Of a DNA stretch of 64,000 nt, positions 1-64,000 are shown piece after piece. How positions within the stretch are numbered: the stretch's first letter is position 1; each line of letters starts with the position of its first letter. Below the pieces are notes generated by a model. The model had not been told where the DNA came from. It saw only the letters and a program-made list of their open reading frames with translations, and searched no databases. The stretch comes from an uncultured Rikenellaceae bacterium. GTDB lineage: Bacteria > Bacteroidota > Bacteroidia > Bacteroidales > VadinHA17. The position numbers and the translations under genes are program-made. Location of the stretch: assembly GCA_964429295.1 (NCBI GenBank), contig CAYSBL010000003.1, positions 44,767 to 108,766 on the forward strand. The letters run 5' to 3'.

Positions 1-125
1 GTCTGTTTGATGTAGTTTTCTTCCCTTTCTATACTTACGGTTTCTGTGTCCTGTATGAGCCTGAAGTAAAAGGCAGGAGGGAGATATGCGGTTGAAAGAA
101 GCAGCTTGCCGGCCATCGTGGATTA

Positions 126-875
126 TCACTTCATCTGGTTAATCATGCTTGCAGAGAAACCAGCGCCGAATCCGTTGTCAATATTGACAACAGTTACACC
201 CGATGAACAGCTTGTCAGCATCGCCAGGAGGGCGGAAATTCCTCCGAAACTGGCTCCGTATCCCACACTTGTGGGCACAGCAATGACAGGCTTGCTTACC
301 AGTCCCCCAACCACACTTGCCAGGGCTCCTTCCATGCCTGCGATTACTATTATTACACGGCATTTCCTGATTTCAGGCAGCTTATCGACCAGGCGATGTA
401 TCCCGGCAACTCCGGCATCATAGATCCTGACAACTGAGTTTCCGAGCAGTTCAGCTGTCACGGCCGCTTCCTCGGCAACGGGTATATCGGAAGTGCCTGC
501 CGTGATAACAGCAATTGACGTATCGGGTCTTTCCGTTTCACGGAACGGGATACTTATGATCCTTGCTTCCGGATAGTATACCGCATGAGGAAAAATATCC
601 CTGACTGCTTCAAACATTTCCTTTCCGGCCCTGGTACCGATTACATTGTTCCTTTTTGCCGCCATTTGCCTGAAGATACCTATGACCTGTCCGGTTGTCT
701 TCCCGGCACAGTACACTATTTCGGGATAACCTGTCCTGATTTCCCGCTGATTGTCGATTTTTGCAAAACCGAGATCTGTATAGGGGAAGTCGTGCAATAT
801 ATCAAGAGCTTCCTGTACGCTTTTGCTGCCGTCCTTTATCTCAGTGAGGAGTTTTTCTATTTCGTCCCTGTTCAT
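126..875 (-). CDS. larB: Nickel-pincer cofactor biosynthesis protein LarB (PurE/AIR-carboxylase-like)
   Basis: 249-aa ORF. It has a PurE-like C-terminal half (IAVITAGTSDIPVAEEA, IIVIAGMEGALASVVGG) behind a LarB-type N-terminal extension. Its ATG overlaps the larE stop as ATGA (872-875). Confidence 0.85.
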   Translation of the reverse strand: MNRDEIEKLLTEIKDGSKSVQEALDILHDFPYTDLGFAKIDNQREIRTGYPEIVYCAGKTTGQVIGIFRQMAAKRNNVIGTRAGKEMFEAVRDIFPHAVYYPEARIISIPFRETERPDTSIAVITAGTSDIPVAEEAAVTAELLGNSVVRIYDAGVAGIHRLVDKLPEIRKCRVIIVIAGMEGALASVVGGLVSKPVIAVPTSVGYGASFGGISALLAMLTSCSSGVTVVNIDNGFGAGFSASMINQMK

Positions 876-1684
876 AATATTGGTTTTTCAGGATCATAAG
901 AGCCTGACCTGTATCCTTCAAGATCCAAAGATACATATCTGAATCCTATTTTCTTAAGGCCGGCGACAATCATTTCCCTGTAAGGAAGCTGTCCCATTTT
1001 TCCGATAAATTCAGGGAGGCATTCTATCCTTGCCAGGTCGCCATGAATCCTGACCCTGGTTCCAGGATATCCGGCATTTTTAAAGAATTCTTCGGCCTGT
1101 TCTGCCATATTGAGCGTGCCGGGGCTTACAGTGGTGTTGTATGGTATTCTTGTGAGAAGGCATGCCATCGGGGGTTTATCCGCAATATCAAGTCCCTCAA
1201 GTCTGAGAAGGTCCCTGATTTCCTGTTTGGTCAGACCGGCTTCCATAAGCGGACTTCTGATCCCCAGTTCCCTGAGAGCCCTGAGACCCGGCCTGTGAAC
1301 ACCGGCATCATCGGCATTTGACCCGTCAGCCACATGTGCGAAACCATGGTCGGCAGCATACCTTCGCAGGTGATCAAAGAGTATCTTTTTGCAGATATAG
1401 CATCTGTCCGGAGGATTATCCCTGATCTGTTCGGGAAAGGGCAGCTCCAGAATACTGTGATTTATGCCGTGAACTCTTGCAAACTCAGTCGCTTCTTTAA
1501 TTTCAGCAACAGGCATGTAAGGTGTCCGGAGTGTCAGGCCCATTATCCTGTCCTTAAGCAGAGTATGTGCACGGAGAAGGAGATATGAACTATCCACTCC
1601 TCCCGAAAAACCTACGACAAAGGAATTCATCTCCCGGAGTATCCGGTCAAGCCCGTCCCTGTTGTTTCCGGTTACGTCCGTCAT
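872..1684 (-). CDS. larE: ATP-dependent sacrificial sulfur transferase LarE (PP-loop ATPase)
   Basis: 270 aa. PP-loop motif GFSGGVDSS lies near the N-terminus. A conserved Cys in PPMACLLTRIPY sits where LarE proteins carry the sulfur-donating Cys. ATGA overlaps occur with both neighbours (1681-1684 and 872-875). Confidence 0.85.
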   Translation of the reverse strand: MTDVTGNNRDGLDRILREMNSFVVGFSGGVDSSYLLLRAHTLLKDRIMGLTLRTPYMPVAEIKEATEFARVHGINHSILELPFPEQIRDNPPDRCYICKKILFDHLRRYAADHGFAHVADGSNADDAGVHRPGLRALRELGIRSPLMEAGLTKQEIRDLLRLEGLDIADKPPMACLLTRIPYNTTVSPGTLNMAEQAEEFFKNAGYPGTRVRIHGDLARIECLPEFIGKMGQLPYREMIVAGLKKIGFRYVSLDLEGYRSGSYDPEKPIL

Positions 1685-2856
1685 TTGTTGCTCATAATAG
1701 CCGACATAATGGTATTATAGACCTCCTTTACAGGAATATTTCTTTCTGCCGCGATCTTTCTGCATTCCTCAAACTCGGGTTTGACTGATACCTGCATTCC
1801 TCCGAAGAACGATCTTTTTACAATAACATCACCGTAAATGGTATTAACCTTGATTGTTTCCCTTGTAAGTGTATCCTTGTCGAATTCAAAGGTTCGCATT
1901 CCGAGAGTTGTTGATTCCCTGAAGATTATCTCTTTCAGCCTGCCTTCAGCACCTTTTTCGCATATCACACTGAGCATCACTCCGGGACGTCCCTTTTTCA
2001 TAATAAGTTGAGTGAAAAAAACATCGGCAGCGCCTGACATGAAAAGCTTTCCTGATATGTGGTCATAGAATTCGGGATTCATGTCGTCTATGTTGGTCTC
2101 CATGAGAACAGCCCTGTGACCCCGCACCTTATCTTCGTTTGATTCGCCCAGAAATACCCTGAGAACGTTCGGGACTACCGGGTGTTCCTTATGTCCGATC
2201 CCATATCCGGTTTTTGTTATTGTCAGCCCGGGTCCTGCACCGAATTTTGTTCCGAGGGCAGCAATTATAGCAGCGCCTGTTGGTGTTGTTGCCTCAAAAT
2301 CAACTCCACCTATCTTCACGGGAATTCCCTTTATTATTTCAGAGGTGGCCGGAGCCGGGACGGGAAGCCTGCCATGGTCGCAGTTCACAAACCCGCTTCC
2401 AAGCTCAACATCCGAAACATAAACTGCTTCAACCCCAAGTTCAGTATAGCAGACTGCAGCACCAACAATGTCGACAATTGAATCAACTGCTCCGACCTCG
2501 TGAAAATGTACATGGTCGACCGGGATTCCATGGACCCTGGATTCTGCTTCTGCAATCTTCATGAATATCCTCATGCTCAGGTCCCTGACCTCCACAGATA
2601 AAGCCGATCCGTTAATTATCTTCTCAATATCCGGAAGATGCCTGTGTACATGTTCATGGCTTGTCTGTCTGACGGTAACTTTTGTCCCGGTAATTCCATG
2701 ACGCTGACTTCTTTCAGTTGAAAGTTCCCATCCTGCCAGGTTCAACTTCTCAAGTTCCTTCCTCAGAAATGCCGCATCAACACCCAGGTCGATCATCGCT
2801 CCTAGATTCATGTCACCGCTGATACCGGAAAAGCAATCATAATAGAGTACTTTCAT
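1681..2856 (-). CDS. larC: Nickel insertion protein LarC (pyridinium-3,5-bisthiocarboxylate mononucleotide nickel chelatase)
   Basis: The ORF track gives 1681..2949. The conserved LarC N-terminus MKVLYYDCFSGISGDMNLGAMIDLG starts at the ATG at 2856, giving 391 aa. A His-rich SHEHVHRH stretch and an HFHEVGAVDSIVD motif are present. Confidence 0.85.
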   Translation of the reverse strand: MKVLYYDCFSGISGDMNLGAMIDLGVDAAFLRKELEKLNLAGWELSTERSQRHGITGTKVTVRQTSHEHVHRHLPDIEKIINGSALSVEVRDLSMRIFMKIAEAESRVHGIPVDHVHFHEVGAVDSIVDIVGAAVCYTELGVEAVYVSDVELGSGFVNCDHGRLPVPAPATSEIIKGIPVKIGGVDFEATTPTGAAIIAALGTKFGAGPGLTITKTGYGIGHKEHPVVPNVLRVFLGESNEDKVRGHRAVLMETNIDDMNPEFYDHISGKLFMSGAADVFFTQLIMKKGRPGVMLSVICEKGAEGRLKEIIFRESTTLGMRTFEFDKDTLTRETIKVNTIYGDVIVKRSFFGGMQVSVKPEFEECRKIAAERNIPVKEVYNTIMSAIMSNK

Positions 2857-2984
2857 AAAAATCCTTTCATTAGGTTTAACAAACAATTCGCGCCAATGTT
2901 CCAGCCTGAAGTTATCAATATTAAATGTCAAGCCAGCGTAAATATACAATTTACAATCATTGGAGAATTGATAAAAATTATTAC

Positions 2985-2992
2985 TATTTTTG
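2985..2992 (+). promoter_or_regulatory. Candidate Bacteroidota -7 promoter box (TAnnTTTG) for the DUF362/polyferredoxin pair
   Basis: TATTTTTG lies 41 nt upstream of the ATG at 3033, inside the 176-bp divergent larC/DUF362 intergenic region. Confidence 0.3.
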
Positions 2993-3032
2993 AGGACTTT
3001 TCCGTTAAGATTTAAAATCAGATAATTCCATC

Positions 3033-3953
3033 ATGAGACGAAGGGAGTTTTTCAGAAAATCAGTCGGAGCGGGTATTGCTGCAGGTGCAGCTTTCAGCCT
3101 GGGCGGATATAACAAGCTATGGGCATCATCGGCATCTCCTGCAAAATATGATATGGTAGCTGTCATGGGCGGAGAACCGGATGCCATGTTCGACCTGGGA
3201 ATACAGGAATTGGGAGGAATGGGAAATTTCATTCAGAAAGGACAGAAGGTTCTTGTAAAACCCAATATCGGATGGGATGTTGTTCCTGACCTGGCTGCCA
3301 ACACAAATCCCGGTCTTGTAAAAAGGATCGTGGAACACTGCTTCAGGGCGGGAGCTAAGGAAGTTTATGTTTTTGACCATACCTGCGACAACTGGATTAA
3401 CACATACAGGAATTCAGGAATAGAAAGAGCTGCTAAAACAGCCGGGGCAAAGGTCGTTCCTGGAAATACTGAGAACTATTACCAGGAGATCGAGATACCT
3501 ACTGCCGTTAAGCTTAAGAAAGCCAAGGTTCATGAACTGGTGCTGGAAACCGATGTGTTCATAAATGTACCCGTTCTGAAGGACCATAATTCCACCAGGA
3601 TGACTGCCTGCCTCAAAAACATGATGGGTGTTGTGTGGGACAGGGGATACTGGCATTCAAATGATCTTCACCAGTGTATTGCAGACTATGCGTTGTTCGA
3701 AAAGAAACCTGTTCTCAATATTGTTGATTGCTACAACGTGATGGTAAAGCATGGCCCGCAGGGTGTTTCAAAAGAGGATGTTGTCCAGATGAAATCACAG
3801 ATTATTACCTCCGACTGGGTTGCAGGAGATACCGCAGCTGCCAGAATGCTAAACATTGATCCCCAGCGGATCGACTATATTCCCATAGCTCACAAGATGG
3901 GACTTGGAACAATGAATCTGGATTCGCTGAATATCAGGCGTATTAAAATGTAA
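3033..3953 (+). CDS. Tat-signal DUF362 domain protein (candidate exported redox enzyme)
   Basis: 306 aa. It has a twin-arginine signal MRRREFFRKSVGAGIAAGAAFSLGG and a DUF362-type core (KVLVKPNIG, NVPVLKDHNSTRMTACLKNMMG). Confidence 0.8.
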   Translation: MRRREFFRKSVGAGIAAGAAFSLGGYNKLWASSASPAKYDMVAVMGGEPDAMFDLGIQELGGMGNFIQKGQKVLVKPNIGWDVVPDLAANTNPGLVKRIVEHCFRAGAKEVYVFDHTCDNWINTYRNSGIERAAKTAGAKVVPGNTENYYQEIEIPTAVKLKKAKVHELVLETDVFINVPVLKDHNSTRMTACLKNMMGVVWDRGYWHSNDLHQCIADYALFEKKPVLNIVDCYNVMVKHGPQGVSKEDVVQMKSQIITSDWVAGDTAAARMLNIDPQRIDYIPIAHKMGLGTMNLDSLNIRRIKM

Positions 3954-3959
3954 TTTGTA

Positions 3960-5522
3960 ATGACATCTTCCTTTCTCAGGAAATTTAGGATTTTGTTTTC
4001 TTCCATCGTCCTGATCTGCTTTCTTTTCGCATTTGCGGACTTCAGAGCGGTCATCCCGGAGAAATATATCAACTACCTCCTCTATCTTCAATTTGTTCCT
4101 TCAGTGCTGAAATACATCGACCTGCTTACAGCGGCTGCCGGAGGTTTTATGATAGTTCTTTTGCTGACGCTGCTTACAGGCAGGACATATTGTTCTTTTA
4201 TCTGTCCGCTGGGTATAGGGCAGGATCTTTTCAGCAGGATCGGCGGAAAGGTGAAGAAGAAATTCAGAAGATTCGGATTTAAAAAGCCGCATACTGTTAT
4301 ACGTTACGCGGTACTTGTCCTCACTCTCGGGACGGCCATCTTCTGGGGGCTCTACCTGGTTACTCTTCTCGACCCTTACAGCATCTTCGGACGTTTTATG
4401 ACCTTTCTTGGGGAACCCGTTATCCTGCTGATTAACAATATGCTTACCTGGTTGCTTGGAAAGTTTGACGTTTACACTCTGCATCATGTTGACATCAGGG
4501 CATTCAATCCGGCGACATACGCAGTGCCTGTAGCATTCTTTCTTCTTGTTGGTGTCCTGTCCTTTATCAAGGGAAGGCTCTACTGCAACATGATCTGCCC
4601 TGTCGGGACTCTCCTTGGACTTGTTTCAAAAGTATCAATTTTCAGGGTGAAATTCATTGAAAGCAAATGTACCAGATGCGGCAGATGTTCATTAAGGTGC
4701 AAATCGTCATGTATTGATTTTCTTAATTACAATATAGATGTCAGTCGTTGCGTCAATTGTTTCAACTGCATTGATGTATGTCCTGAAAAGGCACTTTCAT
4801 ATGGATTTATTGGTTCAGGCGAAAAGCAGGAGAAAACCGACGAGGGCAGAAGGAAGTTTGTTGCAGGATCTATTCTGATGCTTATGGGGATCACCCCGGT
4901 TGCCAGCGGACAGGAGAAAAAGGGAGTCCCTGTTCCCAAAAAGGAATCGACCGTGAAGGAGCCAAGAACATTTCCGGTATGCCCTCCGGGGGCCGGATCG
5001 TTTGAGGAATTCACTGAAAAATGCACAGCCTGTTCCCTTTGCATCAGCGCCTGCCCCAATAATGTACTTCAGCCGGCAGTGAAGCAGTATGGCATAACGG
5101 GTTTTATGCAGCCGGTGATGGACTATCACAGGAGCTTCTGCACCTTCAATTGTACCCTTTGTACGGAGGTCTGCCCTACAAATGCACTGAAGCCATTGCT
5201 CCTTGAAGCAAAAAAACTGACTCAGATAGGGAAAGTGATCTTTATCAAGGATAACTGCATCGTAAAAACTGAAAAGACAGCCTGCGGAGCCTGTTCCGAA
5301 GCCTGTCCTACAAAAGCCGTTTACATGGTGCCCTATGAAGATAATCTTCTGATCCCTGAAACCAACCAGGATATCTGTATCGGTTGCGGGCATTGTGAAT
5401 TTGCTTGTCCCGTAACTCCCTTTAAGGCAATATTCGTCGACGGAAATCCTGTTCATATGGCTGCAGCCAGACCTGAAATAAAAGAATCCGAAATCACAAA
5501 ACCTGAAGAGTTTCCTTTCTGA
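3960..5522 (+). CDS. Membrane-bound polyferredoxin, NapH-like N-terminal module fused to a NapG-like multi-[4Fe-4S] module
   Basis: 520 aa. The hydrophobic N-terminal half carries two CxxxCP motifs (CSFICPLG, CNMICPVG). Six ferredoxin-type Cys motifs follow: CTRCGRCSLRC, CVNCFNCIDVCP, CTACSLCISACP, CTLCTEVCP, CGACSEACP and CIGCGHCEFACP. It starts 7 nt after the DUF362 stop. Confidence 0.8.
   Translation: MTSSFLRKFRILFSSIVLICFLFAFADFRAVIPEKYINYLLYLQFVPSVLKYIDLLTAAAGGFMIVLLLTLLTGRTYCSFICPLGIGQDLFSRIGGKVKKKFRRFGFKKPHTVIRYAVLVLTLGTAIFWGLYLVTLLDPYSIFGRFMTFLGEPVILLINNMLTWLLGKFDVYTLHHVDIRAFNPATYAVPVAFFLLVGVLSFIKGRLYCNMICPVGTLLGLVSKVSIFRVKFIESKCTRCGRCSLRCKSSCIDFLNYNIDVSRCVNCFNCIDVCPEKALSYGFIGSGEKQEKTDEGRRKFVAGSILMLMGITPVASGQEKKGVPVPKKESTVKEPRTFPVCPPGAGSFEEFTEKCTACSLCISACPNNVLQPAVKQYGITGFMQPVMDYHRSFCTFNCTLCTEVCPTNALKPLLLEAKKLTQIGKVIFIKDNCIVKTEKTACGACSEACPTKAVYMVPYEDNLLIPETNQDICIGCGHCEFACPVTPFKAIFVDGNPVHMAAARPEIKESEITKPEEFPF
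4848..4913 (+). other. Internal twin-arginine-like signal-anchor segment within the polyferredoxin
   Basis: Codons 297-318 read RRKFVAGSILMLMGITPVASG: RRxF, a hydrophobic helix, then a small-residue end. The segment separates the first two Fe-S motifs from the last four. Confidence 0.4.
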
Positions 5523-5587
5523 TAAGGGAAACGAGCCAAATTCTCGGTAAACATGATTTTTGTTTGCCTGAGCTATTTTTAAGGTGT

Positions 5588-5595
5588 TAATTTTG
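5588..5595 (+). promoter_or_regulatory. Candidate TAnnTTTG promoter box for the mce-mmd-cit operon
   Basis: TAATTTTG lies 34 nt upstream of the ATG at 5629. It sits inside the GTG-started N-terminal extension given in the ORF track. Confidence 0.3.
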
Positions 5596-5628
5596 CTTAA
5601 ATTATACTCATCAAAAACATGCTCTTTT

Positions 5629-6051
5629 ATGAAACCTACACATATAGAACATATTGGTATTGCAGTCTCAAATCTGGCCGAATCGGTGGCGTTTTACGAA
5701 AAGGTTCTGGGCCTGAAGTGCTATAATATTGAAGAAGTTACTGATCAGAAAGTAAGGACTGCTTTTTTTATGGTGGGTCAGACCAAGATAGAACTTCTGG
5801 AATCGACCGATCCCGAGGGTACTATTGCACGTTTCATTGAAAAGAGGGGAGAGGGGATCCATCATATAGCATTCGCTGTGGAGAATCTTGAGGAAAAACT
5901 CAGGCATGCGGCGAATGAAGGTGTGAGACTGATCGACACTCATCCCAGAAAAGGGGCCGAAGGTCTGGATATAGCTTTTCTTCACCCTGCTGCAGCACAT
6001 GGAGTACTTATAGAGCTTTGCGAACATCCCGGCAGCGAAAGGCCGGAATAG
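5629..6051 (+). CDS. mce: Methylmalonyl-CoA epimerase (VOC/glyoxalase fold)
   Basis: The conserved N-terminus MKPTHIEHIGIAVSNLAESVAFYEKVLGL starts at the ATG at 5629, whereas the track ORF starts at a GTG at 5584. HHIAFAV and LIEL motifs are present. It lies immediately upstream of the carboxyltransferase. Confidence 0.85.
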   Translation: MKPTHIEHIGIAVSNLAESVAFYEKVLGLKCYNIEEVTDQKVRTAFFMVGQTKIELLESTDPEGTIARFIEKRGEGIHHIAFAVENLEEKLRHAANEGVRLIDTHPRKGAEGLDIAFLHPAAAHGVLIELCEHPGSERPE

Positions 6052-6097
6052 CACTTAATTATTTTTCAATTCAAACAGAACACAAAACAAGATTCAT

Positions 6098-7657
6098 ATG
6101 GATAGCCAGGAAAAGGTAAAGCAACTTATTGAGCTGAGAGAGAAAGCCCGTCTCGGAGGAGGATTGCAAAAGATTGAGGATCAGCATTCCAAGGGAAGAC
6201 TGACTGCCAGGGAAAGGATTAACATACTTCTCGACGAAGGAAGTTTTGAAGAGTTTGACATGTTTGTCACACATCGTACCGAGGATTTCGGTATGGGTAA
6301 GAAAAAATTTCTGACCGACGGGGTGATTACAGGGCACGGCACTATTGATGGCAGGGTGGTTTATGTGTTTGCTCAGGATTTTACCATCTTTGGCGGTTCG
6401 TTGTCGGAAGCCTTTTCCCAGAAGATATGCAAGGTCATGGATCAGGCAATGAAAATTGGCGCTCCGGTCATCGGGATAAACGACAGCGGCGGGGCACGAA
6501 TCCAGGAAGGTGTCAGGAGCCTTGCAGGCTATGCAGAGATTTTTGAAAGGAACATCCTTGCTTCCGGGGTAATTCCGCAGATATCAGCGGTATTCGGTCC
6601 ATGCGCCGGAGGGGCGGTATACTCTCCCGCTCTTACCGATTTTATTATAATGAGCGAGAAAAGCAGCTACATGTTCGTGACAGGACCAAAAGTCACAAAG
6701 ACAGTTACAGGGGAAGAGATATCGACAGAGAATCTTGGCGGCTCAGGAGTCCACGGCACAAAATCGGGAGTTGCCCATTTTGTTGTGGAGGAAGAGGAGC
6801 AAGGTCTGCTGCTTATTCGCAAATTGCTAAGCTATCTGCCGCAAAACAATATGGAGGAGCCTCCCCTTACCGAGTGCGACGACCCTATCGATCGCAAGGA
6901 AGACGATCTCAACAACCTTATACCTGAAAACCCCAATCAGCCATATGATGTAAAGGACATTATTTTTAAAATAGTTGACTATAGTGAGTTTCTCGAAATT
7001 CATGCAGGATATGCCAGGAATATTGTGGTCGGCTTTGCCAAGATGGGAGGGATGCCGGTGGGTGTTGTGGCGAACCAGCCCAGCTTCCTTGCAGGCGTAC
7101 TGGATATTGATGCATCAAGAAAGGCTGCTCGTTTCATCAGGTTCTGCGATGCTTTCAATGTTCCCATCGTTACACTGGTTGATGTACCGGGTTTTCTTCC
7201 AGGAAGCGGGCAGGAATATGGCGGCATAATAATTCATGGAGCAAAGCTGATGTTCGCCTATGGTGAGGCTACTGTGCCCAAGGTAACAGTTACCTTGCGC
7301 AAATCATATGGCGGAGCCCATTGTGTAATGTCGTCCAAGCAGCTCCGCGGCGATATCAACTATGCCTGGCCTTCAGCTGAAATAGCAGTGATGGGTCCTT
7401 CGGGCGCCATTGAAATACTTGAAGGGAAAGCTATCGCCGGAATAAACGATCCGGATGAAAAAGCTGCCTTCATTGCAGAAAAGGAGAATGAATACCGGAC
7501 CAGGTTTGCCAACCCTTATGAGGCTGCAAAATTTGGATTCATAGATGATGTGATCGAACCCAGGAATACACGTTTCAGGATAATAAGGGCTCTGAGAACG
7601 CTCGCAACCAAAAAGGATCCCGGACCAATGAAGAAGCACGCTAACATTCCGCTATAA
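6098..7657 (+). CDS. mmdA: Methylmalonyl-CoA decarboxylase alpha subunit / acyl-CoA carboxyltransferase (12S type)
   Basis: 519 aa. It has the typical carboxyltransferase N-terminus ([16 protein letters not shown]) and the [17 protein letters not shown] and [16 protein letters not shown] motifs. Confidence 0.85.
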
Positions 7658-7668
7658 CCCATACAGCC

Positions 7669-8031
7669 ATGCATAACTTTTCACTAATACCGTCAGGACT
7701 TTATATTGATGACTCATCCGCAGTCAGGTTGCTGATCATTCTCAATATTATCCTGATAATAATTATTCTGCTTTGGTTTGTTATCGGGATACTGGCACCA
7801 CGGATAAAAAAATCCCTTGCCGGCCGCGAAGGAAGAAAAGCAGTTGACGAAACCGTTTCACCTGAAACTACTGGTGGCGATAAGGATACGGAAGCAGCTA
7901 TTGCAACAGCGCTTTATCTGTATTTCAATGAGATGCACGACGAGGAAAGCGATGTTATAACAGTTAAAAGGGTGTCGAAGACATATTCGCCTTGGAGCTC
8001 GAAGCTTTACAGTATGAGAAATTTAAGGTGA
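7669..8031 (+). CDS. OadG-like small membrane subunit of Na+-decarboxylase complexes
   Basis: 120 aa with a single strong TM (LLIILNIILIIIILLWFVIGIL). The C-terminal EAAIATALYLYF...DVITV segment is typical of Bacteroidota OadG/MmdD-like proteins. Its position is between the carboxyltransferase and the biotin carrier. Confidence 0.6.
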   Translation: MHNFSLIPSGLYIDDSSAVRLLIILNIILIIIILLWFVIGILAPRIKKSLAGREGRKAVDETVSPETTGGDKDTEAAIATALYLYFNEMHDEESDVITVKRVSKTYSPWSSKLYSMRNLR

Positions 8032-8076
8032 TTTTAACCGAAAGGGAACTCAATTTGATCATGTAAGAAAAAAAAT

Positions 8077-8496
8077 ATGAAGAACTTCAAGTTTTTAATA
8101 AAAGGGAAAAAATATGATGTGAGCATACTATCCCTTACCGGAAATGTGGCAAAGCTGAAGGTTAATGATGAGGATTATGTTGTGGAGATTGAAAGGAATG
8201 TAAAACGGGATAAGACTCCGATTGTAGTCAGGTCGACGATCAAGGAACCCCAGAAGGAGATCGAAAAGAAGACGGGAGGTCCTAAAACTGAAGTCAAATC
8301 TCCTCTTCCTGGGATCATTGTAAAGATTTTTGTTAAACCGGGCGATATTGTAGCGAAGAATCAGCCACTGTTTACTCTTGAGGCAATGAAAATGGAAAAC
8401 GAAATAAAGGCTGAACGCGACGGCGTGATCTCAGGTGTGAAGGTAGCTGCAGGTCAAACTGTTCTGCAGGATGAGGTGATAATGGAAATGGATTGA
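8077..8496 (+). CDS. Biotin carboxyl carrier subunit (biotinyl domain)
   Basis: 139 aa. The C-terminal biotinyl domain carries the biotinylation motif EAMKMENEI. Confidence 0.85.
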   Translation: MKNFKFLIKGKKYDVSILSLTGNVAKLKVNDEDYVVEIERNVKRDKTPIVVRSTIKEPQKEIEKKTGGPKTEVKSPLPGIIVKIFVKPGDIVAKNQPLFTLEAMKMENEIKAERDGVISGVKVAAGQTVLQDEVIMEMD

Positions 8497-8530
8497 TATT
8501 CTTTGGAAAAAAATCAATAATCACGGCATC

Positions 8531-9757
8531 ATGGACAACAACTGTGTGGTATCAGGTAACTCAGGTCCAAAAATAAGGTCCGACTGCCAGACAACATTAT
8601 GTCTGAAGGACGAAGGAGGGATCTTAATTGAACTTAAATCGAAAGTGGAAACACTTTATGGTGAATCCATAAGAACTCTTTGTACGAAAATGCTCAACAG
8701 CTTCGGGATTGAGAATGCACACCTCTCAATAGAAGATTCGGGAGCACTCCCCTTTGTAATAATGGCCCGGCTCGAAGCAGCCGTGAAAAAGCTGACCGGA
8801 ACAGGGATGAACTTTCTTCCTGATCTCCCCGAAGATTATAAGTATCCTTCCCAGCGTGACCGTTTTCGGTTTACGAGGCTTTATATTCCGGGTAACACCC
8901 CAAGCCTGATGATAAATGCAGGGCTTCATTCGGCCGACGGGATCATTCTTGATCTGGAAGACTCTGTGGCCCCCGAAAGAAAGGATGAAGCAAGGATACT
9001 GGTCAGGAATGCCCTCCGCCAGCTCGATTTCAGGGGAGCTGAAAGAATGGTGAGGATAAACCAGGGTAAAAGGGGCATGGCTGATCTTGATTCCGTTGTG
9101 CCGCAGAATGTGAACCTCATACTGATCCCAAAATGCGAAACACCTGAAAATGTGAAGGAGGTGGCTGACCATATTAGGAATATCATAACAGGATCGGGAC
9201 TGACCAGTCCAGTTTACCTAATGCCTATTATTGAAAGTGCAATGGGTGTGGAGCAGGCATTTGAGATTGCCAGAGCGGATGAAAGTGTTGTTGCAATGGC
9301 AGTAGGACTGGAGGACCTTACTGCTGACATGGGTGTCAGGAGGACAAGGAATGGGAGTGAAACCCTGTATGCAAGGACCAGGATCGTAAATGCAGCCAAA
9401 GCAGCTGGAATTCAGCCCATCGATTCCGTTTTCCCTGATGTTGCTGACATGGAGGGTCTGCTGAATAATGTTGCTCTTTCAAAGGCTCTTGGATACGAGG
9501 GTATGGGCTGTATACACCCCAGGCAGGTGGCAGTCATCCGGCAGGGATTTGCACCCGAAAAAGAAGAAATTGAAAAATCAAAAAAGATAGTAATGGCATA
9601 TGAGGATGCGCTCACAAAAGGCCTCGGAGTGGTTGCCATTGGTTCGAAAATGATCGATCCTCCTGTTGTGAAAAGAGCCCTGAGGTCTATCGATCTGGCT
9701 GTTAAGATGGGCCTTCTGGACTCAGGATGGAGGGATGAATCTTCGCCTGAAGTGTAA
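8531..9757 (+). CDS. Citrate lyase acyl carrier (CitD-like) fused to citrate (pro-3S)-lyase beta subunit (CitE, HpcH/HpaI fold)
   Basis: 408 aa. Residues 1 to about 95 resemble CitD (IEDSGALPFVIMARLEAAV, compared with E. coli DDKGALDCILRARLEAL). Residues from about 105 to 408 are CitE-like (RLYIPGNTPSLM, DGIILDLEDSVAP, IPKCE). Confidence 0.75.
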   Translation: MDNNCVVSGNSGPKIRSDCQTTLCLKDEGGILIELKSKVETLYGESIRTLCTKMLNSFGIENAHLSIEDSGALPFVIMARLEAAVKKLTGTGMNFLPDLPEDYKYPSQRDRFRFTRLYIPGNTPSLMINAGLHSADGIILDLEDSVAPERKDEARILVRNALRQLDFRGAERMVRINQGKRGMADLDSVVPQNVNLILIPKCETPENVKEVADHIRNIITGSGLTSPVYLMPIIESAMGVEQAFEIARADESVVAMAVGLEDLTADMGVRRTRNGSETLYARTRIVNAAKAAGIQPIDSVFPDVADMEGLLNNVALSKALGYEGMGCIHPRQVAVIRQGFAPEKEEIEKSKKIVMAYEDALTKGLGVVAIGSKMIDPPVVKRALRSIDLAVKMGLLDSGWRDESSPEV

Positions 9758-9780
9758 TAACTAATCTAAATTTGCTGATC

Positions 9781-11337
9781 ATGTCAATTCCGACTGTAAT
9801 AAATGCTGCGGGCAGGTCTGTCCCGACAGAATTAAACGGCAAACCTGCAATCCCATTCAGAGGCATAGGAAAATACAAACCTTCAGGAAATAAATACAGT
9901 CCACCCATACCATCATGCGCTGACTTTCCGCCTGATGGCAACAAGGTGGTTGCAACCCTTGAGGAAGCCCTCCTGCGATGCGGCATCCGTGATGGAATGA
10001 CCATCTCAACTCATCACCATCTGAGGGATGGAGACCTTATCAGCAACAGGATATTCGAGATAGCCTCCCTTATGGGCGTCAGAGATCTTGTTTGGCTGCC
10101 TTCAGCTTCCTTTCCCTGTAATGATCCCGTTATCAAATATCTGGAGGATGGAACCATCAACAGGATTGAAGGCAGCATGAACGGACCGCTCGGAAGGTTC
10201 GTTTCAGAGGGAAAAATGAAAGGAACTGCGGTGCTGAGGTCACATGGAGGAAGGGTCCAGGCTATACAGGACGGAGAGGTCAGAATAGATATTGCGGTTC
10301 TTGCCGCTCCCAGCGCCGATTCATTCGGTAATGCAAGGGGAACGGGAGGCAGCTCAGCATGCGGGGTTCTTGGCTATGCAAAAGCTGATTCAATGTATGC
10401 CGACAAGGTTATTATAGTTACCGACAACCTTGTTGACATCCCCTGTTTTCCTATGGAGATAGAAGGCAATTATGTTGACTGCGTGGTTGTTGTGGATAAA
10501 ATTGGAATACCTGAAAAAATAGTTTCCGGAACAACACAGATAACCAAAAGCCCCGACAGGTTGCTTATTGCCGAACTGACCGCAGCTTTCCTCCAAAAAT
10601 CGGGAATTCTAAAGGACGGTGTAAGGATGCAGGCAGGAGCAGGAGGAACCTCACTGGCTATCGGAGTATTCATTCATGATATACTCAGGAAAAGAGGATG
10701 GAAGTCGAAATTCGGATTTGGGGGCAGTACCCGGTACATGGTGGAAATGCTTGAGCAGGGACAGATGGAATACATACTCGATGCCCAGGTGTTCGACCTG
10801 GAATCAGTGGCTTCCCTTGCAAGAAATCCAAAACATATACCATATTCCGTATTCAATGCCTACAATTTCCATTCGAAAGGCAACCTGACTAGCATGATGG
10901 ACATAATGATACTCGGGGCAACAGAGGTGGACCTGAATTTCAACGGTAATGTGGTGACGCATTCTGACGGCTACCTGCTTCACGGTATCGGCGGCTGGCA
11001 GAACTGCCTTCATGCCAGGAACGTAATTCTTCCCCTGCCCTTGTTCCGAGACAGGATCCCTGTGATTGTTGATGAAGTTACGACACTGTGCGGACCGGGA
11101 GAACTTATCGATGTAATTATAACCGAACGGGGTATTGCCATAAACCCTCTCAGGCAGGATCTTATTGAAAGCACCAGGAACAGCGGGCTTCCCATAACCA
11201 CTATTGAAAAATTGAAACAGGAAGCCGAAAGGATTTGCGGAAAACCATCAAAGCCACTGTTCGATGATCAAATAGTTGCAGCAATTAAATGGGTCGATGG
11301 CACCGTTATTGATACTGTAAGGAAAATTAAAAAGTAA
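9781..11337 (+). CDS. citF: Citrate lyase alpha subunit (citrate CoA-transferase)
   Basis: The track ORF starts at a TTG at 9772, and the first ATG is at 9781 (MSIPTVINAAGR). The CitF-typical GMTISTHHHLRDGD motif is present. Length is about 518 aa. Confidence 0.85.
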   Translation: MSIPTVINAAGRSVPTELNGKPAIPFRGIGKYKPSGNKYSPPIPSCADFPPDGNKVVATLEEALLRCGIRDGMTISTHHHLRDGDLISNRIFEIASLMGVRDLVWLPSASFPCNDPVIKYLEDGTINRIEGSMNGPLGRFVSEGKMKGTAVLRSHGGRVQAIQDGEVRIDIAVLAAPSADSFGNARGTGGSSACGVLGYAKADSMYADKVIIVTDNLVDIPCFPMEIEGNYVDCVVVVDKIGIPEKIVSGTTQITKSPDRLLIAELTAAFLQKSGILKDGVRMQAGAGGTSLAIGVFIHDILRKRGWKSKFGFGGSTRYMVEMLEQGQMEYILDAQVFDLESVASLARNPKHIPYSVFNAYNFHSKGNLTSMMDIMILGATEVDLNFNGNVVTHSDGYLLHGIGGWQNCLHARNVILPLPLFRDRIPVIVDEVTTLCGPGELIDVIITERGIAINPLRQDLIESTRNSGLPITTIEKLKQEAERICGKPSKPLFDDQIVAAIKWVDGTVIDTVRKIKK

Positions 11338-11348
11338 TATTCTGTTAT

Positions 11349-11510
11349 ATGGGAAAATTCAAATGCAATATTTGCGGATTTGTCTACGATCCGGATGAAG
11401 GAGATCCGCACTCCGGAATAGGGCCGGGTACGGATTTCAGCGATCTGCCGGATAATTATAAATGTCCCGTATGCGGAGGCGGCAAGGACGAATTCTTTGC
11501 AGCCGACTGA
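11349..11510 (+). CDS. Rubredoxin (53 aa, below the ORF-track length cutoff)
   Basis: Hand translation gives MGKFKCNICGFVYDPDEGDPHSGIGPGTDFSDLPDNYKCPVCGGGKDEFFAAD. It has two CxxCG knuckles (CNICG, CPVCG) and the rubredoxin core YDP..GDP..GI.PGT.F..LP. It starts 11 nt after citF. Confidence 0.85.
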   Translation: MGKFKCNICGFVYDPDEGDPHSGIGPGTDFSDLPDNYKCPVCGGGKDEFFAAD

Positions 11511-11537
11511 GTTGATTGGCTCGCAACCTGTATGTAG

Positions 11538-13004
11538 TCAACTGTTTATGTCCGGGATATTTACCAATACATCGATAAGCAGATCCCAGAACATCTGAAC
11601 GGTATCAATCCTTATCTTTTCTTCAGGTGTGTGAGCTCCTCTTATGGTAGGACCAATGGAGATCATATCTATGCCCGGGAATTTCTCATAAATAAGACCG
11701 CATTCGAGGCCTGCATGTATTGCCCTTACAAGAGGCTTCCGGTTAAAGAGGTTCTCATAAGATTCAGAGGTTATTTTCAGTATTTCCGACTTTAAATTAG
11801 GCTTCCAGCCCGGGTAACCATCGGAGTGTGCAACCCTGGCATCTGCAATGCTAAGGCATTTTTCAACCATTGCTGCAACTTCATGTTTCGCTGCATCTAT
11901 TGAACTTCTCTGTGTGGTTACTATCCTGATTCTGCTGCTATCTGTAAAACCAACCGAGGCAAGATTGGTGGATGTCTCCACAAGGTCTTCCATATCTTCC
12001 GACCATGCAATAACTCCATGGGGACAGCATTCCAGAGCCTTTATCAGTTTTCTTTGACTTTCCCCGTCCATAACCGAAAGCGGTGCTTCTGTCTCTTCTA
12101 TGACAAGTTTCAGATCTTTCTCCAGGTCAGCGAATTCTTCTTTTAGTCTGGCATAAAATTCCCCGATATGGCTGATGATCTCCTTTCCGTGATCCTTGCC
12201 GGCTGCAATGACTGCAAAGGCTTCCCTTGGGATGGCGTTCCTCAGGTTACCGCCGTTAAAGCTGCTGACAGATATTCCGAACCTGTTTGTAAGACCGTCC
12301 AGAATAGTATTCATTATCTTGACTGAATTTCCGAATCCCTTGTGTATCTCATCACCCGAATGGCCACCGCGAAGTCCTGTAAGGGAGATCCTGAAACCGG
12401 TGCTGCCATCCCTGACCGGAACACTCCTGTACTGCATGTCTCCAACCGTGTCTATGCCGCCGGCACATCCGATGTAAAGTATGCCTTCGTCCTCCGAATC
12501 GAGGTTGATGAGAGTCCTTCCTTCAAAAAAGCCGGGCTGCAGGTTTATGGCACCGGTCATTCCTGATTCCTCGTCAACGGTGAACAGGCATTCTATTTTT
12601 CCGGCTTTCAGTTCGGGATCAACAAGGATGGCAAGCTGCGATGCAATCCCGATGCCATCATCAGCTCCAAGCGTGGTGCCTCTTGCGGCAACGTAACCTT
12701 CTGCAACATATGGAATGATCGGATCGGCAAGCCAGTCATGAGGATAATCAGCATTCTTTTCTCCAACCATGTCCATGTGGCTCTGCAGTACGATTGTTTT
12801 CCTTTTTTCAAATCCCTGCGAGGCCGGTCTGATGATAAGAATGTTCCCGGTTTTGTCTTCCTTTGATTCAAGTTTATGCAGATTTGCAAAATCCATAAGG
12901 TATTTTCTGATCCTGCCCTCGTTCTTGCTCAAACGAGGAATCCTGCATATTTCCCCGAAGTAGTTCCAGATTGGCGCTGGACTTAATTTGGATAATGTGC
13001 TCAT
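11538..13004 (-). CDS. pepD: Aminoacyl-histidine dipeptidase (Xaa-His dipeptidase, M20 family)
   Basis: The track ORF starts at a GTG at 13031. The ATG at 13004 gives MSTLSKLSPAPIWNYFGEICRIPR, which matches the E. coli PepD N-terminus pattern (LSQLSPQPLWDIFAKICSIPH). LQSHMDMV and DDGIG motifs are present. Confidence 0.9.
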   Translation of the reverse strand: MSTLSKLSPAPIWNYFGEICRIPRLSKNEGRIRKYLMDFANLHKLESKEDKTGNILIIRPASQGFEKRKTIVLQSHMDMVGEKNADYPHDWLADPIIPYVAEGYVAARGTTLGADDGIGIASQLAILVDPELKAGKIECLFTVDEESGMTGAINLQPGFFEGRTLINLDSEDEGILYIGCAGGIDTVGDMQYRSVPVRDGSTGFRISLTGLRGGHSGDEIHKGFGNSVKIMNTILDGLTNRFGISVSSFNGGNLRNAIPREAFAVIAAGKDHGKEIISHIGEFYARLKEEFADLEKDLKLVIEETEAPLSVMDGESQRKLIKALECCPHGVIAWSEDMEDLVETSTNLASVGFTDSSRIRIVTTQRSSIDAAKHEVAAMVEKCLSIADARVAHSDGYPGWKPNLKSEILKITSESYENLFNRKPLVRAIHAGLECGLIYEKFPGIDMISIGPTIRGAHTPEEKIRIDTVQMFWDLLIDVLVNIPDINS

Positions 13005-13140
13005 GCTTTTTTTGGTAGCTATTGAAGCCACAAAAGTACTTCTTTTTTTATGTAATCCTGTTGAATAACAGCTAAATTATAACAATCTGATATACTTAAA
13101 TTTTGTTAAATTTACGGAGCAATAAAAATTTGGCTTTCAT

Positions 13141-14337
13141 ATGGCAAAACGAACAATCGTTACCTTGCCCGGGGACGGGATAGGTAATATAGTGATGGAA
13201 CAGGCTCTGAGAGTCCTTTACGCTTCAGGATTTGAGGCTGAATTTATACATGGCGACATCGGCTGGGATCTATGGTGCAGGGAAGGGAATCCTCTTCCTC
13301 AGAGAACACTGGACCTTATCAGCAGGCACCGGATAGCGCTTTTCGGAGCTATCACCTCAAAACCTAATGAAGAGGCGAAAGCTGAACTCGATCCTTCCCT
13401 CCGGGATAAGGGATTTGTTTATTCCAGTCCGATAGTGGGGCTCAGGCAGATATTTAATCTCGATATCTGCGTCAGGCCATGCAGGTCTTATACGGGAAAT
13501 CCTCTTAATTTTATCAGAAGGGGAAAGGGAGGAATAATAGAAGAGCCTGTGGTCGATGTTGTTATCTTTCGTCAGAACACCGAAGGCTTGTATTCGGGAG
13601 TGGAATGGACCAACCCTCCCCAGCAAGTTCACCTGGCCCTTATGACTCATCCAAAATTCAGGTCCAACTATGGTAATGTGCCCCCTGAGGAACTGTCGGT
13701 TTCAACAAGGATCTTCACACGGAAAGCCACACAGCGGATACTTCAAGCCGCTTTCGGACATGCAGTGAAATACGGTTATAAATCGGTTACTGTCTGTGAA
13801 AAGCCAAATGTGATACGGGAAACTTCCGGCCTTATGTGGAAAATGGCGAAGGATATACAGAAAAATTCCTTTCCGGGAATACAACTCCACAATACAAACA
13901 TTGACGCGCAGATGATGTGGCTTACAAAAAATCCGGAAGATTACGGAGTGATTGTGGCAGGCAATATGTTCGGCGACATCGTTTCAGACGCTTTTGCAGG
14001 TCTGATTGGAGGGCTTGGATTTGCATGCAGCGCCCAGTTTTCGGAAGACGGGATAGCAGTTTTTGAGCCTACCCATGGTTCCGCACCTAAATATGCAGGA
14101 TACAAAATCCCGATTGTCAACCCGATAGCAATGATTGAATCAGCATGCATGATGCTTGATTACATTGACGAAAAAGCGACTGCCGGCAAAATAAGGAAGG
14201 CAATAGCAGAAACAATACAGGAAGGAAAGACCAGAACCTACGACATGATGAAAATGACCGGTTCCCCGGATGTCGTTGAAAATGGCGCTGCATCGACAAT
14301 TGAAATGGCTGATGCTATCATCGCTAAACTAAAATGA
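13141..14337 (+). CDS. Isocitrate/isopropylmalate dehydrogenase-family beta-decarboxylating dehydrogenase (substrate uncertain)
   Basis: 398 aa. It carries TLPGDGIG, LRQIFNLDICVRPCR, IFRQNTEGLYSGVEW, NMFGDIVSD and EPTHGSAPKYAG, all hallmark IDH/IPMDH motifs. Confidence 0.8.
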   Translation: MAKRTIVTLPGDGIGNIVMEQALRVLYASGFEAEFIHGDIGWDLWCREGNPLPQRTLDLISRHRIALFGAITSKPNEEAKAELDPSLRDKGFVYSSPIVGLRQIFNLDICVRPCRSYTGNPLNFIRRGKGGIIEEPVVDVVIFRQNTEGLYSGVEWTNPPQQVHLALMTHPKFRSNYGNVPPEELSVSTRIFTRKATQRILQAAFGHAVKYGYKSVTVCEKPNVIRETSGLMWKMAKDIQKNSFPGIQLHNTNIDAQMMWLTKNPEDYGVIVAGNMFGDIVSDAFAGLIGGLGFACSAQFSEDGIAVFEPTHGSAPKYAGYKIPIVNPIAMIESACMMLDYIDEKATAGKIRKAIAETIQEGKTRTYDMMKMTGSPDVVENGAASTIEMADAIIAKLK

Positions 14338-14903
14338 ACAGGAGGATGGAAATGAATGATACCATAAAGAGACTTTGGCCCGAACTCGAATGGATAAAGG
14401 ATGAGTCGCTGAGGGAAAAGACAGCAAAGACATGGGAGACAGCTCTTGAAAAAAGTGTACTAAAAGCGGAGGATCTCGACACAATACCGTTTACGCTTCT
14501 TTGCGGACCCGACATGAAGGTTACTTTTATGGAACACAAGAGATGCGTGGTCCATATTGCCAGGGCAAGCGGTGAGAAGATGAATCAGTTTTTTAGCGAT
14601 AACCTTAAGGTGAACATGGACGTTCTAATATCGGGGGCAATCCTTGCTGATGTGGGAAAATTACTTGAGTATGAACTGGATGAGAAAGGGAAAGCCATCC
14701 AGGGACGATACGGCCAATATTTAAGACATCCTTTTTCCGGGGTCTCACTTGCAGAGGAATGCGGTGTTCCGGCGGAAGTGTGCCATATTATAGCGGCTCA
14801 TGCCCATGAAGGTGATCTTGTAAAACGGACCACAGAGGCCTATATCGTACATCACGCCGATTTCATGACCTTTCTTCCGTTCAAAAGCAGGCTTGTGGTT
14901 TAG
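14334..14903 (+). CDS. HD-superfamily-like protein (atypical metal motif)
   Basis: 189 aa. His/Asp-rich segments are present (MEHKRCVVHIA, AILADVGK, IAAHAHEGD, IVHHADF). Its ATG overlaps the upstream stop as ATGA (14334-14337). Confidence 0.55.
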   Translation: MNRRMEMNDTIKRLWPELEWIKDESLREKTAKTWETALEKSVLKAEDLDTIPFTLLCGPDMKVTFMEHKRCVVHIARASGEKMNQFFSDNLKVNMDVLISGAILADVGKLLEYELDEKGKAIQGRYGQYLRHPFSGVSLAEECGVPAEVCHIIAAHAHEGDLVKRTTEAYIVHHADFMTFLPFKSRLVV

Positions 14904-14920
14904 AATGGGGAAAGGACATC

Positions 14921-16834
14921 TTATCCAAGCTTCATCTTCTCGATCTCCTCAAGGTTTCTCTCATTGCATACATCCTTTGCATTGGGGGTATAAAGGTATT
15001 CAATCAGATCCATGTAGCGGTCCATGATCTTGCCCCTTACGATTTTCATAGTTGAGTTCATCAGACCGTTATCCTCAGTAAATCCTTCATCAAGAAGCCC
15101 AATGGCAACCGGCAGCCATCTCTGAGGAAACATATGTCCGAACTTGCCGTTTGTACGGTACTCATTCACTTCGTTCTCGAGAAGAGTCGCCACAGCCCTT
15201 CTTCCATCGTCAGAGTCGGCGGTGAGATTCTTTTCCTCAAGATAAGACTTTAGCGCATGCTGGTTCGGAACAATGAGAGCCACCGAATATGGTTTCTGAT
15301 TATTATAGAGCATGCACTGATCAATATATTTCGACTGTTCCGATAATGCTTCTTCTATACCTTCAGGACTGAACTTCTCACCGTCATCGGCAATCAGCAG
15401 GCTCTTGAAACGTCCCAGTACATAAAGGAATCCGTCATTCGTCATGTAGCCCATGTCGCCCGTAAAGAGCCAGCCATCTTTTATTGTTTCCCTTGTGGCT
15501 GATTCATTTTTCCAGTATCCATGCATTACATTGCCTCCCCTTATAACTATTTCACCCTTCTCTCCAGCAGGCAGTTCATTTCCATCATCGTCGCATATCT
15601 TAAGTTCCATATTATTGACAAGGACGCCCGATGAGCCAAGTCTGTGACGGGAAGCTGAGTTTGATGAAATAACCGGCGATGCTTCGCTTAATCCATATCC
15701 CTGGTACATCGGAACACCGAGAGCATAAAAGAACCGCTGGAGTTCGATGTCGAGCAGTGCTCCGCCACCGACGAAATAATCAAGCTCACCGCCGAAACTT
15801 TCACGTATCTTTTTAAAAAGGATCTTGTCGTAAAGGTCGATAAGCGGTTTTTTAAGCTTCTGAAGACCGCGGCCCTTGTTCCACCCTTCCTTGTTGTATG
15901 AATATGATATCTTCATGGCATGATTGAAAAGGATCTCTGTCATCCTGCCCTTTTCCTTTATGCCCTTTTCTATGTTCTTCCTGAAATTTTTGGCAATGGC
16001 CGGAACGCTCATCAGCAGGTTGGGTTTTATCTCCTTGAGGCAGACCGGCATGTTTCTGAGTGTTTCCATGGGGGTCTTTCCGGTTTTTACCGAGGCCACG
16101 CTGGCACCCTTGCCCATGAAGGCATAGATAGCGCATGTATGCCCGAAGGAGTGATCCCAGGGAAGTATCAGCAGAGTCTTGTAAAAGGAGGGGATGTCCA
16201 TCAGACTGTATGACTGGTAAACGTTGGTCACATAGTTGCTGTGAGTCAGAATTATGCCTTTCGGATCGGCTGTGGTGCCTGATGTATAGCATATATTGGC
16301 AAAATCGGATGGTTTTACGGATGAATATACATCTTCGAACTTTTCCCTGTTTCCGGGTTTTTCAAGCCACTCCCTTCCCGTCTTCCTTACTTCATTGAAA
16401 TGAATCTCATTCTTTTCATATTCCTCCTGAGTGTCAAAATGAATAATTTTTTCAATGGTCCTGCAGTCGCTGACAACTGTAAGGAGTTTTGCTGCCTGTA
16501 TTGAAGAGGCTAATACCATCCGTGATTCAGAATGGTTTATCCTGAACTTTATCTCCTCGGGATTGAGTTTGACCGAAAGAGGGACATTAACAGCTCCGGC
16601 ATAGAGAATTCCAAGCTCACCGATAACCCAGTTGTTCCGGCCTTCAGATATGAGACTAAGCCTGTCACCCGGCTTGATACCCATAGCAATGAGGCCGGCT
16701 GCAAATTCGTAAACCTGTTTTCTCGTTTCACCATAGGTGGTTCCTTCATACTTATCCTGGGGTTTTTCCCACAGATAAACATTGCTTTCATACTTTTCAA
16801 CACTCTCTTCGAAGAACTGAATTAATGATTTCAT
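14921..16834 (-). CDS. Long-chain fatty acid--CoA ligase (AMP-forming, ANL superfamily)
   Basis: 637 aa. AMP-binding motif YTSGTTADPKGI is present, together with GYGLSEASP, FTGDMGY and GRFKSLL. Confidence 0.85.
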   Translation of the reverse strand: MKSLIQFFEESVEKYESNVYLWEKPQDKYEGTTYGETRKQVYEFAAGLIAMGIKPGDRLSLISEGRNNWVIGELGILYAGAVNVPLSVKLNPEEIKFRINHSESRMVLASSIQAAKLLTVVSDCRTIEKIIHFDTQEEYEKNEIHFNEVRKTGREWLEKPGNREKFEDVYSSVKPSDFANICYTSGTTADPKGIILTHSNYVTNVYQSYSLMDIPSFYKTLLILPWDHSFGHTCAIYAFMGKGASVASVKTGKTPMETLRNMPVCLKEIKPNLLMSVPAIAKNFRKNIEKGIKEKGRMTEILFNHAMKISYSYNKEGWNKGRGLQKLKKPLIDLYDKILFKKIRESFGGELDYFVGGGALLDIELQRFFYALGVPMYQGYGLSEASPVISSNSASRHRLGSSGVLVNNMELKICDDDGNELPAGEKGEIVIRGGNVMHGYWKNESATRETIKDGWLFTGDMGYMTNDGFLYVLGRFKSLLIADDGEKFSPEGIEEALSEQSKYIDQCMLYNNQKPYSVALIVPNQHALKSYLEEKNLTADSDDGRRAVATLLENEVNEYRTNGKFGHMFPQRWLPVAIGLLDEGFTEDNGLMNSTMKIVRGKIMDRYMDLIEYLYTPNAKDVCNERNLEEIEKMKLG

Positions 16835-16867
16835 CAGACAGGTAGTTTAAATTTACTTTACTAAATA

Positions 16868-16888
16868 TGTAATTACATTGTAATTACA
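16868..16888. promoter_or_regulatory. Tandem 10-bp palindrome TGTAATTACA x2, candidate operator
   Basis: The sequence is TGTAATTACA-T-TGTAATTACA. Each unit is a perfect palindrome. The site lies 34-54 nt upstream of the acyl-CoA ligase ATG (16834). Confidence 0.35.
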
Positions 16889-16998
16889 ATGATAGCGGCG
16901 GATTTTCCGGAGCCTAATATACAAAATCCTTTTAAATCAATTCCTTTTTGTATGCAGGTAAAAAAGCTTTATCCTTTGGATTGGCTTTCAATATTTTG

Positions 16999-17006
16999 TA
17001 TTTTTG
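16999..17006 (+). promoter_or_regulatory. Candidate TAnnTTTG promoter box for the SPOR-domain gene
   Basis: TATTTTTG lies 52 nt upstream of the ATG at 17058. Confidence 0.3.
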
Positions 17007-17057
17007 GAATCAGTGGCATTATCTTGTACCCGATGTTAAATTTCTTAATATAACATT

Positions 17058-17534
17058 ATGAAGCAAATTGCAGTGCTTTTTCTGGCGGTAGTGCTGGTTT
17101 TACCGGTGTCATGTAAAAAAATTAAGGAAAGAGGTCTTTTCGGAAAGAAGGCCAGGACCCTTGAGATGCTGATTGCCCAGCAGGACAGCATAAGGGTGGC
17201 CGATTCCATCAAGAGGGTTGAAAATCGGCAAAGAGCTATCGAGGAGGCAAGACTGGACAGCCTTATCAGGGCTGAGCAGGAAAAGTCAGCCTATGATGCA
17301 CGTATGAAAAAATACAATATCGTAGTCGGGAGTTTTATTACACCTGAATACACTCAGGCCTGGGCGGAAGAATACCGGAAGATGGGTTATGATCCTCAGA
17401 TTATGAGCATGCCCGGCAGTAAGTTCGAACTTGTTGTGGCAGAATCACATGAAGCGTATTCCCGGGCTGCAGGCAGACTGGAACAGTTTCGTGACACAGT
17501 AGAGATCGACGCCTGGCTGTATGTGAAGAGGTAA
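17058..17534 (+). CDS. SPOR-domain lipoprotein
   Basis: 158 aa. It has a lipoprotein signal (LVLPVSC), a coiled-coil Arg/Glu-rich linker, and a C-terminal SPOR-like domain (YNIVVGSFITPEYTQAWAEEYRKMGYDPQI). Confidence 0.7.
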   Translation: MKQIAVLFLAVVLVLPVSCKKIKERGLFGKKARTLEMLIAQQDSIRVADSIKRVENRQRAIEEARLDSLIRAEQEKSAYDARMKKYNIVVGSFITPEYTQAWAEEYRKMGYDPQIMSMPGSKFELVVAESHEAYSRAAGRLEQFRDTVEIDAWLYVKR

Positions 17535-17541
17535 CCTATAT

Positions 17542-18804
17542 TCACCTGAAAATTGTTGAATTCCTGTCGGGCCCCACAGATACAATCGTCACGGGTATAC
17601 CGGTTTGTTTTTCAATGAAATCAATATATTTCCTCAGATTTACCGGCAGACTGTCATATTTTCTGATCCCCGTTATATCTTCTTTCCATCCCGGAAGTTC
17701 AGTATAAACTGGTTCTATAACGGCATTGTTGTCATAGGGTACCTGTTCCATTATTTTGCCGTTAATCCTGTAGGAGGTGCAGACTTTTATGGTACTGAAA
17801 CCTGAAAGGATGTCGGACTTCATCATGAAAAGTCTTGTTGTGCCGTTTATCATGATGGCATACCTGAGCGCCGGGAGGTCGAGCCATCCACATCTTCTGG
17901 GCCTTCCAGTGGTTGCACCGAATTCGGCTCCTTTTTTTCTCAGGAATTCCCCTGTCTCGTCATTCAGCTCAGTAGGGAAGGGGCCACTTCCTACCCTGGT
18001 GCAGTAGGCCTTGAAAATGCCGAATACTTCGGCTATTGTCCTGGGTGACACCCCCAGCCCGGTGCAAGCCCCGGCACTGATAGTGTTTGACGATGTGACA
18101 AAAGGATAAGATCCGAAATCAAGGTCAAGCATCGTTCCCTGAGCGCCTTCGGCCAGGATTTTCTTGCCGGCCGACAACATTTCATTAACAAGATACTCAG
18201 TGTTTTCAATCCGGAATTTCTTAAGAAGCTCGATTCCATTGAACCATTCCTTTTCATATCCGTTGATATCGTAGCTGTAGTTGAGATTCTTAAGCAGCTC
18301 AAGATGGTTTGAAGAAAGTCTGTTATATTCCGTCCTGAAATCCTCAAGCATTATATCGCCTGCTCTCAGTCCGCTACGACTCGTCTTGTCGGTGTAGGCC
18401 GGCCCAATCCCTTTCAGTGTGGATCCGATTTTTGAACAGCCTTTCTTTTGCTCGTACGCAGCATCCAGAGCCCTGTGTGTGGGAAGTATAAGATTTGCCT
18501 TTGATGATATTACAAGCCTCCCGGTCAGTTCACCGAGCGGGATCCCCAGATCATCAATTTCCTGTTTGAAAACAGCGGGATCAAGTACAACTCCATTTCC
18601 AATTATGTTGATCTTGCCGGGACGGAAAATACCCGAAGGGATGAGGTGAAGAATATGCTTGACATTGTTGAACTCAAGCGAATGGCCGGCATTTGGCCCT
18701 CCCTGAAAACGGGCAATCACATCATAATCAGGGCTTAGGGCATCCACAATCTTTCCCTTTCCTTCATCACCCCACTGAAGGCCAAGTAAAATATCAATCT
18801 TCAT
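17542..18804 (-). CDS. purA: Adenylosuccinate synthase
   Basis: 420 aa. The sequence reads QWGDEGKGKIVD, GPNAGH, GIGPAY and GTTGRPRRCGW, the full PurA signature. Confidence 0.95.
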   Translation of the reverse strand: MKIDILLGLQWGDEGKGKIVDALSPDYDVIARFQGGPNAGHSLEFNNVKHILHLIPSGIFRPGKINIIGNGVVLDPAVFKQEIDDLGIPLGELTGRLVISSKANLILPTHRALDAAYEQKKGCSKIGSTLKGIGPAYTDKTSRSGLRAGDIMLEDFRTEYNRLSSNHLELLKNLNYSYDINGYEKEWFNGIELLKKFRIENTEYLVNEMLSAGKKILAEGAQGTMLDLDFGSYPFVTSSNTISAGACTGLGVSPRTIAEVFGIFKAYCTRVGSGPFPTELNDETGEFLRKKGAEFGATTGRPRRCGWLDLPALRYAIMINGTTRLFMMKSDILSGFSTIKVCTSYRINGKIMEQVPYDNNAVIEPVYTELPGWKEDITGIRKYDSLPVNLRKYIDFIEKQTGIPVTIVSVGPDRNSTIFR

Positions 18805-18956
18805 GACGAATCCTAAGGATTTAAAAAACAGTTTCGAAGTTACAAAATAATACGTGCTGGCATCACGTTGATAATATTATGTTGATAAATGAGGGGGAAA
18901 CTCATTGTACAATTATTGTATACAGGATCGATAAACTCACTAATTGTCTAAGCAAA

Positions 18957-19505
18957 ATGAAAAAATTTGTTGTTCTTCTTGTTCTTTCAGCTTTTGCACT
19001 GAGTTCCTTCGCTCAAGGCGAGGTGACTGTTGCACCGGAAAAGAATGTATTGAAAGTAAATACATTGGCGCTGATTGTTGGAACCGGCTCCATCTTCTAT
19101 GAAAGGGAGGTTTCAGACTTTGCTGCAGCTCAGATGGGAGTTGGTTATATGAGTTATAATCTTGGTGATACCAAGTTCAGGGGACTGATACTGACACCCG
19201 AATGCAAGTTCTACATCAGGAACAATGCGATAGACGGCTTTTATGTCTCTCCTTATCTTAGATATAGCCAGTACGGTTATGAGTCTGATGAAGGCGAGAA
19301 TGAGGGAAAATTCTCCTCTGTTGGCGGCGGAGTCGCTTTCGGAAGGCAATGGATCTTCAAAAAGGGATTTGTAATTGATTTCTTCTTTGGAGGCCATTAC
19401 ACCGACGGTAGTGTGGATATTCAGCAGGGTGGGGAACCTGAGGATATCACAAAAATCGAAGGTTTTAAAACCAGGGTAGGTCTGGCGGTTGGTTTCGCAT
19501 TTTAA
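18957..19505 (+). CDS. Small outer-membrane beta-barrel protein (DUF3575-like)
   Basis: The ATG at 18957 gives MKKFVVLLVLSAFALSSFAQ, a signal peptide. Alternating beta-strand pattern and a C-terminal aromatic end (GLAVGFAF) are present. The track ORF starts upstream at 18879. Confidence 0.6.
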   Translation: MKKFVVLLVLSAFALSSFAQGEVTVAPEKNVLKVNTLALIVGTGSIFYEREVSDFAAAQMGVGYMSYNLGDTKFRGLILTPECKFYIRNNAIDGFYVSPYLRYSQYGYESDEGENEGKFSSVGGGVAFGRQWIFKKGFVIDFFFGGHYTDGSVDIQQGGEPEDITKIEGFKTRVGLAVGFAF

Positions 19506-19526
19506 AGATCAAATGTCTGCAACAGA

Positions 19527-19559
19527 AAAGGGGATGAATTAATCCCCTTTCTCTTTTTC
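19527..19559. terminator. Bidirectional rho-independent terminator hairpin between convergent genes
   Basis: AAAGGGGAT-gaatta-ATCCCCTTT forms a 9-bp stem. T-runs follow it on both strands. It straddles the fur stop codon and lies 22 nt after the OMP stop. Confidence 0.55.
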
Positions 19560-20000
19560 ATCCGGTTTCTCAAGATTACCGTAGATGTAAAGTGAATGGT
19601 ACATCGGAGTGAATCCGTGAAGATTGCACGCCGTACGAATGATATCCTGAATCCTCGGATCACAGAATTCAACCACTTTTCCCGTATCAATATCTATCAG
19701 ATGGTCGTGCTGACTGCACTGGTAGGCACGTTCATACTGCGCAATGTTTTTTCCAAACTGATGCTTTACTACAAGGTTGCAGTCGAGAAGCAATTCGATT
19801 GTATTGTAGAGTGTTGCCCTGCTTACCCTGTATTTCTTGTTCTTCATGAAGATATAGAGTGATTCGACATCAAAGTGCCCCATCCGCGAATAGATCTCAT
19901 CAAGAATGGCAAACCTTTCTGGTGTCTTCCTGTGTCCTCTTTTTTCAAGATATTCGGTAAATATCTGCTTTACTGTCGACCTGGTATCATTTTCAGCCAT
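19539..20000 (-). CDS. fur: Fur-family transcriptional regulator
   Basis: 153 aa. It has a winged-helix N-terminus ([23 protein letters not shown]) and a C-terminal HDHLI...C motif region. Confidence 0.85.
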
Positions 20001-20069
20001 TCAAGTTCAGGTTTTGGGGTTGCTTAAGCATATTATGCAGTCCGGTGCATAAGGTTTATAGCTCACGTC

Positions 20070-22328
20070 CTATTCCGAAAAATCCTCGATCCGGTTTATG
20101 GTATCAATTCCCTTTACGTTGGACAATTTCAGTATCAGGTTGTTAAGATCTTGGGTGTGATGGACATAAAGGTCAATAGTACCCTCGAAAATACCGTCCT
20201 TGACACTGAAATTGATGTTGGTCATGTTGACCTTCAGCTCTGATGAAATGATATTGGTGAGGTCGTTTACCAGACCTATCCTGTCGACTCCACTCACCTT
20301 TATTCTCGCCAGAAAGGAAACCAGCTTATGAATTGCCCACCTGACAGGCAGTATCCTGTTCCCTTCATTTGACATTATCCTGATTGCAACCGGGCATTTG
20401 GGTTTATGGATAACTATTGATCCCTTGGGAGAATGGTATCCTATTACCTCGTCTCCCGGTATCGGATTGCAACATTTTGCTATTTCATAAGACTGACCGG
20501 CATTTTCAATGTTTTCCCTCAGGAGGAAAGGTGAGGAAGGATCAATCTTTCCTGTTTTTACCTTCTCCTCTTCCTCTTCCTTCCTGTCTTTTTTGGAGCC
20601 CAGAAGCTTGAGTTCCCAGTATTTTATAACGTTTTTTGCAGGCGACTTCCTTATGATCTTTCTGAGATTGTCGAGATTAACAGTGCCGAGCTCTATCCCG
20701 GAATAGAGTTCGTCCTTGTTTGGAATTTCAAATGACTGCATGAGCTTTTTAAGAATATCGGTGTTGGGTGACTCACCAATCTCAGCAAGCTTCATCTCCA
20801 GAATCTCCATTCCTTTTTGTATCCTGTTGGTCGATTCAACCCTGAGCTCGCTTTTAATCGCTTCCTTTGCCTTCGATGTACAGACGTATGACAGCCATTC
20901 CCTTTCCGGTTTTGCTATGTCGGATGTGATTATTTCAACCTGGTCGCCGCTCATCAGGGTTGTGCTTATCGGATTCAGCTTATGATTGATCTTGGCTCCG
21001 ATAGCCTTGTTCCCGATTTCGGTATGGATCTCATAAGCAAAATCAAGAGCCGAGGCTCCTTTAGGCAGGCTTACCAGTGTCCCTTTCGGAGTGAAAACCA
21101 TTATTTCAGATGAGAAGAGATTCATCTTGAATTCATCCAGGAATTCAATCGGGTTCTCGAGCGGATTCTCAAGCATAGCCCTGATTTTTTTTATCCACTT
21201 GTCGAGCTCGGTCTCAGGAGTATCGTCCCCCTTGTATTTGTAATGAGCTGCATAACCTCTCTCTGCAATTTCATCCATTCTTCTGCTCCTGATCTGAACT
21301 TCAACCCAGTGGCCTTCCGGTCCCATCACTGTTACGTGAAGTGCTTCATAACCATTGGGTTTAGGCCGGCTTACCCAGTCACGGAGCCTGTCAGGCTTTG
21401 GCAGGTATGTATCTGTAATTACTGAATAGATGCTCCAGCAAGTAGTCTTTTCAGGAATGCCGGCGACTGCATCAAAGATAATCCTGACTGCCAGGACATC
21501 GTACACCTCTTCAAACGGCACATTTTTCGACTGCATTTTGGTCCATATCGAGAAGATCGATTTCGGACGACCGGTTATTTCGAAATTCAGACCTGATTCA
21601 TTCAGCTTATTTATTATGGGAAGACTGAATTTGTTTATAAGGGCATGGTATTTTTTCTCCCCAAGCCTCATCTTCGATGCAATCTCCTCATAAATGCCTG
21701 GCTGGCGGTACTTGAAACTGAGATCTTCAAGTTCGCTCTTGATGGCATAAAGACCTATTCGGTTTGCGAGAGGAGCGTACAGAAAAATGGTCTCACCTGC
21801 CACTTTCATTTTCTTGTGCTCGGGCATTGAGTCAAGGGTCCTCATGTTGTGCAGCCTGTCCGCTATCTTGATCAGAATAACCCTCAGATCATCGGACAGG
21901 GTAAGAAGCATCCTTCTGAAATTCTCTGCCTGAAGAGAAGATGAGGTTCCCTTATCATAGGTTGAACTTGAAATTTTGGTAAGTCCGTCGATCAGGGAGG
22001 CTATTTTCGGACCGAAATCCCTGTTAACCTCTTCCAGCGTGTAATCGGTATCCTCAACTGCGTCATGCAGAAGTGCTGTGGCAATCGAACGTGCGCCCAG
22101 CCCGATTTCCTGGTTGACTATTCTGGCAACAGCTATTGGATGTATAATGTATGGCTCTCCCGATTTTCGCCTCAGGTTCCAGTGAGCCTTGTTGGCAATA
22201 TTAAATGCCTTTTCAATAAGCTCATGGTCGCCTTGTTCCCTGCATCTGACCATATTGTTTATCAGGGAACCGTACTCGGTTTGAATAAGCTTTATGTCCT
22301 CCTCGTCAAATATATCCTTACTGCCCAT
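20070..22328 (-). CDS. Bifunctional (p)ppGpp synthetase/hydrolase RelA/SpoT homologue
   Basis: The first ATG is at 22328, and the track ORF starts at a TTG at 22361. HD hydrolase motifs (HPIAVA, LLHDAVEDT), a synthetase domain (YEALHVTV), TGS and a C-terminal ACT-like region are present. Confidence 0.9.
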   Translation of the reverse strand: MGSKDIFDEEDIKLIQTEYGSLINNMVRCREQGDHELIEKAFNIANKAHWNLRRKSGEPYIIHPIAVARIVNQEIGLGARSIATALLHDAVEDTDYTLEEVNRDFGPKIASLIDGLTKISSSTYDKGTSSSLQAENFRRMLLTLSDDLRVILIKIADRLHNMRTLDSMPEHKKMKVAGETIFLYAPLANRIGLYAIKSELEDLSFKYRQPGIYEEIASKMRLGEKKYHALINKFSLPIINKLNESGLNFEITGRPKSIFSIWTKMQSKNVPFEEVYDVLAVRIIFDAVAGIPEKTTCWSIYSVITDTYLPKPDRLRDWVSRPKPNGYEALHVTVMGPEGHWVEVQIRSRRMDEIAERGYAAHYKYKGDDTPETELDKWIKKIRAMLENPLENPIEFLDEFKMNLFSSEIMVFTPKGTLVSLPKGASALDFAYEIHTEIGNKAIGAKINHKLNPISTTLMSGDQVEIITSDIAKPEREWLSYVCTSKAKEAIKSELRVESTNRIQKGMEILEMKLAEIGESPNTDILKKLMQSFEIPNKDELYSGIELGTVNLDNLRKIIRKSPAKNVIKYWELKLLGSKKDRKEEEEEKVKTGKIDPSSPFLLRENIENAGQSYEIAKCCNPIPGDEVIGYHSPKGSIVIHKPKCPVAIRIMSNEGNRILPVRWAIHKLVSFLARIKVSGVDRIGLVNDLTNIISSELKVNMTNINFSVKDGIFEGTIDLYVHHTQDLNNLILKLSNVKGIDTINRIEDFSE

Positions 22329-22450
22329 AAAAACCCATTGTGTCTTTTCTGCCAGATACAAAGATAACGTTATTGATCTAAATTGATACTGGTTGATGAT
22401 TTGTCGAAGCTCCTGTCTGACCTTTCATAAGACCGGAGAAGATGTCTGAA

Positions 22451-23938
22451 TCATTTCCTTCTCACTATGGTCAGAGTTCCGGTCCTGTCAATTGTTTTTC
22501 CCGATGGGGTTGTCAGCCTGAGATACCAGATAACCACATCCGGAGGTACCGGTGAGTCACCGGAGGTTCCATCCCAGGATTCAGTATAGTCGCGTGTCTC
22601 AAAAAGGATTTTTCTCCTCCTGTCGGCAATTGTCAGACGGTATTCTGATGGGGAGAAAGTTACGACAGGTCTGAAAAGATCATTTATCCCATCTCCGTCG
22701 GGTGTAAAGACGTTCGGTACGGTGACTATCTCCTCAATGGAGGTGCAGGCAATTCCTGAAACGGATTCGCCGGAAATTCCGTAAGGATTTCCTTCTTCGG
22801 AAGCCTTAATCATGAAACAAAGTTCCTCTTTTTTAAGCTCATACATGATATCTGGCACACCGACTTTAAAAAGTGTGTCATCGGCAGCGACTGATGCCTC
22901 GTACTCAAATCCATTTCCCTTGTCAGCCAGAACAGTATAGGATGAAACCGATCCTCGCCACTCGCGGTATGCGTTCCATCCCAGGATTATCTCGTCGCCG
23001 TTATTGGACATTGTGAGGTGCATATTTGACGCAATATTCGATGACACGACGTTTTTTCTGCAGATTACGGCAGAAAGCCGATAGAAATTAACTTCCTCCG
23101 GCGGTGCTGACCTGTCGGTAAATGACAGCGACTCAATATCGCCTCCGGTATAAAGGTCAATCAGCTGAAAGGGTCCTGAATATCCGGTCCTTCTTTCAAG
23201 GGCGAATGTGTCGATATCGGAGGAAGGATCAATATGAAATGAGAGTTCTATAGCACCATCCTCTTTAACAGTTGCATAATCTGCATTAATCCAACCGGGG
23301 GGAGCGGTGAGACTTGCAACAGCCGATGTTATGTTTGATGAGGAGGACCGGCCGCTCTCAAGAATGGCTTTTATGATGAAATCATATCTGACACCTTCAG
23401 TGATACTTCGAATGCTGATTCTGCGTTCATCACGTCCGGCTTGTCCGGCAAGGTAATAAGGTCCGGAGTTTTCCGATGCCATAATGTCATATCGAAATAC
23501 TTCAAAGGGAAAAGACTTATATCCTGTCCAGTAAACATCTATGAGATTGTTGCAGGGGTCAGGATTGGCCCTGGCATGAACGGTGCACAACTCGTTTGAT
23601 AACCGGCTGATGTTCCTCGAAACATCAAATGCCGCTATAACATAACACTCAGCCCTTTCACCCGAGAAAGGATTCCGGAATGTGTAGGTGGTTGCTGCAG
23701 GATTGAAAACCGAGTCTATAATATATCCCTCGCCATTTCTGAAATTATAAATCGCATAACCGGCAAGATCGGGTTCGGTATTTGCAGTCCACAACAACTC
23801 AGTATATCCGTTATCCTGATTTATGGTCGCAAGAAGGAGTGTCGGGGCAGCAGGCTGTTCCCCGTCTGTCTGTCCTTTTCCTGGCAGGCATGCAAGCATG
23901 ATCAGAAAAGCCGGAATATATGTGCGACTGAATTTCAT
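22451..23938 (-). CDS. Secreted multi-Fn3-like protein with T9SS type-B C-terminal sorting domain
   Basis: 495 aa with a signal peptide. Repeated Fn3-like modules are present. The C-terminus VPNVFTPDGDGINDLFRP is typical of the gliding-motility-associated CTD. Its start overlaps the upstream stop as TAATG (23936-23940). Confidence 0.75.
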   Translation of the reverse strand: MKFSRTYIPAFLIMLACLPGKGQTDGEQPAAPTLLLATINQDNGYTELLWTANTEPDLAGYAIYNFRNGEGYIIDSVFNPAATTYTFRNPFSGERAECYVIAAFDVSRNISRLSNELCTVHARANPDPCNNLIDVYWTGYKSFPFEVFRYDIMASENSGPYYLAGQAGRDERRISIRSITEGVRYDFIIKAILESGRSSSSNITSAVASLTAPPGWINADYATVKEDGAIELSFHIDPSSDIDTFALERRTGYSGPFQLIDLYTGGDIESLSFTDRSAPPEEVNFYRLSAVICRKNVVSSNIASNMHLTMSNNGDEIILGWNAYREWRGSVSSYTVLADKGNGFEYEASVAADDTLFKVGVPDIMYELKKEELCFMIKASEEGNPYGISGESVSGIACTSIEEIVTVPNVFTPDGDGINDLFRPVVTFSPSEYRLTIADRRRKILFETRDYTESWDGTSGDSPVPPDVVIWYLRLTTPSGKTIDRTGTLTIVRRK

Positions 23939-25212
23939 TATCCTGCCGTGATCTCATAAAGATCATCTATGGTATAATATGTGTTTGCCAGTCTTATCAC
24001 TTCTTCAGATGTGATAGTCCTGATGGTGTGCATCATTGTTGAAAAGTAAGTGAGATCGAGACCGAATTCCCAGGCTGATTTGAAGCTTTCTGCAATGGCG
24101 ATAGGACCATCGAATGACCTGACAAGTTCTCCGGCCATATAGTTCCCCACTACCTCCATCTCGTCGGCCGGGACTTTATTCTTTATCAGGTGGTCAATTT
24201 CCTTCTTAATCTCTTCAACCGCCTTTGTGCTGTTTTCCCTGCCCGCTTCAGTCGATATCATCCATAGCCCGGATTTGTCAAATGATGATACAATGGAATG
24301 AATCCCGTAAGTATAGCCTTTTTCCTCCCTGAGGTTTTTCATCAGTCGGGATCCGAAATACCCTCCCAGCAGAACATTGAGATATTTCAACCCGGGGTAA
24401 TCGGCATGCCGCTTGTTTATTGTCGCTGATCCGATCCTGACAGCTGTCTGAACCGCTCCCTTCTTACTTATATGATCCTTTTTTACAGGTGAGCCTTCAA
24501 TAATGCATTCCGTTTCAGTGGTTGCTGTTTTTTCCGACCTGAGGCAGCCGAGGTATTTTTCCATTAAGTCTGCAGCAGATTCCGGGATCTTGCCCGAGAC
24601 TATGACAGCCATGTCTTCAGGCTTGTAGCAGCGGCTGTGAAAATCCGAAAGTAATGAGGGCGTCAGACCTTCAAAATCAGGTTCAAGGGCTTGCCGTCCA
24701 TAGGGATGCCCTGATCCGAAGACCGATTCAAAAAAGCGATCGCTTGCTATATTCTGGACCTTTTCTCTGTTGATCCTGTACCAGTTAAGCCTTTTCTTCA
24801 TAAGCTTTTCCAGCTCTTTTGCCGGAAAGACCGGCCTGAATAAAATCTCAGCAAAAAGTTCCAGTGCTTTTTCAAAATACCTGCTTAGGAAATATGCCGT
24901 CAGGCAGGCGGAGTCCCTTTCAGCCTGAAGACTGATAAAAATACCGTAATAATCGAGCATCTCGTTGAGCTCTTCTGCTGTATAATTAGCAGAACCTTCA
25001 GTGAGCATCATGTTGGCAGAACTTGCCAGGAGCGGCCGGCTTTCCTTTATTATTCCTGCCCTGAATACACATTCAATCCTTATAATGTCTTCTGTGCCGG
25101 CTTCGATGGTGTATACCTGCGCTCCATTTTTTAAGGTCATCGACTTTAACGGGATGTCAAACTGTGCATCAAAAGGATGCAGGGGAGGCTGTATTCTGCG
25201 GATACTGCTCAT
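23938..25212 (-). CDS. M16-family peptidase-like protein, non-catalytic partner (no HxxEH)
   Basis: It has the insulinase fold but no HxxEH motif. The ATG at 25212 (MSSIRRIQ) overlaps the upstream stop as ATGA, whereas the track ORF starts at 25254. Confidence 0.8.
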   Translation of the reverse strand: MSSIRRIQPPLHPFDAQFDIPLKSMTLKNGAQVYTIEAGTEDIIRIECVFRAGIIKESRPLLASSANMMLTEGSANYTAEELNEMLDYYGIFISLQAERDSACLTAYFLSRYFEKALELFAEILFRPVFPAKELEKLMKKRLNWYRINREKVQNIASDRFFESVFGSGHPYGRQALEPDFEGLTPSLLSDFHSRCYKPEDMAVIVSGKIPESAADLMEKYLGCLRSEKTATTETECIIEGSPVKKDHISKKGAVQTAVRIGSATINKRHADYPGLKYLNVLLGGYFGSRLMKNLREEKGYTYGIHSIVSSFDKSGLWMISTEAGRENSTKAVEEIKKEIDHLIKNKVPADEMEVVGNYMAGELVRSFDGPIAIAESFKSAWEFGLDLTYFSTMMHTIRTITSEEVIRLANTYYTIDDLYEITAG

Positions 25213-26459
25213 TTGCCTTTGTTTTTTGTTGCTAGGTAACACAGCGTGGAACAATTCGCCGGATTCAGATACCTGTTTGCTGCATCTCTTATCATTGATT
25301 TGCTGACTGCCCTGTATGCTTCCACTTCGAAGTTTATTGCGGAAGCATCTCCCAGCAATTCAAAAAACGACAGACTGAGTGCCTTGTTCAGGATGCTGGT
25401 ATTTGAAAGCACAGATGATGATTCGTACCTGTTCCTGACTTTGTCCAGCTCATAGTCAGAAGGATATGTCTCCATTAAGTCCTGAATAACCTGATCGACT
25501 GCCTTTTCGGCTTTATCAATGTCAACTCCTTTCATGATTTTACCGGTAATGATCACAAGACCGGGATCCAGGTCGGAGGTGATAAATGCATTTATCTCGC
25601 TGAAAAGGTTAAGGTCTCTTACAAGTTTGTTGTAAAGCCGGCCTGATTCGCCGCCTGCAAGAAGATCGGTGATCACATCCATGGTATGAAAATCAGGGCC
25701 TGAGCGCGGTCCCATATGCCAAGCCTTGTAAAGCGCGTCGGCAGGCAGGTCCCTTTCAGCCGTCAGCCGTCTTTCCTCTTTCTGTTCCTGCTCGGGAGGC
25801 AGGTTTCTGGCATGCTGTTCACCAGCAGGAATGGATCCAAACCACTTCAGTGCCAGCTCGTATGCCCTGGCGGGAGTGATGTTGCCTGAAAGAGTTAAAA
25901 TTGCCTTTCCCGGATTGTAATGCCGGCCGAAGAATCGCCGGACATCTTCAAGACCTGTTCTCTCAATATGTGCAGGTTCAATACCGATTGTTGGCCAGCG
26001 GTATGGATGAATCTTATACGCCAGCGGTCTGAGCAGGAGCATGGCATCACCGTAAGGCTGATTAAGATACCTTTGCCTGAATTCTTCAATTACAACACTT
26101 TTCTGTATTTCCAGTTTCCGGTCAGTGAATCCGGGAGCCAGCATCCTGTCTGATTCAAGCCAGAAAGCGGTTTCCACATTAGCCGACGGGAGGGTTATGT
26201 AATAGTTGGTTATGTCGTTACTGGTGAATGCATTGTTTTCTCCTCCGGCAAGCTGCAGGGGAAGATCATATTCAGGGATATTCCCGGTTCCACAATACAT
26301 AAGATGCTCTACAAGATGTGCCATTCCGGTGAGGGCCGGATCTTCATCCCTCGAGCCGGCATCGTAGAGAATATTCATGGCGACAAGGGGTGTAGAGCGG
26401 TCCTCATGCACTATCAGCCTTAATCCGTTTTCCAGCCTGTAACTTCTGAAATCTACCAT
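25209..26459 (-). CDS. M16-family zinc peptidase (pitrilysin/insulinase type)
   Basis: 416 aa. The inverted zinc motif HLVEHLMY (HxxEH) is present with a downstream Glu region. Confidence 0.85.
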   Translation of the reverse strand: MVDFRSYRLENGLRLIVHEDRSTPLVAMNILYDAGSRDEDPALTGMAHLVEHLMYCGTGNIPEYDLPLQLAGGENNAFTSNDITNYYITLPSANVETAFWLESDRMLAPGFTDRKLEIQKSVVIEEFRQRYLNQPYGDAMLLLRPLAYKIHPYRWPTIGIEPAHIERTGLEDVRRFFGRHYNPGKAILTLSGNITPARAYELALKWFGSIPAGEQHARNLPPEQEQKEERRLTAERDLPADALYKAWHMGPRSGPDFHTMDVITDLLAGGESGRLYNKLVRDLNLFSEINAFITSDLDPGLVIITGKIMKGVDIDKAEKAVDQVIQDLMETYPSDYELDKVRNRYESSSVLSNTSILNKALSLSFFELLGDASAINFEVEAYRAVSKSMIRDAANRYLNPANCSTLCYLATKNKGK

Positions 26460-26536
26460 CGAAGGGTTTTTTGGAAAAAGACAAACTTAATCAAAAAACA
26501 GAGACACTTTATTAATGTTTCTATCTTTGCAGAGCT

Positions 26537-28312
26537 ATGCCGGTATTGAGATCCTTAAGAAAATTCTTCTTAAAAAAGCCAGGAGAGATTGACCAGACGA
26601 GGCTTATATACATACTAAGCCTCGCGGTGGGATTAATCAGCTCGCTTGCTGCAGCAGTCCTCAAGAATGCCATCCATTACACACGAAGGATACTTACCGA
26701 TGGAATTACCCCTGAATCGGGTAGCTATCTTTATCTTATTTTTCCTGTCCTTGGAATACTTCTGACAGCTTTGTTTGTCAGGTACCTTGTAAGGGATAAT
26801 ATTGAACACGGAGTAAGCAGGGTACTTCATGCAATATCCCGAAAGAAAAGCAGGATAAACAGCCACAATAACTGGACCTCCCTTCTGGCAACAACAGTCA
26901 CTATAGGTTTCGGGGGCTCGGTGGGTGCAGAAGCCCCGATAGTCCTTACAGGATCTTCAATAGGTTCAACAATAGGAAGGTATTTCGGCCTGAATTACCG
27001 GTATGTAACTCTTCTGATAGGATGCGGAGCAGCCGGTGCGGTTTCAGGAATATTCAAAGCTCCCATAGCCGGGATAGTTTTTACACTTGAGGTTCTCCTT
27101 CTTGACCTTACAATGTCGTCGATCGTGCCGTTGCTGATATCCTCGGTGACGGCAGCCAGCGTTGCTTATTTCCTTATGGGTGATGACGTTCTCCTTTCGT
27201 TCACGATAACAGGTTCGTTCAATATAAGCAACATCCCATGGTACCTTTTGCTTGGCGGAATAACCGGGCTTGTTTCTGTTTATTTTACCAGGCTTACCCT
27301 GTTCATTGAATCAGGCTACAAGAAGATAAAAAATATGTATGTCAGGCTTCTGGCCGGAGGGATTGTTGTAGGATTTCTTGTTTTTCTTTTTCCTGCTTTC
27401 TATGGTGAAGGTTATGATGCAATTATGGCCCTGCTGGAGGGAGAGTCCCGGTCATTGTTCCAGAGTTCGGTGTTTTCAAGGCTGGGAAGCGGATACCTTG
27501 TGTTTTCACTTTTTTTCTTCTGCCTTATCTTTCTGAAAGTTATAGTCAGCAGCTCCACAACCGGCGCGGGAGGTGTTGGCGGGATATTTGCGCCTACACT
27601 GTTCCTGGGAGGGATGACAGGATTTCTGACATCGAGCCTGCTGAACAGGTTTGCCCTTCTCGATCTTCCCGATAACCGGTTTGTGCTGGTCGGAATGGCA
27701 GGGACAATGGCAGCAGTAATGCACGCACCCCTTACTGCAATATTCCTTATTGCTGAAATTACAGGCGGCTATTCATTGCTTATCCCTCTGATCATTACAT
27801 CAACCACTGCCTATATGACCATAAAGGGTTTTGAACGGCACTCTATTTACCACGTCCAACTTGCTGAAAAAGGTGAACTGATAACCCACGACAAGGATAA
27901 GGCAGTCCTGACGATGATGGACTGGAAGAAGGAAATCGAAAGGGACCTGATAACTGTCCGTGCATCCGATAACCTTGGGGAACTTGTCAAGACGATTTCA
28001 AAATCGACAAGGAATATTTTTCCTGTTGTCGATGAATATAATATATTGCAGGGAGTGGTCTATCTCGATGACGTGCGTGAGATAATGTTCAACAGCGAAC
28101 TCTACCGGACGGTATTTGTAAAGGATCTGATGACTATTCCTCCCACATACCTTGATTTAGGTGAGAAAGTAGAAGCGGTGATGGAAGCATTTACCAAAAC
28201 GGATGCCTGGAACCTGCCGGTTCTTGACAAGGGATATTATGTGGGTTTCCTTTCCAAATCAAGGGTATTCGGTACTTACCGCGATCTGCTCGTCCAGGTT
28301 TCCGAGGAGTAG
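26537..28312 (+). CDS. ClC-family chloride channel/antiporter with C-terminal CBS pair
   Basis: 591 aa. The motifs GFGGSVGAEAP, GIFKAP and GIFAP are present. The C-terminal region of about 140 aa is CBS-like. Confidence 0.85.
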   Translation: MPVLRSLRKFFLKKPGEIDQTRLIYILSLAVGLISSLAAAVLKNAIHYTRRILTDGITPESGSYLYLIFPVLGILLTALFVRYLVRDNIEHGVSRVLHAISRKKSRINSHNNWTSLLATTVTIGFGGSVGAEAPIVLTGSSIGSTIGRYFGLNYRYVTLLIGCGAAGAVSGIFKAPIAGIVFTLEVLLLDLTMSSIVPLLISSVTAASVAYFLMGDDVLLSFTITGSFNISNIPWYLLLGGITGLVSVYFTRLTLFIESGYKKIKNMYVRLLAGGIVVGFLVFLFPAFYGEGYDAIMALLEGESRSLFQSSVFSRLGSGYLVFSLFFFCLIFLKVIVSSSTTGAGGVGGIFAPTLFLGGMTGFLTSSLLNRFALLDLPDNRFVLVGMAGTMAAVMHAPLTAIFLIAEITGGYSLLIPLIITSTTAYMTIKGFERHSIYHVQLAEKGELITHDKDKAVLTMMDWKKEIERDLITVRASDNLGELVKTISKSTRNIFPVVDEYNILQGVVYLDDVREIMFNSELYRTVFVKDLMTIPPTYLDLGEKVEAVMEAFTKTDAWNLPVLDKGYYVGFLSKSRVFGTYRDLLVQVSEE

Positions 28313-28395
28313 ATCAGCATCCCGTTTATTTCAGCATTTAATTCCGGAAGGAATTATTTTGATCTATTTTCATTTCCCCTGTACCCTATTTCCAT

Positions 28396-28403
28396 TATAT
28401 TTG
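28396..28403 (+). promoter_or_regulatory. Candidate TAnnTTTG promoter box for glyA
   Basis: TATATTTG lies 86 nt upstream of the ATG at 28489, which implies a leader of about 75 nt. Confidence 0.3.
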
Positions 28404-28488
28404 CCGATGGTAGCGGGTCATGGTTTTGCCGGCGGCCCTCGGACCTGAAATTTTATCCATTTCATAACATACCAGAAATCCTTTGAAT

Positions 28489-29763
28489 ATGAGAGACACA
28501 TTGATATTCGATCTTATCGGGAAAGAACTTCAGCGGCAGCTGGATGGCATTGAACTGATAGCTTCTGAAAACTTTGTCAGCCCCCAGGTACTCGAAGCCA
28601 TGGGATCGGTCCTTACAAACAAATATGCTGAGGGTTACCCAGGTAACAGGTATTATGGAGGTTGCGAGATAGTGGACCAAACCGAACAGATTGCCATCGA
28701 CAGGCTTAAGAAGCTTTTCGGAGCCGAATATGCGAACGTCCAGCCTCATTCAGGTGCGCAGGCCAATATGGCTGTTTTCTTTACTGTAATGAAGCCGGGT
28801 GATACATTCATGGGTCTGAATCTGGCTCACGGGGGACATCTTTCTCATGGATCCCCGGTGAATTCATCAGGGATACTGTATAGACCGGTAGCCTACAGCG
28901 TGAAGGAAGAGGATGGTCTGGTTGATTATGATATGATGGAAGAGCTTGCCCTGAAGGAAAAGCCCAGAATGATAATAGGGGGAGCTTCAGCCTATTCACG
29001 TGAATGGGATTATGAGCGCATGAGGAAGATTGCAGATGCTGTCGGCGCTATGCTTGTTGTGGATATGGCCCATCCAGCAGGATTAATTGCTGCAGGATTG
29101 CTGAAGAATCCTCTGAATTATGCCCATATAGTTACTTCAACAACCCACAAAACACTGAGGGGACCCAGGGGAGGAATAATACTCATGGGAAAGGATTTCG
29201 TCAATCCATGGGGTATTACGACACCCAAGGGTGAGGTCAGGATGATGTCGTCACTTCTGAACTCAGCCGTTTTCCCGGGAGTTCAGGGCGGCCCTCTCGA
29301 ACATGTTATTGCCTCCAAGGCAGTTGCTTTCGGTGAAGCTCTTGAACCTGACTTCGCGAGATATCAGGCTCAGGTTAAAAAGAATGCCGCCGTGTTGGCT
29401 GAAGCTTTTGTAGCACTGGGATACAAGGTAATATCAGACGGCACCGACAACCATCTTCTCCTTATTGATCTTAGGACCAAATTCCCGGAACTTTCGGGCA
29501 AGAAGGCTGAAAATACCCTCGTTCTGTCACATATAACAGTAAATAAAAACATGGTTCCCTTCGATTCCAGATCACCTTTCCTTACATCCGGACTCAGGAT
29601 TGGCACACCCGCAATAACAACAAGGGGAATGAAGGAAGAACATATGGGAGTGATTGCAGACCTTATAGATGAAGTCCTTTCCCATATTGATGATGAAAGT
29701 GTAATCAGAAAAGCCGGCGTAAAGGTGAAAGATCTTATGAAACCGTTCCCTCTTTTTAGCTGA
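28489..29763 (+). CDS. glyA: Serine hydroxymethyltransferase
   Basis: The track ORF starts at a TTG at 28483. The ATG at 28489 gives [17 protein letters not shown]. The PLP-lysine motif [14 protein letters not shown] is present. Confidence 0.95.
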
Positions 29764-30654
29764 CTATCTCAGTACAAAGTTATAGGTTATTGTTCCCTTC
29801 TGAACAGCAGGAGCGTCGGCCTTGGGTTCGAACCTGGCCTTGAGCGCTGCCTCCTTTGCAACCCTGAGAAGATCAGCGTTGAGGGTGGTGGATCCTTTTG
29901 CCCCCGGATTTGCCTGTATCACTTTTCCTGACCTGTCGACACTGACTTCCACCACAACCTTACCACCTTCCTGATAGTCATAGTTTGGTTTTGGAAGAGA
30001 CTGAGCGCCCCTGTCCCCCAGATCGTAAGAGATACCCTGGTTTCCCTGTCCGCTGCCATCACCCCTGTTCTGTGAGTCGACAGATCCAGTCGGAACTCCC
30101 TGATTGCCTGTTCCGCCTGCCACTCCTTCGCTGGTGCTTGTTGTTCCCGCATTCTTTGAACCTGCAAGGGCATCACGGGTTTTGTTCCTGATATCGGCTT
30201 CCCTTTGTTTTTCAGCCTCAATCCTTTTCCTTTCGGCTTCCTCGGCTTCCTTTCTCTTTCTCTCGGCCTCCATCTGCTCCCTTAGTTTTCTGTCGGCTTC
30301 TATCTTTTCGAGCCTTTTTCTTTCTGCTTCGGGATCCACTTTCTTAACTTCCGGGGCTTCCTCATTATTCTGGGTAAGTATCGATTCTTCAGTCTGAGTA
30401 TTTTGTGCAACCGGAGGAGGTGAGGCGGGCTCAGCCTCAACCGGCGGAGCAGAAGGTTCAATCATTCCAAGTCCTGTCTCATCGAAACCGAAATTAACCA
30501 GTATTCCTTCTTCAGTCTCAGGAGGTTCCGGAGCGGTGAAAGCAACTATGATCAGCAACACCATCGTAATCAGGGCTGTCAGCGCTGTGCCTATTATTCC
30601 CTTCGTTCTTTCGCTGGGAATATTCCTTAAGCTGTTATTTGGGTGAGGTTGCAA
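29764..30654 (-). CDS. tonB: TonB-family energy transducer
   Basis: 296 aa. It has an N-terminal TM, a Pro-rich spacer, a charged EAERKR repeat region and a C-terminal TonB domain (GKVVVEVSVDRSGKV). The start codon is a TTG at 30654, so the start is uncertain. Confidence 0.75.
   Translation of the reverse strand: MQPHPNNSLRNIPSERTKGIIGTALTALITMVLLIIVAFTAPEPPETEEGILVNFGFDETGLGMIEPSAPPVEAEPASPPPVAQNTQTEESILTQNNEEAPEVKKVDPEAERKRLEKIEADRKLREQMEAERKRKEAEEAERKRIEAEKQREADIRNKTRDALAGSKNAGTTSTSEGVAGGTGNQGVPTGSVDSQNRGDGSGQGNQGISYDLGDRGAQSLPKPNYDYQEGGKVVVEVSVDRSGKVIQANPGAKGSTTLNADLLRVAKEAALKARFEPKADAPAVQKGTITYNFVLR
30190..30333 (-). repeat. In-frame low-complexity coding repeat (EAERKR units) in TonB linker
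   Basis: The segment reads PEAERKRLEKIEADRKLREQMEAERKRKEAEEAERKRIEAEKQREA. It is mirrored by the repetitive shadow ORF 30104..30397 on the plus strand. Confidence 0.6.
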
Positions 30655-31027
30655 TTATCAGTTTGTAATTATTTGCCTGGGCAATATTAAGTACTGCCAC
30701 AACCGTTTCGAAAGGTACGTTTTTATCCGCATGAAGCGAAATATATGTCTCCGGATTTGCTCCGAGTTTTTCCTTCAGGAGCGCTTCCAGCGTCTCGAGC
30801 GTCACGGGCTGCTGTTCAAGAAAATACTTCTGGTCAGCAGTTATTGAAATAGTTGTCTGCGGTTTTGCCGAGGTCTGTGTGCTTCCTTTCGGCAAGAGCA
30901 GCTTCACAGCTGTGGGATGCACAAGTGTTGAGGTAAGCATGAAAAATATGAGAAGGTTGAAAACAACGTCCGTCATACCCGTCGAGCTGAAGCTGACACT
31001 GATCTTATTTCTTTGGGATAAAGCCAT
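30635..31027 (-). CDS. exbD: Biopolymer transport protein ExbD/TolR
   Basis: 130 aa with a single N-terminal TM (MTDVVFNLLIFFM) and an ExbD periplasmic domain. It is adjacent to exbB and tonB. Confidence 0.85.
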   Translation of the reverse strand: MALSQRNKISVSFSSTGMTDVVFNLLIFFMLTSTLVHPTAVKLLLPKGSTQTSAKPQTTISITADQKYFLEQQPVTLETLEALLKEKLGANPETYISLHADKNVPFETVVAVLNIAQANNYKLIIATSPK

Positions 31028-31028
31028 A

Positions 31029-31718
31029 TCAGCGACCCGTTTTCAGAGGTTCATTCAGAATATCAAGAAACTCAGTCATCGTGGCCTCCAGACTGAAAAC
31101 CACCTTTTCCGTCCTTACCACCAGTGTGTTGTAGGCAAAATATCCGAGGATGCCTACGATCAGACCTGCAACAGTTGTAATAAGAGCCGTGTAAATACCT
31201 CCCGACATCATGGAAACATCAATGTTGTTTCCGGCCTGTTCCATGTTGTAGAATGATTTAACCATTCCGATAACTGTTCCAAGGAACCCAAGCATTGGTT
31301 CTGCCCCTGCTATGGTAGCCAGGGTGGGGAAGCCTCTCTCAAGCTTTGAGATTTCAAGCTTGCCAACATTCTCGATAGCTGTAGATATATCGTGAAGAGG
31401 CCTGCCAAGCCTGCTTATTCCTTTCTCAATCATGCGGGCCGACGGCGAATCGGTCGATTTGCACAGGGCCATAGCCGCATCTATCTTACCGTCATGTATA
31501 TAGTCCTTGATCCTGTTCATGAAATTGGTATCCTGTCTCGATGCCCTCTTTATAACATAGATCCTTTCGATGAAAATGTAAGTAGCGACCAGAAACAACA
31601 GAAAGATCGGGATCATAACCCATCCTCCCTTCATAGCAAAATCCAGGAGAGTCAGTTTCTGAGCTGCCATAGCCGCGGTTTCCTGTCCTTCCTGCATGAG
31701 TAATTGTAAGAATCCCAT
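31029..31718 (-). CDS. exbB: MotA/TolQ/ExbB proton channel protein
   Basis: 229 aa with three TMs and the conserved GAEPMLGFLGTVIGM segment. Confidence 0.85.
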   Translation of the reverse strand: MGFLQLLMQEGQETAAMAAQKLTLLDFAMKGGWVMIPIFLLFLVATYIFIERIYVIKRASRQDTNFMNRIKDYIHDGKIDAAMALCKSTDSPSARMIEKGISRLGRPLHDISTAIENVGKLEISKLERGFPTLATIAGAEPMLGFLGTVIGMVKSFYNMEQAGNNIDVSMMSGGIYTALITTVAGLIVGILGYFAYNTLVVRTEKVVFSLEATMTEFLDILNEPLKTGR

Positions 31719-31860
31719 ATTTCCCCTTTTTGTTAATTTATTATAAATGAATTAATTATATTATCGGTTGTCAATTATGCGAACGAATATATTAAAAAAC
31801 GGGAAACGGGCATAGTCTATTATTGTGTGTTAATAACATTATTGTAATAATTATCAACTC

Positions 31861-34800
31861 TTATTCATCGATTGTGACATCCTCTTCTTTCCTGAACTCA
31901 GCCGGAGGCTTTTTTCTGAAGATATCTCCAAATTTGTTGAAATCCTGTCTGAGGGAAAATCCAAGACCCTGTGTGTAGGGAGCTCCTTTTCCTGTGTAGG
32001 GATTGTTATACCGGTTGAAAACCTTGAACCTTAGTTTCTCTGTAAGCCTGTACTCAATATCGAAATCCCCGATAAGCGGTGTCTCTTCTGTTTCGGTACC
32101 GGTCACATCGAAGTTCCCGTTTATCGTTACCCTGTCGTTGAGAAGCTGGGTCGACAGAGCTACCTGGAGCTGCTGGGAGCTCAGATCCTTCGTCCCGGGC
32201 GTATACAGGAAGCCGATATCGAAGTCGTTGCTTATCTGTGAAAGCCAGTTGCTAAGCTGGTTCGAAAGCATTTCCGTTGTGGTCACGGCCATTGCCGAAG
32301 TTCCTGCGCCGGTAGCTCCTGATGATGCACGATAGGCCGGGTCTGCATAAAAACTGTTCATGACAAGGAGATAAATGAACTGCTTGCTCTTTTCCTCTTC
32401 GGTTGTTATTGCATTCCTCAGATAGGTTCTGGTCTCTTCATCGGCATTTGGAAGATAAATATTAAATCCGACAACAGGGTTGAACAGGTTCCCCGACAGA
32501 TTCAGCTGGGGTTCAACAGGGATCCTGGCTTCATACTTCGGATCCTGCAGTATCGGAAAAAGGATGGGCGACAGGGAAGTCTTTATGTTCCTGTATTTTG
32601 CTGTAAGATCGATCTCGGAGTTCTCTATGTCGCCGCTGAAGGTTATTTTCCCCCCTTTTTCAACCTCAAATTTCTTGTTTAGAATGTTCTTCAGGGTGAA
32701 AAGATAATCGCCTTCCTCAATTGTATAATCGCCGAATATTCTGAAATCGCCATTTTTGTTCAGGCTGATATTGAGCTTCCCGGCACCCTTACCCCTGATA
32801 ACGTCTCCTGCTTTGGGATCAATGAGCAGCTGTACTTCGGCATCAGGAGTGACGTCAAGATCAAAAGTGAGCTCCAGCGACGATTCCCTGGGTTTCTGTG
32901 TGGCATCCTGGAGGCTTCTTGCCTTCGCCATCATTGCCGAATCGTGATTTATGAAGGTAACAAATGATGATTCTGAAACAGACAGTCCGGAATTCAGAGG
33001 GATAAAGAAGCTGGTGCCTTTTCCTGTTTTTGCTGAAATATCAAACGAAAGCGAGTTGGGGCCGCTTCTGATAGTCGTTACGCCCGAAACATAGGCCGTT
33101 CCGTAGAAGAGCTCGTTGTCGCCCTGCCTGGTGTTGAGCACAAGACAGTCATTCCTGTCCATGTTGATGGTCAGATCGACTCTGAAATCCTTGAACGAAT
33201 TGTGAAAGACCGCTCCCGTTAATATTGCGTTGTTACCTTCCTCATCGGTTATGCTGGTGTTCCTGAACCTTATTCCGCGCCTGTCGAACCGTATGGAATC
33301 GTTGATTGAATACCTGGTCTGAAGATAATCGATCTTAAGTGATGTGTTTTCAGGCATGAGTGAACCTGTCAGATACAACTCTCCTGGGATTCCGCTTACT
33401 TTAACCTTTCCAGAAACGGTGCCCCTGATATCGGAGGCAAAAAAGCCAAGCAGGGGATTAAGTGCATCCACCGGCAGGTTTGCTGCTATTCCCTCAATCC
33501 GGAATTGCTTGTTCCCTGGATCGTAAATGCCCGAGACATCAAAATTCCTTTTGCCGTTCAGGTTATTCCTCGCACTGAGATCGGCAACCTTTCTCCTTGA
33601 ATTCCATTGCGATCTGACCGACACGTCCCCATAATCGCCGCTGAGTATTGAAAAATCGTTAATGCTGATGTCGCTTTGTATGAGAGGATTCTTCAGGGCG
33701 CTGGATAACACGATACTTCCGTTAACAATGCCCTTTATGTTTAATTCCAAAGGATCGGTCCCATTGTCAGCTTCCCGGTCTGGCTTAGTGTTGAGGGGAC
33801 TCAGGTCAATTCCGTTAACAAACAGCTTAAGGGTATCACCCGCGTTGGAGGAAACAGTCCCGTCGGCGAACCAGGAATGCACCCCGCTGGAAACAATGAA
33901 GCGGTTGATCTTTGTCGACCCGGAATCAACAAGTATGGATGACCTTCTTATTGTCCAGGTATTTTTTTTTGTGATTATGTCGGTAGAATCAATGTCGATA
34001 AGGAGATATGATCCGGTCCTGCCGTCTTCCCTTGGGATGAAGGATCCACGGGAAACAAAGGCCCCTCTGCTTGTTTCATTTTTCCTGTCGATCCAGTCAA
34101 GATCGAAACTCATTTTGTCCGATCCGGCTTCGAATCCAGCCCTGAATTCCTTCAGGTCTGCTCTTCCCAGAACGAGAAGTGAGGCGCTTCTGAGGTCGGC
34201 CATGAATTCTGATCCCGAATACCGGGCTTTCAGCGAAAAATTATTGAAGGTGTTGTTCCTGTAAACCAGTTTCCGGGCATCGGCATTCAGAACTATCAGG
34301 CTGTCCCTGAAGAATGATCCGTTCAGACGGCTTTTTTCTGAAAGAAGAAGGCCTGTCCTGAAGAAATCATTGAGTTTGTCGGTATTTTTTGTGTTGATGC
34401 TGAATGTGAATTCATTGGAAGAAAGGTCTCCGGGAAGACCGGGCTTCATGAACTTCGCAGGCATTAGGGCAGCAAGGGCTGATTTCAGAACAAGACCTAT
34501 CTCACCGAATTTATAGTAACCTCTGAGATCGGCATCAACAAAATCTGTTTTTACCGAAAGGGCGGGCTTCCCTCCTTCATTGAATGCCTTCAGGGTAAAG
34601 TCATAAAGGTCGAGCCTGTTGCCGTATTTTCTTATTGTTGAGTTAAGAAGCCTGATCTCTCCGAAAAGGTTGTCGATGTTGTTTCCCCTGAAATTTGCAG
34701 TTGCCAGCATTGAGAGCCTTGATGTGGTGTCGCTCCTGTCAAAATTCAGCCTGTGAAGGTTCGATTCGGCAAGGTTCAGGGTGAAATCGAATTCCGGCAG

Positions 34801-36342
34801 TTCATCACTGAAATCGAGCATTCCCAGCATGTCCATTCTTATGTTCCGGTCGGAGATCTTTATGCTTCCGTCCCATGTTTTTTCAGTGAAAATGCCATTC
34901 AGGGTAACATTCCTGTAAACATATTTGTTGACTTCGACACTGTCGATCTTTCCTGTAAGGTTTCCGGATATGTTAGTCGAGGAGGTTGCAAAACCATCAA
35001 CATCCGTTTCCATGGTCAGCTTCCCCAGCATCTCTCTGTTATCTGTCAGAAGGCCCAGGTCGACATTGACACCCCTCACTAGGCCCCTGATCCTGAAATT
35101 TCCCCTGCCCTCAGGTCTGAAGGAGATATCTGTTTTCAGGGTTCCGGCATCAGTTTCTATCCTGCCGTAAGTGACGAAATCAGTGGTGAAGCCGGTGAAG
35201 TTACCTTCGAAGACTATGTTACCAAGCTTCTCCATAACATCAGGCAGATTCAGGTAATTGCCGTTTCGGCGGATCAGTTCAATATCCGATGCATTCGTCC
35301 TCAGGTTATCAATGCTTATATGAATGAAGGTGTCCTTGAGATCCGGAAGACCCGACATGTCAAAATCACATTCAAGCTCAGTATAGTCCCTGAAAGATGC
35401 TGTTATCCTCCGCCCGTTCAGATCTGATACAGTCCCTGATATCCTTCCCGAAAGTTCTACCGCTTCATTGAGTCCACCGGCTGCCGTAAGAAAATACCTC
35501 AGATCCGATGCGCTGATGAGCGACTTGTCAAGCCTGATGTCAAGCATGACATTCTCAGTGAAGTTACTGAATCCTTCCGATTCATCACCCGAGATGAGAA
35601 CCTGGCCGGCATTGATGATTGAACTGTCAAGATAAAGGAAGAGATCCCTGAATAAAATGTCCTTCCCTGCGAGGGTCAGATTGCTGTTCATACTTCTTAC
35701 AAGAAATCCTTTCGACTCCTCAAAGCGTATGTCGTTGATATCGAGTACTGTAGAGTCGCCACGGATCCTGAAGTCCTTCAGGTCTCCGGTTATCCCTGAA
35801 AGACGCAGATTGTTGAAATCGACCAGGGCTTTTCCGGCAGGGCGGTTTCTGTTGAGCAATGCAAATCTGCCGTCCTGTATTGTTATTTTATTAACAATAA
35901 ATCTGGTGCCGCCTTTCTTCACGGTATCTTCAGTATTCTTAAACATGTTGAGATACCAGGTAAGGTTCATCAAGCCCGTGGTGTCGGTAATGAATGCAAT
36001 TACCGGTCTGTCAATATCGACATGACCAAGACGGATATTATTGCCGGCAAGGTCGAGCCTGAGAATACCGGCTGATATCCTGGAAGACCACAGCAGGGTA
36101 TCGCTGTTCTGATCCTTGATGAGGAGATCGCTTAAGACCAGCTTGTTAAAGAAGGTGTACTCAACCCTCCCGACAGAGATCGTCGATTTGATCCTTTCCG
36201 AAAAGTGACCGGTGATCCTGTTCACCATAAACGTCTGCACCTCGGGTATCCTGAGCACAATGGAAGCCAGTGTCGGCACCAGGAGCAGGATGCCAACCAG
36301 TATCATAAGATACTTAAATGATTTTTTAATACTTTTGAGCAT
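31861..36342 (-). CDS. tamB: Translocation and assembly module protein TamB-like (DUF490 C-terminus)
   Basis: 1493 aa with an N-terminal signal anchor. The long beta-rich body has no Cys clusters. The C-terminal region is typical of TamB/DUF490 (FDIEYRLTEKLRFKVFNR). Confidence 0.8.
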   Translation of the reverse strand: MLKSIKKSFKYLMILVGILLLVPTLASIVLRIPEVQTFMVNRITGHFSERIKSTISVGRVEYTFFNKLVLSDLLIKDQNSDTLLWSSRISAGILRLDLAGNNIRLGHVDIDRPVIAFITDTTGLMNLTWYLNMFKNTEDTVKKGGTRFIVNKITIQDGRFALLNRNRPAGKALVDFNNLRLSGITGDLKDFRIRGDSTVLDINDIRFEESKGFLVRSMNSNLTLAGKDILFRDLFLYLDSSIINAGQVLISGDESEGFSNFTENVMLDIRLDKSLISASDLRYFLTAAGGLNEAVELSGRISGTVSDLNGRRITASFRDYTELECDFDMSGLPDLKDTFIHISIDNLRTNASDIELIRRNGNYLNLPDVMEKLGNIVFEGNFTGFTTDFVTYGRIETDAGTLKTDISFRPEGRGNFRIRGLVRGVNVDLGLLTDNREMLGKLTMETDVDGFATSSTNISGNLTGKIDSVEVNKYVYRNVTLNGIFTEKTWDGSIKISDRNIRMDMLGMLDFSDELPEFDFTLNLAESNLHRLNFDRSDTTSRLSMLATANFRGNNIDNLFGEIRLLNSTIRKYGNRLDLYDFTLKAFNEGGKPALSVKTDFVDADLRGYYKFGEIGLVLKSALAALMPAKFMKPGLPGDLSSNEFTFSINTKNTDKLNDFFRTGLLLSEKSRLNGSFFRDSLIVLNADARKLVYRNNTFNNFSLKARYSGSEFMADLRSASLLVLGRADLKEFRAGFEAGSDKMSFDLDWIDRKNETSRGAFVSRGSFIPREDGRTGSYLLIDIDSTDIITKKNTWTIRRSSILVDSGSTKINRFIVSSGVHSWFADGTVSSNAGDTLKLFVNGIDLSPLNTKPDREADNGTDPLELNIKGIVNGSIVLSSALKNPLIQSDISINDFSILSGDYGDVSVRSQWNSRRKVADLSARNNLNGKRNFDVSGIYDPGNKQFRIEGIAANLPVDALNPLLGFFASDIRGTVSGKVKVSGIPGELYLTGSLMPENTSLKIDYLQTRYSINDSIRFDRRGIRFRNTSITDEEGNNAILTGAVFHNSFKDFRVDLTINMDRNDCLVLNTRQGDNELFYGTAYVSGVTTIRSGPNSLSFDISAKTGKGTSFFIPLNSGLSVSESSFVTFINHDSAMMAKARSLQDATQKPRESSLELTFDLDVTPDAEVQLLIDPKAGDVIRGKGAGKLNISLNKNGDFRIFGDYTIEEGDYLFTLKNILNKKFEVEKGGKITFSGDIENSEIDLTAKYRNIKTSLSPILFPILQDPKYEARIPVEPQLNLSGNLFNPVVGFNIYLPNADEETRTYLRNAITTEEEKSKQFIYLLVMNSFYADPAYRASSGATGAGTSAMAVTTTEMLSNQLSNWLSQISNDFDIGFLYTPGTKDLSSQQLQVALSTQLLNDRVTINGNFDVTGTETEETPLIGDFDIEYRLTEKLRFKVFNRYNNPYTGKGAPYTQGLGFSLRQDFNKFGDIFRKKPPAEFRKEEDVTIDE

Positions 36343-36404
36343 TAAAAATGCCTGAGCGTTCGGGATTCAAAATAACCTAAAATATACGGAAAATCAAAGG
36401 AAGC

Positions 36405-37418
36405 ATGGCGGTCACAATACTTGCGATAGAATCATCCTGCGATGACACCTCAGCGGCTGTCATAAGAGATGGCTTCATACTATCGAACCTTATAGCAGGT
36501 CAGGACATTCACATGTCGTACGGAGGTGTTGTTCCCGAGCTTGCTTCCAGGGCTCATCAGGCAAATATTGTGCCAGTGGTCGACCAGGCACTCAGGAGAG
36601 CAGGAGTTGATGCTGCCGAAATAAATGCCGTTGCTTTTACCCGGGGGCCCGGATTGCTAGGTTCTCTTCTGGTGGGGACCTCATTCGCCAAGGGATTCGC
36701 GCTTGCAAGGAATATCCCGCTTATCGATGTCAATCATCTTCAGGCACATGTACTTGTACATTTCATTCTTGAGAAGGACGGTAAGGCAAGATTGCCGGAA
36801 TTCCCTTTCCTCTGCCTTCTTGTTTCAGGCGGACATACCAGACTGATAGTGATGAAAAGCCATCTGGATATGGAGATAATCGGGAATACCATCGACGATG
36901 CTGCCGGAGAAGCTTTCGACAAATGCGGAAAACTGATGGACCTTCCGTATCCTGCCGGTCCTATGATTGACAAGCTGGCTTCGCAGGGTAACAAGAAGGC
37001 TTTTTCGTTCGCGAAACCAAAGGTGAAGGACCTCGATTTCAGCTTCAGCGGACTGAAAACAAGCTTTCTTTACTTTTTGCGCGACAAATTAAAGGACGAT
37101 CCCCAATTTATTGAAAAAAACAGGGCGGATCTCTGCGCTTCCCTGCAGGATACCATCGTAAGTATGCTGATCTCTAAACTGATCAAGGCTTCACAACTGA
37201 CCGGAATAAAAGAAATAGGTATTGCCGGAGGTGTATCGGCCAATTCCGGACTCAGAAGCGGACTTTCCAGGGAGGCCGGACGAAGAGGCTGGAACCTGTT
37301 TATTCCCCCGTTTTCATATACAACCGACAATGCTGCCATGATAGGAATATCAGGATATTATAAATATCTCAGGGGAGAATTCACAGGTCAGGATACTGCA
37401 CCACAGGCAAGATACTGA
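36405..37418 (+). CDS. tsaD: tRNA N6-adenosine threonylcarbamoyltransferase
   Basis: 337 aa. It carries ILAIESSCDDTSAAV, the HQANI/His pair region and GGVSANS. Confidence 0.95.
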   Translation: MAVTILAIESSCDDTSAAVIRDGFILSNLIAGQDIHMSYGGVVPELASRAHQANIVPVVDQALRRAGVDAAEINAVAFTRGPGLLGSLLVGTSFAKGFALARNIPLIDVNHLQAHVLVHFILEKDGKARLPEFPFLCLLVSGGHTRLIVMKSHLDMEIIGNTIDDAAGEAFDKCGKLMDLPYPAGPMIDKLASQGNKKAFSFAKPKVKDLDFSFSGLKTSFLYFLRDKLKDDPQFIEKNRADLCASLQDTIVSMLISKLIKASQLTGIKEIGIAGGVSANSGLRSGLSREAGRRGWNLFIPPFSYTTDNAAMIGISGYYKYLRGEFTGQDTAPQARY

Positions 37419-37435
37419 CACTAAATACCTTTCAT

Positions 37436-38470
37436 ATGCAAAGTACAAATCTTTCCTTCCTGGTAGTCGGAGCCGGAGCAATAGGCGGGATCACCGCTGC
37501 AATCCTCAGTAAGAACGGTTTCGATGTCGACCTTTTGTGCAGGGACGAAAAACAAGCCGAAGTAATAACTGATAGCGGATTGAATGTCAGTGGTGTCTGC
37601 GGCAGTTTTTCAGTCAGGATTCAGACTTTTTCTTCAGTCAGGCAGATAAAAGGCAAAAAGGATGTGATCCTTCATGCTACAAAAGCCACAGAAATGGCAG
37701 AATCAGCCACAACTCTAATACCTTTTCTCAAGGAAGGCGGGTATTTTGTGTCAATGCAAAACGGGATCTGCGAGGACGAACTTGCATCAGTTGTCGGCGC
37801 TGATAAAGTAATAGGATGTGTTACCGGCTGGGGGGCAACCATGCACTCCGTTCAGGAACTAGAAATGACATCATCAGGCGATTTTATTATCGGATATCCC
37901 AAAAGGGAGCCTGACGAATTCCTTGAAGCCGTTGCTGAAGCACTTTCAGTAATCGTCCCGGCACGTACCACCGGTAATATCATGGGACATCTTTATTCCA
38001 AACTGATAATAAATTCATGCATTACCTCACTGGGTGCCATATGCGGGTTGTATCTGGGAAAAATGCTGGGGATCAGGAAAATCAGAAATATTTTTATTGA
38101 GATTATCAAAGAGGCAGTTGAGGTTTCCGACAGGATGGGAATCCGTATCGAAGTATTCGGCGGGAAACTGGATTTTAAAAAATTCATTGGAGGGAGCGGT
38201 TTCCTGGCAGATCTGAAACGCCACCTTATGATCAGATTTATAGGATTTAAATACAGACGCTTAAAATCCTCAAGCCTTCAGTCGCTTGAACGCGGAAGGA
38301 AAACAGAAGTTGATTTCTTCAATGGCTACATTGTCAGGAACGCTCAACAATATGGCGTTAATGTTCCCGTTAATTCCACAATAGTGGATATGATTCATGA
38401 AATTGAACTGAAGAGGCGGGGAATCTCAGTTGACAATTTCAATGATCCGGCATTTTTACGGTTCAGTTGA
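37436..38470 (+). CDS. Ketopantoate reductase (ApbA/PanE) family oxidoreductase
   Basis: 344 aa. A Rossmann motif VVGAGAIGG lies at the N-terminus. The C-terminal ApbA_C-like region contains SSLQSLERGRKTEVD. Confidence 0.7.
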   Translation: MQSTNLSFLVVGAGAIGGITAAILSKNGFDVDLLCRDEKQAEVITDSGLNVSGVCGSFSVRIQTFSSVRQIKGKKDVILHATKATEMAESATTLIPFLKEGGYFVSMQNGICEDELASVVGADKVIGCVTGWGATMHSVQELEMTSSGDFIIGYPKREPDEFLEAVAEALSVIVPARTTGNIMGHLYSKLIINSCITSLGAICGLYLGKMLGIRKIRNIFIEIIKEAVEVSDRMGIRIEVFGGKLDFKKFIGGSGFLADLKRHLMIRFIGFKYRRLKSSSLQSLERGRKTEVDFFNGYIVRNAQQYGVNVPVNSTIVDMIHEIELKRRGISVDNFNDPAFLRFS

Positions 38471-38506
38471 GATTGACCTTCCGCCCGATTCTGATAAGAT
38501 ACAGGA

Positions 38507-38881
38507 ATGAACGAATTGAGGATAGCAGCAACAAAAAGTTCTCCTGAGATACTGTTGAGCCCCGGAGGGATGATCAGGATCAAAGGACGGTCAATTCATG
38601 AAAACACACTCGATTTCTTCAGGCCTGTTGAAGATTGGATTAATAATTATGTTCTTGATCCCGCAGATGTTACATGTATCGACATGAACCTGGAATATTT
38701 CAACAGCGCCAGCGCAAAATTCATGATACATCTGTTTCAGAAAATATCCCGGGTCAGGCTGCTTAACAGGAAGTTAATCGTTAACTGGTACTATGAAGAG
38801 GGCGATGAGGATATTTATGAAAGGGGAGAGTACTTTTCATCAGTACTTAAAATTCCCTTTAATTTCATAAGGACCGCCTGA
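38507..38881 (+). CDS. DUF1987 (SiaC-like) domain protein
   Basis: 124 aa. The pattern SSPEILLSPGGMIRIKGRSIHENTLDFFRPVEDWI...LEYFNSASAKFM...VNWYYEEGDED is characteristic of DUF1987. Confidence 0.7.
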   Translation: MNELRIAATKSSPEILLSPGGMIRIKGRSIHENTLDFFRPVEDWINNYVLDPADVTCIDMNLEYFNSASAKFMIHLFQKISRVRLLNRKLIVNWYYEEGDEDIYERGEYFSSVLKIPFNFIRTA

Positions 38882-38920
38882 TTTCCGGTCAGATACTATT
38901 GTCAGGGTTCTGGCAGAAAT

Positions 38921-40168
38921 TCAATTGACCGAGGGATTACTTACCCTTCCCATGAACAGGATCGCATTGGTGGATGTTTCCCTTATTATGTACAGAAATG
39001 GATGATCCATCCTGAACTCAAGCGGGGGAGGGGGCATTGAGGTAACTCCTACGGTCACGACTGTTGCTGCAGCCGCCTCGGTACCTTCTTCATTTGTTTC
39101 AATGAAGGTCTGATGGGCAACATCGGTCAGCAAAAGATCGTATTGTTCAGAAATATTTGAAAAATCCGCATTGTCAGTGAATGCTATTCCCATTCCCATA
39201 TCCGAGAGTATGTCCTTTAGGGTTCTCTTGAATCCATATTTGAACCTTGGAAAGGATACTTCAATCTCCCGTTCAGTCATCTGATTAACCCAAAGCTCAT
39301 AATCCCGGCTGTTTATGAGCGTAAGAGTGCTGTTTAATCCTTGCTTTTCGTCGGGAAGAATAACATCCATTACATAGTTACCCTGTCCATATGGGAATTC
39401 GGCAATTTTGAAGCCGTTTCCTTCAAAAACCTTATATTCCTTCTTTTTTTTCATCATAGGTACCGTCACCTGCGAGTTTCCGCTTATGAAAAAAGCTTCA
39501 TCTATAGTTAAGGACTTGTCAAACTGAAGTTTCCATTGTCCCTTGAAGTAGATTGCATTGATCAGCAGCATTACCGTATTATCCGGCAGTTCACTTATCA
39601 TTTCCCTTATCAGTCCGTTGGTTTTATCCTCGATCCATTTGTTCATAAGCCCCGGTGCTGAAGGATCATCAATGTCAAACGGCTTCGATTCAGCATCATA
39701 GTAACTGGTAAGGATGTCGATGAAGGCTTTTTTTACATCAAAATTGTCCTCTGTCCAGACTGAATTGGCAATAGAAATCAGTATCTTCTTATCGATATTC
39801 AGAAGGGCTTCTGTCAAAGTCTTGTACGACTTGTTCAGTGTTTCCATGTCAATACCGCTGATCCTGAGCGTTTCCATCATAGCATCCCGTGTTCCTCCTT
39901 CTGCACCGTTCAGAGTCATTGAAAGGGCATAAGAAATGCTCAGGGGAGATATCATTACGTTCTGACCGGGCTCAGCATTCCCGGCAACCTTGCCGAAGAT
40001 GTCAAAGGCGAACTCATTACCTGATTCTATGATCACAGTCTGAGCTTCAGTCAGATTAATGGGAACAGGATCGGTGACCGGATCATCCTCTTTCTTGCTA
40101 CACGACAACATGATCAGAATTGTGATAACGAGGAAAGTCTGAGATGTGATTCTAACGAATGTCTTCAT
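38921..40168 (-). CDS. Serpin-family protease inhibitor, lipoprotein
   Basis: The ATG at 40168 gives MKTFVRI...LSCSKKEDD, which includes a lipobox. The serpin hinge EEGTEAAAATVV and a C-terminal HPFLYIIRE...ILFMGRV are present. Confidence 0.85.
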   Translation of the reverse strand: MKTFVRITSQTFLVITILIMLSCSKKEDDPVTDPVPINLTEAQTVIIESGNEFAFDIFGKVAGNAEPGQNVMISPLSISYALSMTLNGAEGGTRDAMMETLRISGIDMETLNKSYKTLTEALLNIDKKILISIANSVWTEDNFDVKKAFIDILTSYYDAESKPFDIDDPSAPGLMNKWIEDKTNGLIREMISELPDNTVMLLINAIYFKGQWKLQFDKSLTIDEAFFISGNSQVTVPMMKKKKEYKVFEGNGFKIAEFPYGQGNYVMDVILPDEKQGLNSTLTLINSRDYELWVNQMTEREIEVSFPRFKYGFKRTLKDILSDMGMGIAFTDNADFSNISEQYDLLLTDVAHQTFIETNEEGTEAAAATVVTVGVTSMPPPPLEFRMDHPFLYIIRETSTNAILFMGRVSNPSVN

Positions 40169-40308
40169 AATCAACAGTATTTGATTGAAAATGTCTCGTC
40201 GTTCGGTTCCGCGCTGCCTCTCTTAAAAAAGGGAACCTCTTGTATTAAACGTTACTGAATGACGTTTTGTGACATTAAAAGATCAAAAATTGTGCCGCCG
40301 GGTTACTA

Positions 40309-40869
40309 TTAATTTCTTCTTTTCTGTTTCCGGTTGGCATCAATGTAAGTCTTCAGATAGAATACAGATACCGTTAACAAAATAAGGCTCAGCGTCAACA
40401 GGACGATGAACGAGAGCACGGTGGTTTTCTCGGTCCCGGGTATCGGGTCCCTGAGCCGCATGACATACCCCAGGATCGCGAAAATGAAAATGGTCATCGA
40501 AACGGCAAATGCAAAAATGGCAGAGGTGATATTGAATATCCTGGTCGATTTGTAATATTTGCTGTTCTTGAACTGGTTGAATGAACTTCTTGCGTAATAT
40601 TGTGCACGCTGGCGTGATCTGTCCTGCCTGTATTTTCTCCATTCTTCAACTATCCTGAAATAGTCCTCATCATTAAGCTGGCCCTTTTCGTGGTGAGTCA
40701 TCAGGAAATCATAGGCTTCTGTCGCTTCAATGAACTTTTCCTTTGCCCCCGGAGTCCGGTTTATGTCGGGATGGTACAAACGGGCCTTTTTCCTGTAAGC
40801 CTTCTTGATGTCTTCAAGGGAGGAATTCAGCGGGATGCCAAGTATGCTGTAGTATTCTGATATGAGCAT
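40309..40869 (-). CDS. J-domain (DnaJ-like) membrane protein
   Basis: 186 aa. The N-terminal J domain carries HPD (YYSILGI...AYRKKARLYHPDINR). Two C-terminal TM helices are present. Confidence 0.8.
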   Translation of the reverse strand: MLISEYYSILGIPLNSSLEDIKKAYRKKARLYHPDINRTPGAKEKFIEATEAYDFLMTHHEKGQLNDEDYFRIVEEWRKYRQDRSRQRAQYYARSSFNQFKNSKYYKSTRIFNITSAIFAFAVSMTIFIFAILGYVMRLRDPIPGTEKTTVLSFIVLLTLSLILLTVSVFYLKTYIDANRKQKRRN

Positions 40870-40966
40870 TCACCGGTAATTATAGAATTTAGTAATTCCT
40901 GTTATTAACAGGTTTTCGTGCTTTTCTTTTAAAAGTATTATCCATGCGCATCCTTCTGAGGGTTTA

Positions 40967-41539
40967 TCAAACAATCCCTGTAAATCCCATGAAAGCCAGG
41001 GCAAGAATTCCTGCAGCAACCAGTGAGATGGGAACACCTTTCATTACCCTGGGGATATCCACAAGTTCAAATTGTTCCCTCAGTCCGGCCAACAGGATTA
41101 ATGCAAGCCCGAAACCTAGTGCAGTGGCTGCTGAATAAACAACCCCCTCAATCAGATTGTAATCCTTTTTGATCACCAGGATTGCCACTCCGAGAACAGC
41201 ACAGTTTGTGGTAATAAGGGGCAGAAAAATACCCAGGGCCTGGTAAAGCGGCTGGCTGATCTTCTTGAGGACTATCTCAACCATCTGAACAAGGGCCGCA
41301 ATGACCAGAATAAAGGTAATCGTCTGCATAAAGGCTATACCCAGTCTGTCAAGTACATATACCTGAATAAGGTAAGTGACAATTGTAGCGAGCACCATAA
41401 CGAAAGTCACGGCTGCCGACATGCCAAGCGAGGTATTAACTTTGGTCGACACTCCAAGGAACGGACACACTCCCAGGAACTGGGCCAGAACAATATTGTT
41501 TACAAGTAAAGCTGAAATTATTATCAGGATATATTCCAT
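40967..41539 (-). CDS. rnfA: Rnf electron transport complex subunit A
   Basis: 190 aa, polytopic. It has the RnfA/NqrE-type sequence (LGVCPFLGVS, PLITTNCAVLG). Confidence 0.9.
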   Translation of the reverse strand: MEYILIIISALLVNNIVLAQFLGVCPFLGVSTKVNTSLGMSAAVTFVMVLATIVTYLIQVYVLDRLGIAFMQTITFILVIAALVQMVEIVLKKISQPLYQALGIFLPLITTNCAVLGVAILVIKKDYNLIEGVVYSAATALGFGLALILLAGLREQFELVDIPRVMKGVPISLVAAGILALAFMGFTGIV

Positions 41540-41550
41540 TGTTTTTGTTA

Positions 41551-42132
41551 TTAATTCTGCTTGATCTTATTTACAAGTGCAATCATGTATCCGAGGGCTA
41601 TAAATGCACCGGGAGCAAGAATGAAAACCAGGATGCCGTCGCCCTGAATGAATTTATATCCGAAAATTGCCCCGCTTCCAAGAATTTCCCGGAAGGCTCC
41701 AAGTAATCCGAGAGCAAGGGTAAAGCCAAGCCCCATCCCCAATCCGTCAATGAACGATGACCAGACTGTGTTCTTGCTTGCGAATGCTTCGGCCCGGCCA
41801 AGCACAATGCAGTTTACCACTATAAGGGGAATGAATATCCCGAGGGTTTTGTATAGATCCGGTACATAGGCCTGCATTACCAGGTCGACTACCGTTACAA
41901 AAGAAGCTATGACAACTATGAAGGCAGGAATCCTTACCTTGTCGGGGATAAGTTTTGAAAGCATTGAAATAACCACATTTGATCCAATGAGTACGAATGT
42001 GGTTGCAAGTCCCATACCCAGTCCGTTCACGGAAGAGGATGTGGTAGCGAGTGTGGGACAGGTTCCAAGGACCATTACCAGTATCGGATTCTCCCTCAGG
42101 AGTCCTTTTGTAAAATTCTGAAGCTGATTCAT
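41551..42132 (-). CDS. rnfE: Rnf electron transport complex subunit E
   Basis: The ATG at 42132 ([16 protein letters not shown]) overlaps the rnfG stop as ATGA. The sequence is RnfE/NqrD-type ([25 protein letters not shown]). Confidence 0.9.
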
Positions 42133-42704
42133 TTTATTCCTCCTTTCTGAAGAGTGTTGTACGCTCTCTGAACTGCATCGCAAAATGCCCTTGAACTTAT
42201 TGTGGCCGCAGTGATTGCATCGACAGGCCCTCCGTCCTTTTTGACCCTGAGCTCAAATTCCGCCGGGTTCTTGTCATTGAACTGATCCTTAAATTCCGGA
42301 TCAGCCATTTTTGTGCCAAGGCCGGGGGTTTCCTTGTGTTCAAGGACAGAGATATTCAGGATTGAACCATCGGGTTTGAAGCCGGCCATGAGTTTTATGT
42401 TGCCGCTGAAACCGCTGTTGGTGTAAGTGTTTACCGCGTAGCCTATGATTACATCGTCCTTTTTAGCCGGATATATTTCGAGGCTGTCGCCTTCACCGGT
42501 GGGAAGAAGGAACATCTCATCGTTTGGATTATTATTGAATTCAGGAACAACCTGCTTGATCGCGTCCAGTTTCTTGTTAAGGTTTGACAGTGCAATGGGT
42601 TCCTTTGTAACTTCATAAACAAATCCCAGCAGCGCTGATGATACCAGTGCAATAAGCGTAAGCGAAAGCGCCATGTTCCTGAATGTCGATTCAGTCTTAG
42701 CCAT
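42129..42704 (-). CDS. rnfG: Rnf electron transport complex subunit G (FMN-binding)
   Basis: The first ATG is at 42704, and the track ORF starts at a TTG at 42722. A single TM is followed by an FMN_bind domain with the covalent-FMN motif region [12 protein letters not shown]. Confidence 0.85.
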
Positions 42705-43698
42705 TTTTAACCTCCTCCCCAAATCTACCGGGTTTTATGTAAGCATTCATAAGCGGGACGAATGCATTCATGATTAATATAGCAAACGAAACACCTTCGG
42801 GATATGCCCCGTATACCCTTATGACAACCGTTATTATGCCTATCCCGCAACCATATATGAGCATCGCCTTGGGAACCATGGGCGATGTTACATAATCCGT
42901 GGCCATGTATATAGCCCCGAGAAGCACACCGCCAGCCAGGATATGGAACATGGGATCAGCATTCTTCTCAGGATTAGCCAGCCAGAGGATGCCCGTAAAA
43001 ATTGCTATGCTCCCGATAACGGCAACCGGGATATGCCATGTGATAACCTTCCTTAGCAGCAGCCATACAAATCCTATAAGGAGGGCGATCGCGGCAACTT
43101 CACCCATCGATCCTCCTATGTCTCCGAGGAACATCTGTGCAGGAGTGGGGAGCTGTCCCATTATCTCGGACATAGTCTGGCCCCTCGCAAGCCCTCCCTT
43201 AAGAATGGCAAGTGGAGTGGCCCCCGTAACGGCATCCAGGTAACCTGTACCAAGACCTTTCGGTACAGGCCATGTGGTCATCTGCACCGGAAAGGAAATA
43301 AGCATGAAGACCCTTCCGACCAGGGCCGGGTTGAACGGATTGTTACCCAGTCCTCCAAAGGTCATTTTGGCTATAACTATAGAAACGAAGCTTCCTATTA
43401 CAACTATCAGTACAGGAATATTTGACGGAAGGTTGAAGGCAAGCAGCACGCCTGTCACCAGAGCGGAACCGTCGGTTATCGATATGGGTTTCTTAAGTAC
43501 GAATTTCTGTATAAGAAATTCAAACAGCAGGCACGACAGAACCGACGCGGCCGTGACTATTATTGCTCCGATGCCAAAGTAGAAGACAGAGACAATGAAC
43601 GCAGGAATGAGGGCAATCACGACATTGAGCATCAGCTTCCTGGTCGATTCCTTTCCATGGGCATGTGGCGACGGGGCTACATTCAGCATACTAGTCAT
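42697..43698 (-). CDS. rnfD: Rnf electron transport complex subunit D
   Basis: 333 aa, polytopic, RnfD/NqrB-type. The DAVTGATPL flavinylation region is present. Confidence 0.9.
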   Translation of the reverse strand: MTSMLNVAPSPHAHGKESTRKLMLNVVIALIPAFIVSVFYFGIGAIIVTAASVLSCLLFEFLIQKFVLKKPISITDGSALVTGVLLAFNLPSNIPVLIVVIGSFVSIVIAKMTFGGLGNNPFNPALVGRVFMLISFPVQMTTWPVPKGLGTGYLDAVTGATPLAILKGGLARGQTMSEIMGQLPTPAQMFLGDIGGSMGEVAAIALLIGFVWLLLRKVITWHIPVAVIGSIAIFTGILWLANPEKNADPMFHILAGGVLLGAIYMATDYVTSPMVPKAMLIYGCGIGIITVVIRVYGAYPEGVSFAILIMNAFVPLMNAYIKPGRFGEEVKNG

Positions 43699-43716
43699 TT
43701 TTCAGATTAATTCCGT

Positions 43717-45051
43717 TTATTTTAATACCTTCTGGCGGGCCAGTCTTATCACAGTCGATTTTCCAAGCCTTATGTAATCAAGAAGCGGCCTTCCTGCCGG
43801 ACATGTGTAACTGCAGGAGCCGCATTCCATGCAATCAGTAATTCTTTCTTTTCCGGCACGCTCAAACAGTCCCTTTTCAGCCAGCGTCATAAGCAGGTAA
43901 GGTTCCAGGTGAATCGGACAGACTGAAACACATTTAGCGCATCTGATACATGGATTAATTGTTTCCCTGACAGCTTCCGAAACAGGGATAAGAACAATAC
44001 CCGACATCCCCTTTACCACAGGCGCATCTGTGTTGCTCACTGCTTTGCCCATCATTGGACCTCCGTTAATAATCTTGCCGGTGCCTTCAGGAATCCCTCC
44101 GGCTGCTTCAAGAACCCTTGAGATAGGGGTACCGATCCTGACCATGTAATTTCCAGGCTTTTCAACGGACTTCCCCGTTACGGTGACGACCCTTTCAATA
44201 AGAGGCTTGTTTTTCTGAACTGCTTCATAAACTGCAAAGGCAGTCCCTGCATTGTGAACAACCGCTCCTACGTCGATCGGAAGTCTGCCTGAAGGGACTT
44301 CGCGGTTGATAAGTGCCTTAATGAGTTGTTTTTCTGCACCCTGGGGATACTTGACCTTCAGGGGGTGAACGCTCATGCCGGGAAAGCCTGCCGCAAGGGA
44401 TGTCAGACGGGAGATTGCATCAGGCTTGTTGTTTTCAATTCCTATCATTGCTTTTTCAACCTTAAGGGCTTTCATCAGAATGCTGACGCCAACCAGCATC
44501 TCTTCTCCCTTCTCAAGCATGAGCCTGTGGTCGGAAGTGAGATATGGTTCGCATTCCACCCCGTTTATTATCAGTACATCACACTTCTTTCCAGATGGAA
44601 CGTTAAGTTTGATGTGAGACGGAAAGGTTGCGCCGCCCATACCTACAATACCCGATTCAAAGCATTTTTTTACAATCTCTTCAGGTGACAGTTTTATGTC
44701 TTTTACGATTTCATTGGTCCGGTCAATGTTTTCAATCCACTCATCTCCTTCAACATCAATGTAAACTGACATTTGCTTCAGGCCTGAACTATCGGCTGCA
44801 GTGTCTACTTTACTTACCTTGCCTGAAACTGAAGAATGAACATTGGCTGATACAAATCCTTTTCCTTCTGCGATCAGTTGGCCGGTTTTTACTTTGTCTC
44901 CCTTTGCAACTATCGGATTAGCCGGAGCGCCAATATGCTGGGATAAAGGAATAATTATGTTCCCGGGAACCGGAAGATACTCGATCGGAATACCGGCTGT
45001 CAGCTTGTTCTCGGGTGGATGAACACCTCCTGTTGGGAATGTTTTAAGCAC
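43717..45051 (-). CDS. rnfC: Rnf electron transport complex subunit C
   Basis: 444 aa with a GTG start and the conserved N-terminus MLKTFPTGGVHPPENK. GMGGATFP and two ferredoxin motifs (CIRCAKCVSVCP, CMECGSCSYTCP) are present. Confidence 0.9.
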   Translation of the reverse strand: MLKTFPTGGVHPPENKLTAGIPIEYLPVPGNIIIPLSQHIGAPANPIVAKGDKVKTGQLIAEGKGFVSANVHSSVSGKVSKVDTAADSSGLKQMSVYIDVEGDEWIENIDRTNEIVKDIKLSPEEIVKKCFESGIVGMGGATFPSHIKLNVPSGKKCDVLIINGVECEPYLTSDHRLMLEKGEEMLVGVSILMKALKVEKAMIGIENNKPDAISRLTSLAAGFPGMSVHPLKVKYPQGAEKQLIKALINREVPSGRLPIDVGAVVHNAGTAFAVYEAVQKNKPLIERVVTVTGKSVEKPGNYMVRIGTPISRVLEAAGGIPEGTGKIINGGPMMGKAVSNTDAPVVKGMSGIVLIPVSEAVRETINPCIRCAKCVSVCPIHLEPYLLMTLAEKGLFERAGKERITDCMECGSCSYTCPAGRPLLDYIRLGKSTVIRLARQKVLK

Positions 45052-45076
45052 AGTTATTCAGTTTAATTTGTCATTA

Positions 45077-45940
45077 CTAAGCCTTTACTGCTTCGACTTC
45101 AGCTTCTGCCTTCGGCTTTCTCGGCGGAAAGTTGATCTCAAGTATTGCATTTGTGGGGCACTCCTCAACACATTTCCTGCAGAATGTGCATTTGGCTGCG
45201 TCTATATAGGCAAGATTGTTTTCCAGTGTAATTGCATCAAATGTACAAACCTTCTGGCATTTACCGCATCCTATACAGGCCACCCTGCAGGCTTTTCTTG
45301 CGGGACCTCCCTTGTCGCAGTTTGAGCATGCGACATAAATTTTCCTGTCTTTCTTTGCCTTTTTGCGCAATTCAATCAGATTTCTGGGACATGCCTTGAC
45401 ACACGCGCCACAGGAAGTGCATTTTTCATCTGAAATGACCGGAAGTCCTGTAACGATATCTATGTGAAGGGCATCAAAGGTGCAGGCTTTCTCACAATCG
45501 CCATAGCCGAGGCATCCGTAGCCGCAATCTGTTTCACCGATGTAAAGGCTGTTAACTATCCTGCAATCTGCAGCTCCGTTGTAAACCGAAGTGCGGGGAC
45601 GGTGTTCCGGAGCTCCGTTGCATTTTAGCACAGCAACTTTAGGATCGGAAGCCGGAGCTGTTCTTCCCAGAAGTCCGGCAATGTCTCCCATTACGGCTGC
45701 TCCGCCAACCGGACAGTTAAGCCCCTCAAAACTTTCGGATTTAACTATGGCTTCAGCAAGGTTCCTGCAACCGGCAAAACCGCATCCGCCACAGTTGGCC
45801 GCAGGTAAAAGAGCCTGTACCTCATCAATCCTGGGGTCTTCATATACCTTGAACTTCTGTGCGATAAAATACAGGATGACAGCCGAGAGAAAGGCCAGCA
45901 GGCTAAGACTGATTATTGTTATAAGAATTGTCTGACTCAT
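45077..45940 (-). CDS. rnfB: Rnf electron transport complex subunit B (polyferredoxin)
   Basis: 287 aa. An N-terminal TM is followed by CGGCGFAGC and multiple CxxCxxCxxxCP motifs. Confidence 0.9.
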   Translation of the reverse strand: MSQTILITIISLSLLAFLSAVILYFIAQKFKVYEDPRIDEVQALLPAANCGGCGFAGCRNLAEAIVKSESFEGLNCPVGGAAVMGDIAGLLGRTAPASDPKVAVLKCNGAPEHRPRTSVYNGAADCRIVNSLYIGETDCGYGCLGYGDCEKACTFDALHIDIVTGLPVISDEKCTSCGACVKACPRNLIELRKKAKKDRKIYVACSNCDKGGPARKACRVACIGCGKCQKVCTFDAITLENNLAYIDAAKCTFCRKCVEECPTNAILEINFPPRKPKAEAEVEAVKA

Positions 45941-45947
45941 CAGGTGA

Positions 45948-46370
45948 TTATTTTTTTAAAGTAAAGGTGAAACTCCTGGCAAGCTTTTTCCGGAACAGAT
46001 AAAGGATCAGAAACCAAGGAACCAGAAGGGCGATTGAAATCAGACCTGCCGTAAGTTCATCCACTGCCAGCAGCTGAAGGATAAAAAGGCCTCCGATTAC
46101 AATAAGAAAAGGTACCAGGTAGCTTAAAATGACAGCTTTCATTCCTGCCGATTCCTTCATCTCAACGGTCACCTTGTCGCCGGGAGATACATCGTATTTT
46201 CCCATGATATCGAGGATCTTCTCCTCACTTTCAGTCATCCCGCACATTCCCCGGGCCTGGCAGCCTGCACATGCAGCACATGAGACAATACTGACAACAA
46301 CAGAATCGGGGCCTGCTTCTCTTACCGTCCCGTCATGCTGTATAGTTCTTTTTTTTCCCGATTCTATCAT
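45948..46370 (-). CDS. rseC: RseC/MucC-family (SoxR-reducing system) membrane protein
   Basis: The ATG at 46370 gives MIESGKKRTIQHDGTVRE. A Cys cluster CAACAGCQARGMC is followed by two TMs. It lies directly upstream of rnfB, as is usual in Bacteroidota. Confidence 0.7.
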   Translation of the reverse strand: MIESGKKRTIQHDGTVREAGPDSVVVSIVSCAACAGCQARGMCGMTESEEKILDIMGKYDVSPGDKVTVEMKESAGMKAVILSYLVPFLIVIGGLFILQLLAVDELTAGLISIALLVPWFLILYLFRKKLARSFTFTLKK

Positions 46371-46397
46371 CTGAACATCAGCCCGGTTTGAAGAGGT

Positions 46398-46405
46398 CAA
46401 ATTTA
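46398..46405 (-). promoter_or_regulatory. Candidate TAnnTTTG promoter box for the rseC-rnf operon
   Basis: The minus strand reads TAAATTTG, 28 nt upstream of the ATG at 46370. It sits inside the TTG-started extension of the track ORF, which supports the shorter rseC. Confidence 0.35.
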
Positions 46406-46477
46406 CCAAAGCCTGCTTTATTTGAACTGTTTTTTATCAGGTTTTAACGGGTGCGAAATTATTTATAATCATTCTAA

Positions 46478-48583
46478 TTAACTTATATTGCTCCACGACT
46501 GCTTTATGCTGAATAACCTTCCAAGCTCTGATTTCAGCACGAAATTCTCCTCATTTTCAAGCAGTGGATCTTTTGCCAGTATGCCGTCAGCTATATTCCT
46601 GACATGTTCTATTATCTGTCCGTCCTTGCCAAGACTTGCAATCTTAAGGTCAAACGGTATTCCGCTCTGCAGAGTGCCTTCAATGTCTCCCGGCCCCCTG
46701 AGGCGGAGATCTGTTTCGGCTATTTCAAAACCGTCGGATGTCCTTACCATTACCTCAATTCTCGAACCGGCTTCTTTCGAAAGCTTATCTGAAGTCATTA
46801 GCAAACAATAAGACTGATCGCTTCCCCTTCCGACCCTTCCCCTCAGCTGGTGAAGCTGCGAAAGTCCGAACCTTTCTGCGCTTTCTATCACCATGACGGA
46901 GGCATTGGGAATATCGACTCCTACTTCAATCACCGTAGTTGCCACAAGTATGTTTGCATGCCCTTCCTTGAACAGCCTCATTGATGTCTCCTTTTCGGCA
47001 GGTGTCATTCTGCCATGAACAATACTGATGCAGTATTTCGGGGCAGGAAATACTCTCGATATGGTGTCCCAGCCATCCTCAAGGTTTTTATAATCCATCT
47101 TTTCGGATTCCTGGATCAGAGGATATACCACGAAAATCTGTCTTCCTTCATCTATTTGCTTTCTCATGAATCCGAAGACCTTGTTCCTTTCCGAATCTGT
47201 AAAATGCATGGTCTTTACCGGAACCCTTCCCGGCGGCAGTTCATCAATGACCGAGACATCCAGATCGCCGTAAAGTGTCATAGCCAGTGTTCTTGGAATT
47301 GGGGTTGCAGTCATGACAAGAATATGGGGTGGGAAAGAACTCTTCTCCCACAGTCTTGCACGCTGTGCTACGCCAAACCGGTGCTGTTCATCAATGATCA
47401 CGAGACCGAGGTTGTTGAATATGACATTCTCTTCAATCAAGGCATGTGTGCCGATAAGGATCTGAAGGGAGCTGTCCCTGAGCGATTCATCTATATCCTT
47501 TCTCAGGCTCCTTTTTGATGACCCGGTTAGCAGGCTCACTTTCACCCCGATGCCATCCAGCATACTGCGGATCGTGTTATAGTGCTGGCTGGCCAGGATT
47601 TCAGTCGGAGCCATCAGGCAAGCCTGGTATCCGTTATCGATAGCGATAAGCATGCTCATAAGCGCAACCAGCGTTTTGCCGCTTCCGACATCGCCCTGCA
47701 ATAACCTGTTCATCTGCCGGCCTGAACCCAGATCCTTCCTTATCTCCTTCATAACCCTTTTCTGGGCTTCTGTAAGCGAAAAGGGAAGATTATTGTAATA
47801 GAAATTGTTGAAATTTTCCCCGACGTTGGCAAAAACGAAACCCTTGTACTTCCGGGACCGGTTTGTTTTGAATCTCAGCAGGTTGAGTTCGATGTAAAAC
47901 AGCTCCTCGAATTTGAGCCTGTATCTTGCCCTTTCTATTTCAGCGTTTGTTGAGGGGAAATGTATCTTATGAATGGCATCGTGAAGGCTCATCAGGTTGT
48001 GCCCTGTTATAATATAGGATGGGAGGGTTTCGGGTATCCTGTATTTCAGTTGCTTCAGAATCGATCCTGTAAACTTGCTTATGGTTTTCGAAGTGATGAA
48101 CTGGCTCTTGAGCTTCTCAGTGGTGTTATACTGCGCCTGCAAGGCAGATGATATCCTGCCGGATACTTTTTCAGATGCTTCAATCTCCGGATGGATAATA
48201 TTAACTATGCCGTTAAAAACTCCGGGTTTGCCGAAAACGATGTATTCCACTCCGGGGACATAGGTTCCCGTGATCCACTTCGTCCCCTTGAACCAGATCA
48301 GCTTTATTGTGCCTGTCTCATCCTGAAAATCGGCGGCCAGCCGTTTACCTTTTCCTTGTCCTTCAGTATAATAACCTTTGATAAATCCCTTTACCTGCAC
48401 CAGAGGCATGTCGGGTTCAAGCTCTGCGATGGTATAAAACCTTGTTCTGTCGATATACTTGTAAGGGAAATGATACAGGAGATCCCTGAAGGTCTGAATG
48501 CCGAGTTCCTGGCTTAGCAACCCGGCCCTCTTTGGCCCCACACCCTGAAGATAGGTTATGTTGGTTTCGAGAAAATCCTGCAT
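46478..48583 (-). CDS. recG: ATP-dependent DNA helicase RecG
   Basis: 701 aa. It has a wedge domain and SF2 helicase motifs (GDVGSGKT, DEQHRFG, TATPIPRT, QLRGRVGRG). Confidence 0.95.
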   Translation of the reverse strand: MQDFLETNITYLQGVGPKRAGLLSQELGIQTFRDLLYHFPYKYIDRTRFYTIAELEPDMPLVQVKGFIKGYYTEGQGKGKRLAADFQDETGTIKLIWFKGTKWITGTYVPGVEYIVFGKPGVFNGIVNIIHPEIEASEKVSGRISSALQAQYNTTEKLKSQFITSKTISKFTGSILKQLKYRIPETLPSYIITGHNLMSLHDAIHKIHFPSTNAEIERARYRLKFEELFYIELNLLRFKTNRSRKYKGFVFANVGENFNNFYYNNLPFSLTEAQKRVMKEIRKDLGSGRQMNRLLQGDVGSGKTLVALMSMLIAIDNGYQACLMAPTEILASQHYNTIRSMLDGIGVKVSLLTGSSKRSLRKDIDESLRDSSLQILIGTHALIEENVIFNNLGLVIIDEQHRFGVAQRARLWEKSSFPPHILVMTATPIPRTLAMTLYGDLDVSVIDELPPGRVPVKTMHFTDSERNKVFGFMRKQIDEGRQIFVVYPLIQESEKMDYKNLEDGWDTISRVFPAPKYCISIVHGRMTPAEKETSMRLFKEGHANILVATTVIEVGVDIPNASVMVIESAERFGLSQLHQLRGRVGRGSDQSYCLLMTSDKLSKEAGSRIEVMVRTSDGFEIAETDLRLRGPGDIEGTLQSGIPFDLKIASLGKDGQIIEHVRNIADGILAKDPLLENEENFVLKSELGRLFSIKQSWSNIS

Positions 48584-48651
48584 TATAAGCCCGTGGAAAT
48601 TAAAAGATAAATGATACCCGAAAATAATTATTTTTGGTGACCTGTCCTAAC

Positions 48652-49458
48652 ATGAAAATTACCCGGCCTATGGACTTTTTGTGTGTTTCGGAATACCTGA
48701 GGTACAAAGCCTTTGCACATCACCGCCGCGGCCAGGGCATTCACAGTCCGTTCGTGTTCAGCCTTGTTTCGGATGTTTTCCGGAATAAAACCGGCCCTGA
48801 CATTGTCTGTTCTATTGAAAAGATAAGAAAAAGACTGCTCGCAGATACAAGATCATTAAAGGTGACGGATCTGGGTGCAGGTTCAAGAATAATGAAATCA
48901 AGGGTAAGAAAGGTGTCCGATATAGCCAGATATTCATCAGTGCCGCGGAAATACGGAATACTTCTTGCAAGCATGGCATCAGCATTTGGTAGGCCCGGGA
49001 TCCTGGAATTCGGGACCTCTCTTGGGATCAGTACCATGTATATGGCCGCATCCTGCCCTGAAGCTGAGGTAATTACCATGGAAGGATGCCCGTCGGTTTC
49101 TGAGATTGCTGCTGGGAATTTCAGATTATCGGGGTTGAATAATATCAATCTCCTTACCGGTTCATTTGATGAGTTGCTTCCGGAAATCATTCAAAGGGGA
49201 ATATCACCGGGCATGATTTTTATTGACGGGAATCATCGCAGGGAGCCGATAGTGAGATATTTCAGCCAGGTAGCGGAGATTTCCGGACCGGAAAGCGTTG
49301 TAATTATTGACGATATTCATTCTTCAAGAGAGATGACGGAGGCATGGGTTGAAATTAAAAACCATGAAAAAGTTACCCTGTCAGTGGATGTTTTCAGGAT
49401 GGGGATGGTCTTTTTCAGGAAGGGACTGACACGTTATGATTACATTATCAGGTATTAA
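48652..49458 (+). CDS. Class I SAM-dependent methyltransferase (O-methyltransferase family 3-like)
   Basis: The first ATG is at 48652, and the track ORF starts at a TTG at 48634. The SAM-binding motif ILEFGTSLGIST and FIDGNH are present. Confidence 0.7.
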   Translation: MKITRPMDFLCVSEYLRYKAFAHHRRGQGIHSPFVFSLVSDVFRNKTGPDIVCSIEKIRKRLLADTRSLKVTDLGAGSRIMKSRVRKVSDIARYSSVPRKYGILLASMASAFGRPGILEFGTSLGISTMYMAASCPEAEVITMEGCPSVSEIAAGNFRLSGLNNINLLTGSFDELLPEIIQRGISPGMIFIDGNHRREPIVRYFSQVAEISGPESVVIIDDIHSSREMTEAWVEIKNHEKVTLSVDVFRMGMVFFRKGLTRYDYIIRY

Positions 49459-49531
49459 CAAAAATTAAGTTTTAATAATTTCTTATTTAATATAATTAGT
49501 CTAATTTCGAAACTTCAAATCAAGGTGCACT

Positions 49532-50236
49532 ATGGATAAAGTAATTGAAATTCATGATATTGTTAAGAACTATCAGGTGGGATCAGTAATCGTGAGAGCT
49601 CTGAGATCGGTTTCAGTAAACATCAACAGGAATGAATATGTTGCCATAATGGGACCTTCCGGCTCCGGCAAATCGACACTTATGAACCTGCTCGGCTGTC
49701 TCGATACTCCTACAAGCGGCAATTACATCCTTAATGGTACCGATGTGAGCAAGATGGAGGATGATTACCTGGCTGAGATAAGAAACAAGGAGATAGGATT
49801 TGTTTTCCAGACTTTTAACCTTCTGCCGCGATATACCGCCCTTGAAAATGTTACCCTTCCTCTTATTTACGCCGGGGTCCCCAAGGCCGACAGGGAAAAG
49901 GTGGCAGTGGAGACCCTGAACCAGGTGGGTCTGGGCGACAGGATGACCCACAAGCCTAATGAATTGTCGGGCGGACAGCGTCAGCGCGTTGCCATTGCAA
50001 GGGCACTGGTCAACAAGCCTTCCATTATACTTGCTGATGAACCCACCGGGAACCTCGACAGCAAGACATCAATCGATATTATGGGTTTGCTTGATGCAAT
50101 ACACAAGGCAGGCAACACGGTTATTGTTGTTACTCACGAAGAAGATATAGCACGACACGCTGAAAGAATAATAAGGCTGTTCGACGGCGAGATCGCTTCT
50201 GATGTTCAGAATTCAGAACGCGTAAAATATTCATAA
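49532..50236 (+). CDS. ABC transporter ATP-binding protein (MacB/LolD-type)
   Basis: 234 aa. It has Walker [10 protein letters not shown], the signature LSGGQRQR and Walker B ILADEPT. No permease gene is adjacent. Confidence 0.85.
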
Positions 50237-50253
50237 ATCAATCCAATTTGCCT

Positions 50254-50799
50254 ATGAAGATCTATACCCGGTCAGGGGATGATGGTAACACTTCATTGGC
50301 GGACGGACAACGGGTCCCGAAATATCATCCCAGGATCGAAGCCTGCGGATCAATCGATGAACTGATCTCCTGGATAGGCCTTCTCAGGGGGATCCGTGAA
50401 AATGAAAGCAGGATCCAAACCCTTTTGCTTGTGCAGGATGTCCTGATGCAATTCACAGCCATTTTGTCGAACCCCGATAGCAGCAAGCCGGAATCAGATG
50501 ATTATCTCCCTGCACGGGAGGGAATCCTTATCCTTGAAAATGAAATAGATTCAATGGAAAACAGGCTTCCTCCGCTCAATCATTTCATTCTGCCCGGAGG
50601 CAATATAATTGTTTCTTACTGCCATATCGCCAGGTGCGTTTGCCGCAGGGCGGAAAGATCTGTTTTTTTTCTCGGCAATACCGTAAAAATTCCGCCGTCA
50701 GTCAGCAAATTCCTTAACCGTCTCTCGGATTATTTGTTCATTTTAGCCCGAACATTAAGCATTGATGTTGATAATAAAGAAGTTGAGTGGCGAATGTAA
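50254..50799 (+). CDS. PduO-type ATP:cob(I)alamin adenosyltransferase
   Basis: The ATG at 50254 gives MKIYTRSGDDGNTSL, the family-typical N-terminus. FILPGG and RAERS motifs are present. Confidence 0.85.
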   Translation: MKIYTRSGDDGNTSLADGQRVPKYHPRIEACGSIDELISWIGLLRGIRENESRIQTLLLVQDVLMQFTAILSNPDSSKPESDDYLPAREGILILENEIDSMENRLPPLNHFILPGGNIIVSYCHIARCVCRRAERSVFFLGNTVKIPPSVSKFLNRLSDYLFILARTLSIDVDNKEVEWRM

Positions 50800-50849
50800 G
50801 AGCCTCAAAAACTTCATTTCCCCTATTGTTTATTCAATAAATTAATATA

Positions 50850-50857
50850 TATATTTG
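50850..50857 (+). promoter_or_regulatory. Candidate TAnnTTTG promoter box for the DUF2795 gene
   Basis: TATATTTG lies 35 nt upstream of the ATG at 50892, in an AT-rich spacer. Confidence 0.35.
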
Positions 50858-50891
50858 CAAACTTTTTTAAAACATAATCTAATCACAAAAC

Positions 50892-51113
50892 ATGTACTGG
50901 ACACTTGAATTAGCATCAAAACTCGAAGATGCTCCTTGGCCTGCCACAAAAGATGAGCTGATTGATTTCGCCATAAGGTCAGGTGCCCCGATGGAGGTAA
51001 TTGAGAACTTACAGGAAATTGAGGATGAGGGAGATATCTATGAGAGCATTGAAGATATCTGGCCCGATTATCCAAGCAAGGATGATTTCTTCTTCAACGA
51101 AGATGAATATTGA
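50892..51113 (+). CDS. DUF2795 domain protein
   Basis: 73 aa. The pattern LEDAPWPATKDELIDFAIRSGAPMEVIENLQEI is typical of DUF2795, and the tail is acidic. Confidence 0.7.
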   Translation: MYWTLELASKLEDAPWPATKDELIDFAIRSGAPMEVIENLQEIEDEGDIYESIEDIWPDYPSKDDFFFNEDEY

Positions 51114-51114
51114 A

Positions 51115-51141
51115 AAAAGGCTGGTTCTGTACCAGCCTTTT
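51115..51141. terminator. Bidirectional rho-independent terminator hairpin
   Basis: AAAAGGCTGGT-tctgt-ACCAGCCTTTT forms an 11-bp stem. It lies between the convergent DUF2795 stop (51113) and the OstA-like stop (51140). A/T runs flank it on both sides. Confidence 0.65.
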
Positions 51142-52720
51142 ACTTTTTAAATATGTCCTCCCTTTTTTTAGGCCTTAACTGATCCTGCCATGTAAATCCC
51201 TCTAGTCTGAGTAAGACCGGATCAACCTCCGATGGAGGATCAATGACACCTTCCGGATTCTGGTACTCAAATATCTCTGCAATCTTGCCATCCTCCACCA
51301 GGATCTCTATCCTGGCACATTTTGCCTGATTGACTCCTGCAACTGCATCACCATCAAGTAAATAATATATGGTCTCGCCGTTACCTTCAACATTGATTTT
51401 GTAAAGTTCATTGTCCCTGAAATATCCTGTTAGAGATCTTCCTTTTACCTGGTTGAACCGTGTATCATCAACCTGACTTGTTACAAAAGCAGAGGTGTAT
51501 AACTCAAGCCTGTCGGCTTTCCTGTTTTTTGTAAATATGGCAATGGAATCGGACACAAGCTGGTTTTCTTCTGACCAGAGTACAGGCAACGTGTAAAGCC
51601 TGATCACGGAATCACGGAATGAGTAGGAGAGGGAGTCGCATTTCGCCTGCAGTTCCTTGCTGTATATCCTGCAGCCATGATAAGCCCTCATCAGCCTGTA
51701 GTCCTTCATTGCCGAATCGGACCTGGTGATGGCGCTTATTGTGTCGGCATGAAGGAAAAGGGAGTCCTTATCCGAAACCTGGATGAAAACAGCTCTCTTC
51801 GTTACCATAAACCTTTCCGGTTCTTCATAATACCAGGCATAATCGCCCTGCACTATTACATTATTGGTTGTGTCGGTAATACTGGTATTATTAAAAGCAA
51901 GGCCATATCCGTTCAGGTCATCATAAAAAAGGGAGTCTCCCCTGATAACCTGCTTCCTGTTGTCGATGACAGCATTATTCCATATCCGTGAAATATCGTT
52001 TTTCGTGTCGTACCATCCCTTTTCACAATAAAGGTATATGCTGTCCCCCTCCATTTCGGAAGGACCGGTGAAAAAAGCCGTTTCAGTCTGGGTGTTGTAA
52101 TCCATTGTGTCGGCTTTCATCACATAATCAGGATTGACAATATTGACGCTGTCCTTGAAATGGAAAAGATTCTGCGCAACGTAATAGATTCCAATGATGC
52201 TCGTAAGCGTGTTCTCTCCGTTTGTTATCCTTCCTCCCGTGTTGTACCGGGCAATATCGTTGGCGACATCGTATTCCACCGCCTGTGTGAATAGATGAGT
52301 CTCCTTGTCTATCATCTCCACATTCCCGTGAACCGATGCCTGCCGCGTCATTCCGTCGTAGAAGAGGCTGTCGCCATGGAGGTGCAGGGTATCTCCCTGG
52401 TACATGTGAATCCTGCTGAAAGCCTTTACCTGGTTCAGCCCAGGGTAAAACCAGGCACTGTCGCAGGTCATAAAAACATCCTCCTGTTTCAGGCTGACAT
52501 TCCGAAGAAGCCTGGTAACCCTTCTTCCCGTAGATTTCTCGATTTCATCAATTCCCTCATCTGCATTGAGAACCTCTATCATTTTCTTCCCTGGCTTCTG
52601 TTCCTTTGGCAGATCCTGGCTGAAGAATGACTGGGAAATGAGGATTATAACCGCCAGAAGTAGTACCTTTCTGAACAAAACTGAATAAGGTAATGATTTT
52701 ATAGCTGTTATCTCAGCCAT
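51140..52720 (-). CDS. OstA-like (LptD N-terminal-like) periplasmic protein
   Basis: 526 aa with a signal anchor. It is rich in repeated beta structure and has OstA-like repeats. It sits in the position conserved in Bacteroidota, downstream of the SurA-like genes. Confidence 0.65.
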   Translation of the reverse strand: MAEITAIKSLPYSVLFRKVLLLAVIILISQSFFSQDLPKEQKPGKKMIEVLNADEGIDEIEKSTGRRVTRLLRNVSLKQEDVFMTCDSAWFYPGLNQVKAFSRIHMYQGDTLHLHGDSLFYDGMTRQASVHGNVEMIDKETHLFTQAVEYDVANDIARYNTGGRITNGENTLTSIIGIYYVAQNLFHFKDSVNIVNPDYVMKADTMDYNTQTETAFFTGPSEMEGDSIYLYCEKGWYDTKNDISRIWNNAVIDNRKQVIRGDSLFYDDLNGYGLAFNNTSITDTTNNVIVQGDYAWYYEEPERFMVTKRAVFIQVSDKDSLFLHADTISAITRSDSAMKDYRLMRAYHGCRIYSKELQAKCDSLSYSFRDSVIRLYTLPVLWSEENQLVSDSIAIFTKNRKADRLELYTSAFVTSQVDDTRFNQVKGRSLTGYFRDNELYKINVEGNGETIYYLLDGDAVAGVNQAKCARIEILVEDGKIAEIFEYQNPEGVIDPPSEVDPVLLRLEGFTWQDQLRPKKREDIFKK

Positions 52721-54060
52721 CCCGATTCAAGGAATTTGCACGATTTGAATTCGTCACTGATCTTGATGTAGGTGGTCTCAATTTTTTCGGTAATCCACTT
52801 CTGGTATGACGCCTGCCTTTCTTTCATCAGGGTTGCGTTATAGAAGAACTGGTAATCATCCTTTAGGTTGGCCCGGTGCGCCGGGATCTCGTTGTCAAGT
52901 TTTACTACCCTGAATACAATATTCCCTATTTCATCAGTGGTCTGAAAGGGCTCTGAAATCTCACCTACCTTAAGATCCCTGACTCTTATGTACATATCCC
53001 TGTCCAGCTCATCAAGCGAGAACCAGTTAATTCTCTCTGATGGATTCGGGCTGACCAGTATTCCTCCGTTGATCCTGCTGTCGAGATGGGTCGAGTATCT
53101 CATGGCTGCTTCTTCAAATTTCAGACTGTCCTTCCGGATGAGCCTTGCAAGGCTGTCGAGCCTGGCAAGAGCTTCCTCTGCGTCGCCGGGCTGTACCTTG
53201 GGTCTTATAAGAATATGCCTTGTATTCAGAAGCTCTCCCTTTTTGTCAATAATCTGAATAATGTGAAAGCCGTATTTCGTTTCCACAATCCTGGATACTG
53301 TATTTGGTGCCAGGCTCCACGCAGCATCCGCATAAGGCTTTTCAAGTTCTCCCTTAAGCTTGTAACCAACCTCACCGCCATTGATATAGGAGCCGTCCTC
53401 CGAATTCTGAATGGCAAGCACAGAGAAACTCTTGCCGGCTAGGATCTGGCTTCTGATATCCAGAAGCTTCTGACGGGCTTCAGCCTTGTTTTCTTCATTT
53501 CTCGGGGGATCGAGCTGTATCAGGCTAATCTGAACCCTGGCCGGGATAACGGGAAGTGAGTCCCTCGGAATTGTATTGAAGTACCTCCTGACATCGTTTG
53601 GAGTTATCTTCATATCCGAAGTAATGGTAGCCTGCACTTCCGATATAGTCTGGCTTTCAACTAGAGCTTTCCTGATGTCCCGCCTGATCTCCACCATGCT
53701 CTTGTTGAAGTATTTCTCGAGAGCCTCTTCGCTTCCTGCCTGCCTTATCGTTTCGTTGATCTGCATGTTCAGATCAGCCTCAACCATATCGTCGGTCACG
53801 ATTATACTGTCAATCCTGGCCTGGTCCACGAACAACTTGGCAATGAGCAGTTCCTGGAACGTGTTGCAGCGGAGATCTTCCAGCCGTGTCCTTGGATTGT
53901 TTCTTCTTGCATCAAGGACACTGTTCTCAACATCCGAAAGGTAAATCACTTCATTCCCGACAATCGCGGCAACTGACTCCACAAGCGTTTGTGCATTTGA
54001 TGAAAGAACACAAAACATCAACCCTGCAACCACTGTTAAACCTTTTCTTTTTCTTCTCAT
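52708..54060 (-). CDS. SurA-like peptidyl-prolyl isomerase (parvulin domain)
   Basis: 450 aa with a signal peptide and a SurA N-terminal chaperone region. One parvulin domain is present (KYGFHIIQIID). Confidence 0.8.
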   Translation of the reverse strand: MRRKRKGLTVVAGLMFCVLSSNAQTLVESVAAIVGNEVIYLSDVENSVLDARRNNPRTRLEDLRCNTFQELLIAKLFVDQARIDSIIVTDDMVEADLNMQINETIRQAGSEEALEKYFNKSMVEIRRDIRKALVESQTISEVQATITSDMKITPNDVRRYFNTIPRDSLPVIPARVQISLIQLDPPRNEENKAEARQKLLDIRSQILAGKSFSVLAIQNSEDGSYINGGEVGYKLKGELEKPYADAAWSLAPNTVSRIVETKYGFHIIQIIDKKGELLNTRHILIRPKVQPGDAEEALARLDSLARLIRKDSLKFEEAAMRYSTHLDSRINGGILVSPNPSERINWFSLDELDRDMYIRVRDLKVGEISEPFQTTDEIGNIVFRVVKLDNEIPAHRANLKDDYQFFYNATLMKERQASYQKWITEKIETTYIKISDEFKSCKFLESGWLR

Positions 54061-54064
54061 ATTA

Positions 54065-54913
54065 TCAGAAAATCTTAAAACTATTTTGCTTCAATCCTTC
54101 ATTATAAATTCCATTCTCAAGTTCCCGGAGAAACTCAATCCGGCGGTTGTTCCATATCATCCGGCGTATGTCTTCCATGACGTACTCAAAAGGGGCAAGT
54201 GTTTCCCTGAGCCTGAAATCGTTAATGGCAACGAGACATACTGATGACGAATCCCTTGTCTCGTGGAATTTTGTCCATCTAAGGAAATTCTCCTGGTTTG
54301 GCACCTCTTCCTTCATCTCAATGGATAGCTTGTCCATGGTGATCCATTTCTCGTCGAAATCATCATACCTCTCGGCAAACTGGTAGCACAGGCTTTCAAG
54401 TTCCTGAACATCTTCCGGTCTGTCAGACCTTATCAGCGATCTGAATTTCCACATATTGGGCGTTTCGACCGGAAGCTTAATGAACAGAGCCTTTACGATG
54501 TTCGATGTCAGGATAAAACTCTCATTGTTAGCAGAATAATAGCTCTCCATCTCTTCGCGGGAGATGATTGTGTCCATTTTTTGTACCATCATCATGCTCT
54601 GGTATTCATGTATAACCAGATTTCTCCTTGTCTCAGCAATCTGATAGTCAATCTCATTCATCTGTTCGGGAGAGAGATTAGCTGCAGCCTGCAGGAAAAG
54701 CAGTTCCCTTCTTGCCCACTTGTTGATGTAGTTCTGAACGTAGGCTGCACTGTCAGCAGGATTTGACTCACTCAAACCGTTCATCGGTATTTCATCCAGG
54801 AACAGAACCCTGTCACCGGCTTTGGCGACAGCTACACGCCCGGGTTGGTTTTTGGTGCCATTGCAGCCATATACTGCAAGCGCAATCAAGAAAATGTGAA
54901 TTATTCTATTCAT
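54065..54913 (-). CDS. Lipoprotein, SurA-N-like chaperone without PPIase domain (hypothetical)
   Basis: 282 aa with a lipobox (LIALAVYGC). It is helical and charged and has no parvulin motif. It is sandwiched between two PPIase genes and overlaps the upstream gene by 8 nt. Confidence 0.5.
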   Translation of the reverse strand: MNRIIHIFLIALAVYGCNGTKNQPGRVAVAKAGDRVLFLDEIPMNGLSESNPADSAAYVQNYINKWARRELLFLQAAANLSPEQMNEIDYQIAETRRNLVIHEYQSMMMVQKMDTIISREEMESYYSANNESFILTSNIVKALFIKLPVETPNMWKFRSLIRSDRPEDVQELESLCYQFAERYDDFDEKWITMDKLSIEMKEEVPNQENFLRWTKFHETRDSSSVCLVAINDFRLRETLAPFEYVMEDIRRMIWNNRRIEFLRELENGIYNEGLKQNSFKIF

Positions 54914-56612
54914 TGGCCAGTCTCTTTATGACTTCTTCAAAAACCTTTTCGTTGATCCTTACGTCGTATCTCTTCTTTAACTCCGCGATCCATTCCTCAT
55001 TAAGCCAGTCCTGGTAACTCGAAATCACATCTGCCTGCACTTCACTGAAGGGAAGGGGAGAAGACCCGATACTTCTTTCAGACATAAACTTGTCCTTGTT
55101 CTTTTCATAGTGAAGCATCAAACCGGAAGTGTCTGTCTGAGCCCTGTTCCATACTTTATCCGAAGATATTTCAAACAGCAGAATACCGTCATGAAACTCT
55201 TTCATGAGATATTTAAAGTCGGGATGCTTCTTTTCAAGGATTGAATCCTCATACTTCATTATTTCCCCGGAAGAAATTGTTTCAATAGCCGCATCAATGA
55301 ACTGTACGGCATTGTGCGTCAAAGAATTGCTGAATCCGTTTTCAAGGTATGATGCGAAACCGGCTGCATTCAGACCCTGCCCCGCAAAGGAGTAAATGTT
55401 ACCTTTCGGTATCCTCTTTACGGGATACTTAGCCTTGCCCCTGATTATCAGCGTATCGGTATTCTTTACAAACCAGTTTCTTACAGCAGGATTCACAGTG
55501 AAACCGTATTCATTCCGGAGCCTGTCAATAAACGACCTTTTCCCCATCTCCACCAGCTCAGACTGGTTCAGCCTGCTTTCGAGAAAGGGTTTAGCTTCTT
55601 CCAGGGTCCCTGGCGACTTTTTTTCCAGCAACTTTATTATATGAAATCCGTATGGAGACCTCACCGGCCGTGTATATTCGCCTGTATCCTTAATTGCGAA
55701 GGCTGCTTCCGAAAAATCACTTATTATCTCCCCGGTCCCAAACCAGTTCATTTCACCTCCGTTGACAGCTGACTCCCTGTGATCGGACTTTTCAGAAGCA
55801 AGTTTAGCAAATGATTCTCCATTTCCGAGCCTTTCATACAGCTCATCGATCTCGTTCTGAGCCTTAATGACTGTTTGTTCTTCTGATCCCGGAGGCACCG
55901 ATTTCATGATATGCGCTACCCTGACCTTTCCTCTTGATGGTCTTCGGTCATTCACCTTGATTATATGATAGCCGAAAGGTGTTCTTACCGGTTCTGAGAC
56001 GGTACCTGGTTGAAGACTGTAAACAGCATCCTCAAAAGGAGTGATCATTTGAAATACAGTGAAATAGCCAAGATTTCCGTTGTTTACGTTCACAGATCTG
56101 TCGTCAGATCCCGCTTTTGCCACTTCAGCAAATGGTTCGCCCTCTAGAATCCTGTTCCTTAGAGCGACAGCTTTTTCATAAGCCCTCAGTGTGTCTTCAG
56201 GAGAAGCGTCCGGCTTGCAATTAATAAGGATATGAGATGCGTTGATCTCCTCAAGATATCTTTCATAAGCTTTCCTGAGAACCTTATCCTTTATGTCCGG
56301 TTCGGTCAGCCAGGTCTGGGCCAGCTGCTGCCTGTAACCGTTCAGTTCATCTCTGAAGGCCAGGGTAGTATCATAACCGTGCTCTATCGCATCGGCAACC
56401 TTAAGTTTGAATGCAATGAACTGCTGAAGATACTCGCCGATTTCAACCCTGTAAGCCGGATCGGGGCTCTTGTTGAACATTCTTATGAACTCTCCCGCTT
56501 CAACATCCATTCCCGCCACGGTCATAAGTATCTTTTCATCGGCACTCTGTGAGAAGCCTGCTGAAAGAGACAGAATGAACAGTATGTGAACCAGGATTGT
56601 TTTTTGTCTCAT
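54906..56612 (-). CDS. Peptidyl-prolyl cis-trans isomerase with two parvulin domains
   Basis: 568 aa with a signal peptide. Two parvulin cores are present (TPFGYHIIKVND and SPYGFHIIKLLE). Confidence 0.8.
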   Translation of the reverse strand: MRQKTILVHILFILSLSAGFSQSADEKILMTVAGMDVEAGEFIRMFNKSPDPAYRVEIGEYLQQFIAFKLKVADAIEHGYDTTLAFRDELNGYRQQLAQTWLTEPDIKDKVLRKAYERYLEEINASHILINCKPDASPEDTLRAYEKAVALRNRILEGEPFAEVAKAGSDDRSVNVNNGNLGYFTVFQMITPFEDAVYSLQPGTVSEPVRTPFGYHIIKVNDRRPSRGKVRVAHIMKSVPPGSEEQTVIKAQNEIDELYERLGNGESFAKLASEKSDHRESAVNGGEMNWFGTGEIISDFSEAAFAIKDTGEYTRPVRSPYGFHIIKLLEKKSPGTLEEAKPFLESRLNQSELVEMGKRSFIDRLRNEYGFTVNPAVRNWFVKNTDTLIIRGKAKYPVKRIPKGNIYSFAGQGLNAAGFASYLENGFSNSLTHNAVQFIDAAIETISSGEIMKYEDSILEKKHPDFKYLMKEFHDGILLFEISSDKVWNRAQTDTSGLMLHYEKNKDKFMSERSIGSSPLPFSEVQADVISSYQDWLNEEWIAELKKRYDVRINEKVFEEVIKRLANE

Positions 56613-56631
56613 GGCATTGAGAAGAGATCCT

Positions 56632-58113
56632 TTATTCGATTGACTTCCTGCTGTAGTTCGGTGATTCCCTTGTTATTGCCACATCATGGGGATGGCTTTC
56701 AATTATACCTGAATGTGTGATCCTCGTGAATTTGCTTTCTGCCTTGAGCACTGTAATATTTCTGGCACCAAGGTAACCCATACCGGCCCTCAGACCTCCC
56801 ATCATCTGGAATATTACCTCCGAAAGTGTACCCTTGTAGGGAACCCTGGCTTCAATGCCTTCCGGTACAAGCTTGCGGATATCATCCTCGATATCCTGGA
56901 AATAACGGTCCTTGGAACCCTGCTGCATGGCCTCAATTGATCCCATGCCCCTGTAAGCCTTAAATTTCCTGCCGTTGTATATGATGGTATCGCCCGGTGA
57001 TTCTTCCACTCCGGCAAAAAGCGATCCGGCCATAATGGAGTCAGCGCCCGCAGCCAGCGCCTTTATAATGTCGCCTGAATACCTTATTCCTCCGTCGGCA
57101 ATCACCGGAACCCCCGATCCCTCAATTGCCCTGGCAACATTATATATAGCGCTTAGTTGTGGAATCCCAACTCCCGCGATAATCCTTGTCGTGCAAATTG
57201 ATCCCGGTCCTATCCCCACCTTTACCGCATCTGCTCCTTCATTAACAAGTTTCTTTGCTGCTTCAGCAGTACCGATGTTCCCGGTAACCACTTCTGTCGA
57301 CGGATACGTTTTCTTGATCTCCCTCAGTATCCTGATCACGCTCTTTGTGTGAGCATGTGCCGTATCGATTACAATTGCATCAACCCCGGCATTTACGAGG
57401 GCCTCGACTCTCAGCAGGGTATCTGAGGCAATGCCGACTGCTGCTGCAACCCTGAGCCTTCCTTTTTCATCCTTGCATGAATTGGGCCTGTCCTTGGTTT
57501 TGGTAATGTCCTTGTATGTAATAAGTCCGATCAGCTTGCCCGATTCATCGACCATCGGAAGCTTTTCAATCTTGTGCTTCTGTAATATACGCGCTGCAGC
57601 CTGAAGATCGGTCTGGTGATTCGTTGTTATAAGGTTGGTTGTCATTACCTCTGTGATCTTTTTGCTCTTGTTGTTCTCGAACCTCAGATCCCTGTTGGTA
57701 ACTATTCCCTTGAGTATTCCGCCCTGGTCGATAACCGGGATACCCCCTATCTTGTATTCGGTCATCAGATTGATGGCTTCAGCTACTGTTGCATTCAGAC
57801 CTATTGTGATCGGATCAAAGATCATCACGTTCTCAGCCCTTTTTACCCTCTTCACCTGGGAAGCCTGCCGCTGGACGGGCATATTCTTGTGGATCACACC
57901 AATACCGCCTTCCCTTGCTATGGCTATGGCAAGCTCGTCTTCAGTAACTGTGTCCATGGCTGCTGAAACTACAGGTGTATTTATCCTGATGTTCCTGCTG
58001 AACATTGAGGAGATATCCACCTCTCTCGGCAGCACTTCGGAATAGGAAGGAACAAGAAGAACATCATCAAAGGTCAAACCTTCGAAAAGTATTTTATCCT
58101 TAATAAATGACAT
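56632..58113 (-). CDS. guaB: IMP dehydrogenase
   Basis: The ATG at 58113 gives MSFIKDKILFEGLTFDDVLLVP. A CBS pair is inserted. The catalytic loop GIGPGSICTTR and GGIRYSGD are present. Confidence 0.95.
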   Translation of the reverse strand: MSFIKDKILFEGLTFDDVLLVPSYSEVLPREVDISSMFSRNIRINTPVVSAAMDTVTEDELAIAIAREGGIGVIHKNMPVQRQASQVKRVKRAENVMIFDPITIGLNATVAEAINLMTEYKIGGIPVIDQGGILKGIVTNRDLRFENNKSKKITEVMTTNLITTNHQTDLQAAARILQKHKIEKLPMVDESGKLIGLITYKDITKTKDRPNSCKDEKGRLRVAAAVGIASDTLLRVEALVNAGVDAIVIDTAHAHTKSVIRILREIKKTYPSTEVVTGNIGTAEAAKKLVNEGADAVKVGIGPGSICTTRIIAGVGIPQLSAIYNVARAIEGSGVPVIADGGIRYSGDIIKALAAGADSIMAGSLFAGVEESPGDTIIYNGRKFKAYRGMGSIEAMQQGSKDRYFQDIEDDIRKLVPEGIEARVPYKGTLSEVIFQMMGGLRAGMGYLGARNITVLKAESKFTRITHSGIIESHPHDVAITRESPNYSRKSIE

Positions 58114-58180
58114 TGTATGATCCTTTTGGTTTTTGTGGGCGCAAATTACTAAAAAAATTACCACTCTGAAAACTTGTTGC

Positions 58181-58188
58181 TACATTTG
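58181..58188 (+). promoter_or_regulatory. Candidate TAnnTTTG promoter box for recQ
   Basis: TACATTTG lies 25 nt upstream of the ATG at 58213. It is only 4 nt from the ATG at 58192, which argues for the 58213 start. Confidence 0.3.
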
Positions 58189-58212
58189 TATATGCCCCGC
58201 CAATCGGTAACA

Positions 58213-60117
58213 ATGGAACAGTGCAGGAAAATCCTGACCAGGTACTGGGGATTCACTTCCTTCAGGCCGCTTCAGGAGGATATTATCCGTTCGGCTGCAG
58301 AGGGCAGGGATACGCTGGCCCTGATGCCGACCGGTGGCGGCAAATCGATTACCTTCCAGGTTCCCGCCCTGGCAATGGAAGGAACCTGCCTGGTCATCAC
58401 TCCCCTTATCGCCCTTATGAAAGAACAGGTCAACCGGCTGAACAGTATGGAAATCAGATCTCTGATGATCCATTCAGCCATGACCAGGGAGGAAATAGAC
58501 ATAACTCTCGAAAACTGTATCTACGGCGATTACAAGTTCCTTTATGTTTCTCCCGAGAGAATATCCACCCCTTTGTTCAGGAGCAGGGTGGGGCGGATCA
58601 ACCTGTCGCTTATTGCAGTCGATGAGGCTCATTGCATTTCACAGTGGGGCTATGACTTCAGACCATCGTACCTGAAGATTGCTTCACTACGGGAAATAAT
58701 TGATCCCGAAGTACCTTTCCTTGCACTAACCGCTACCGCTACTTCACTGGTAGTGAATGATATAATGGAGAAGCTGGCTTTCAGAGAGCTTAATGTGCTC
58801 AGAACAAGTTTCGCCAGGAAAAACATCTCCTACCTTGTTCGCCAGGTCGAGGAGAAAGGCACTTATCTTCTGAAAACACTGGCCAATGTCAGCGGCAGCG
58901 GTATTGTTTACGTCCGAAGCAGAAAGAGAAGCAAGGAAGTTGCAGAAATGCTTGTTGCCAATAATGTGAACGCCGACTTTTATCATGCAGGCCTTCCCGA
59001 TGAGCTCAGGGACAGGAAACAGGCATCCTGGTCGGCCGGAAAAACGCGCGTGATAGTGGCAACCAACGCATTCGGAATGGGGATCGACAAGGCTGATGTA
59101 CGCTTCGTCATTCACTGGGATACTCCCGATTCCATAGAGAATTATTTCCAGGAAAGCGGAAGAGCTGGAAGGGATGGAAAACCAGCCTGGGCTGTCCTTC
59201 TGTATTCTCCTTCCGACAAGACAAGGCTGTATGATTCTCTGCGCCAGAAATTTCCTCCGGTTGACAGGATAAAAGACGTTTACGAAGCCCTTTGCAATTA
59301 TCTCCTGGTACCCCTCGGATCCGGAAAAAACAACGTTTTTGACTTCAATATGGCGGAATTCGTTTCGAGGTTCCGGCTTCCTGTGATAGAGACATACAAC
59401 AGCCTGGCATTCCTCCAGAGAGAAGGATATGTAGAATTCACTGAGGAGATAAACAATCCCTCAAGGGTGCATTTTATTGTGGGACGTGACGACCTGTACA
59501 AGTTCCAGGTTGCCAATGAATCATTTGACGGCTTTATAAAACTTCTTCTCAGATCCTATACCGGAATGTTCACCGAATTTGTTACAATAAACGAGGATTC
59601 GCTGGCAAAAAAGGCCGCAATTACCCGGGATACCGTATATAATTACCTCGTTAAATTGTCGTCAATGAACATTATCCGGTATATACCCGGGAAAAAGACA
59701 TCACTTGTGATCTTTACGGAGGAGCGTCTTGAAAGAAAGGCGCTCATGATTTCACCTGAAAACTATCTTCACGTCAAGGACAAATATGTTTCCCGGCTTG
59801 ACAAAATGGTCGACTATGCCGAATCGGCCAACAGGTGCCGTGTAGTCATGCTTCTCGATTATTTCGGAGAGGAATCGGACCGGTGCGGAACCTGCGACAT
59901 CTGTCGTGAGAGGAATGAACTTGATCTCAGTAAATACGAATTTGATATCATTCTTGAGGAGATTAAAAACATCCTTTCCCTGCAATCACCCGATCCGGAG
60001 GAACTTGTTAAACTGGTAACCCGGCCGGAGGAGAAAGTAATAAAAGTCATCCGCTGGCTCCTCGATCATAATAAGATAATTCAGGACAGCAGCCGCAAGC
60101 TGAAATGGAAGAAGTGA
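58213..60117 (+). CDS. recQ: RecQ-family ATP-dependent DNA helicase
   Basis: MEQCRKILTRYWGFTSFRPLQEDII matches the RecQ N-terminal pattern. MPTGGGKS, DEAHCISQWGYDFRP, ATNAFGMGID and a Zn-finger region CGTCDIC are present. The track ORF starts at a TTG at 58174, so the start is uncertain within about 40 nt. Confidence 0.85.
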   Translation: MEQCRKILTRYWGFTSFRPLQEDIIRSAAEGRDTLALMPTGGGKSITFQVPALAMEGTCLVITPLIALMKEQVNRLNSMEIRSLMIHSAMTREEIDITLENCIYGDYKFLYVSPERISTPLFRSRVGRINLSLIAVDEAHCISQWGYDFRPSYLKIASLREIIDPEVPFLALTATATSLVVNDIMEKLAFRELNVLRTSFARKNISYLVRQVEEKGTYLLKTLANVSGSGIVYVRSRKRSKEVAEMLVANNVNADFYHAGLPDELRDRKQASWSAGKTRVIVATNAFGMGIDKADVRFVIHWDTPDSIENYFQESGRAGRDGKPAWAVLLYSPSDKTRLYDSLRQKFPPVDRIKDVYEALCNYLLVPLGSGKNNVFDFNMAEFVSRFRLPVIETYNSLAFLQREGYVEFTEEINNPSRVHFIVGRDDLYKFQVANESFDGFIKLLLRSYTGMFTEFVTINEDSLAKKAAITRDTVYNYLVKLSSMNIIRYIPGKKTSLVIFTEERLERKALMISPENYLHVKDKYVSRLDKMVDYAESANRCRVVMLLDYFGEESDRCGTCDICRERNELDLSKYEFDIILEEIKNILSLQSPDPEELVKLVTRPEEKVIKVIRWLLDHNKIIQDSSRKLKWKK

Positions 60118-60130
60118 GCAGGCTTTCGTT

Positions 60131-61531
60131 CTATCTTATCACCCTGGTATTGCCACCCTTTTCCATCGCTATGTCAACAGGTAAATTCGTTTTCCATGCG
60201 CCTCGGGTAAAATCAGGAACCGGAACAGGGTACGACCTGCTTTCCACCGACCATTCACTCAAAGGGGCAATGGCGCTCCAGAGAGCTGCATCGTACACAT
60301 CCTGGTCGAGAGGGAGCCCGTTGCGGAGACAGTCGATAAGTCTCCAGTTCTCGAGGAAATCCATCCCGCCATGACCTCCAACCTGCTTGGCCAGTTCCCC
60401 GACTTTCCTTACTATTGGCGGGGTAAATTTCTCCTCAAGAGTTTTCATTTCCTCATCCTTAACCCATTCGTCACCAATGGAGATCTTTGCCGGGAGAGGA
60501 TACTTCAGGGCGGCAGCTTTAGTGCCGCTTACCTTATGAATCCGCGAATAAACATTTGGAGAGGTTACATCATGCTGGATCATTATTGTCCTGCCTTTTT
60601 CAGTAAGAACAGTTGTCGTGGTCATGTTGCCCCTGTATTTTCTGTCGACGTACTTTTTGTAGAAGGGATCAGTTTCAGCAAGACTAAGTGCAGTATTGTT
60701 CATCTGGAAGTCCCTGCTCATCACAGAAACAAGGAAATTCATCCTGTCGCCCCTGTTGATATCCATTATCTGGCAGATGGGCCCAAGTCCGTGTGTCGGG
60801 TACAGGTTGCCCCTGCGGGTTGAGTTCTCCTCAAGGCGCCACATCTCCCAATATCCTTTTTTGTTGAAGTTGCTGCCCAGCAGGTTGTGTATGTAAGCAC
60901 CTTCACCATGCACGATGTCGCCAAAGAAACCCTGCCTTGCCATGTTAAGGGTAAGAAGTTCGAAGAAGTCGTAGCAGCAGTTCTCCATCATCATACAATG
61001 CTTCCTTGTCTTTTCCGAAGTCTCAACCAGTTGCCAGCATTCATCCATTGTTACAGCCGCAGGCACTTCCACTGCTACATGCTTGCCATGCTCCATGGCG
61101 TAAATACACATCTCAGCATGCATATTCCATGGCGTGCATATGTAAACCAGGTCGATGTCGTTCCTTTCGCACATCTTCTTCCATCCTTCAGGATCGCCTG
61201 AAAAAAGAACCGGTTTAAAACCGGAGGGCTCGATCAGCTTTCTCGTCTTTTCAACTTCTTCGGGAACTACGTCACAAAGGGCTCTGATATCGACACCTTC
61301 AATGAAGCTCATGCTCCTGACATGGCCCGGACCCCGGTTGCCAAGGCCTATAAAACCTATCCTTACAGTTTCGAGACGGGGAGCTGCAAAACCCGACATA
61401 TTGAATACCTGACTGCCCGGCGTTGACAGAAAGGCAGTTTCATTGCCAAGTGCTTTCATCAGGCTGCCTCCGGCAAGCCCAATCCCGGTAAGACCGGTTA
61501 TTCTCAGGAAATCTCTGCGGTTGCTTTTCAT
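60131..61531 (-). CDS. Tat-signal Gfo/Idh/MocA-family NAD-dependent glycosidase-like protein (GH109-like)
   Basis: 466 aa. It has a twin-arginine signal MKSNRRDFLRITGLTGIGLAGG, a Rossmann motif IGFIGLGNRG, and ICTPWNMH...EVPAA...MMMENCCY, which resembles GH109 alpha-N-acetylgalactosaminidases. Confidence 0.75.
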   Translation of the reverse strand: MKSNRRDFLRITGLTGIGLAGGSLMKALGNETAFLSTPGSQVFNMSGFAAPRLETVRIGFIGLGNRGPGHVRSMSFIEGVDIRALCDVVPEEVEKTRKLIEPSGFKPVLFSGDPEGWKKMCERNDIDLVYICTPWNMHAEMCIYAMEHGKHVAVEVPAAVTMDECWQLVETSEKTRKHCMMMENCCYDFFELLTLNMARQGFFGDIVHGEGAYIHNLLGSNFNKKGYWEMWRLEENSTRRGNLYPTHGLGPICQIMDINRGDRMNFLVSVMSRDFQMNNTALSLAETDPFYKKYVDRKYRGNMTTTTVLTEKGRTIMIQHDVTSPNVYSRIHKVSGTKAAALKYPLPAKISIGDEWVKDEEMKTLEEKFTPPIVRKVGELAKQVGGHGGMDFLENWRLIDCLRNGLPLDQDVYDAALWSAIAPLSEWSVESRSYPVPVPDFTRGAWKTNLPVDIAMEKGGNTRVIR

Positions 61532-61564
61532 GTCTTCAGGTTTAGTTTATGATTGTTTTGAATT

Positions 61565-61675
61565 AACCCCCTTTCCCGTTTCCCTGCCTGCGCTGCCGCT
61601 TCGGCAGACAGGCCCCAAGGGGGAAAAGCCTTGCCTGCTCCTTCCACCTTGGGGGAAGGTTGGGAAGGGGGTGTT
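61565..61675. repeat. GC-rich nested-palindrome intergenic element (REP/MITE-like or structured RNA)
   Basis: The termini form an imperfect inverted pair: AACCCCCTTTCCC (61565-61577) against GGGAAGGGGGTGTT (61662-61675). Internal hairpins are GCCTG..CTGCCG-ctt-CGGCAG..CAGGC (61586-61613) and CCCCAAGG...CCTTGGGG (61613-61654). The element is embedded in AT-rich spacer. Confidence 0.45.
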
Positions 61676-61747
61676 TAGAAAAAGATATATAGTATACAAT
61701 GTTGCAAAAAGCCATTTTACATATATCTTCTTTATTATTCTTTTATT

Positions 61748-63046
61748 TTACTCTTCGAAAAAATGCTTCTTCATGAACCTGATGAATACCGGAAAATCAG
61801 CAGGCATGGAACCGTGTCCTCCTTCGTGCATGAAATATCCCAGGTCATTCAGTACCGGCTCTCCTGCTTCAGGCCATATTTCCGTTCCCAGTGCCTTTTT
61901 TCCAAATAGTTTATACACCGGTCCGGCTGCTGCAGCTGCAAGGAATTCTCCCTTCGGATCTGACCAGTTGTCGGTGGTGCCGGTCTGAAGCAGCAAAGGC
62001 CTCGGAGCCATTAGGGCAATCAGCATATGCGCGTCAACAGGCGATTTGGACGGATCATCCTTGTAATTTCTCCAGTTGGATGCAAACTGATAGAAGTACC
62101 TTGTAGGGTGAGTCATGTGATCAATGTTCTCGCCGTAATTCCTCCTCGACAGTGCAGCGCCTCCTTCGCCCGAACAGCTTGCAATCACCATTCCGAACCT
62201 CTGGTCGCGCGCTCCTGTCCATAAAGCTGTTTTGCCTAGCCTTGATACCCCGAACAGGGCAACCTTCCTGGAATCGATCTGCGGATCGGTTTCAAAGTAG
62301 TCCATTGCTCTGCTGAGCCCCCACGACCAGGCTGAGATAGCTCCCCATTCATCAGGTGCAGGATAATCCTGTCCCTCCTTCAGATAATAACCCCTTATGC
62401 CGTATTTGATGCCATCGCCAAAATCCGGCTCTATTTCACTGTAATTGACAGTTGCGAAACCTATTCCCTCCGACAGGAACTGGGTCACATCCATCCGTCC
62501 GAATCCGCCTTTTCTCTGTACCGGAACAAGATTCCCTTTCGGATCGCGCATCATTCCTGCCTTTACTCCGGGATCATCCGTGACTGTGGCATTGGGCATG
62601 AACCCTATGCTGAAAAAGACAGGAACCGGCTCTTTTGCTTTGGCAGGAAGGTAGATCAGGATATCCATCTTATGGTCAGATGTGTCTTTCGTGAAATACA
62701 CCGTCACCTGTTTTCTGATGGCAGCACCATCAAGGGCGGGAGTCCCCTTGTCAAACACGTTGAACGACATTTCTGACGGCCTGGGGGGAACCTTACCGTA
62801 CTGGAACTCTTCAAAGAGCGAAAGGATCTCAGGCCTTCTTTTCTTTGTCCACTGCCTGACATTTTTTACATCTCTGCCATTGGACATGATCAGCGGATCA
62901 GGAAGGGTATAGGTTCCGACCTTTGATTCGTCGTAGTTTACAGGAATACCCGCTACAACATCGTTTGCGGGCTTCTGCCCCTGGGCTTCTGCCCTGAAAG
63001 CACTCATTGTTAATAAAATAACAATGCTCAGGATGATCTTATTCAT
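61748..63046 (-). CDS. CE15-like glucuronoyl esterase (alpha/beta hydrolase)
   Basis: 432 aa with a signal peptide. The nucleophile motif GVSRLGK matches the CE15 consensus GCSRxGK. A downstream MHEGGH region is present. Confidence 0.7.
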   Translation of the reverse strand: MNKIILSIVILLTMSAFRAEAQGQKPANDVVAGIPVNYDESKVGTYTLPDPLIMSNGRDVKNVRQWTKKRRPEILSLFEEFQYGKVPPRPSEMSFNVFDKGTPALDGAAIRKQVTVYFTKDTSDHKMDILIYLPAKAKEPVPVFFSIGFMPNATVTDDPGVKAGMMRDPKGNLVPVQRKGGFGRMDVTQFLSEGIGFATVNYSEIEPDFGDGIKYGIRGYYLKEGQDYPAPDEWGAISAWSWGLSRAMDYFETDPQIDSRKVALFGVSRLGKTALWTGARDQRFGMVIASCSGEGGAALSRRNYGENIDHMTHPTRYFYQFASNWRNYKDDPSKSPVDAHMLIALMAPRPLLLQTGTTDNWSDPKGEFLAAAAAGPVYKLFGKKALGTEIWPEAGEPVLNDLGYFMHEGGHGSMPADFPVFIRFMKKHFFEE

Positions 63047-64000
63047 TTATTCAGATGATTTAAGTATTGTAACCGGACCAAGCAGTCCTGACTCAGCCAG
63101 ATTCCGCCCCCAGACCATCACCTGGGAATTGAGTACCTTTTTTCCGGCAGGAGCTCTCTGGTCTCCGATAAGCCTGTTTGTCCACTGGTTGGTAACCCTT
63201 ATTTCAATAACATTGACTCCTTTTTTGATCAGTCCGGTGATATTGGTCCTGAAAGGAGAGGTCCAAAGTAATCCGGCATTGTTGCCGTTGATTATAACTT
63301 CCGCCATATCTGCCACTTGGCCGAGATCGAGAAACAGCTTCATACCTGGTTTCAGCCAGGCTCCCGGAACTTTGAAAGTGTTTTTATAGGTTGCTGTTCC
63401 GGAAAAATACCTTATACCTTCATTTTCATTTGCAGTCCACGGTTCCAGATTGCTGAAAACGGCTTTCTCAGGGGCTCCCGTTCCTGCAGGGAAACCAAGG
63501 TCCCAGGGACCGGAAATCTTCGCCAGCTGCACGTATGTGCTTTTTTCTTCTGCCTTCTCATTGCTCCCGGCTTTTCTGCGGAACACAACGAAAAGCGATT
63601 CCCCTGCTTCAAGGCTCAGGGGCACAACTGTTGCATGGTCCATGATTGAATAACCGCATGGTGATGTTAAACCGGTTAGCGGATCCCATATTTCAGGCTC
63701 CATGCCGGTTACCCGGAATCTGACATTAGTGTCAAGGTTTGTATCTGAGGAGTTTACAATGAAATAGAAATCAGAGTCGCCGGTTCTTCTGTGAATCCAG
63801 TCAATCCTGGAGTCGAGCTGTTTTGAATACTCCAGATCGGGTGCTATCCCAAGTTTGGCAAGAACCACACTGACAGGAGTTCCCCAGAAAACATTACCAT
63901 TGCCTGCTTTCCTGTTTGTCCTGCTAATGCCGTCGAGATCGGCCCACAATTCATCGGCCAGGTCTCTGAAATCCGGATTTACATCCGGAAATCCTGAATA
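63047..64000 (-). CDS. Glycoside hydrolase-like protein, C-terminal part (5' end beyond window)
   Basis: The frame stays open to the window edge. The track M at 63949 is a TTG, and the codons upstream read ...YSGFPDVNPDFRDLADE with no stop. The C-terminal galactose-binding-like jelly-roll ends in VNVIEIRVTNQWTNRLIGD, which is typical of large Bacteroidota glycosidases. Confidence 0.55.
   Translation of the reverse strand, partial: YSGFPDVNPDFRDLADELWADLDGISRTNRKAGNGNVFWGTPVSVVLAKLGIAPDLEYSKQLDSRIDWIHRRTGDSDFYFIVNSSDTNLDTNVRFRVTGMEPEIWDPLTGLTSPCGYSIMDHATVVPLSLEAGESLFVVFRRKAGSNEKAEEKSTYVQLAKISGPWDLGFPAGTGAPEKAVFSNLEPWTANENEGIRYFSGTATYKNTFKVPGAWLKPGMKLFLDLGQVADMAEVIINGNNAGLLWTSPFRTNITGLIKKGVNVIEIRVTNQWTNRLIGDQRAPAGKKVLNSQVMVWGRNLAESGLLGPVTILKSSE

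Follow-up and report, generated by a model that had tools for sequence, protein, structure and literature searches.

The window, a 64,000-nucleotide stretch of DNA from an uncultured Rikenellaceae bacterium, contains a three-gene lar operon that is divergent to a gene encoding a DUF362 protein with a Tat signal peptide, which is followed by one encoding a membrane polyferredoxin (Table 1). In the initial annotation, larC, larE and larB were described as coupled through ATGA overlaps and the DUF362 gene as lying on the opposite strand 176 bp from larC. Both ATGA junctions were confirmed (larE ATG with larC stop at 1681–1684, larB ATG with larE stop at 872–875), as were the gap and the orientation.

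Table 1 Features of the lar–DUF362 locus (window coordinates)
Feature	Position	Strand	Remarks
larB	126..875	-	Carboxylase/hydrolase, NaAD to P2CMN; final gene of the lar operon
larE	872..1684	-	ATP-dependent sulfur transferase, CXXC-C type
larC	1681..2856	-	CTP-dependent nickel-inserting cyclometallase; first gene of the operon
Divergent intergenic region, 176 bp	2857..3032	.	From larC ATG to DUF362 ATG
DUF362 protein gene, 306 aa	3033..3953	+	PF04015, E=2.5e-46; candidate catalytic subunit
Tat signal peptide, residues 1 to ~34	3033..3134	+	From the translation; cleavage site inferred
Candidate cofactor-site motif D174...H185-x9-K195-N196-x2-G199-x8-H208	3552..3656	+	Conservation 92–99%; codons D174 3552–3554, H185 3585–3587, K195 3615–3617, H208 3654–3656
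Membrane polyferredoxin, 520 aa	3960..5522	+	Pfam Fer4_5 and Fer4; hydropathy and motif analysis

The products of all three lar genes score well above the corresponding NCBIfam equivalog cut-offs: LarB reaches 296.8 bits against 175 (NF033503), LarE 277 against 150 (TIGR00268) and LarC 219 against 90 (LarC1) and 134 against 50 bits (LarC2), with a match of LarC to PF01969 at E=8.7e-147. The larC ATG lies at 2856, the mechanical ORF extending to a TTG at 2949. The larE translation includes SGGVDS, CYIC and a distal MAC, and the enzyme is probably [4Fe–4S]-dependent and catalytic rather than sacrificial, going by the CXXC-C motif definition (PMC9283937). LarA, the only classic enzyme family using the nickel-pincer cofactor (NPN), was said to be missing from the window, and indeed none of the 36 ORFs scanned matched PF09861 and tblastn of the window with three LarA queries returned nothing even at E<10. 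Related loci totalling 1.6 Mb likewise yielded no LarA, with none within 10 kb of DUF362 in the Bacteroidales loci. The presence of larBCE without larA is a feature of ~15% of genomes (PMC11796402).

The N-terminus of the DUF362 protein (MRRREFFRK...) has a twin-arginine motif, RRREFF, with a Gly/Ala-rich h-region and LWASSA, and 93 of 100 diverse homologues retain the arginine pair. The polyferredoxin, which starts 6 nt past the DUF362 stop codon, comprises a NapH-like module with four transmembrane helices and two CX3CP motifs (2x[4Fe–4S]), then an internal RRKF with a hydrophobic segment, and finally a NapG-like domain carrying four Cys-cluster motifs. In these respects it resembles the menaquinol dehydrogenase modules of the NapGH/NosGH type that feed periplasmic reductases, sharing the two cytoplasmic clusters of NapH and, behind a twin-arginine-like motif, the four of NapG. 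It differs from them in that the NapH and NapG parts are fused in one protein, in that its NCBIfam matches (to NapH, NapG and NapF) are partial, with scores that fall far short of the cut-offs for NapH and NapG, and in that its periplasmic partner is the DUF362 protein rather than NapAB or NosZ. The gene directly after DUF362 encodes a polyferredoxin in 78/80 genome loci and, in a second clade, in 56/80 metagenome loci; this order is seen in three clades, and in two other lineages the orthologous pair has tatA/tatC directly upstream, giving tatAC–DUF362–polyferredoxin operons. The Tat-DUF362 protein and its NapH/NapG-like polyferredoxin are thus a firmly conserved unit and probably a periplasmic redox module, in which the polyferredoxin is the likely redox partner of DUF362.

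What kind of protein is DUF362? Using an AF2 model (pLDDT 94.7) as the query, Foldseek returned 19 significant PDB matches, every one of them to the LarA family, at E values between 1e-6 and 1.6e-4; the next fold came at E>1e-3. The order of secondary-structure elements follows that of LarA residues 22–270, and the Pfam DUF362 model matches true LarA at 26 bits (E ~1e-5), above its gathering cut-off; the profile–profile score (hhalign) is weak alone, at E 0.2–0.3. The similarity to LarA suspected from a few residues is therefore real, and DUF362 is homologous to the N-terminal domain of LarA, which binds NPN through conserved Lys/His/His residues (PMC12611868). This homology is not new, since Pfam already places both families in clan CL0471 (PMC11770544). 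The DUF362 protein here and LarA are also alike in having larBCE as gene neighbours. The DUF362 protein does, however, have neither a PF09861 match nor the C-terminal substrate domain of LarA (PF09861 + PF21113; PDB 5HUQ; 2-hydroxyacid racemase/epimerase superfamily), and it is Tat-exported whereas LarA is cytoplasmic. Within PF04015, which includes cytoplasmic fusions of DUF362 to a 4Fe–4S ferredoxin, it is a clear member that keeps the K-P-N, D, K-x-H, K-N, G, H and D residues and the association with Fe–S proteins, but its ferredoxin is a separate membrane protein and its subfamily has a Tat signal, a K-to-H spacing shorter by two residues and, in the Bacteroidales lineage, larCEB alongside.

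The initial annotation had pointed to H116, H185, K195, H208 and H213 as a LarA-like residue set. All five are where it placed them in the translation, but they fare very differently among homologues: K195 (95%), H185 (94%) and H208 (93%) are conserved, along with N196 (99%), whereas H116 (39%) and H213 (44%) are not, leaving the second catalytic histidine of LarA, His108, without a counterpart. The three conserved residues fall in register with LarA K184, H174 and H200, and the motif as a whole matches D163/H174/K184/G189/H200. For H185 and K195 this register was reached by two independent routes: hhalign aligns D174/H185/K195 to D163/H174/K184, and scans of protein fragments against PF04015 set DUF362 and LarA on identical profile positions (100/111/121/125). 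H208 corresponds to the LarA nickel ligand H200 in that both lie at about position 136 of the PF04015 profile and a G-x10-H spacing is common to LarA and canonical DUF362; a low-confidence hhalign extension instead sets the H208 helix on LarA 212–217. The ribose-binding Asp72 and phosphate-binding Arg75 of LarA are replaced by Asn78 and Trp81, in a part of the alignment that is of low confidence.

Could the residue match be a coincidence of spacing, without common ancestry? In shuffles of the DUF362 protein, H-x9-K alone appears in 46% and the four-residue pattern picked out by eye in 1.9%, so that the spacing by itself carries little weight; the weight comes from conservation and homology. 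A composite motif, D-x10/11-H-x9-K-x3/4-G-x8-11-H, common to LarA and three DUF362 clades, is present in 120/120 close homologues, 103/124 diverse representatives, 119/120 DUF362–ferredoxin fusions and 120/120 LarA proteins, against 7 of 4880 shuffled sequences (0.14%). Together with the fold search, the HMM cross-match and the collinear secondary structure, this rules out coincidence, which we regard as extremely improbable.

The genomic link between DUF362 and lar genes is weaker than it first appears. Divergent larC and DUF362 genes occur in 80/80 of the related Bacteroidales species, but the region around them is syntenic throughout, with WbqC to the left in 63–64 of 65 loci and citrate lyase to the right in 60/66, and the adjacency therefore counts as one lineage and one evolutionary event. 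Outside this lineage it is rare, and most other DUF362 loci are without lar genes: these were nearby in one of 80 loci of a second Tat-DUF362 clade, 8 kb off with unrelated genes between, and in none of five other representative contexts, three DUF362–ferredoxin contexts or the Parabacteroides distasonis locus. In favour of the link, DUF362 lies 3.8 kb from larE–larB–larC in a Streptomyces cluster, an independent case, on a 2.35-Mb replicon in which LarA was not found. With a detectable DUF362 homologue in only four plasmid-database records, this pairing is unlikely to be due to chance. A 2.63-Mb Acetoanaerobium record likewise has larBC and a DUF362–Fer4 fusion with no LarA found.

We propose that the locus comprises a two-gene periplasmic redox module placed beside the genes for its probable cofactor, NPN, a reading that we judge to have an even chance of being right. 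LarB, LarE and LarC would make NPN in the cytoplasm. The cofactor would be tethered to K195 through a thioamide, H208 would ligate nickel and H185 would be the only acid/base residue. Once folded and loaded, the protein would be exported via Tat and dock on the NapG-like domain that its polyferredoxin partner exposes to the periplasm, whose NapH-like membrane part would link it to the menaquinone pool. Hydride transfer at the pincer would then serve to oxidise or reduce a substrate in the periplasm. Net redox rather than the racemisation catalysed by LarA would be expected because the second catalytic histidine and the substrate domain are absent, and the membrane polyferredoxin partner implies the same. 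Use of the cofactor by DUF362 is itself about as likely as not. Iron–sulfur partners pass single electrons, and to our knowledge no NPN enzyme in the cited literature works in this way, which counts against the proposal. DUF362–CBM9–dockerin proteins also exist (PMC5742341) and are presumably Sec-secreted, making family-wide cytoplasmic loading of a complex cofactor hard to reconcile.

A serious, if less favoured, possibility is that the neighbourhood is inherited rather than functional, as would be suggested by its synteny across the 80 species and by the DUF362–polyferredoxin pairs of Parabacteroides, Victivallaceae and the large second clade, which have no lar genes close by. LarBCE would then serve a client elsewhere, such as a LarA homologue or an AKR-type or ornithine-cyclodeaminase-type enzyme, while the Lys/His/His/Asp site of DUF362, which does not keep the Asp72/Arg75 equivalents, would bind a different ligand, which could be a simple metal ion, perhaps together with a carbamylated lysine, or a nucleotide-like cofactor other than NPN. 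The pair would still be a periplasmic redox enzyme. Tat export alone is no proof of a cofactor, as cofactor-less Tat substrates exist. NPN users of non-LarA folds are also known, the AKR-type NphT and an NPAD-dependent ornithine cyclodeaminase having been found through lar adjacency (PMC13524815). In these cases, as in the present locus, larBCE lack a larA but have a neighbour whose product carries suitably placed Lys and His. The TIM-barrel or OCD folds of those enzymes are unrelated to LarA, however, and they are cytoplasmic, whereas the DUF362 candidate is a LarA relative, exported and Fe–S-coupled. Against mere inheritance stand the tether lysine, nickel-ligand histidine and catalytic histidine of LarA, in register across three DUF362 clades, the independent Streptomyces cluster and the lack of LarA in the related loci.

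It is improbable that DUF362 is non-catalytic, serving the polyferredoxin as an accessory or substrate-binding subunit or as an assembly or escort factor, with the lar operon unrelated. We know of no enzymatic activity for any DUF362 protein, the substrate domain of LarA is missing and pairing or fusion with Fe–S proteins would fit such a role. However, ~15 near-invariant polar residues cluster in loops after beta-strands, an arrangement typical of an active site, H185, K195 and H208 are lost jointly in seven divergent members, and stand-alone members exist with no ferredoxin partner. Since it keeps the residues that anchor the cofactor, DUF362 is a good candidate, though an unproven one, for a nickel-pincer enzyme of a new kind, one that, if the proposal is correct, would be wired to a membrane iron–sulfur protein.

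As for the divergent spacer, no Rfam family was matched in 1–8000. Blocks of the spacer are conserved across species in an alignment of 73 orthologous spacers, and a motif search identified a Bacteroidetes-type -7 box, TATTTTTG, at 2985–2992 (+), ~40 nt upstream of the DUF362 start, suggesting that the spacer acts as a promoter region.

The lar genes of the window form a single block in which both the larC/larE and the larE/larB junctions are ATGA stop/start overlaps, as the initial annotation described, and all three products exceed the curated NCBIfam equivalog cut-offs, identifying a LarBCE operon predicted to make the nickel-pincer nucleotide (NPN). LarE proteins are recognised by a PP-loop SGGXDS motif together with a sacrificial cysteine or a CXXC-C cluster motif (PMC9283937). 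The LarE encoded here has SGGVDS as its P-loop plus CYIC and a distal MAC, a CXXC-C pattern that points to the LarE type which that paper describes as [4Fe-4S]-dependent and non-sacrificial. The ORF coordinates confirm that a DUF362 gene lies 176 bp from the operon on the opposite strand, and the claim that the 64 kb holds no ORF of the lactate racemase (LarA) type also stood: a Pfam scan of 36 ORFs gave no PF09861 match, and tblastn with three LarA sequences against the window gave none even at E<10. Genomes with larBCE but no larA make up ~15% of those surveyed, many cyanobacteria included (PMC11796402), and the only two NPN users other than LarA reported so far, AKR-type NphT and an ornithine cyclodeaminase, have other folds (PMC13524815). 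An Rfam search of window positions 1-8000 returned no riboswitch and no other Rfam element. Across 73 orthologous larC-DUF362 spacers there are blocks conserved between species, including AACAA...AATGTT near the larC side and a -7 box, TATTTTTG, at 2985; judged from sequence, a site for a shared regulator is possible.

Close homologues of the DUF362 protein carry the names Bacteroidales or Rikenellaceae. The protein scores 158.7 bits against PF04015 (gathering score 24), covering all 200 profile positions (1-200), and also matches the NCBIfam family named for the Nostoc punctiforme locus tag Npun_F2552 (E=5e-16). That DUF362 and LarA are related is already on record and is not new, DUF362 having served as outgroup in a 2024 LarA paper and both families belonging to Pfam clan CL0471 (PMC11770544). 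For the protein studied here, similarity to the LarA N-terminal domain, initially suspected from residue spacing, is confirmed by three routes. With an AlphaFold2 model (pLDDT 94.7) made from 100 diverse homologues as query, the PDB gave 19 matches at E<=1e-3, every one of them a LarA-family structure (E 1.2e-6 to 1.6e-4; TM-score on the query 0.36-0.50), with the next fold at E>1e-3. The Pfam DUF362 model matches genuine LarA above its gathering score (E ~1e-5, 26 bits), aligning LarA residues 82-245 with profile positions 18-171, and the order of secondary structure elements is the same in the DUF362 and LarA models over LarA residues 22-270. Taken together, these results equate DUF362 with the N-terminal domain of LarA.

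Only three approaches reveal the relationship: fold search, the broader Pfam model and profile-profile alignment. PF09861 (Lar_N) does not match the DUF362 protein even at E<=10, a local HMM of the Tat-DUF362 subfamily does not match LarA, and PDB searches by sequence and by a 100-sequence DUF362 profile retrieved no LarA; the hhalign E value stayed at 0.2-0.3 despite a larger LarA profile and the use of secondary structure, and global mode was useless. In LarA the cofactor is bound by the N-terminal domain, the substrate by the C-terminal one (PMC12611868). The DUF362 protein stops where the LarA N-terminal domain ends and lacks the PF21113 C-terminal domain with its Tyr294, Gln295 and Lys298; no DUF362-Lar domain fusions were found among the longer representatives checked.

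Residue comparisons used a LarA sequence that proved identical to PDB 5HUQ over all 424 residues. Although weak (E 0.2-0.3), hhalign reproducibly pairs D174, H185 and K195 of the DUF362 protein with LarA D163, H174 and K184. Fragment scans against PF04015, an independent route, give the same register, with DUF362 residues 165-202 falling on profile positions 91-128 and LarA residues 155-191 on 92-127, such that D, H, K and G occupy positions 100, 111, 121 and 125 in both proteins. Both methods thus place K195 at the position of the NPN-tethering Lys184. Beyond this stretch, the anchor points are DUF362 residue 203 at position 131 and LarA residue 191 at position 127; provided that the short remaining stretches have no gaps, H208 and the nickel-ligating H200 of LarA both come to lie at about position 136, whereas the weak hhalign extension places H208 differently.

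The residues highlighted initially (H116, H185, K195, H208 and H213) all sit where they were placed, and three are well conserved among 100 diverse sequences: H185 in 94%, K195 in 95% and H208 in 93%. The other two are not (H116 39%, H213 44%), leaving LarA His108, to which H116 had been likened, without a counterpart; one of the two LarA catalytic histidines is therefore kept, H185 corresponding to His174. LarA homologues with a single catalytic histidine do exist (PMC12611868). The same work describes Asp72 of LarA as contacting the NPN ribose and Arg/Lys75 the phosphate (PMC12611868); the positional equivalents here, in a low-confidence region of the alignment, are Asn78 and Trp81. The four-residue spacing noticed by eye arises in 1.9% of shuffles and is weak by itself.

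The spacing from K to the final H is K-x3-G-x10-H in canonical DUF362 proteins (Streptomyces, Acetoanaerobium) and K-x4-G-x10-H in LarA, with the Tat subfamily showing a two-residue deletion relative to the canonical form. We counted the composite motif D-x10/11-H-x9-K-x3/4-G-x8-11-H in five sequence sets: it occurs in 120/120 close homologues, 103/124 diverse representatives, 119/120 DUF362-ferredoxin fusions and 120/120 LarA proteins, and in 7/4880 shuffled sequences. In seven divergent DUF362 representatives (P0142, P0148, P0161, P0167, P0197, P0217 and P0221) the H185/K195/H208 triad is largely or wholly replaced; by their sequences, these may be cofactor-less pseudoenzymes or have a different function.

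The N-terminus of the DUF362 protein, MRRREFFRKSVGAGIAAGAAFSLGG, begins MRRREFFRK and continues into a Gly/Ala-rich stretch, combining an S/T-R-R-x-F-L-K-like motif with a mildly hydrophobic h-region. It is, on these features, a predicted Tat signal, in agreement with the initial reading, and the twin arginine is retained in 93/100 homologues. Two relatives, one at 51% identity and the other, in a Victivallaceae genome, at 47%, have the DUF362-polyferredoxin pair immediately preceded by tatA and tatC. In these two distant lineages (L083 and L089) the tat genes share the orientation of the pair, giving the impression of a Tat system reserved for the module.

The polyferredoxin encoded directly downstream shares all the motifs of NapH and NapG: its NapH-like part has four transmembrane helices, two CX3CP motifs and two [4Fe-4S] motifs, and its NapG-like domain has four cluster motifs behind a twin arginine. 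Its NCBIfam scores fall far under the cut-offs (99 against 213 for NapH, 64 against 269 for NapG), and by sequence it is NapGH-like rather than a member of either family. NapGH and NosGH are quinol-linked electron conduits to periplasmic partners, and by analogy the polyferredoxin would be one too. Between the two halves lies an internal RRKF followed by a hydrophobic segment, as if the NapG Tat signal had been turned into an internal membrane anchor, which suggests that the C-terminal Fe-S domain of this polytopic protein may be inserted Tat-dependently. Many orthologues have RRKF, KRKF or KRRF at this site. The DUF362 protein is a LarA-superfamily relative that differs in architecture, predicted location and partner.

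Coordinates of features in the window and at related loci
Feature	Position	Strand	Remarks
larB	126-875	minus	NCBIfam equivalog, 296.8 bits (cut-off 175)
larE	872-1684	minus	NCBIfam equivalog, 277.3 bits (cut-off 150)
larC	1681-2856, ATG at 2856	minus	NCBIfam LarC1 219 bits (cut-off 90), LarC2 134.2 (cut-off 50)
larC-DUF362 spacer	2857-3032
DUF362 gene	3033-3953	plus	306 aa; PF04015 E=2.5e-46
Polyferredoxin gene	3960-5522	plus	520 aa; starts 6 nt past DUF362 gene
Polyferredoxin internal segment	4848-4920		residues 297-320
Downstream metabolic genes	5584-11337
ORF of 1493 aa	31861-36342	minus
Serpin gene	38921-40174	minus	full-length; PF00079 E=5e-114
Rnf-type gene set	40967-45940	minus	RnfC-like, RnfD-like and RnfB-like products by Pfam
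tatA, tatC, DUF362, polyferredoxin	L083 787-4254
tatA, tatC, DUF362, polyferredoxin	L089 7926-11565
Stand-alone DUF362 region	L090/L091 3834-17857
Streptomyces sp. NBC_01450 cluster	NZ_CP109481.1 37121-46379 (L172 9122-18380)		one strand: LuxR regulator, DUF362, cyclase; opposite strand: DAHP synthase, chorismate-binding enzyme, larE, larB, larC
Plasmid LarC-family gene (example)	NZ_CP087024.1 49514-50530

A genome scan recovered 80 DUF362 loci from different Bacteroidales species (75-93% protein identity). The larC gene is divergent to the DUF362 gene in 80/80 and a polyferredoxin gene follows directly in 78/80; larB was found in 75 and larE in 66, and no LarA lies within 10 kb of DUF362 in any of the 80. 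The flanks are kept too: 63-64 of 65 loci have a WbqC-like gene on the far side of larB, and 60 of 66 have citrate lyase genes at the right. Since the whole neighbourhood is syntenic, the constant lar adjacency represents one inherited arrangement and not 80 independent observations, and we dropped it as strong evidence. Some of the 14 loci in which larE went undetected are contigs truncated upstream of larC; the 14 include L019, L031, L033, L036, L039, L040, L054, L056, L059 and L079, and in most of the complete ones among these ten larB comes straight after larC, so that larE may have moved elsewhere or been lost.

Beyond this clade the polyferredoxin partnership persists but the lar adjacency does not. 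In a second Tat-DUF362 clade, sampled from metagenomes, the polyferredoxin gene is downstream in 56/80 loci, most others being truncated, and a single one of the 80 has larBC within 10 kb. That case, metagenome locus L134 with larCB 8 kb upstream, was rejected as a functional link, unrelated housekeeping and sugar-nucleotide genes intervening. Parabacteroides distasonis has the pair with no lar neighbours, no lar genes lie near DUF362-ferredoxin fusions at three loci, and the other DUF362 relatives examined have unrelated neighbours. At L090/L091 a DUF362 gene stands alone, lacking a polyferredoxin, and has one aldo-keto reductase gene and one ornithine-cyclodeaminase-family gene less than 7 kb away, with no lar genes found within 10 kb; this vicinity to the two other NPN-using folds may be coincidence.

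A second association comes from Streptomyces sp. NBC_01450, where a compact cluster resembling those for secondary metabolites includes a DUF362 gene (PF04015 E=1e-33) ending 3.8 kb from the start of larE. There is no LarA homologue on the 2.35-Mb replicon, and the DUF362 protein, at 25% identity to that of the window, still keeps K-P-N, D, H-x9-K-N, G and H. The 2.63-Mb Acetoanaerobium noterae record likewise encodes larB-larC and a DUF362-Fer4 fusion carrying the full motif, with no LarA match. Plasmid collection records gave 4 with a DUF362 homologue, 109 with LarC and 20 with LarA. Some 60 Pseudosulfitobacter/Sulfitobacter plasmids carry a LarC-family gene, and none of them is among the 20 with a LarA match.

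The DUF362 protein is predicted to be Tat-targeted, invariably comes with Fe-S proteins as partners or fused domains, and lacks Fe-S, haem and molybdopterin motifs, and so must carry its own redox-active centre, for which NPN is the best-supported candidate. Whether the protein does use NPN we judge to be evenly balanced. The conservation of the site and the two independent lar clusters speak in favour, as does the part of the initial proposal of a new NPN enzyme that has held up, namely the LarA homology and the register of K195 and H185. H116 and H213 are the part of that proposal that has not. Against NPN use stand the substituted ribose and phosphate contacts, the rarity of lar adjacency elsewhere, the existence of secreted DUF362-CBM9-dockerin proteins (PMC5742341) and the fact that we found no description in the literature of single-electron partners for nickel-pincer enzymes. 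In the main rival, a realistic if somewhat less than even prospect, the same redox module holds a different ligand and the lar operon is merely a neighbour; the conserved site and the Streptomyces cluster count against it.

Were the DUF362 protein to use NPN, the cofactor would be loaded onto K195 and H208 in the cytoplasm and the loaded protein then exported to dock on the polyferredoxin, a route that we infer along with the direction of electron flow. The single retained histidine, H185, and the missing substrate domain would favour a net oxidation or a net reduction over racemisation. The broadest version, which we think rather unlikely, holds that all DUF362 proteins, with thousands of Tat-exported, ferredoxin-fused and biosynthetic-cluster members among them, are a large missing class of NPN enzymes with the LarA cofactor domain only, passing electrons between pincer and Fe-S partners, and here forming a quinone-linked periplasmic module, respiratory or oxidative in role, that takes up NPN in the cytoplasm and leaves by the Tat route.

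Among 1.84 billion representative proteins, one for each 50%-identity cluster, a search at E<=0.001 brought up 4855 relatives, and we found no literature linking DUF362 to NPN beyond its use as an outgroup. If DUF362 binds NPN, a cofactor could be assigned to a very large family that is so far uncharacterised, nickel-pincer chemistry would widen from cytoplasmic racemisation to net redox with iron-sulfur proteins and the quinone pool, and nickel-pincer enzymes would have their first exported member in the protein described here. Available larBCE co-expression systems allow the candidate to be tested directly, and the cultivable gut bacterium P. distasonis holds close orthologues of the DUF362-polyferredoxin pair.

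Downstream of the polyferredoxin gene are genes for a methylmalonyl-CoA epimerase, a carboxyltransferase, a small membrane protein, a biotin carrier and citrate lyase subunits, an arrangement suggestive of propionate/citrate fermentation; in 73/80 species the epimerase gene adjoins the polyferredoxin gene. Elsewhere the window has a 1493-residue ORF, a gene set for an Rnf-type complex and a gene for a serpin, a family uncommon in bacteria.

Follow-up and report, generated by a model that had tools for sequence, protein, structure and literature searches.

The NapGH pair of E. coli and Wolinella succinogenes, like NosGH and MauMN, is made of two modules on separate polypeptides that serve nitrate reductase. 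NapG is exported by Tat. NapH spans the membrane with four helices and carries two CX3CP motifs, with two clusters on the cytoplasmic side. A NapH-NapG fusion, the polytopic polyferredoxin (PFD) Q1NSB0 of the delta proteobacterium MLMS-1, has already been published (Tooke et al. 2017, eLife 6:e26577, PMC5449189). Its insertion was shown to need both Sec and Tat; the Tat dependence of the fifth transmembrane domain (TMD5) was established by fusing it to MBP or AmiA as reporters and by changing RR to KK. We describe below a locus in which the two NapGH modules, with the same motifs, are likewise found in one chain, whereas the predicted client is a DUF362 protein.

The fused polyferredoxin gene and its two halves

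In the window, i.e. the whole stretch of 64,000 nucleotides that was analysed, the ORF 3960..5522 on the + strand is open and translates to 520 aa. Its main parts are the following.

3960..5522, + strand: polytopic polyferredoxin (PFD), NapH-like and NapG-like fusion, 520 aa (ORF translation; Pfam and NCBIfam matches; homologues)
3960..4664, + strand: NapH-like membrane module, residues 1-235, four hydrophobic helices, two CX3CP motifs at nt 4191-4208 and 4584-4601 (hydropathy, AF2 helices, invariant Cys)
4668..4784, + strand: 2x[4Fe-4S] ferredoxin block, predicted cytoplasmic, residues 237-275, C251 also invariant (two CX2CX2CX3C motifs; invariant; aligns to the C-terminal end of NapH models)
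4974..5420, + strand: NapG-like domain, predicted periplasmic, four [4Fe-4S] motifs, residues 339-487, invariant PPG at 342-344 (16 invariant Cys; matches to NapG, NapF and polyferredoxin models)

Every motif claimed for this ORF in the initial annotation was found in the translation. The CX3CP motifs are CSFICP (residues 78-83) and CNMICP (209-214), the first ferredoxin block carries CTRCGRCSLRC (237-247) and CVNCFNCIDVCP (264-275), and the four later cluster motifs are C355/358/361/365, C394/398/401/405, C433/442/445/449 and C473/476/479/483. All 30 motif cysteines are invariant among 44 diverse family members, and the motif set is far beyond chance. Pfam assigned to the ORF Fer4_5 (NapH type) plus several Fer4 families; the cluster motifs number six in total. 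The family is broad: more than 3800 homologues were returned by the homologue search, and 1335 matches at E <=1e-30 by a search of 50%-identity cluster representatives.

In the NapH-like half, hydropathy peaks fall at residues 9-27, 55-73, 113-136 and 185-203, and the helices are seen in the AF2 model with a pLDDT of 70-86. The full-length AF2 model has a mean pLDDT of 57, below 50 past residue 285, and was excluded from fold search and topology. The loop 82-112 holds 9 K/R, a richness that fits a cytoplasmic location. The CX3CP cysteines C78, C82, C209 and C213 are among the invariant ones. NCBIfam NapH models align to residues 195-283, at scores under the curated cut-offs (99.3 bits vs 213 for TIGR02163, 84.1 vs 234 for PRK09477). 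On the NapG side, residues 289-493 are matched by the NCBIfam NapG model from its position 3 onwards, meaning that the internal RR segment is homologous to NapG's own signal peptide; again, the curated cut-offs for NapG and MauM were not reached (64.3 bits vs 269 for PRK09476, 44.9 vs 178.85 for TIGR00397). The NapG-like domain has a pLDDT of 91 in the complex model described below. With both sets of scores so far under the cut-offs, PFD is a relative of NapGH and not an orthologue; it resembles NapH in the way it works without being a NapH. A NapGH pair serving nitrate reductase was rejected as a reading, since no NapA was found over cut-off in the genome.

The internal twin-arginine segment

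Between the two halves lies a further feature:

4839..4922, + strand: candidate internal Tat-type signal anchor, residues 294-321, with D-E-G-R-R-K-F-V, an Ala/Gly-rich h-region, Pro313, A-S-G followed by Q, and K320 K321 (RR conservation, low hydrophobicity, NapG-model start, split form)

A Tat-like string, RRKFVAGSILMLMGITPVASGQ, had been read in mid-protein at residues 297-318 (nt 4848-4913); the string is present, but it is 21 residues long (297-317), not 22. Conservation of its RRKF segment in orthologues, on which the earlier reading was staked, was confirmed in an alignment of 151 cluster representatives: position 297 holds R 116 times and K 32 times (R or K in 148), R298 is kept in 143 and F300 in 103, with a consensus of D-x-S-R-R-x-F-L around the motif. 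As marks of a Tat substrate, we took an S/T-R-R-x-F-L-K-type motif, an h-region with 13 or more residues and no charge, and the presence of Tat machinery in the genome. Here G-R-R-K-F-V fits such a motif and is followed by 19 uncharged residues, and a profile search detected TatC at 226 bits. The Pfam and NCBIfam TAT-signal HMMs gave no match on the excised 38-aa segment, and these same HMMs also miss the canonical N-terminal signals of the DUF362 protein and of a split NapG. According to Tooke et al. (PMC5449189), low hydrophobicity of the last segment and positive charge after it are required for the handover from Sec to Tat. In 95% of the 151 representatives the fifth hydrophobic segment is less hydrophobic, on an approximate scale, than every one of TM1-4, and ∼1.5 K/R follow it directly, K320 and K321 in this PFD.

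The search for genomes carrying the two halves as separate genes near DUF362, which the initial annotation had proposed, found one such genome, G169. The gene order there is DUF362, napH-like (299 aa), napG-like (223 aa); the napG-like gene overlaps the preceding one as ATGGATAA, and its product begins MDKSRRE, i.e. with the RR at the N-terminus. Taken together, the NapG alignment, the conservation of the RR, the split form and the published fusion (PMC5449189) bear out the proposal that an internal Tat-type anchor connects a NapH-like module with a NapG-like domain of four clusters. Judged by its sequence, the ORF belongs to the PFD family of dual Sec/Tat NapH-NapG fusions: a NapH-like module, two [4Fe-4S] motifs on the presumed cytoplasmic side, an RR before the last TM segment, a segment of low hydrophobicity and a NapG-like four-cluster domain are all found.

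The DUF362 partner, its predicted docking and its possible cofactor

The gene upstream of PFD codes for a member of DUF362, a large family without an assigned function. Four features of the window are relevant here.

3033..3953, + strand: Tat-exported DUF362 protein, LarA fold, 306 aa, predicted catalytic partner (Pfam DUF362 E 2.5e-46; RR signal; Foldseek; adjacency, co-occurrence)
2985..2992, + strand: TAnnTTTG box of the Bacteroidetes type, 41 nt ahead of the DUF362 start; may be the promoter of a two-gene operon (pattern match)
5457..5519, + strand: acidic linker and invariant C-terminal F518-P519-F520 tail of PFD, predicted DUF362 docking peptide (invariance, complex-model contacts, tail presence by partner)
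126..2949, - strand: divergent larC-larE-larB, for making the nickel-pincer cofactor; belongs to the surroundings rather than to the constant components of the module (NCBIfam LarC, LarE and LarB all over cut-offs)

The upstream position of the DUF362 gene was as first described, with a distance of 6 nt from its stop codon (3951-3953) and not 7. The protein starts with the twin-arginine signal MRRREFFRK, which is kept in 21 of 22 orthologues, the copy in G169 reading ERKDF. The TAnnTTTG motif is not enriched in the window, and promoter evidence is weak.

The association of the two genes is tight. In a sample of 301 genomes of the phylum, all 36 genomes with a DUF362 orthologue also have PFD, and DUF362 was directly upstream of PFD in 28/28 loci; across several phyla, this arrangement was found in ∼66 of 80 loci. 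Four genomes had a tailed PFD and no adjacent DUF362, and each of them carries the orthologue elsewhere. More generally, in the genomes searched PFD always adjoins or co-occurs with a Tat-exported enzyme, usually DUF362. No third conserved gene was found around the pair, and a conserved third operon gene was rejected: the sole recurrent neighbour, a small divergent ORF that has no annotation, occurs in 8 of 22 loci.

We modelled the complex of PFD with the DUF362 protein, as had been suggested, and an interface was predicted. The score, which is the model's own confidence and not a measurement, was 0.65 (0.63-0.67 between runs), vs 0.00 for the best of 3 controls. The mark used for this score is reached by 58/80 solved complexes and 2/110 mismatched pairs, counts that are approximate here (own alignments and ligands). 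Runs shared at least 94% of contacts, and the pLDDT of the partner was at least 92. The lowest-error contacts involve PFD residues 518-520, i.e. the C-terminal tail, in which F518 and F520 are invariant and P519 nearly so. A tail of the form F-P-F, F-G-F or W-A-F was found in 91/91 PFDs paired with DUF362, and was absent from all five PFDs whose partner is instead an aldo/keto reductase (AKR) exported by Tat. Predicted binding to a Tat-exported partner, together with this covariation, means that the C-terminal domain of PFD and the DUF362 protein must share a compartment. We conclude that PFD is the fixed partner of the exported DUF362 protein encoded just upstream; the link between the two, proposed at first from the sequence, now stands on the neighbouring position of the genes, their co-occurrence, the modelled complex and a tail that covaries with the partner.

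A LarA-type nickel-pincer hydride centre had also been proposed for the DUF362 protein. The LarA fold was recovered: in a Foldseek search, all 17 chains at E <=4e-4 are LarA-family structures, and DUF362 and LarA are placed in a shared Pfam clan (PMC11770544). A DUF362 profile gave no LarA match among PDB sequences, and hhalign detected no homology between DUF362 and the LarA-like ORF of the same genome. The likeness of DUF362 to LarA stands on the fold match and the shared clan. The pincer centre itself was not established, as LarC is absent from 23 of the 38 PFD-bearing genomes of the phylum sample. LarB was over cut-off in only 32/301 genomes, nearly the same set as LarC. The lar genes lie beside the DUF362-PFD pair in several lineages, but in a minority of loci, and cultured Parabacteroides faecis and Parabacteroides sp. 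Marseille-P3160 have the pair without LarC. Given these absences of LarC and LarB, an obligate dependence of the module on nickel-pincer was rejected as a general rule; loci with adjacent lar genes fall outside this rejection. The nickel-pincer reading is thus tempered, most genomes with the pair being without the cofactor genes, including the cultured Parabacteroides strains, which would be practical test organisms. It is conceivable, though we hold it rather doubtful, that PFD and DUF362 form a periplasmic oxidoreductase wired to the respiratory chain, in which the protein with the LarA fold binds a cofactor for hydride transfer (the nickel-pincer nucleotide in the presence of lar genes) that the Fe-S wire recycles one electron at a time, so that racemase-type chemistry becomes net oxidation or reduction outside the cytoplasm. 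If this is true, the same wire paired with a Tat-exported aldo/keto reductase would point to a general way to run nicotinamide-type enzyme folds in a compartment devoid of NAD(P)H.

Proposed assembly, alternatives and known systems

Most probably, the ORF 3960..5522 encodes a NapGH-type electron-transfer pair in one chain, inserted by Sec and Tat, that passes electrons between the quinone pool and the substrate of the DUF362 protein. By homology, Sec would insert the four NapH-like helices, leaving the two CX3CP motifs and the 2x[4Fe-4S] block in the cytoplasm. The weakly hydrophobic fifth segment, behind the conserved RR motif, would then be handed to Tat. Tat would translocate the NapG-like domain, folded and with its four clusters, and the fifth segment would remain in the membrane as an anchor. 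In the periplasm, the last NapG-like clusters may touch a conserved pocket of the Tat-exported DUF362 protein, clamped by the F-P-F tail, and electrons would pass between a DUF362 substrate in the periplasm and the quinone pool of the membrane, putatively menaquinone from the futalosine pathway. A profile search of the genome detected two genes of the MqnA/D type, together with UbiA-type prenyltransferases; a search of the genome for MenA found none. Given that PFD is a relative rather than an orthologue of NapGH, quinol oxidation is an extrapolation.

One alternative is a wire that is not fed by quinol. Electrons would come from a donor in the cytoplasm, either ferredoxin or a partner linked to NAD(P)H, enter at the 2x[4Fe-4S] block and pass from there through the CX3CP region to the periplasmic clusters. 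The invariance of the cytoplasmic-cluster and CX3CP cysteines is compatible with it, as are the missing MenA and the lack of an assigned role for CX3CP even in NapH, NosR and RdhC (PMC5928378). We nevertheless regard it as unlikely, as futalosine-route genes are present, the pair has no conserved cytoplasmic partner gene beside it, and the NapGH of W. succinogenes has been described as oxidising menaquinol (as cited in PMC5928378 and PMC5449189).

Another alternative concerns the fate of the anchor. Signal peptidase I might cut the internal signal after translocation, giving a five-helix NapH-like protein and a free periplasmic NapG-like protein, that is, an ordinary NapGH pair from one gene. 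The h-region ends at Pro313 and is followed by A315-S316-G317, a small-x-small pattern, with the putative cut before Q318 (family consensus ∼A-L-A-Q at those columns); moreover the RR segment is homologous to the NapG signal peptide, and the split form of G169 works as two chains. Small-x-small patterns are, however, frequent by chance in Ala/Gly-rich segments, and Tooke et al. needed an engineered cleavage site after TMD5 to free their reporter (PMC5449189), implying that the native MLMS-1 segment is uncut. Cleavage is in our opinion quite improbable. That the RR segment is no anchor and the polyferredoxin tail wholly cytoplasmic, i.e. a NapH/YccM-like protein with a long Fe-S extension and a DUF362 protein exported alone, can be practically dismissed: the fifth segment does lie below the standard hydropathy threshold and no TAT-signal HMM matched (though the canonical DUF362 signal was missed too), but the RR motif is conserved, the MLMS-1 homologue is exported experimentally (PMC5449189), the split form has an N-terminal RR, and a Tat-exported protein is the predicted binding partner of the C-terminal domain, which covaries with it.

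The Sec/Tat-inserted, quinone-linked fusion that we favour can be set beside several known systems. NosR, NirI and RdhC (PceC) have, like PFD, a membrane module of the NapH type that carries two CX3CP motifs. Their proposed role is to bring electrons from quinol to a periplasmic enzyme (PMC5928378); unlike PFD, they have an N-terminal periplasmic FMN-binding domain and are without a NapG-like domain. Sco2149 (actinobacterial Rieske) and Sco3746 (heme-MoCo, a fused MsrQ-MsrP) have their early helices inserted by Sec and their last helix and folded cofactor domain by Tat, as proposed for PFD. They share with it the logic of a membrane subunit fused to a Tat-exported subunit, whereas their cofactors and protein families are unrelated.

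The closest system is Q1NSB0, compared by its description in the passages used of PMC5449189: a NapH-like module is fused to a NapG-like four-cluster domain, with five predicted TMDs, TMD5 lying at 338-359, ∼40 residues further along than in the PFD studied here. By cluster name, Q1NSB0 did not turn up among the longer family representatives. The fusion itself is therefore not new, and our protein is a further member of the PFD family, from Bacteroidota. The passages used of PMC5449189 mention no genomic partner for Q1NSB0, whereas the family analysed here is tied to a Tat-exported DUF362 protein, or to AKR in a subgroup, with a partner-specific tail. What is new is thus a predicted client for the PFD family, plus a predicted partner-specific docking tail: DUF362 gains a concrete biochemical setting, periplasmic and fed by Fe-S clusters, and the wire gains a testable interface.

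Architecture of the polyferredoxin

The gene and its predicted partner lie on the same strand:
3033-3953, + strand, DUF362 protein, upstream of the polyferredoxin, starting MRRREFFRK
3960-5522, + strand, polytopic polyferredoxin (PFD), open, 520 aa

Translation and a motif scan recovered every motif that the initial annotation had listed for PFD. Four strong hydropathy peaks (9-27, 55-73, 113-136 and 185-203) and two CX3CP motifs (CSFICP 78-83, CNMICP 209-214) lie in the first ~235 residues. Two ferredoxin motifs follow (237-247 and 264-275), then RRKFVAGSILMLMGITPVASGQ at residues 297-318, and, C-terminal to this twin-arginine (RR) segment, four further four-cysteine motifs. The reading as a NapH-like module fused to a NapG-like one was supported: Pfam detected Fer4_5, the NapH-type domain, and many Fer4 families, and NCBIfam models matched NapH/MauN at residues 195-281 (99 bits, cut-off 213) and NapG at 289-493 (64 bits, cut-off 269). 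The NapG model aligns from its position 3, meaning that the internal RR segment aligns to the NapG N-terminal signal. Because both scores are far under the cut-offs, PFD is, judged by sequence, not an orthologue of NapH or NapG. No NapA scored above its cut-off in the window's genome. Among Bacteroidota PFD orthologues there is little or no variation in any of the motif cysteines, in PPG 342-344 or in the C-terminal F-P-F. The genome also encodes a second, shorter NapH-like polyferredoxin of different architecture (391 aa, Fer4_5 and Fer4; G000:C1:239752-240789, L002:1492-2667, minus strand), adjoining an FAD-dependent oxidoreductase gene.

The RR segment was compared in an alignment of 151 sequences, the query and 150 cluster representatives (50% identity). 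R (116) or K (32) occupies position 297, F occupies position 300 in 103 sequences, and L, I or V occupies position 301 in 139. The consensus reads D-x-S-R-R-x-F-L ahead of a stretch rich in Ala and Gly. The mid-protein Tat-like anchor proposed earlier is kept in homologues (R298 in 143 of 151), and this alignment shows conservation of the internal RR segment in the PFD family. On a rough biological hydrophobicity scale, 95% of representatives have a fifth segment that scores less favourably than each of the four preceding hydrophobic helices; on average, 1.5 K/R come after this segment. TatC is present in the window's genome. Residues 313-318 (window 4896-4913), P-V-A-S-G/Q at the signal end, resemble a signal peptidase I site; across the family, these columns read about A-L-A-Q in consensus.

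Pairing with the exported DUF362 protein

The initial annotation linked PFD to the Tat-exported DUF362 protein directly upstream; this link stands, with a gap of 6 nt rather than the 7 given. Of 301 genomes sampled evenly from the phylum, 38 have PFD and 36 a DUF362 orthologue (E ≤ 1e-40), all 36 being among the 38, and DUF362 lies directly upstream of PFD in 28 of the 28 loci with enough flank. A wider scan fetched 80 PFD loci, about 66 of them with DUF362 directly upstream. Going by the deposited MAG names in the record titles, some of which may be misassigned, the 80 include Bacteroidales, Ignavibacteria/Melioribacter, the cultured Parabacteroides faecis and Parabacteroides sp. Marseille-P3160, as well as Desulfobacterales, Competibacteraceae, Opitutaceae, Thermoguttaceae and Fibrimonadaceae. 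Four genomes have a tailed PFD without adjacent DUF362, and all four carry an orthologue elsewhere. When all neighbours were clustered in 22 contexts of ~20 kb, no other conserved gene was found near the pair. A divergent 170-aa ORF without Pfam match lies directly upstream of DUF362 in 8 of these 22 (L042:11543-12055 and homologues).

An interface between the two proteins, an expectation of the initial annotation, was indeed predicted. PFD residues 325-520, modelled with four 4Fe-4S clusters and mature DUF362, gave a complex score of 0.65 (0.63-0.67 between runs), the best of three controls scoring 0.00. Of the solved complexes used for calibration, 58 of 80 attain this mark, as do 2 of 110 mismatched pairs; the calibration is rough here (own alignments, ligands). 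At least 94% of contacts were common to the runs, with partner pLDDT of at least 92. The model supports binding, short of proof. In it, the lowest-error contacts join the PFD tail F518-P519-F520 to DUF362 residues 43, 45, 267-274 and 296-303, while the loop around C442/C445/C449 contacts C118, R204 to H208 and 238-246; several of the residues touched by this loop are invariant. All DUF362-paired PFDs end in an acidic linker plus F-P-F (64), F-G-F (26) or W-A-F (1), whereas the five paired with an aldo/keto reductase (AKR) end ~20 residues earlier, without the tail. Complex model and tail covariation are two independent lines that point to direct binding, and genomic pairing and modelling together support the exported DUF362 protein as the partner of PFD. 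A second DUF362-domain protein of the genome (388 aa, domain in the C-terminal part only; G000:C1:152814-153122, L011:1357-2523, minus strand) adjoins a DUF6599 gene and has no PFD partner.

In G243 and G119, the two phylum-sample genomes that depart from DUF362 pairing, PFD is shorter (494-497 aa) and is followed by a Tat-exported AKR with a C-terminal 4Fe-4S dicluster domain, an arrangement found in three further named genomes:
L130:8501-9901, L135:8531-9961, L134:5641-7005, L149:5303-6715, L150:5245-6849, PFD (494-505 aa, no F-x-F tail) and Tat-exported AKR (PF00248)-4Fe-4S dicluster fusion, DUF362 replaced

No LarC was found in these five genomes. AKRs are normally NAD(P)H-dependent, and the periplasm is without NAD(P)H. 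Use of the nickel-pincer cofactor has recently been demonstrated for one AKR family (PMC13524815).

The two halves of PFD were found as separate genes beside DUF362 in genome G169:
G169:C115 (L041), 5232-11970, one strand, MFS transporter, DUF362, napH-like (299 aa), napG-like (223 aa), larC, larE, larB

The napG-like gene overlaps the stop of the napH-like gene as ATGGATAA; its product starts MDKSRREAIKKGF, a normal N-terminal Tat signal, and ends DFGF. A frameshift error in the variable linker might account for the split, but its form is the one that the initial annotation had proposed to look for. G169 is the sole genome of its family in the sample with LarC, which suggests that the MFS-DUF362-napH-napG-lar cluster is a horizontally acquired cassette.

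The nickel-pincer question

The initial annotation supposed a LarA-type hydride-transfer centre coupled to the wire. The fold of DUF362 fits: with the AF2 model (mean pLDDT 85.8), every Foldseek match in the PDB at E ≤ 4e-4 (17 chains) was of the LarA family, at TM-scores of 0.4-0.5, and one Pfam clan holds DUF362 and the DUF2088 of LarA (PMC11770544). Moreover, lar genes lie within 7 kb of the pair in 9 of 80 fetched loci, far more than chance given their presence in ~11% of phylum-sample genomes. On the DUF362 tree these nine are spread over at least five separate clades, in records named Bacteroidales, Gammaproteobacteria and Thermoguttaceae; in G169, which gave zero Lar_N matches, lar genes share the operon of DUF362 and both PFD halves. 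Other results speak against a general nickel-pincer requirement: LarC is missing in 23 of the 38 genomes with PFD (each ≥99% complete), and LarB exceeds its cut-off in just 32 of the 301 sampled genomes, a set almost identical to that with LarC. P. faecis JCM 18682 and Parabacteroides sp. Marseille-P3160 likewise have the pair and no LarC, and the invariant DUF362 residues are identical in lar+ and lar− genomes. We conclude that nickel-pincer use is unlikely to be a general property of the module; for the window's DUF362 it is a tentative reading, which we lean slightly against. Cofactor salvage by auxotrophs could reconcile lar adjacency with LarC-less genomes, but this is pure speculation. 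In the searchable literature we found no paper linking DUF362 to lar genes or to PFD.

A 423-aa ORF with a weak Lar_N match (33 bits; G000:C6:62426-62872, L009:766-2037, minus strand) adjoins a short-chain dehydrogenase; strictly speaking, the lar operon of the window's genome therefore does not lack a LarA-like gene. Such weak matches (29-48 bits, ORFs of ~425-450 aa) occur in 17 of 301 genomes, all 17 PFD/DUF362 carriers and 8 without LarC.

Electron source and relation to the published family

NapGH is cited as a menaquinol dehydrogenase in passages of PMC5449189 and PMC5928378, which by analogy makes quinone coupling the default inference for PFD. MenA had no match in the window's genome; two MqnA/D-type genes and UbiA-type prenyltransferases make menaquinone by the futalosine route plausible. 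Alternatively, electrons may enter from the cytoplasm via the cytoplasmic clusters, which are invariant. Quinone coupling remains our default.

A TAnnTTTG box, found by pattern match, lies 41 nt before the DUF362 start and another at 5588-5595, just past the PFD stop and ahead of the mce operon; no convincing terminator was found. We tentatively regard DUF362 and PFD as a likely two-gene operon. A methylmalonyl-CoA epimerase and an mmdA-type carboxyltransferase follow PFD (5584-7657), also in the closest relatives (L062-L065, L123).

The analysis contributes a putative docking tail that covaries with the partner, a split form of PFD, the AKR as alternative partner, the lack of lar genes in most genomes with the pair, and the identification of the membrane wire with a published dual Sec/Tat family. 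The main interest of PFD is its uncharacterised client, DUF362. Tooke et al. 2017 (eLife, PMC5449189) screened for proteins in which a twin-arginine motif is preceded by helices in even number and followed by a single helix. They describe Q1NSB0, a "polytopic polyferredoxin" from delta proteobacterium MLMS-1, as a NapH-NapG fusion. Its TMD5 is Tat-dependent (MBP and AmiA reporters, RR-to-KK variants), handover from Sec to Tat being driven by low TMD5 hydrophobicity and downstream positive charges. Likened by architecture to that description, the window PFD has every architectural feature of the Q1NSB0 family: as described there, the fusion architecture is already published, and the window protein is, by its architecture, a further member of the dual Sec/Tat PFD family.
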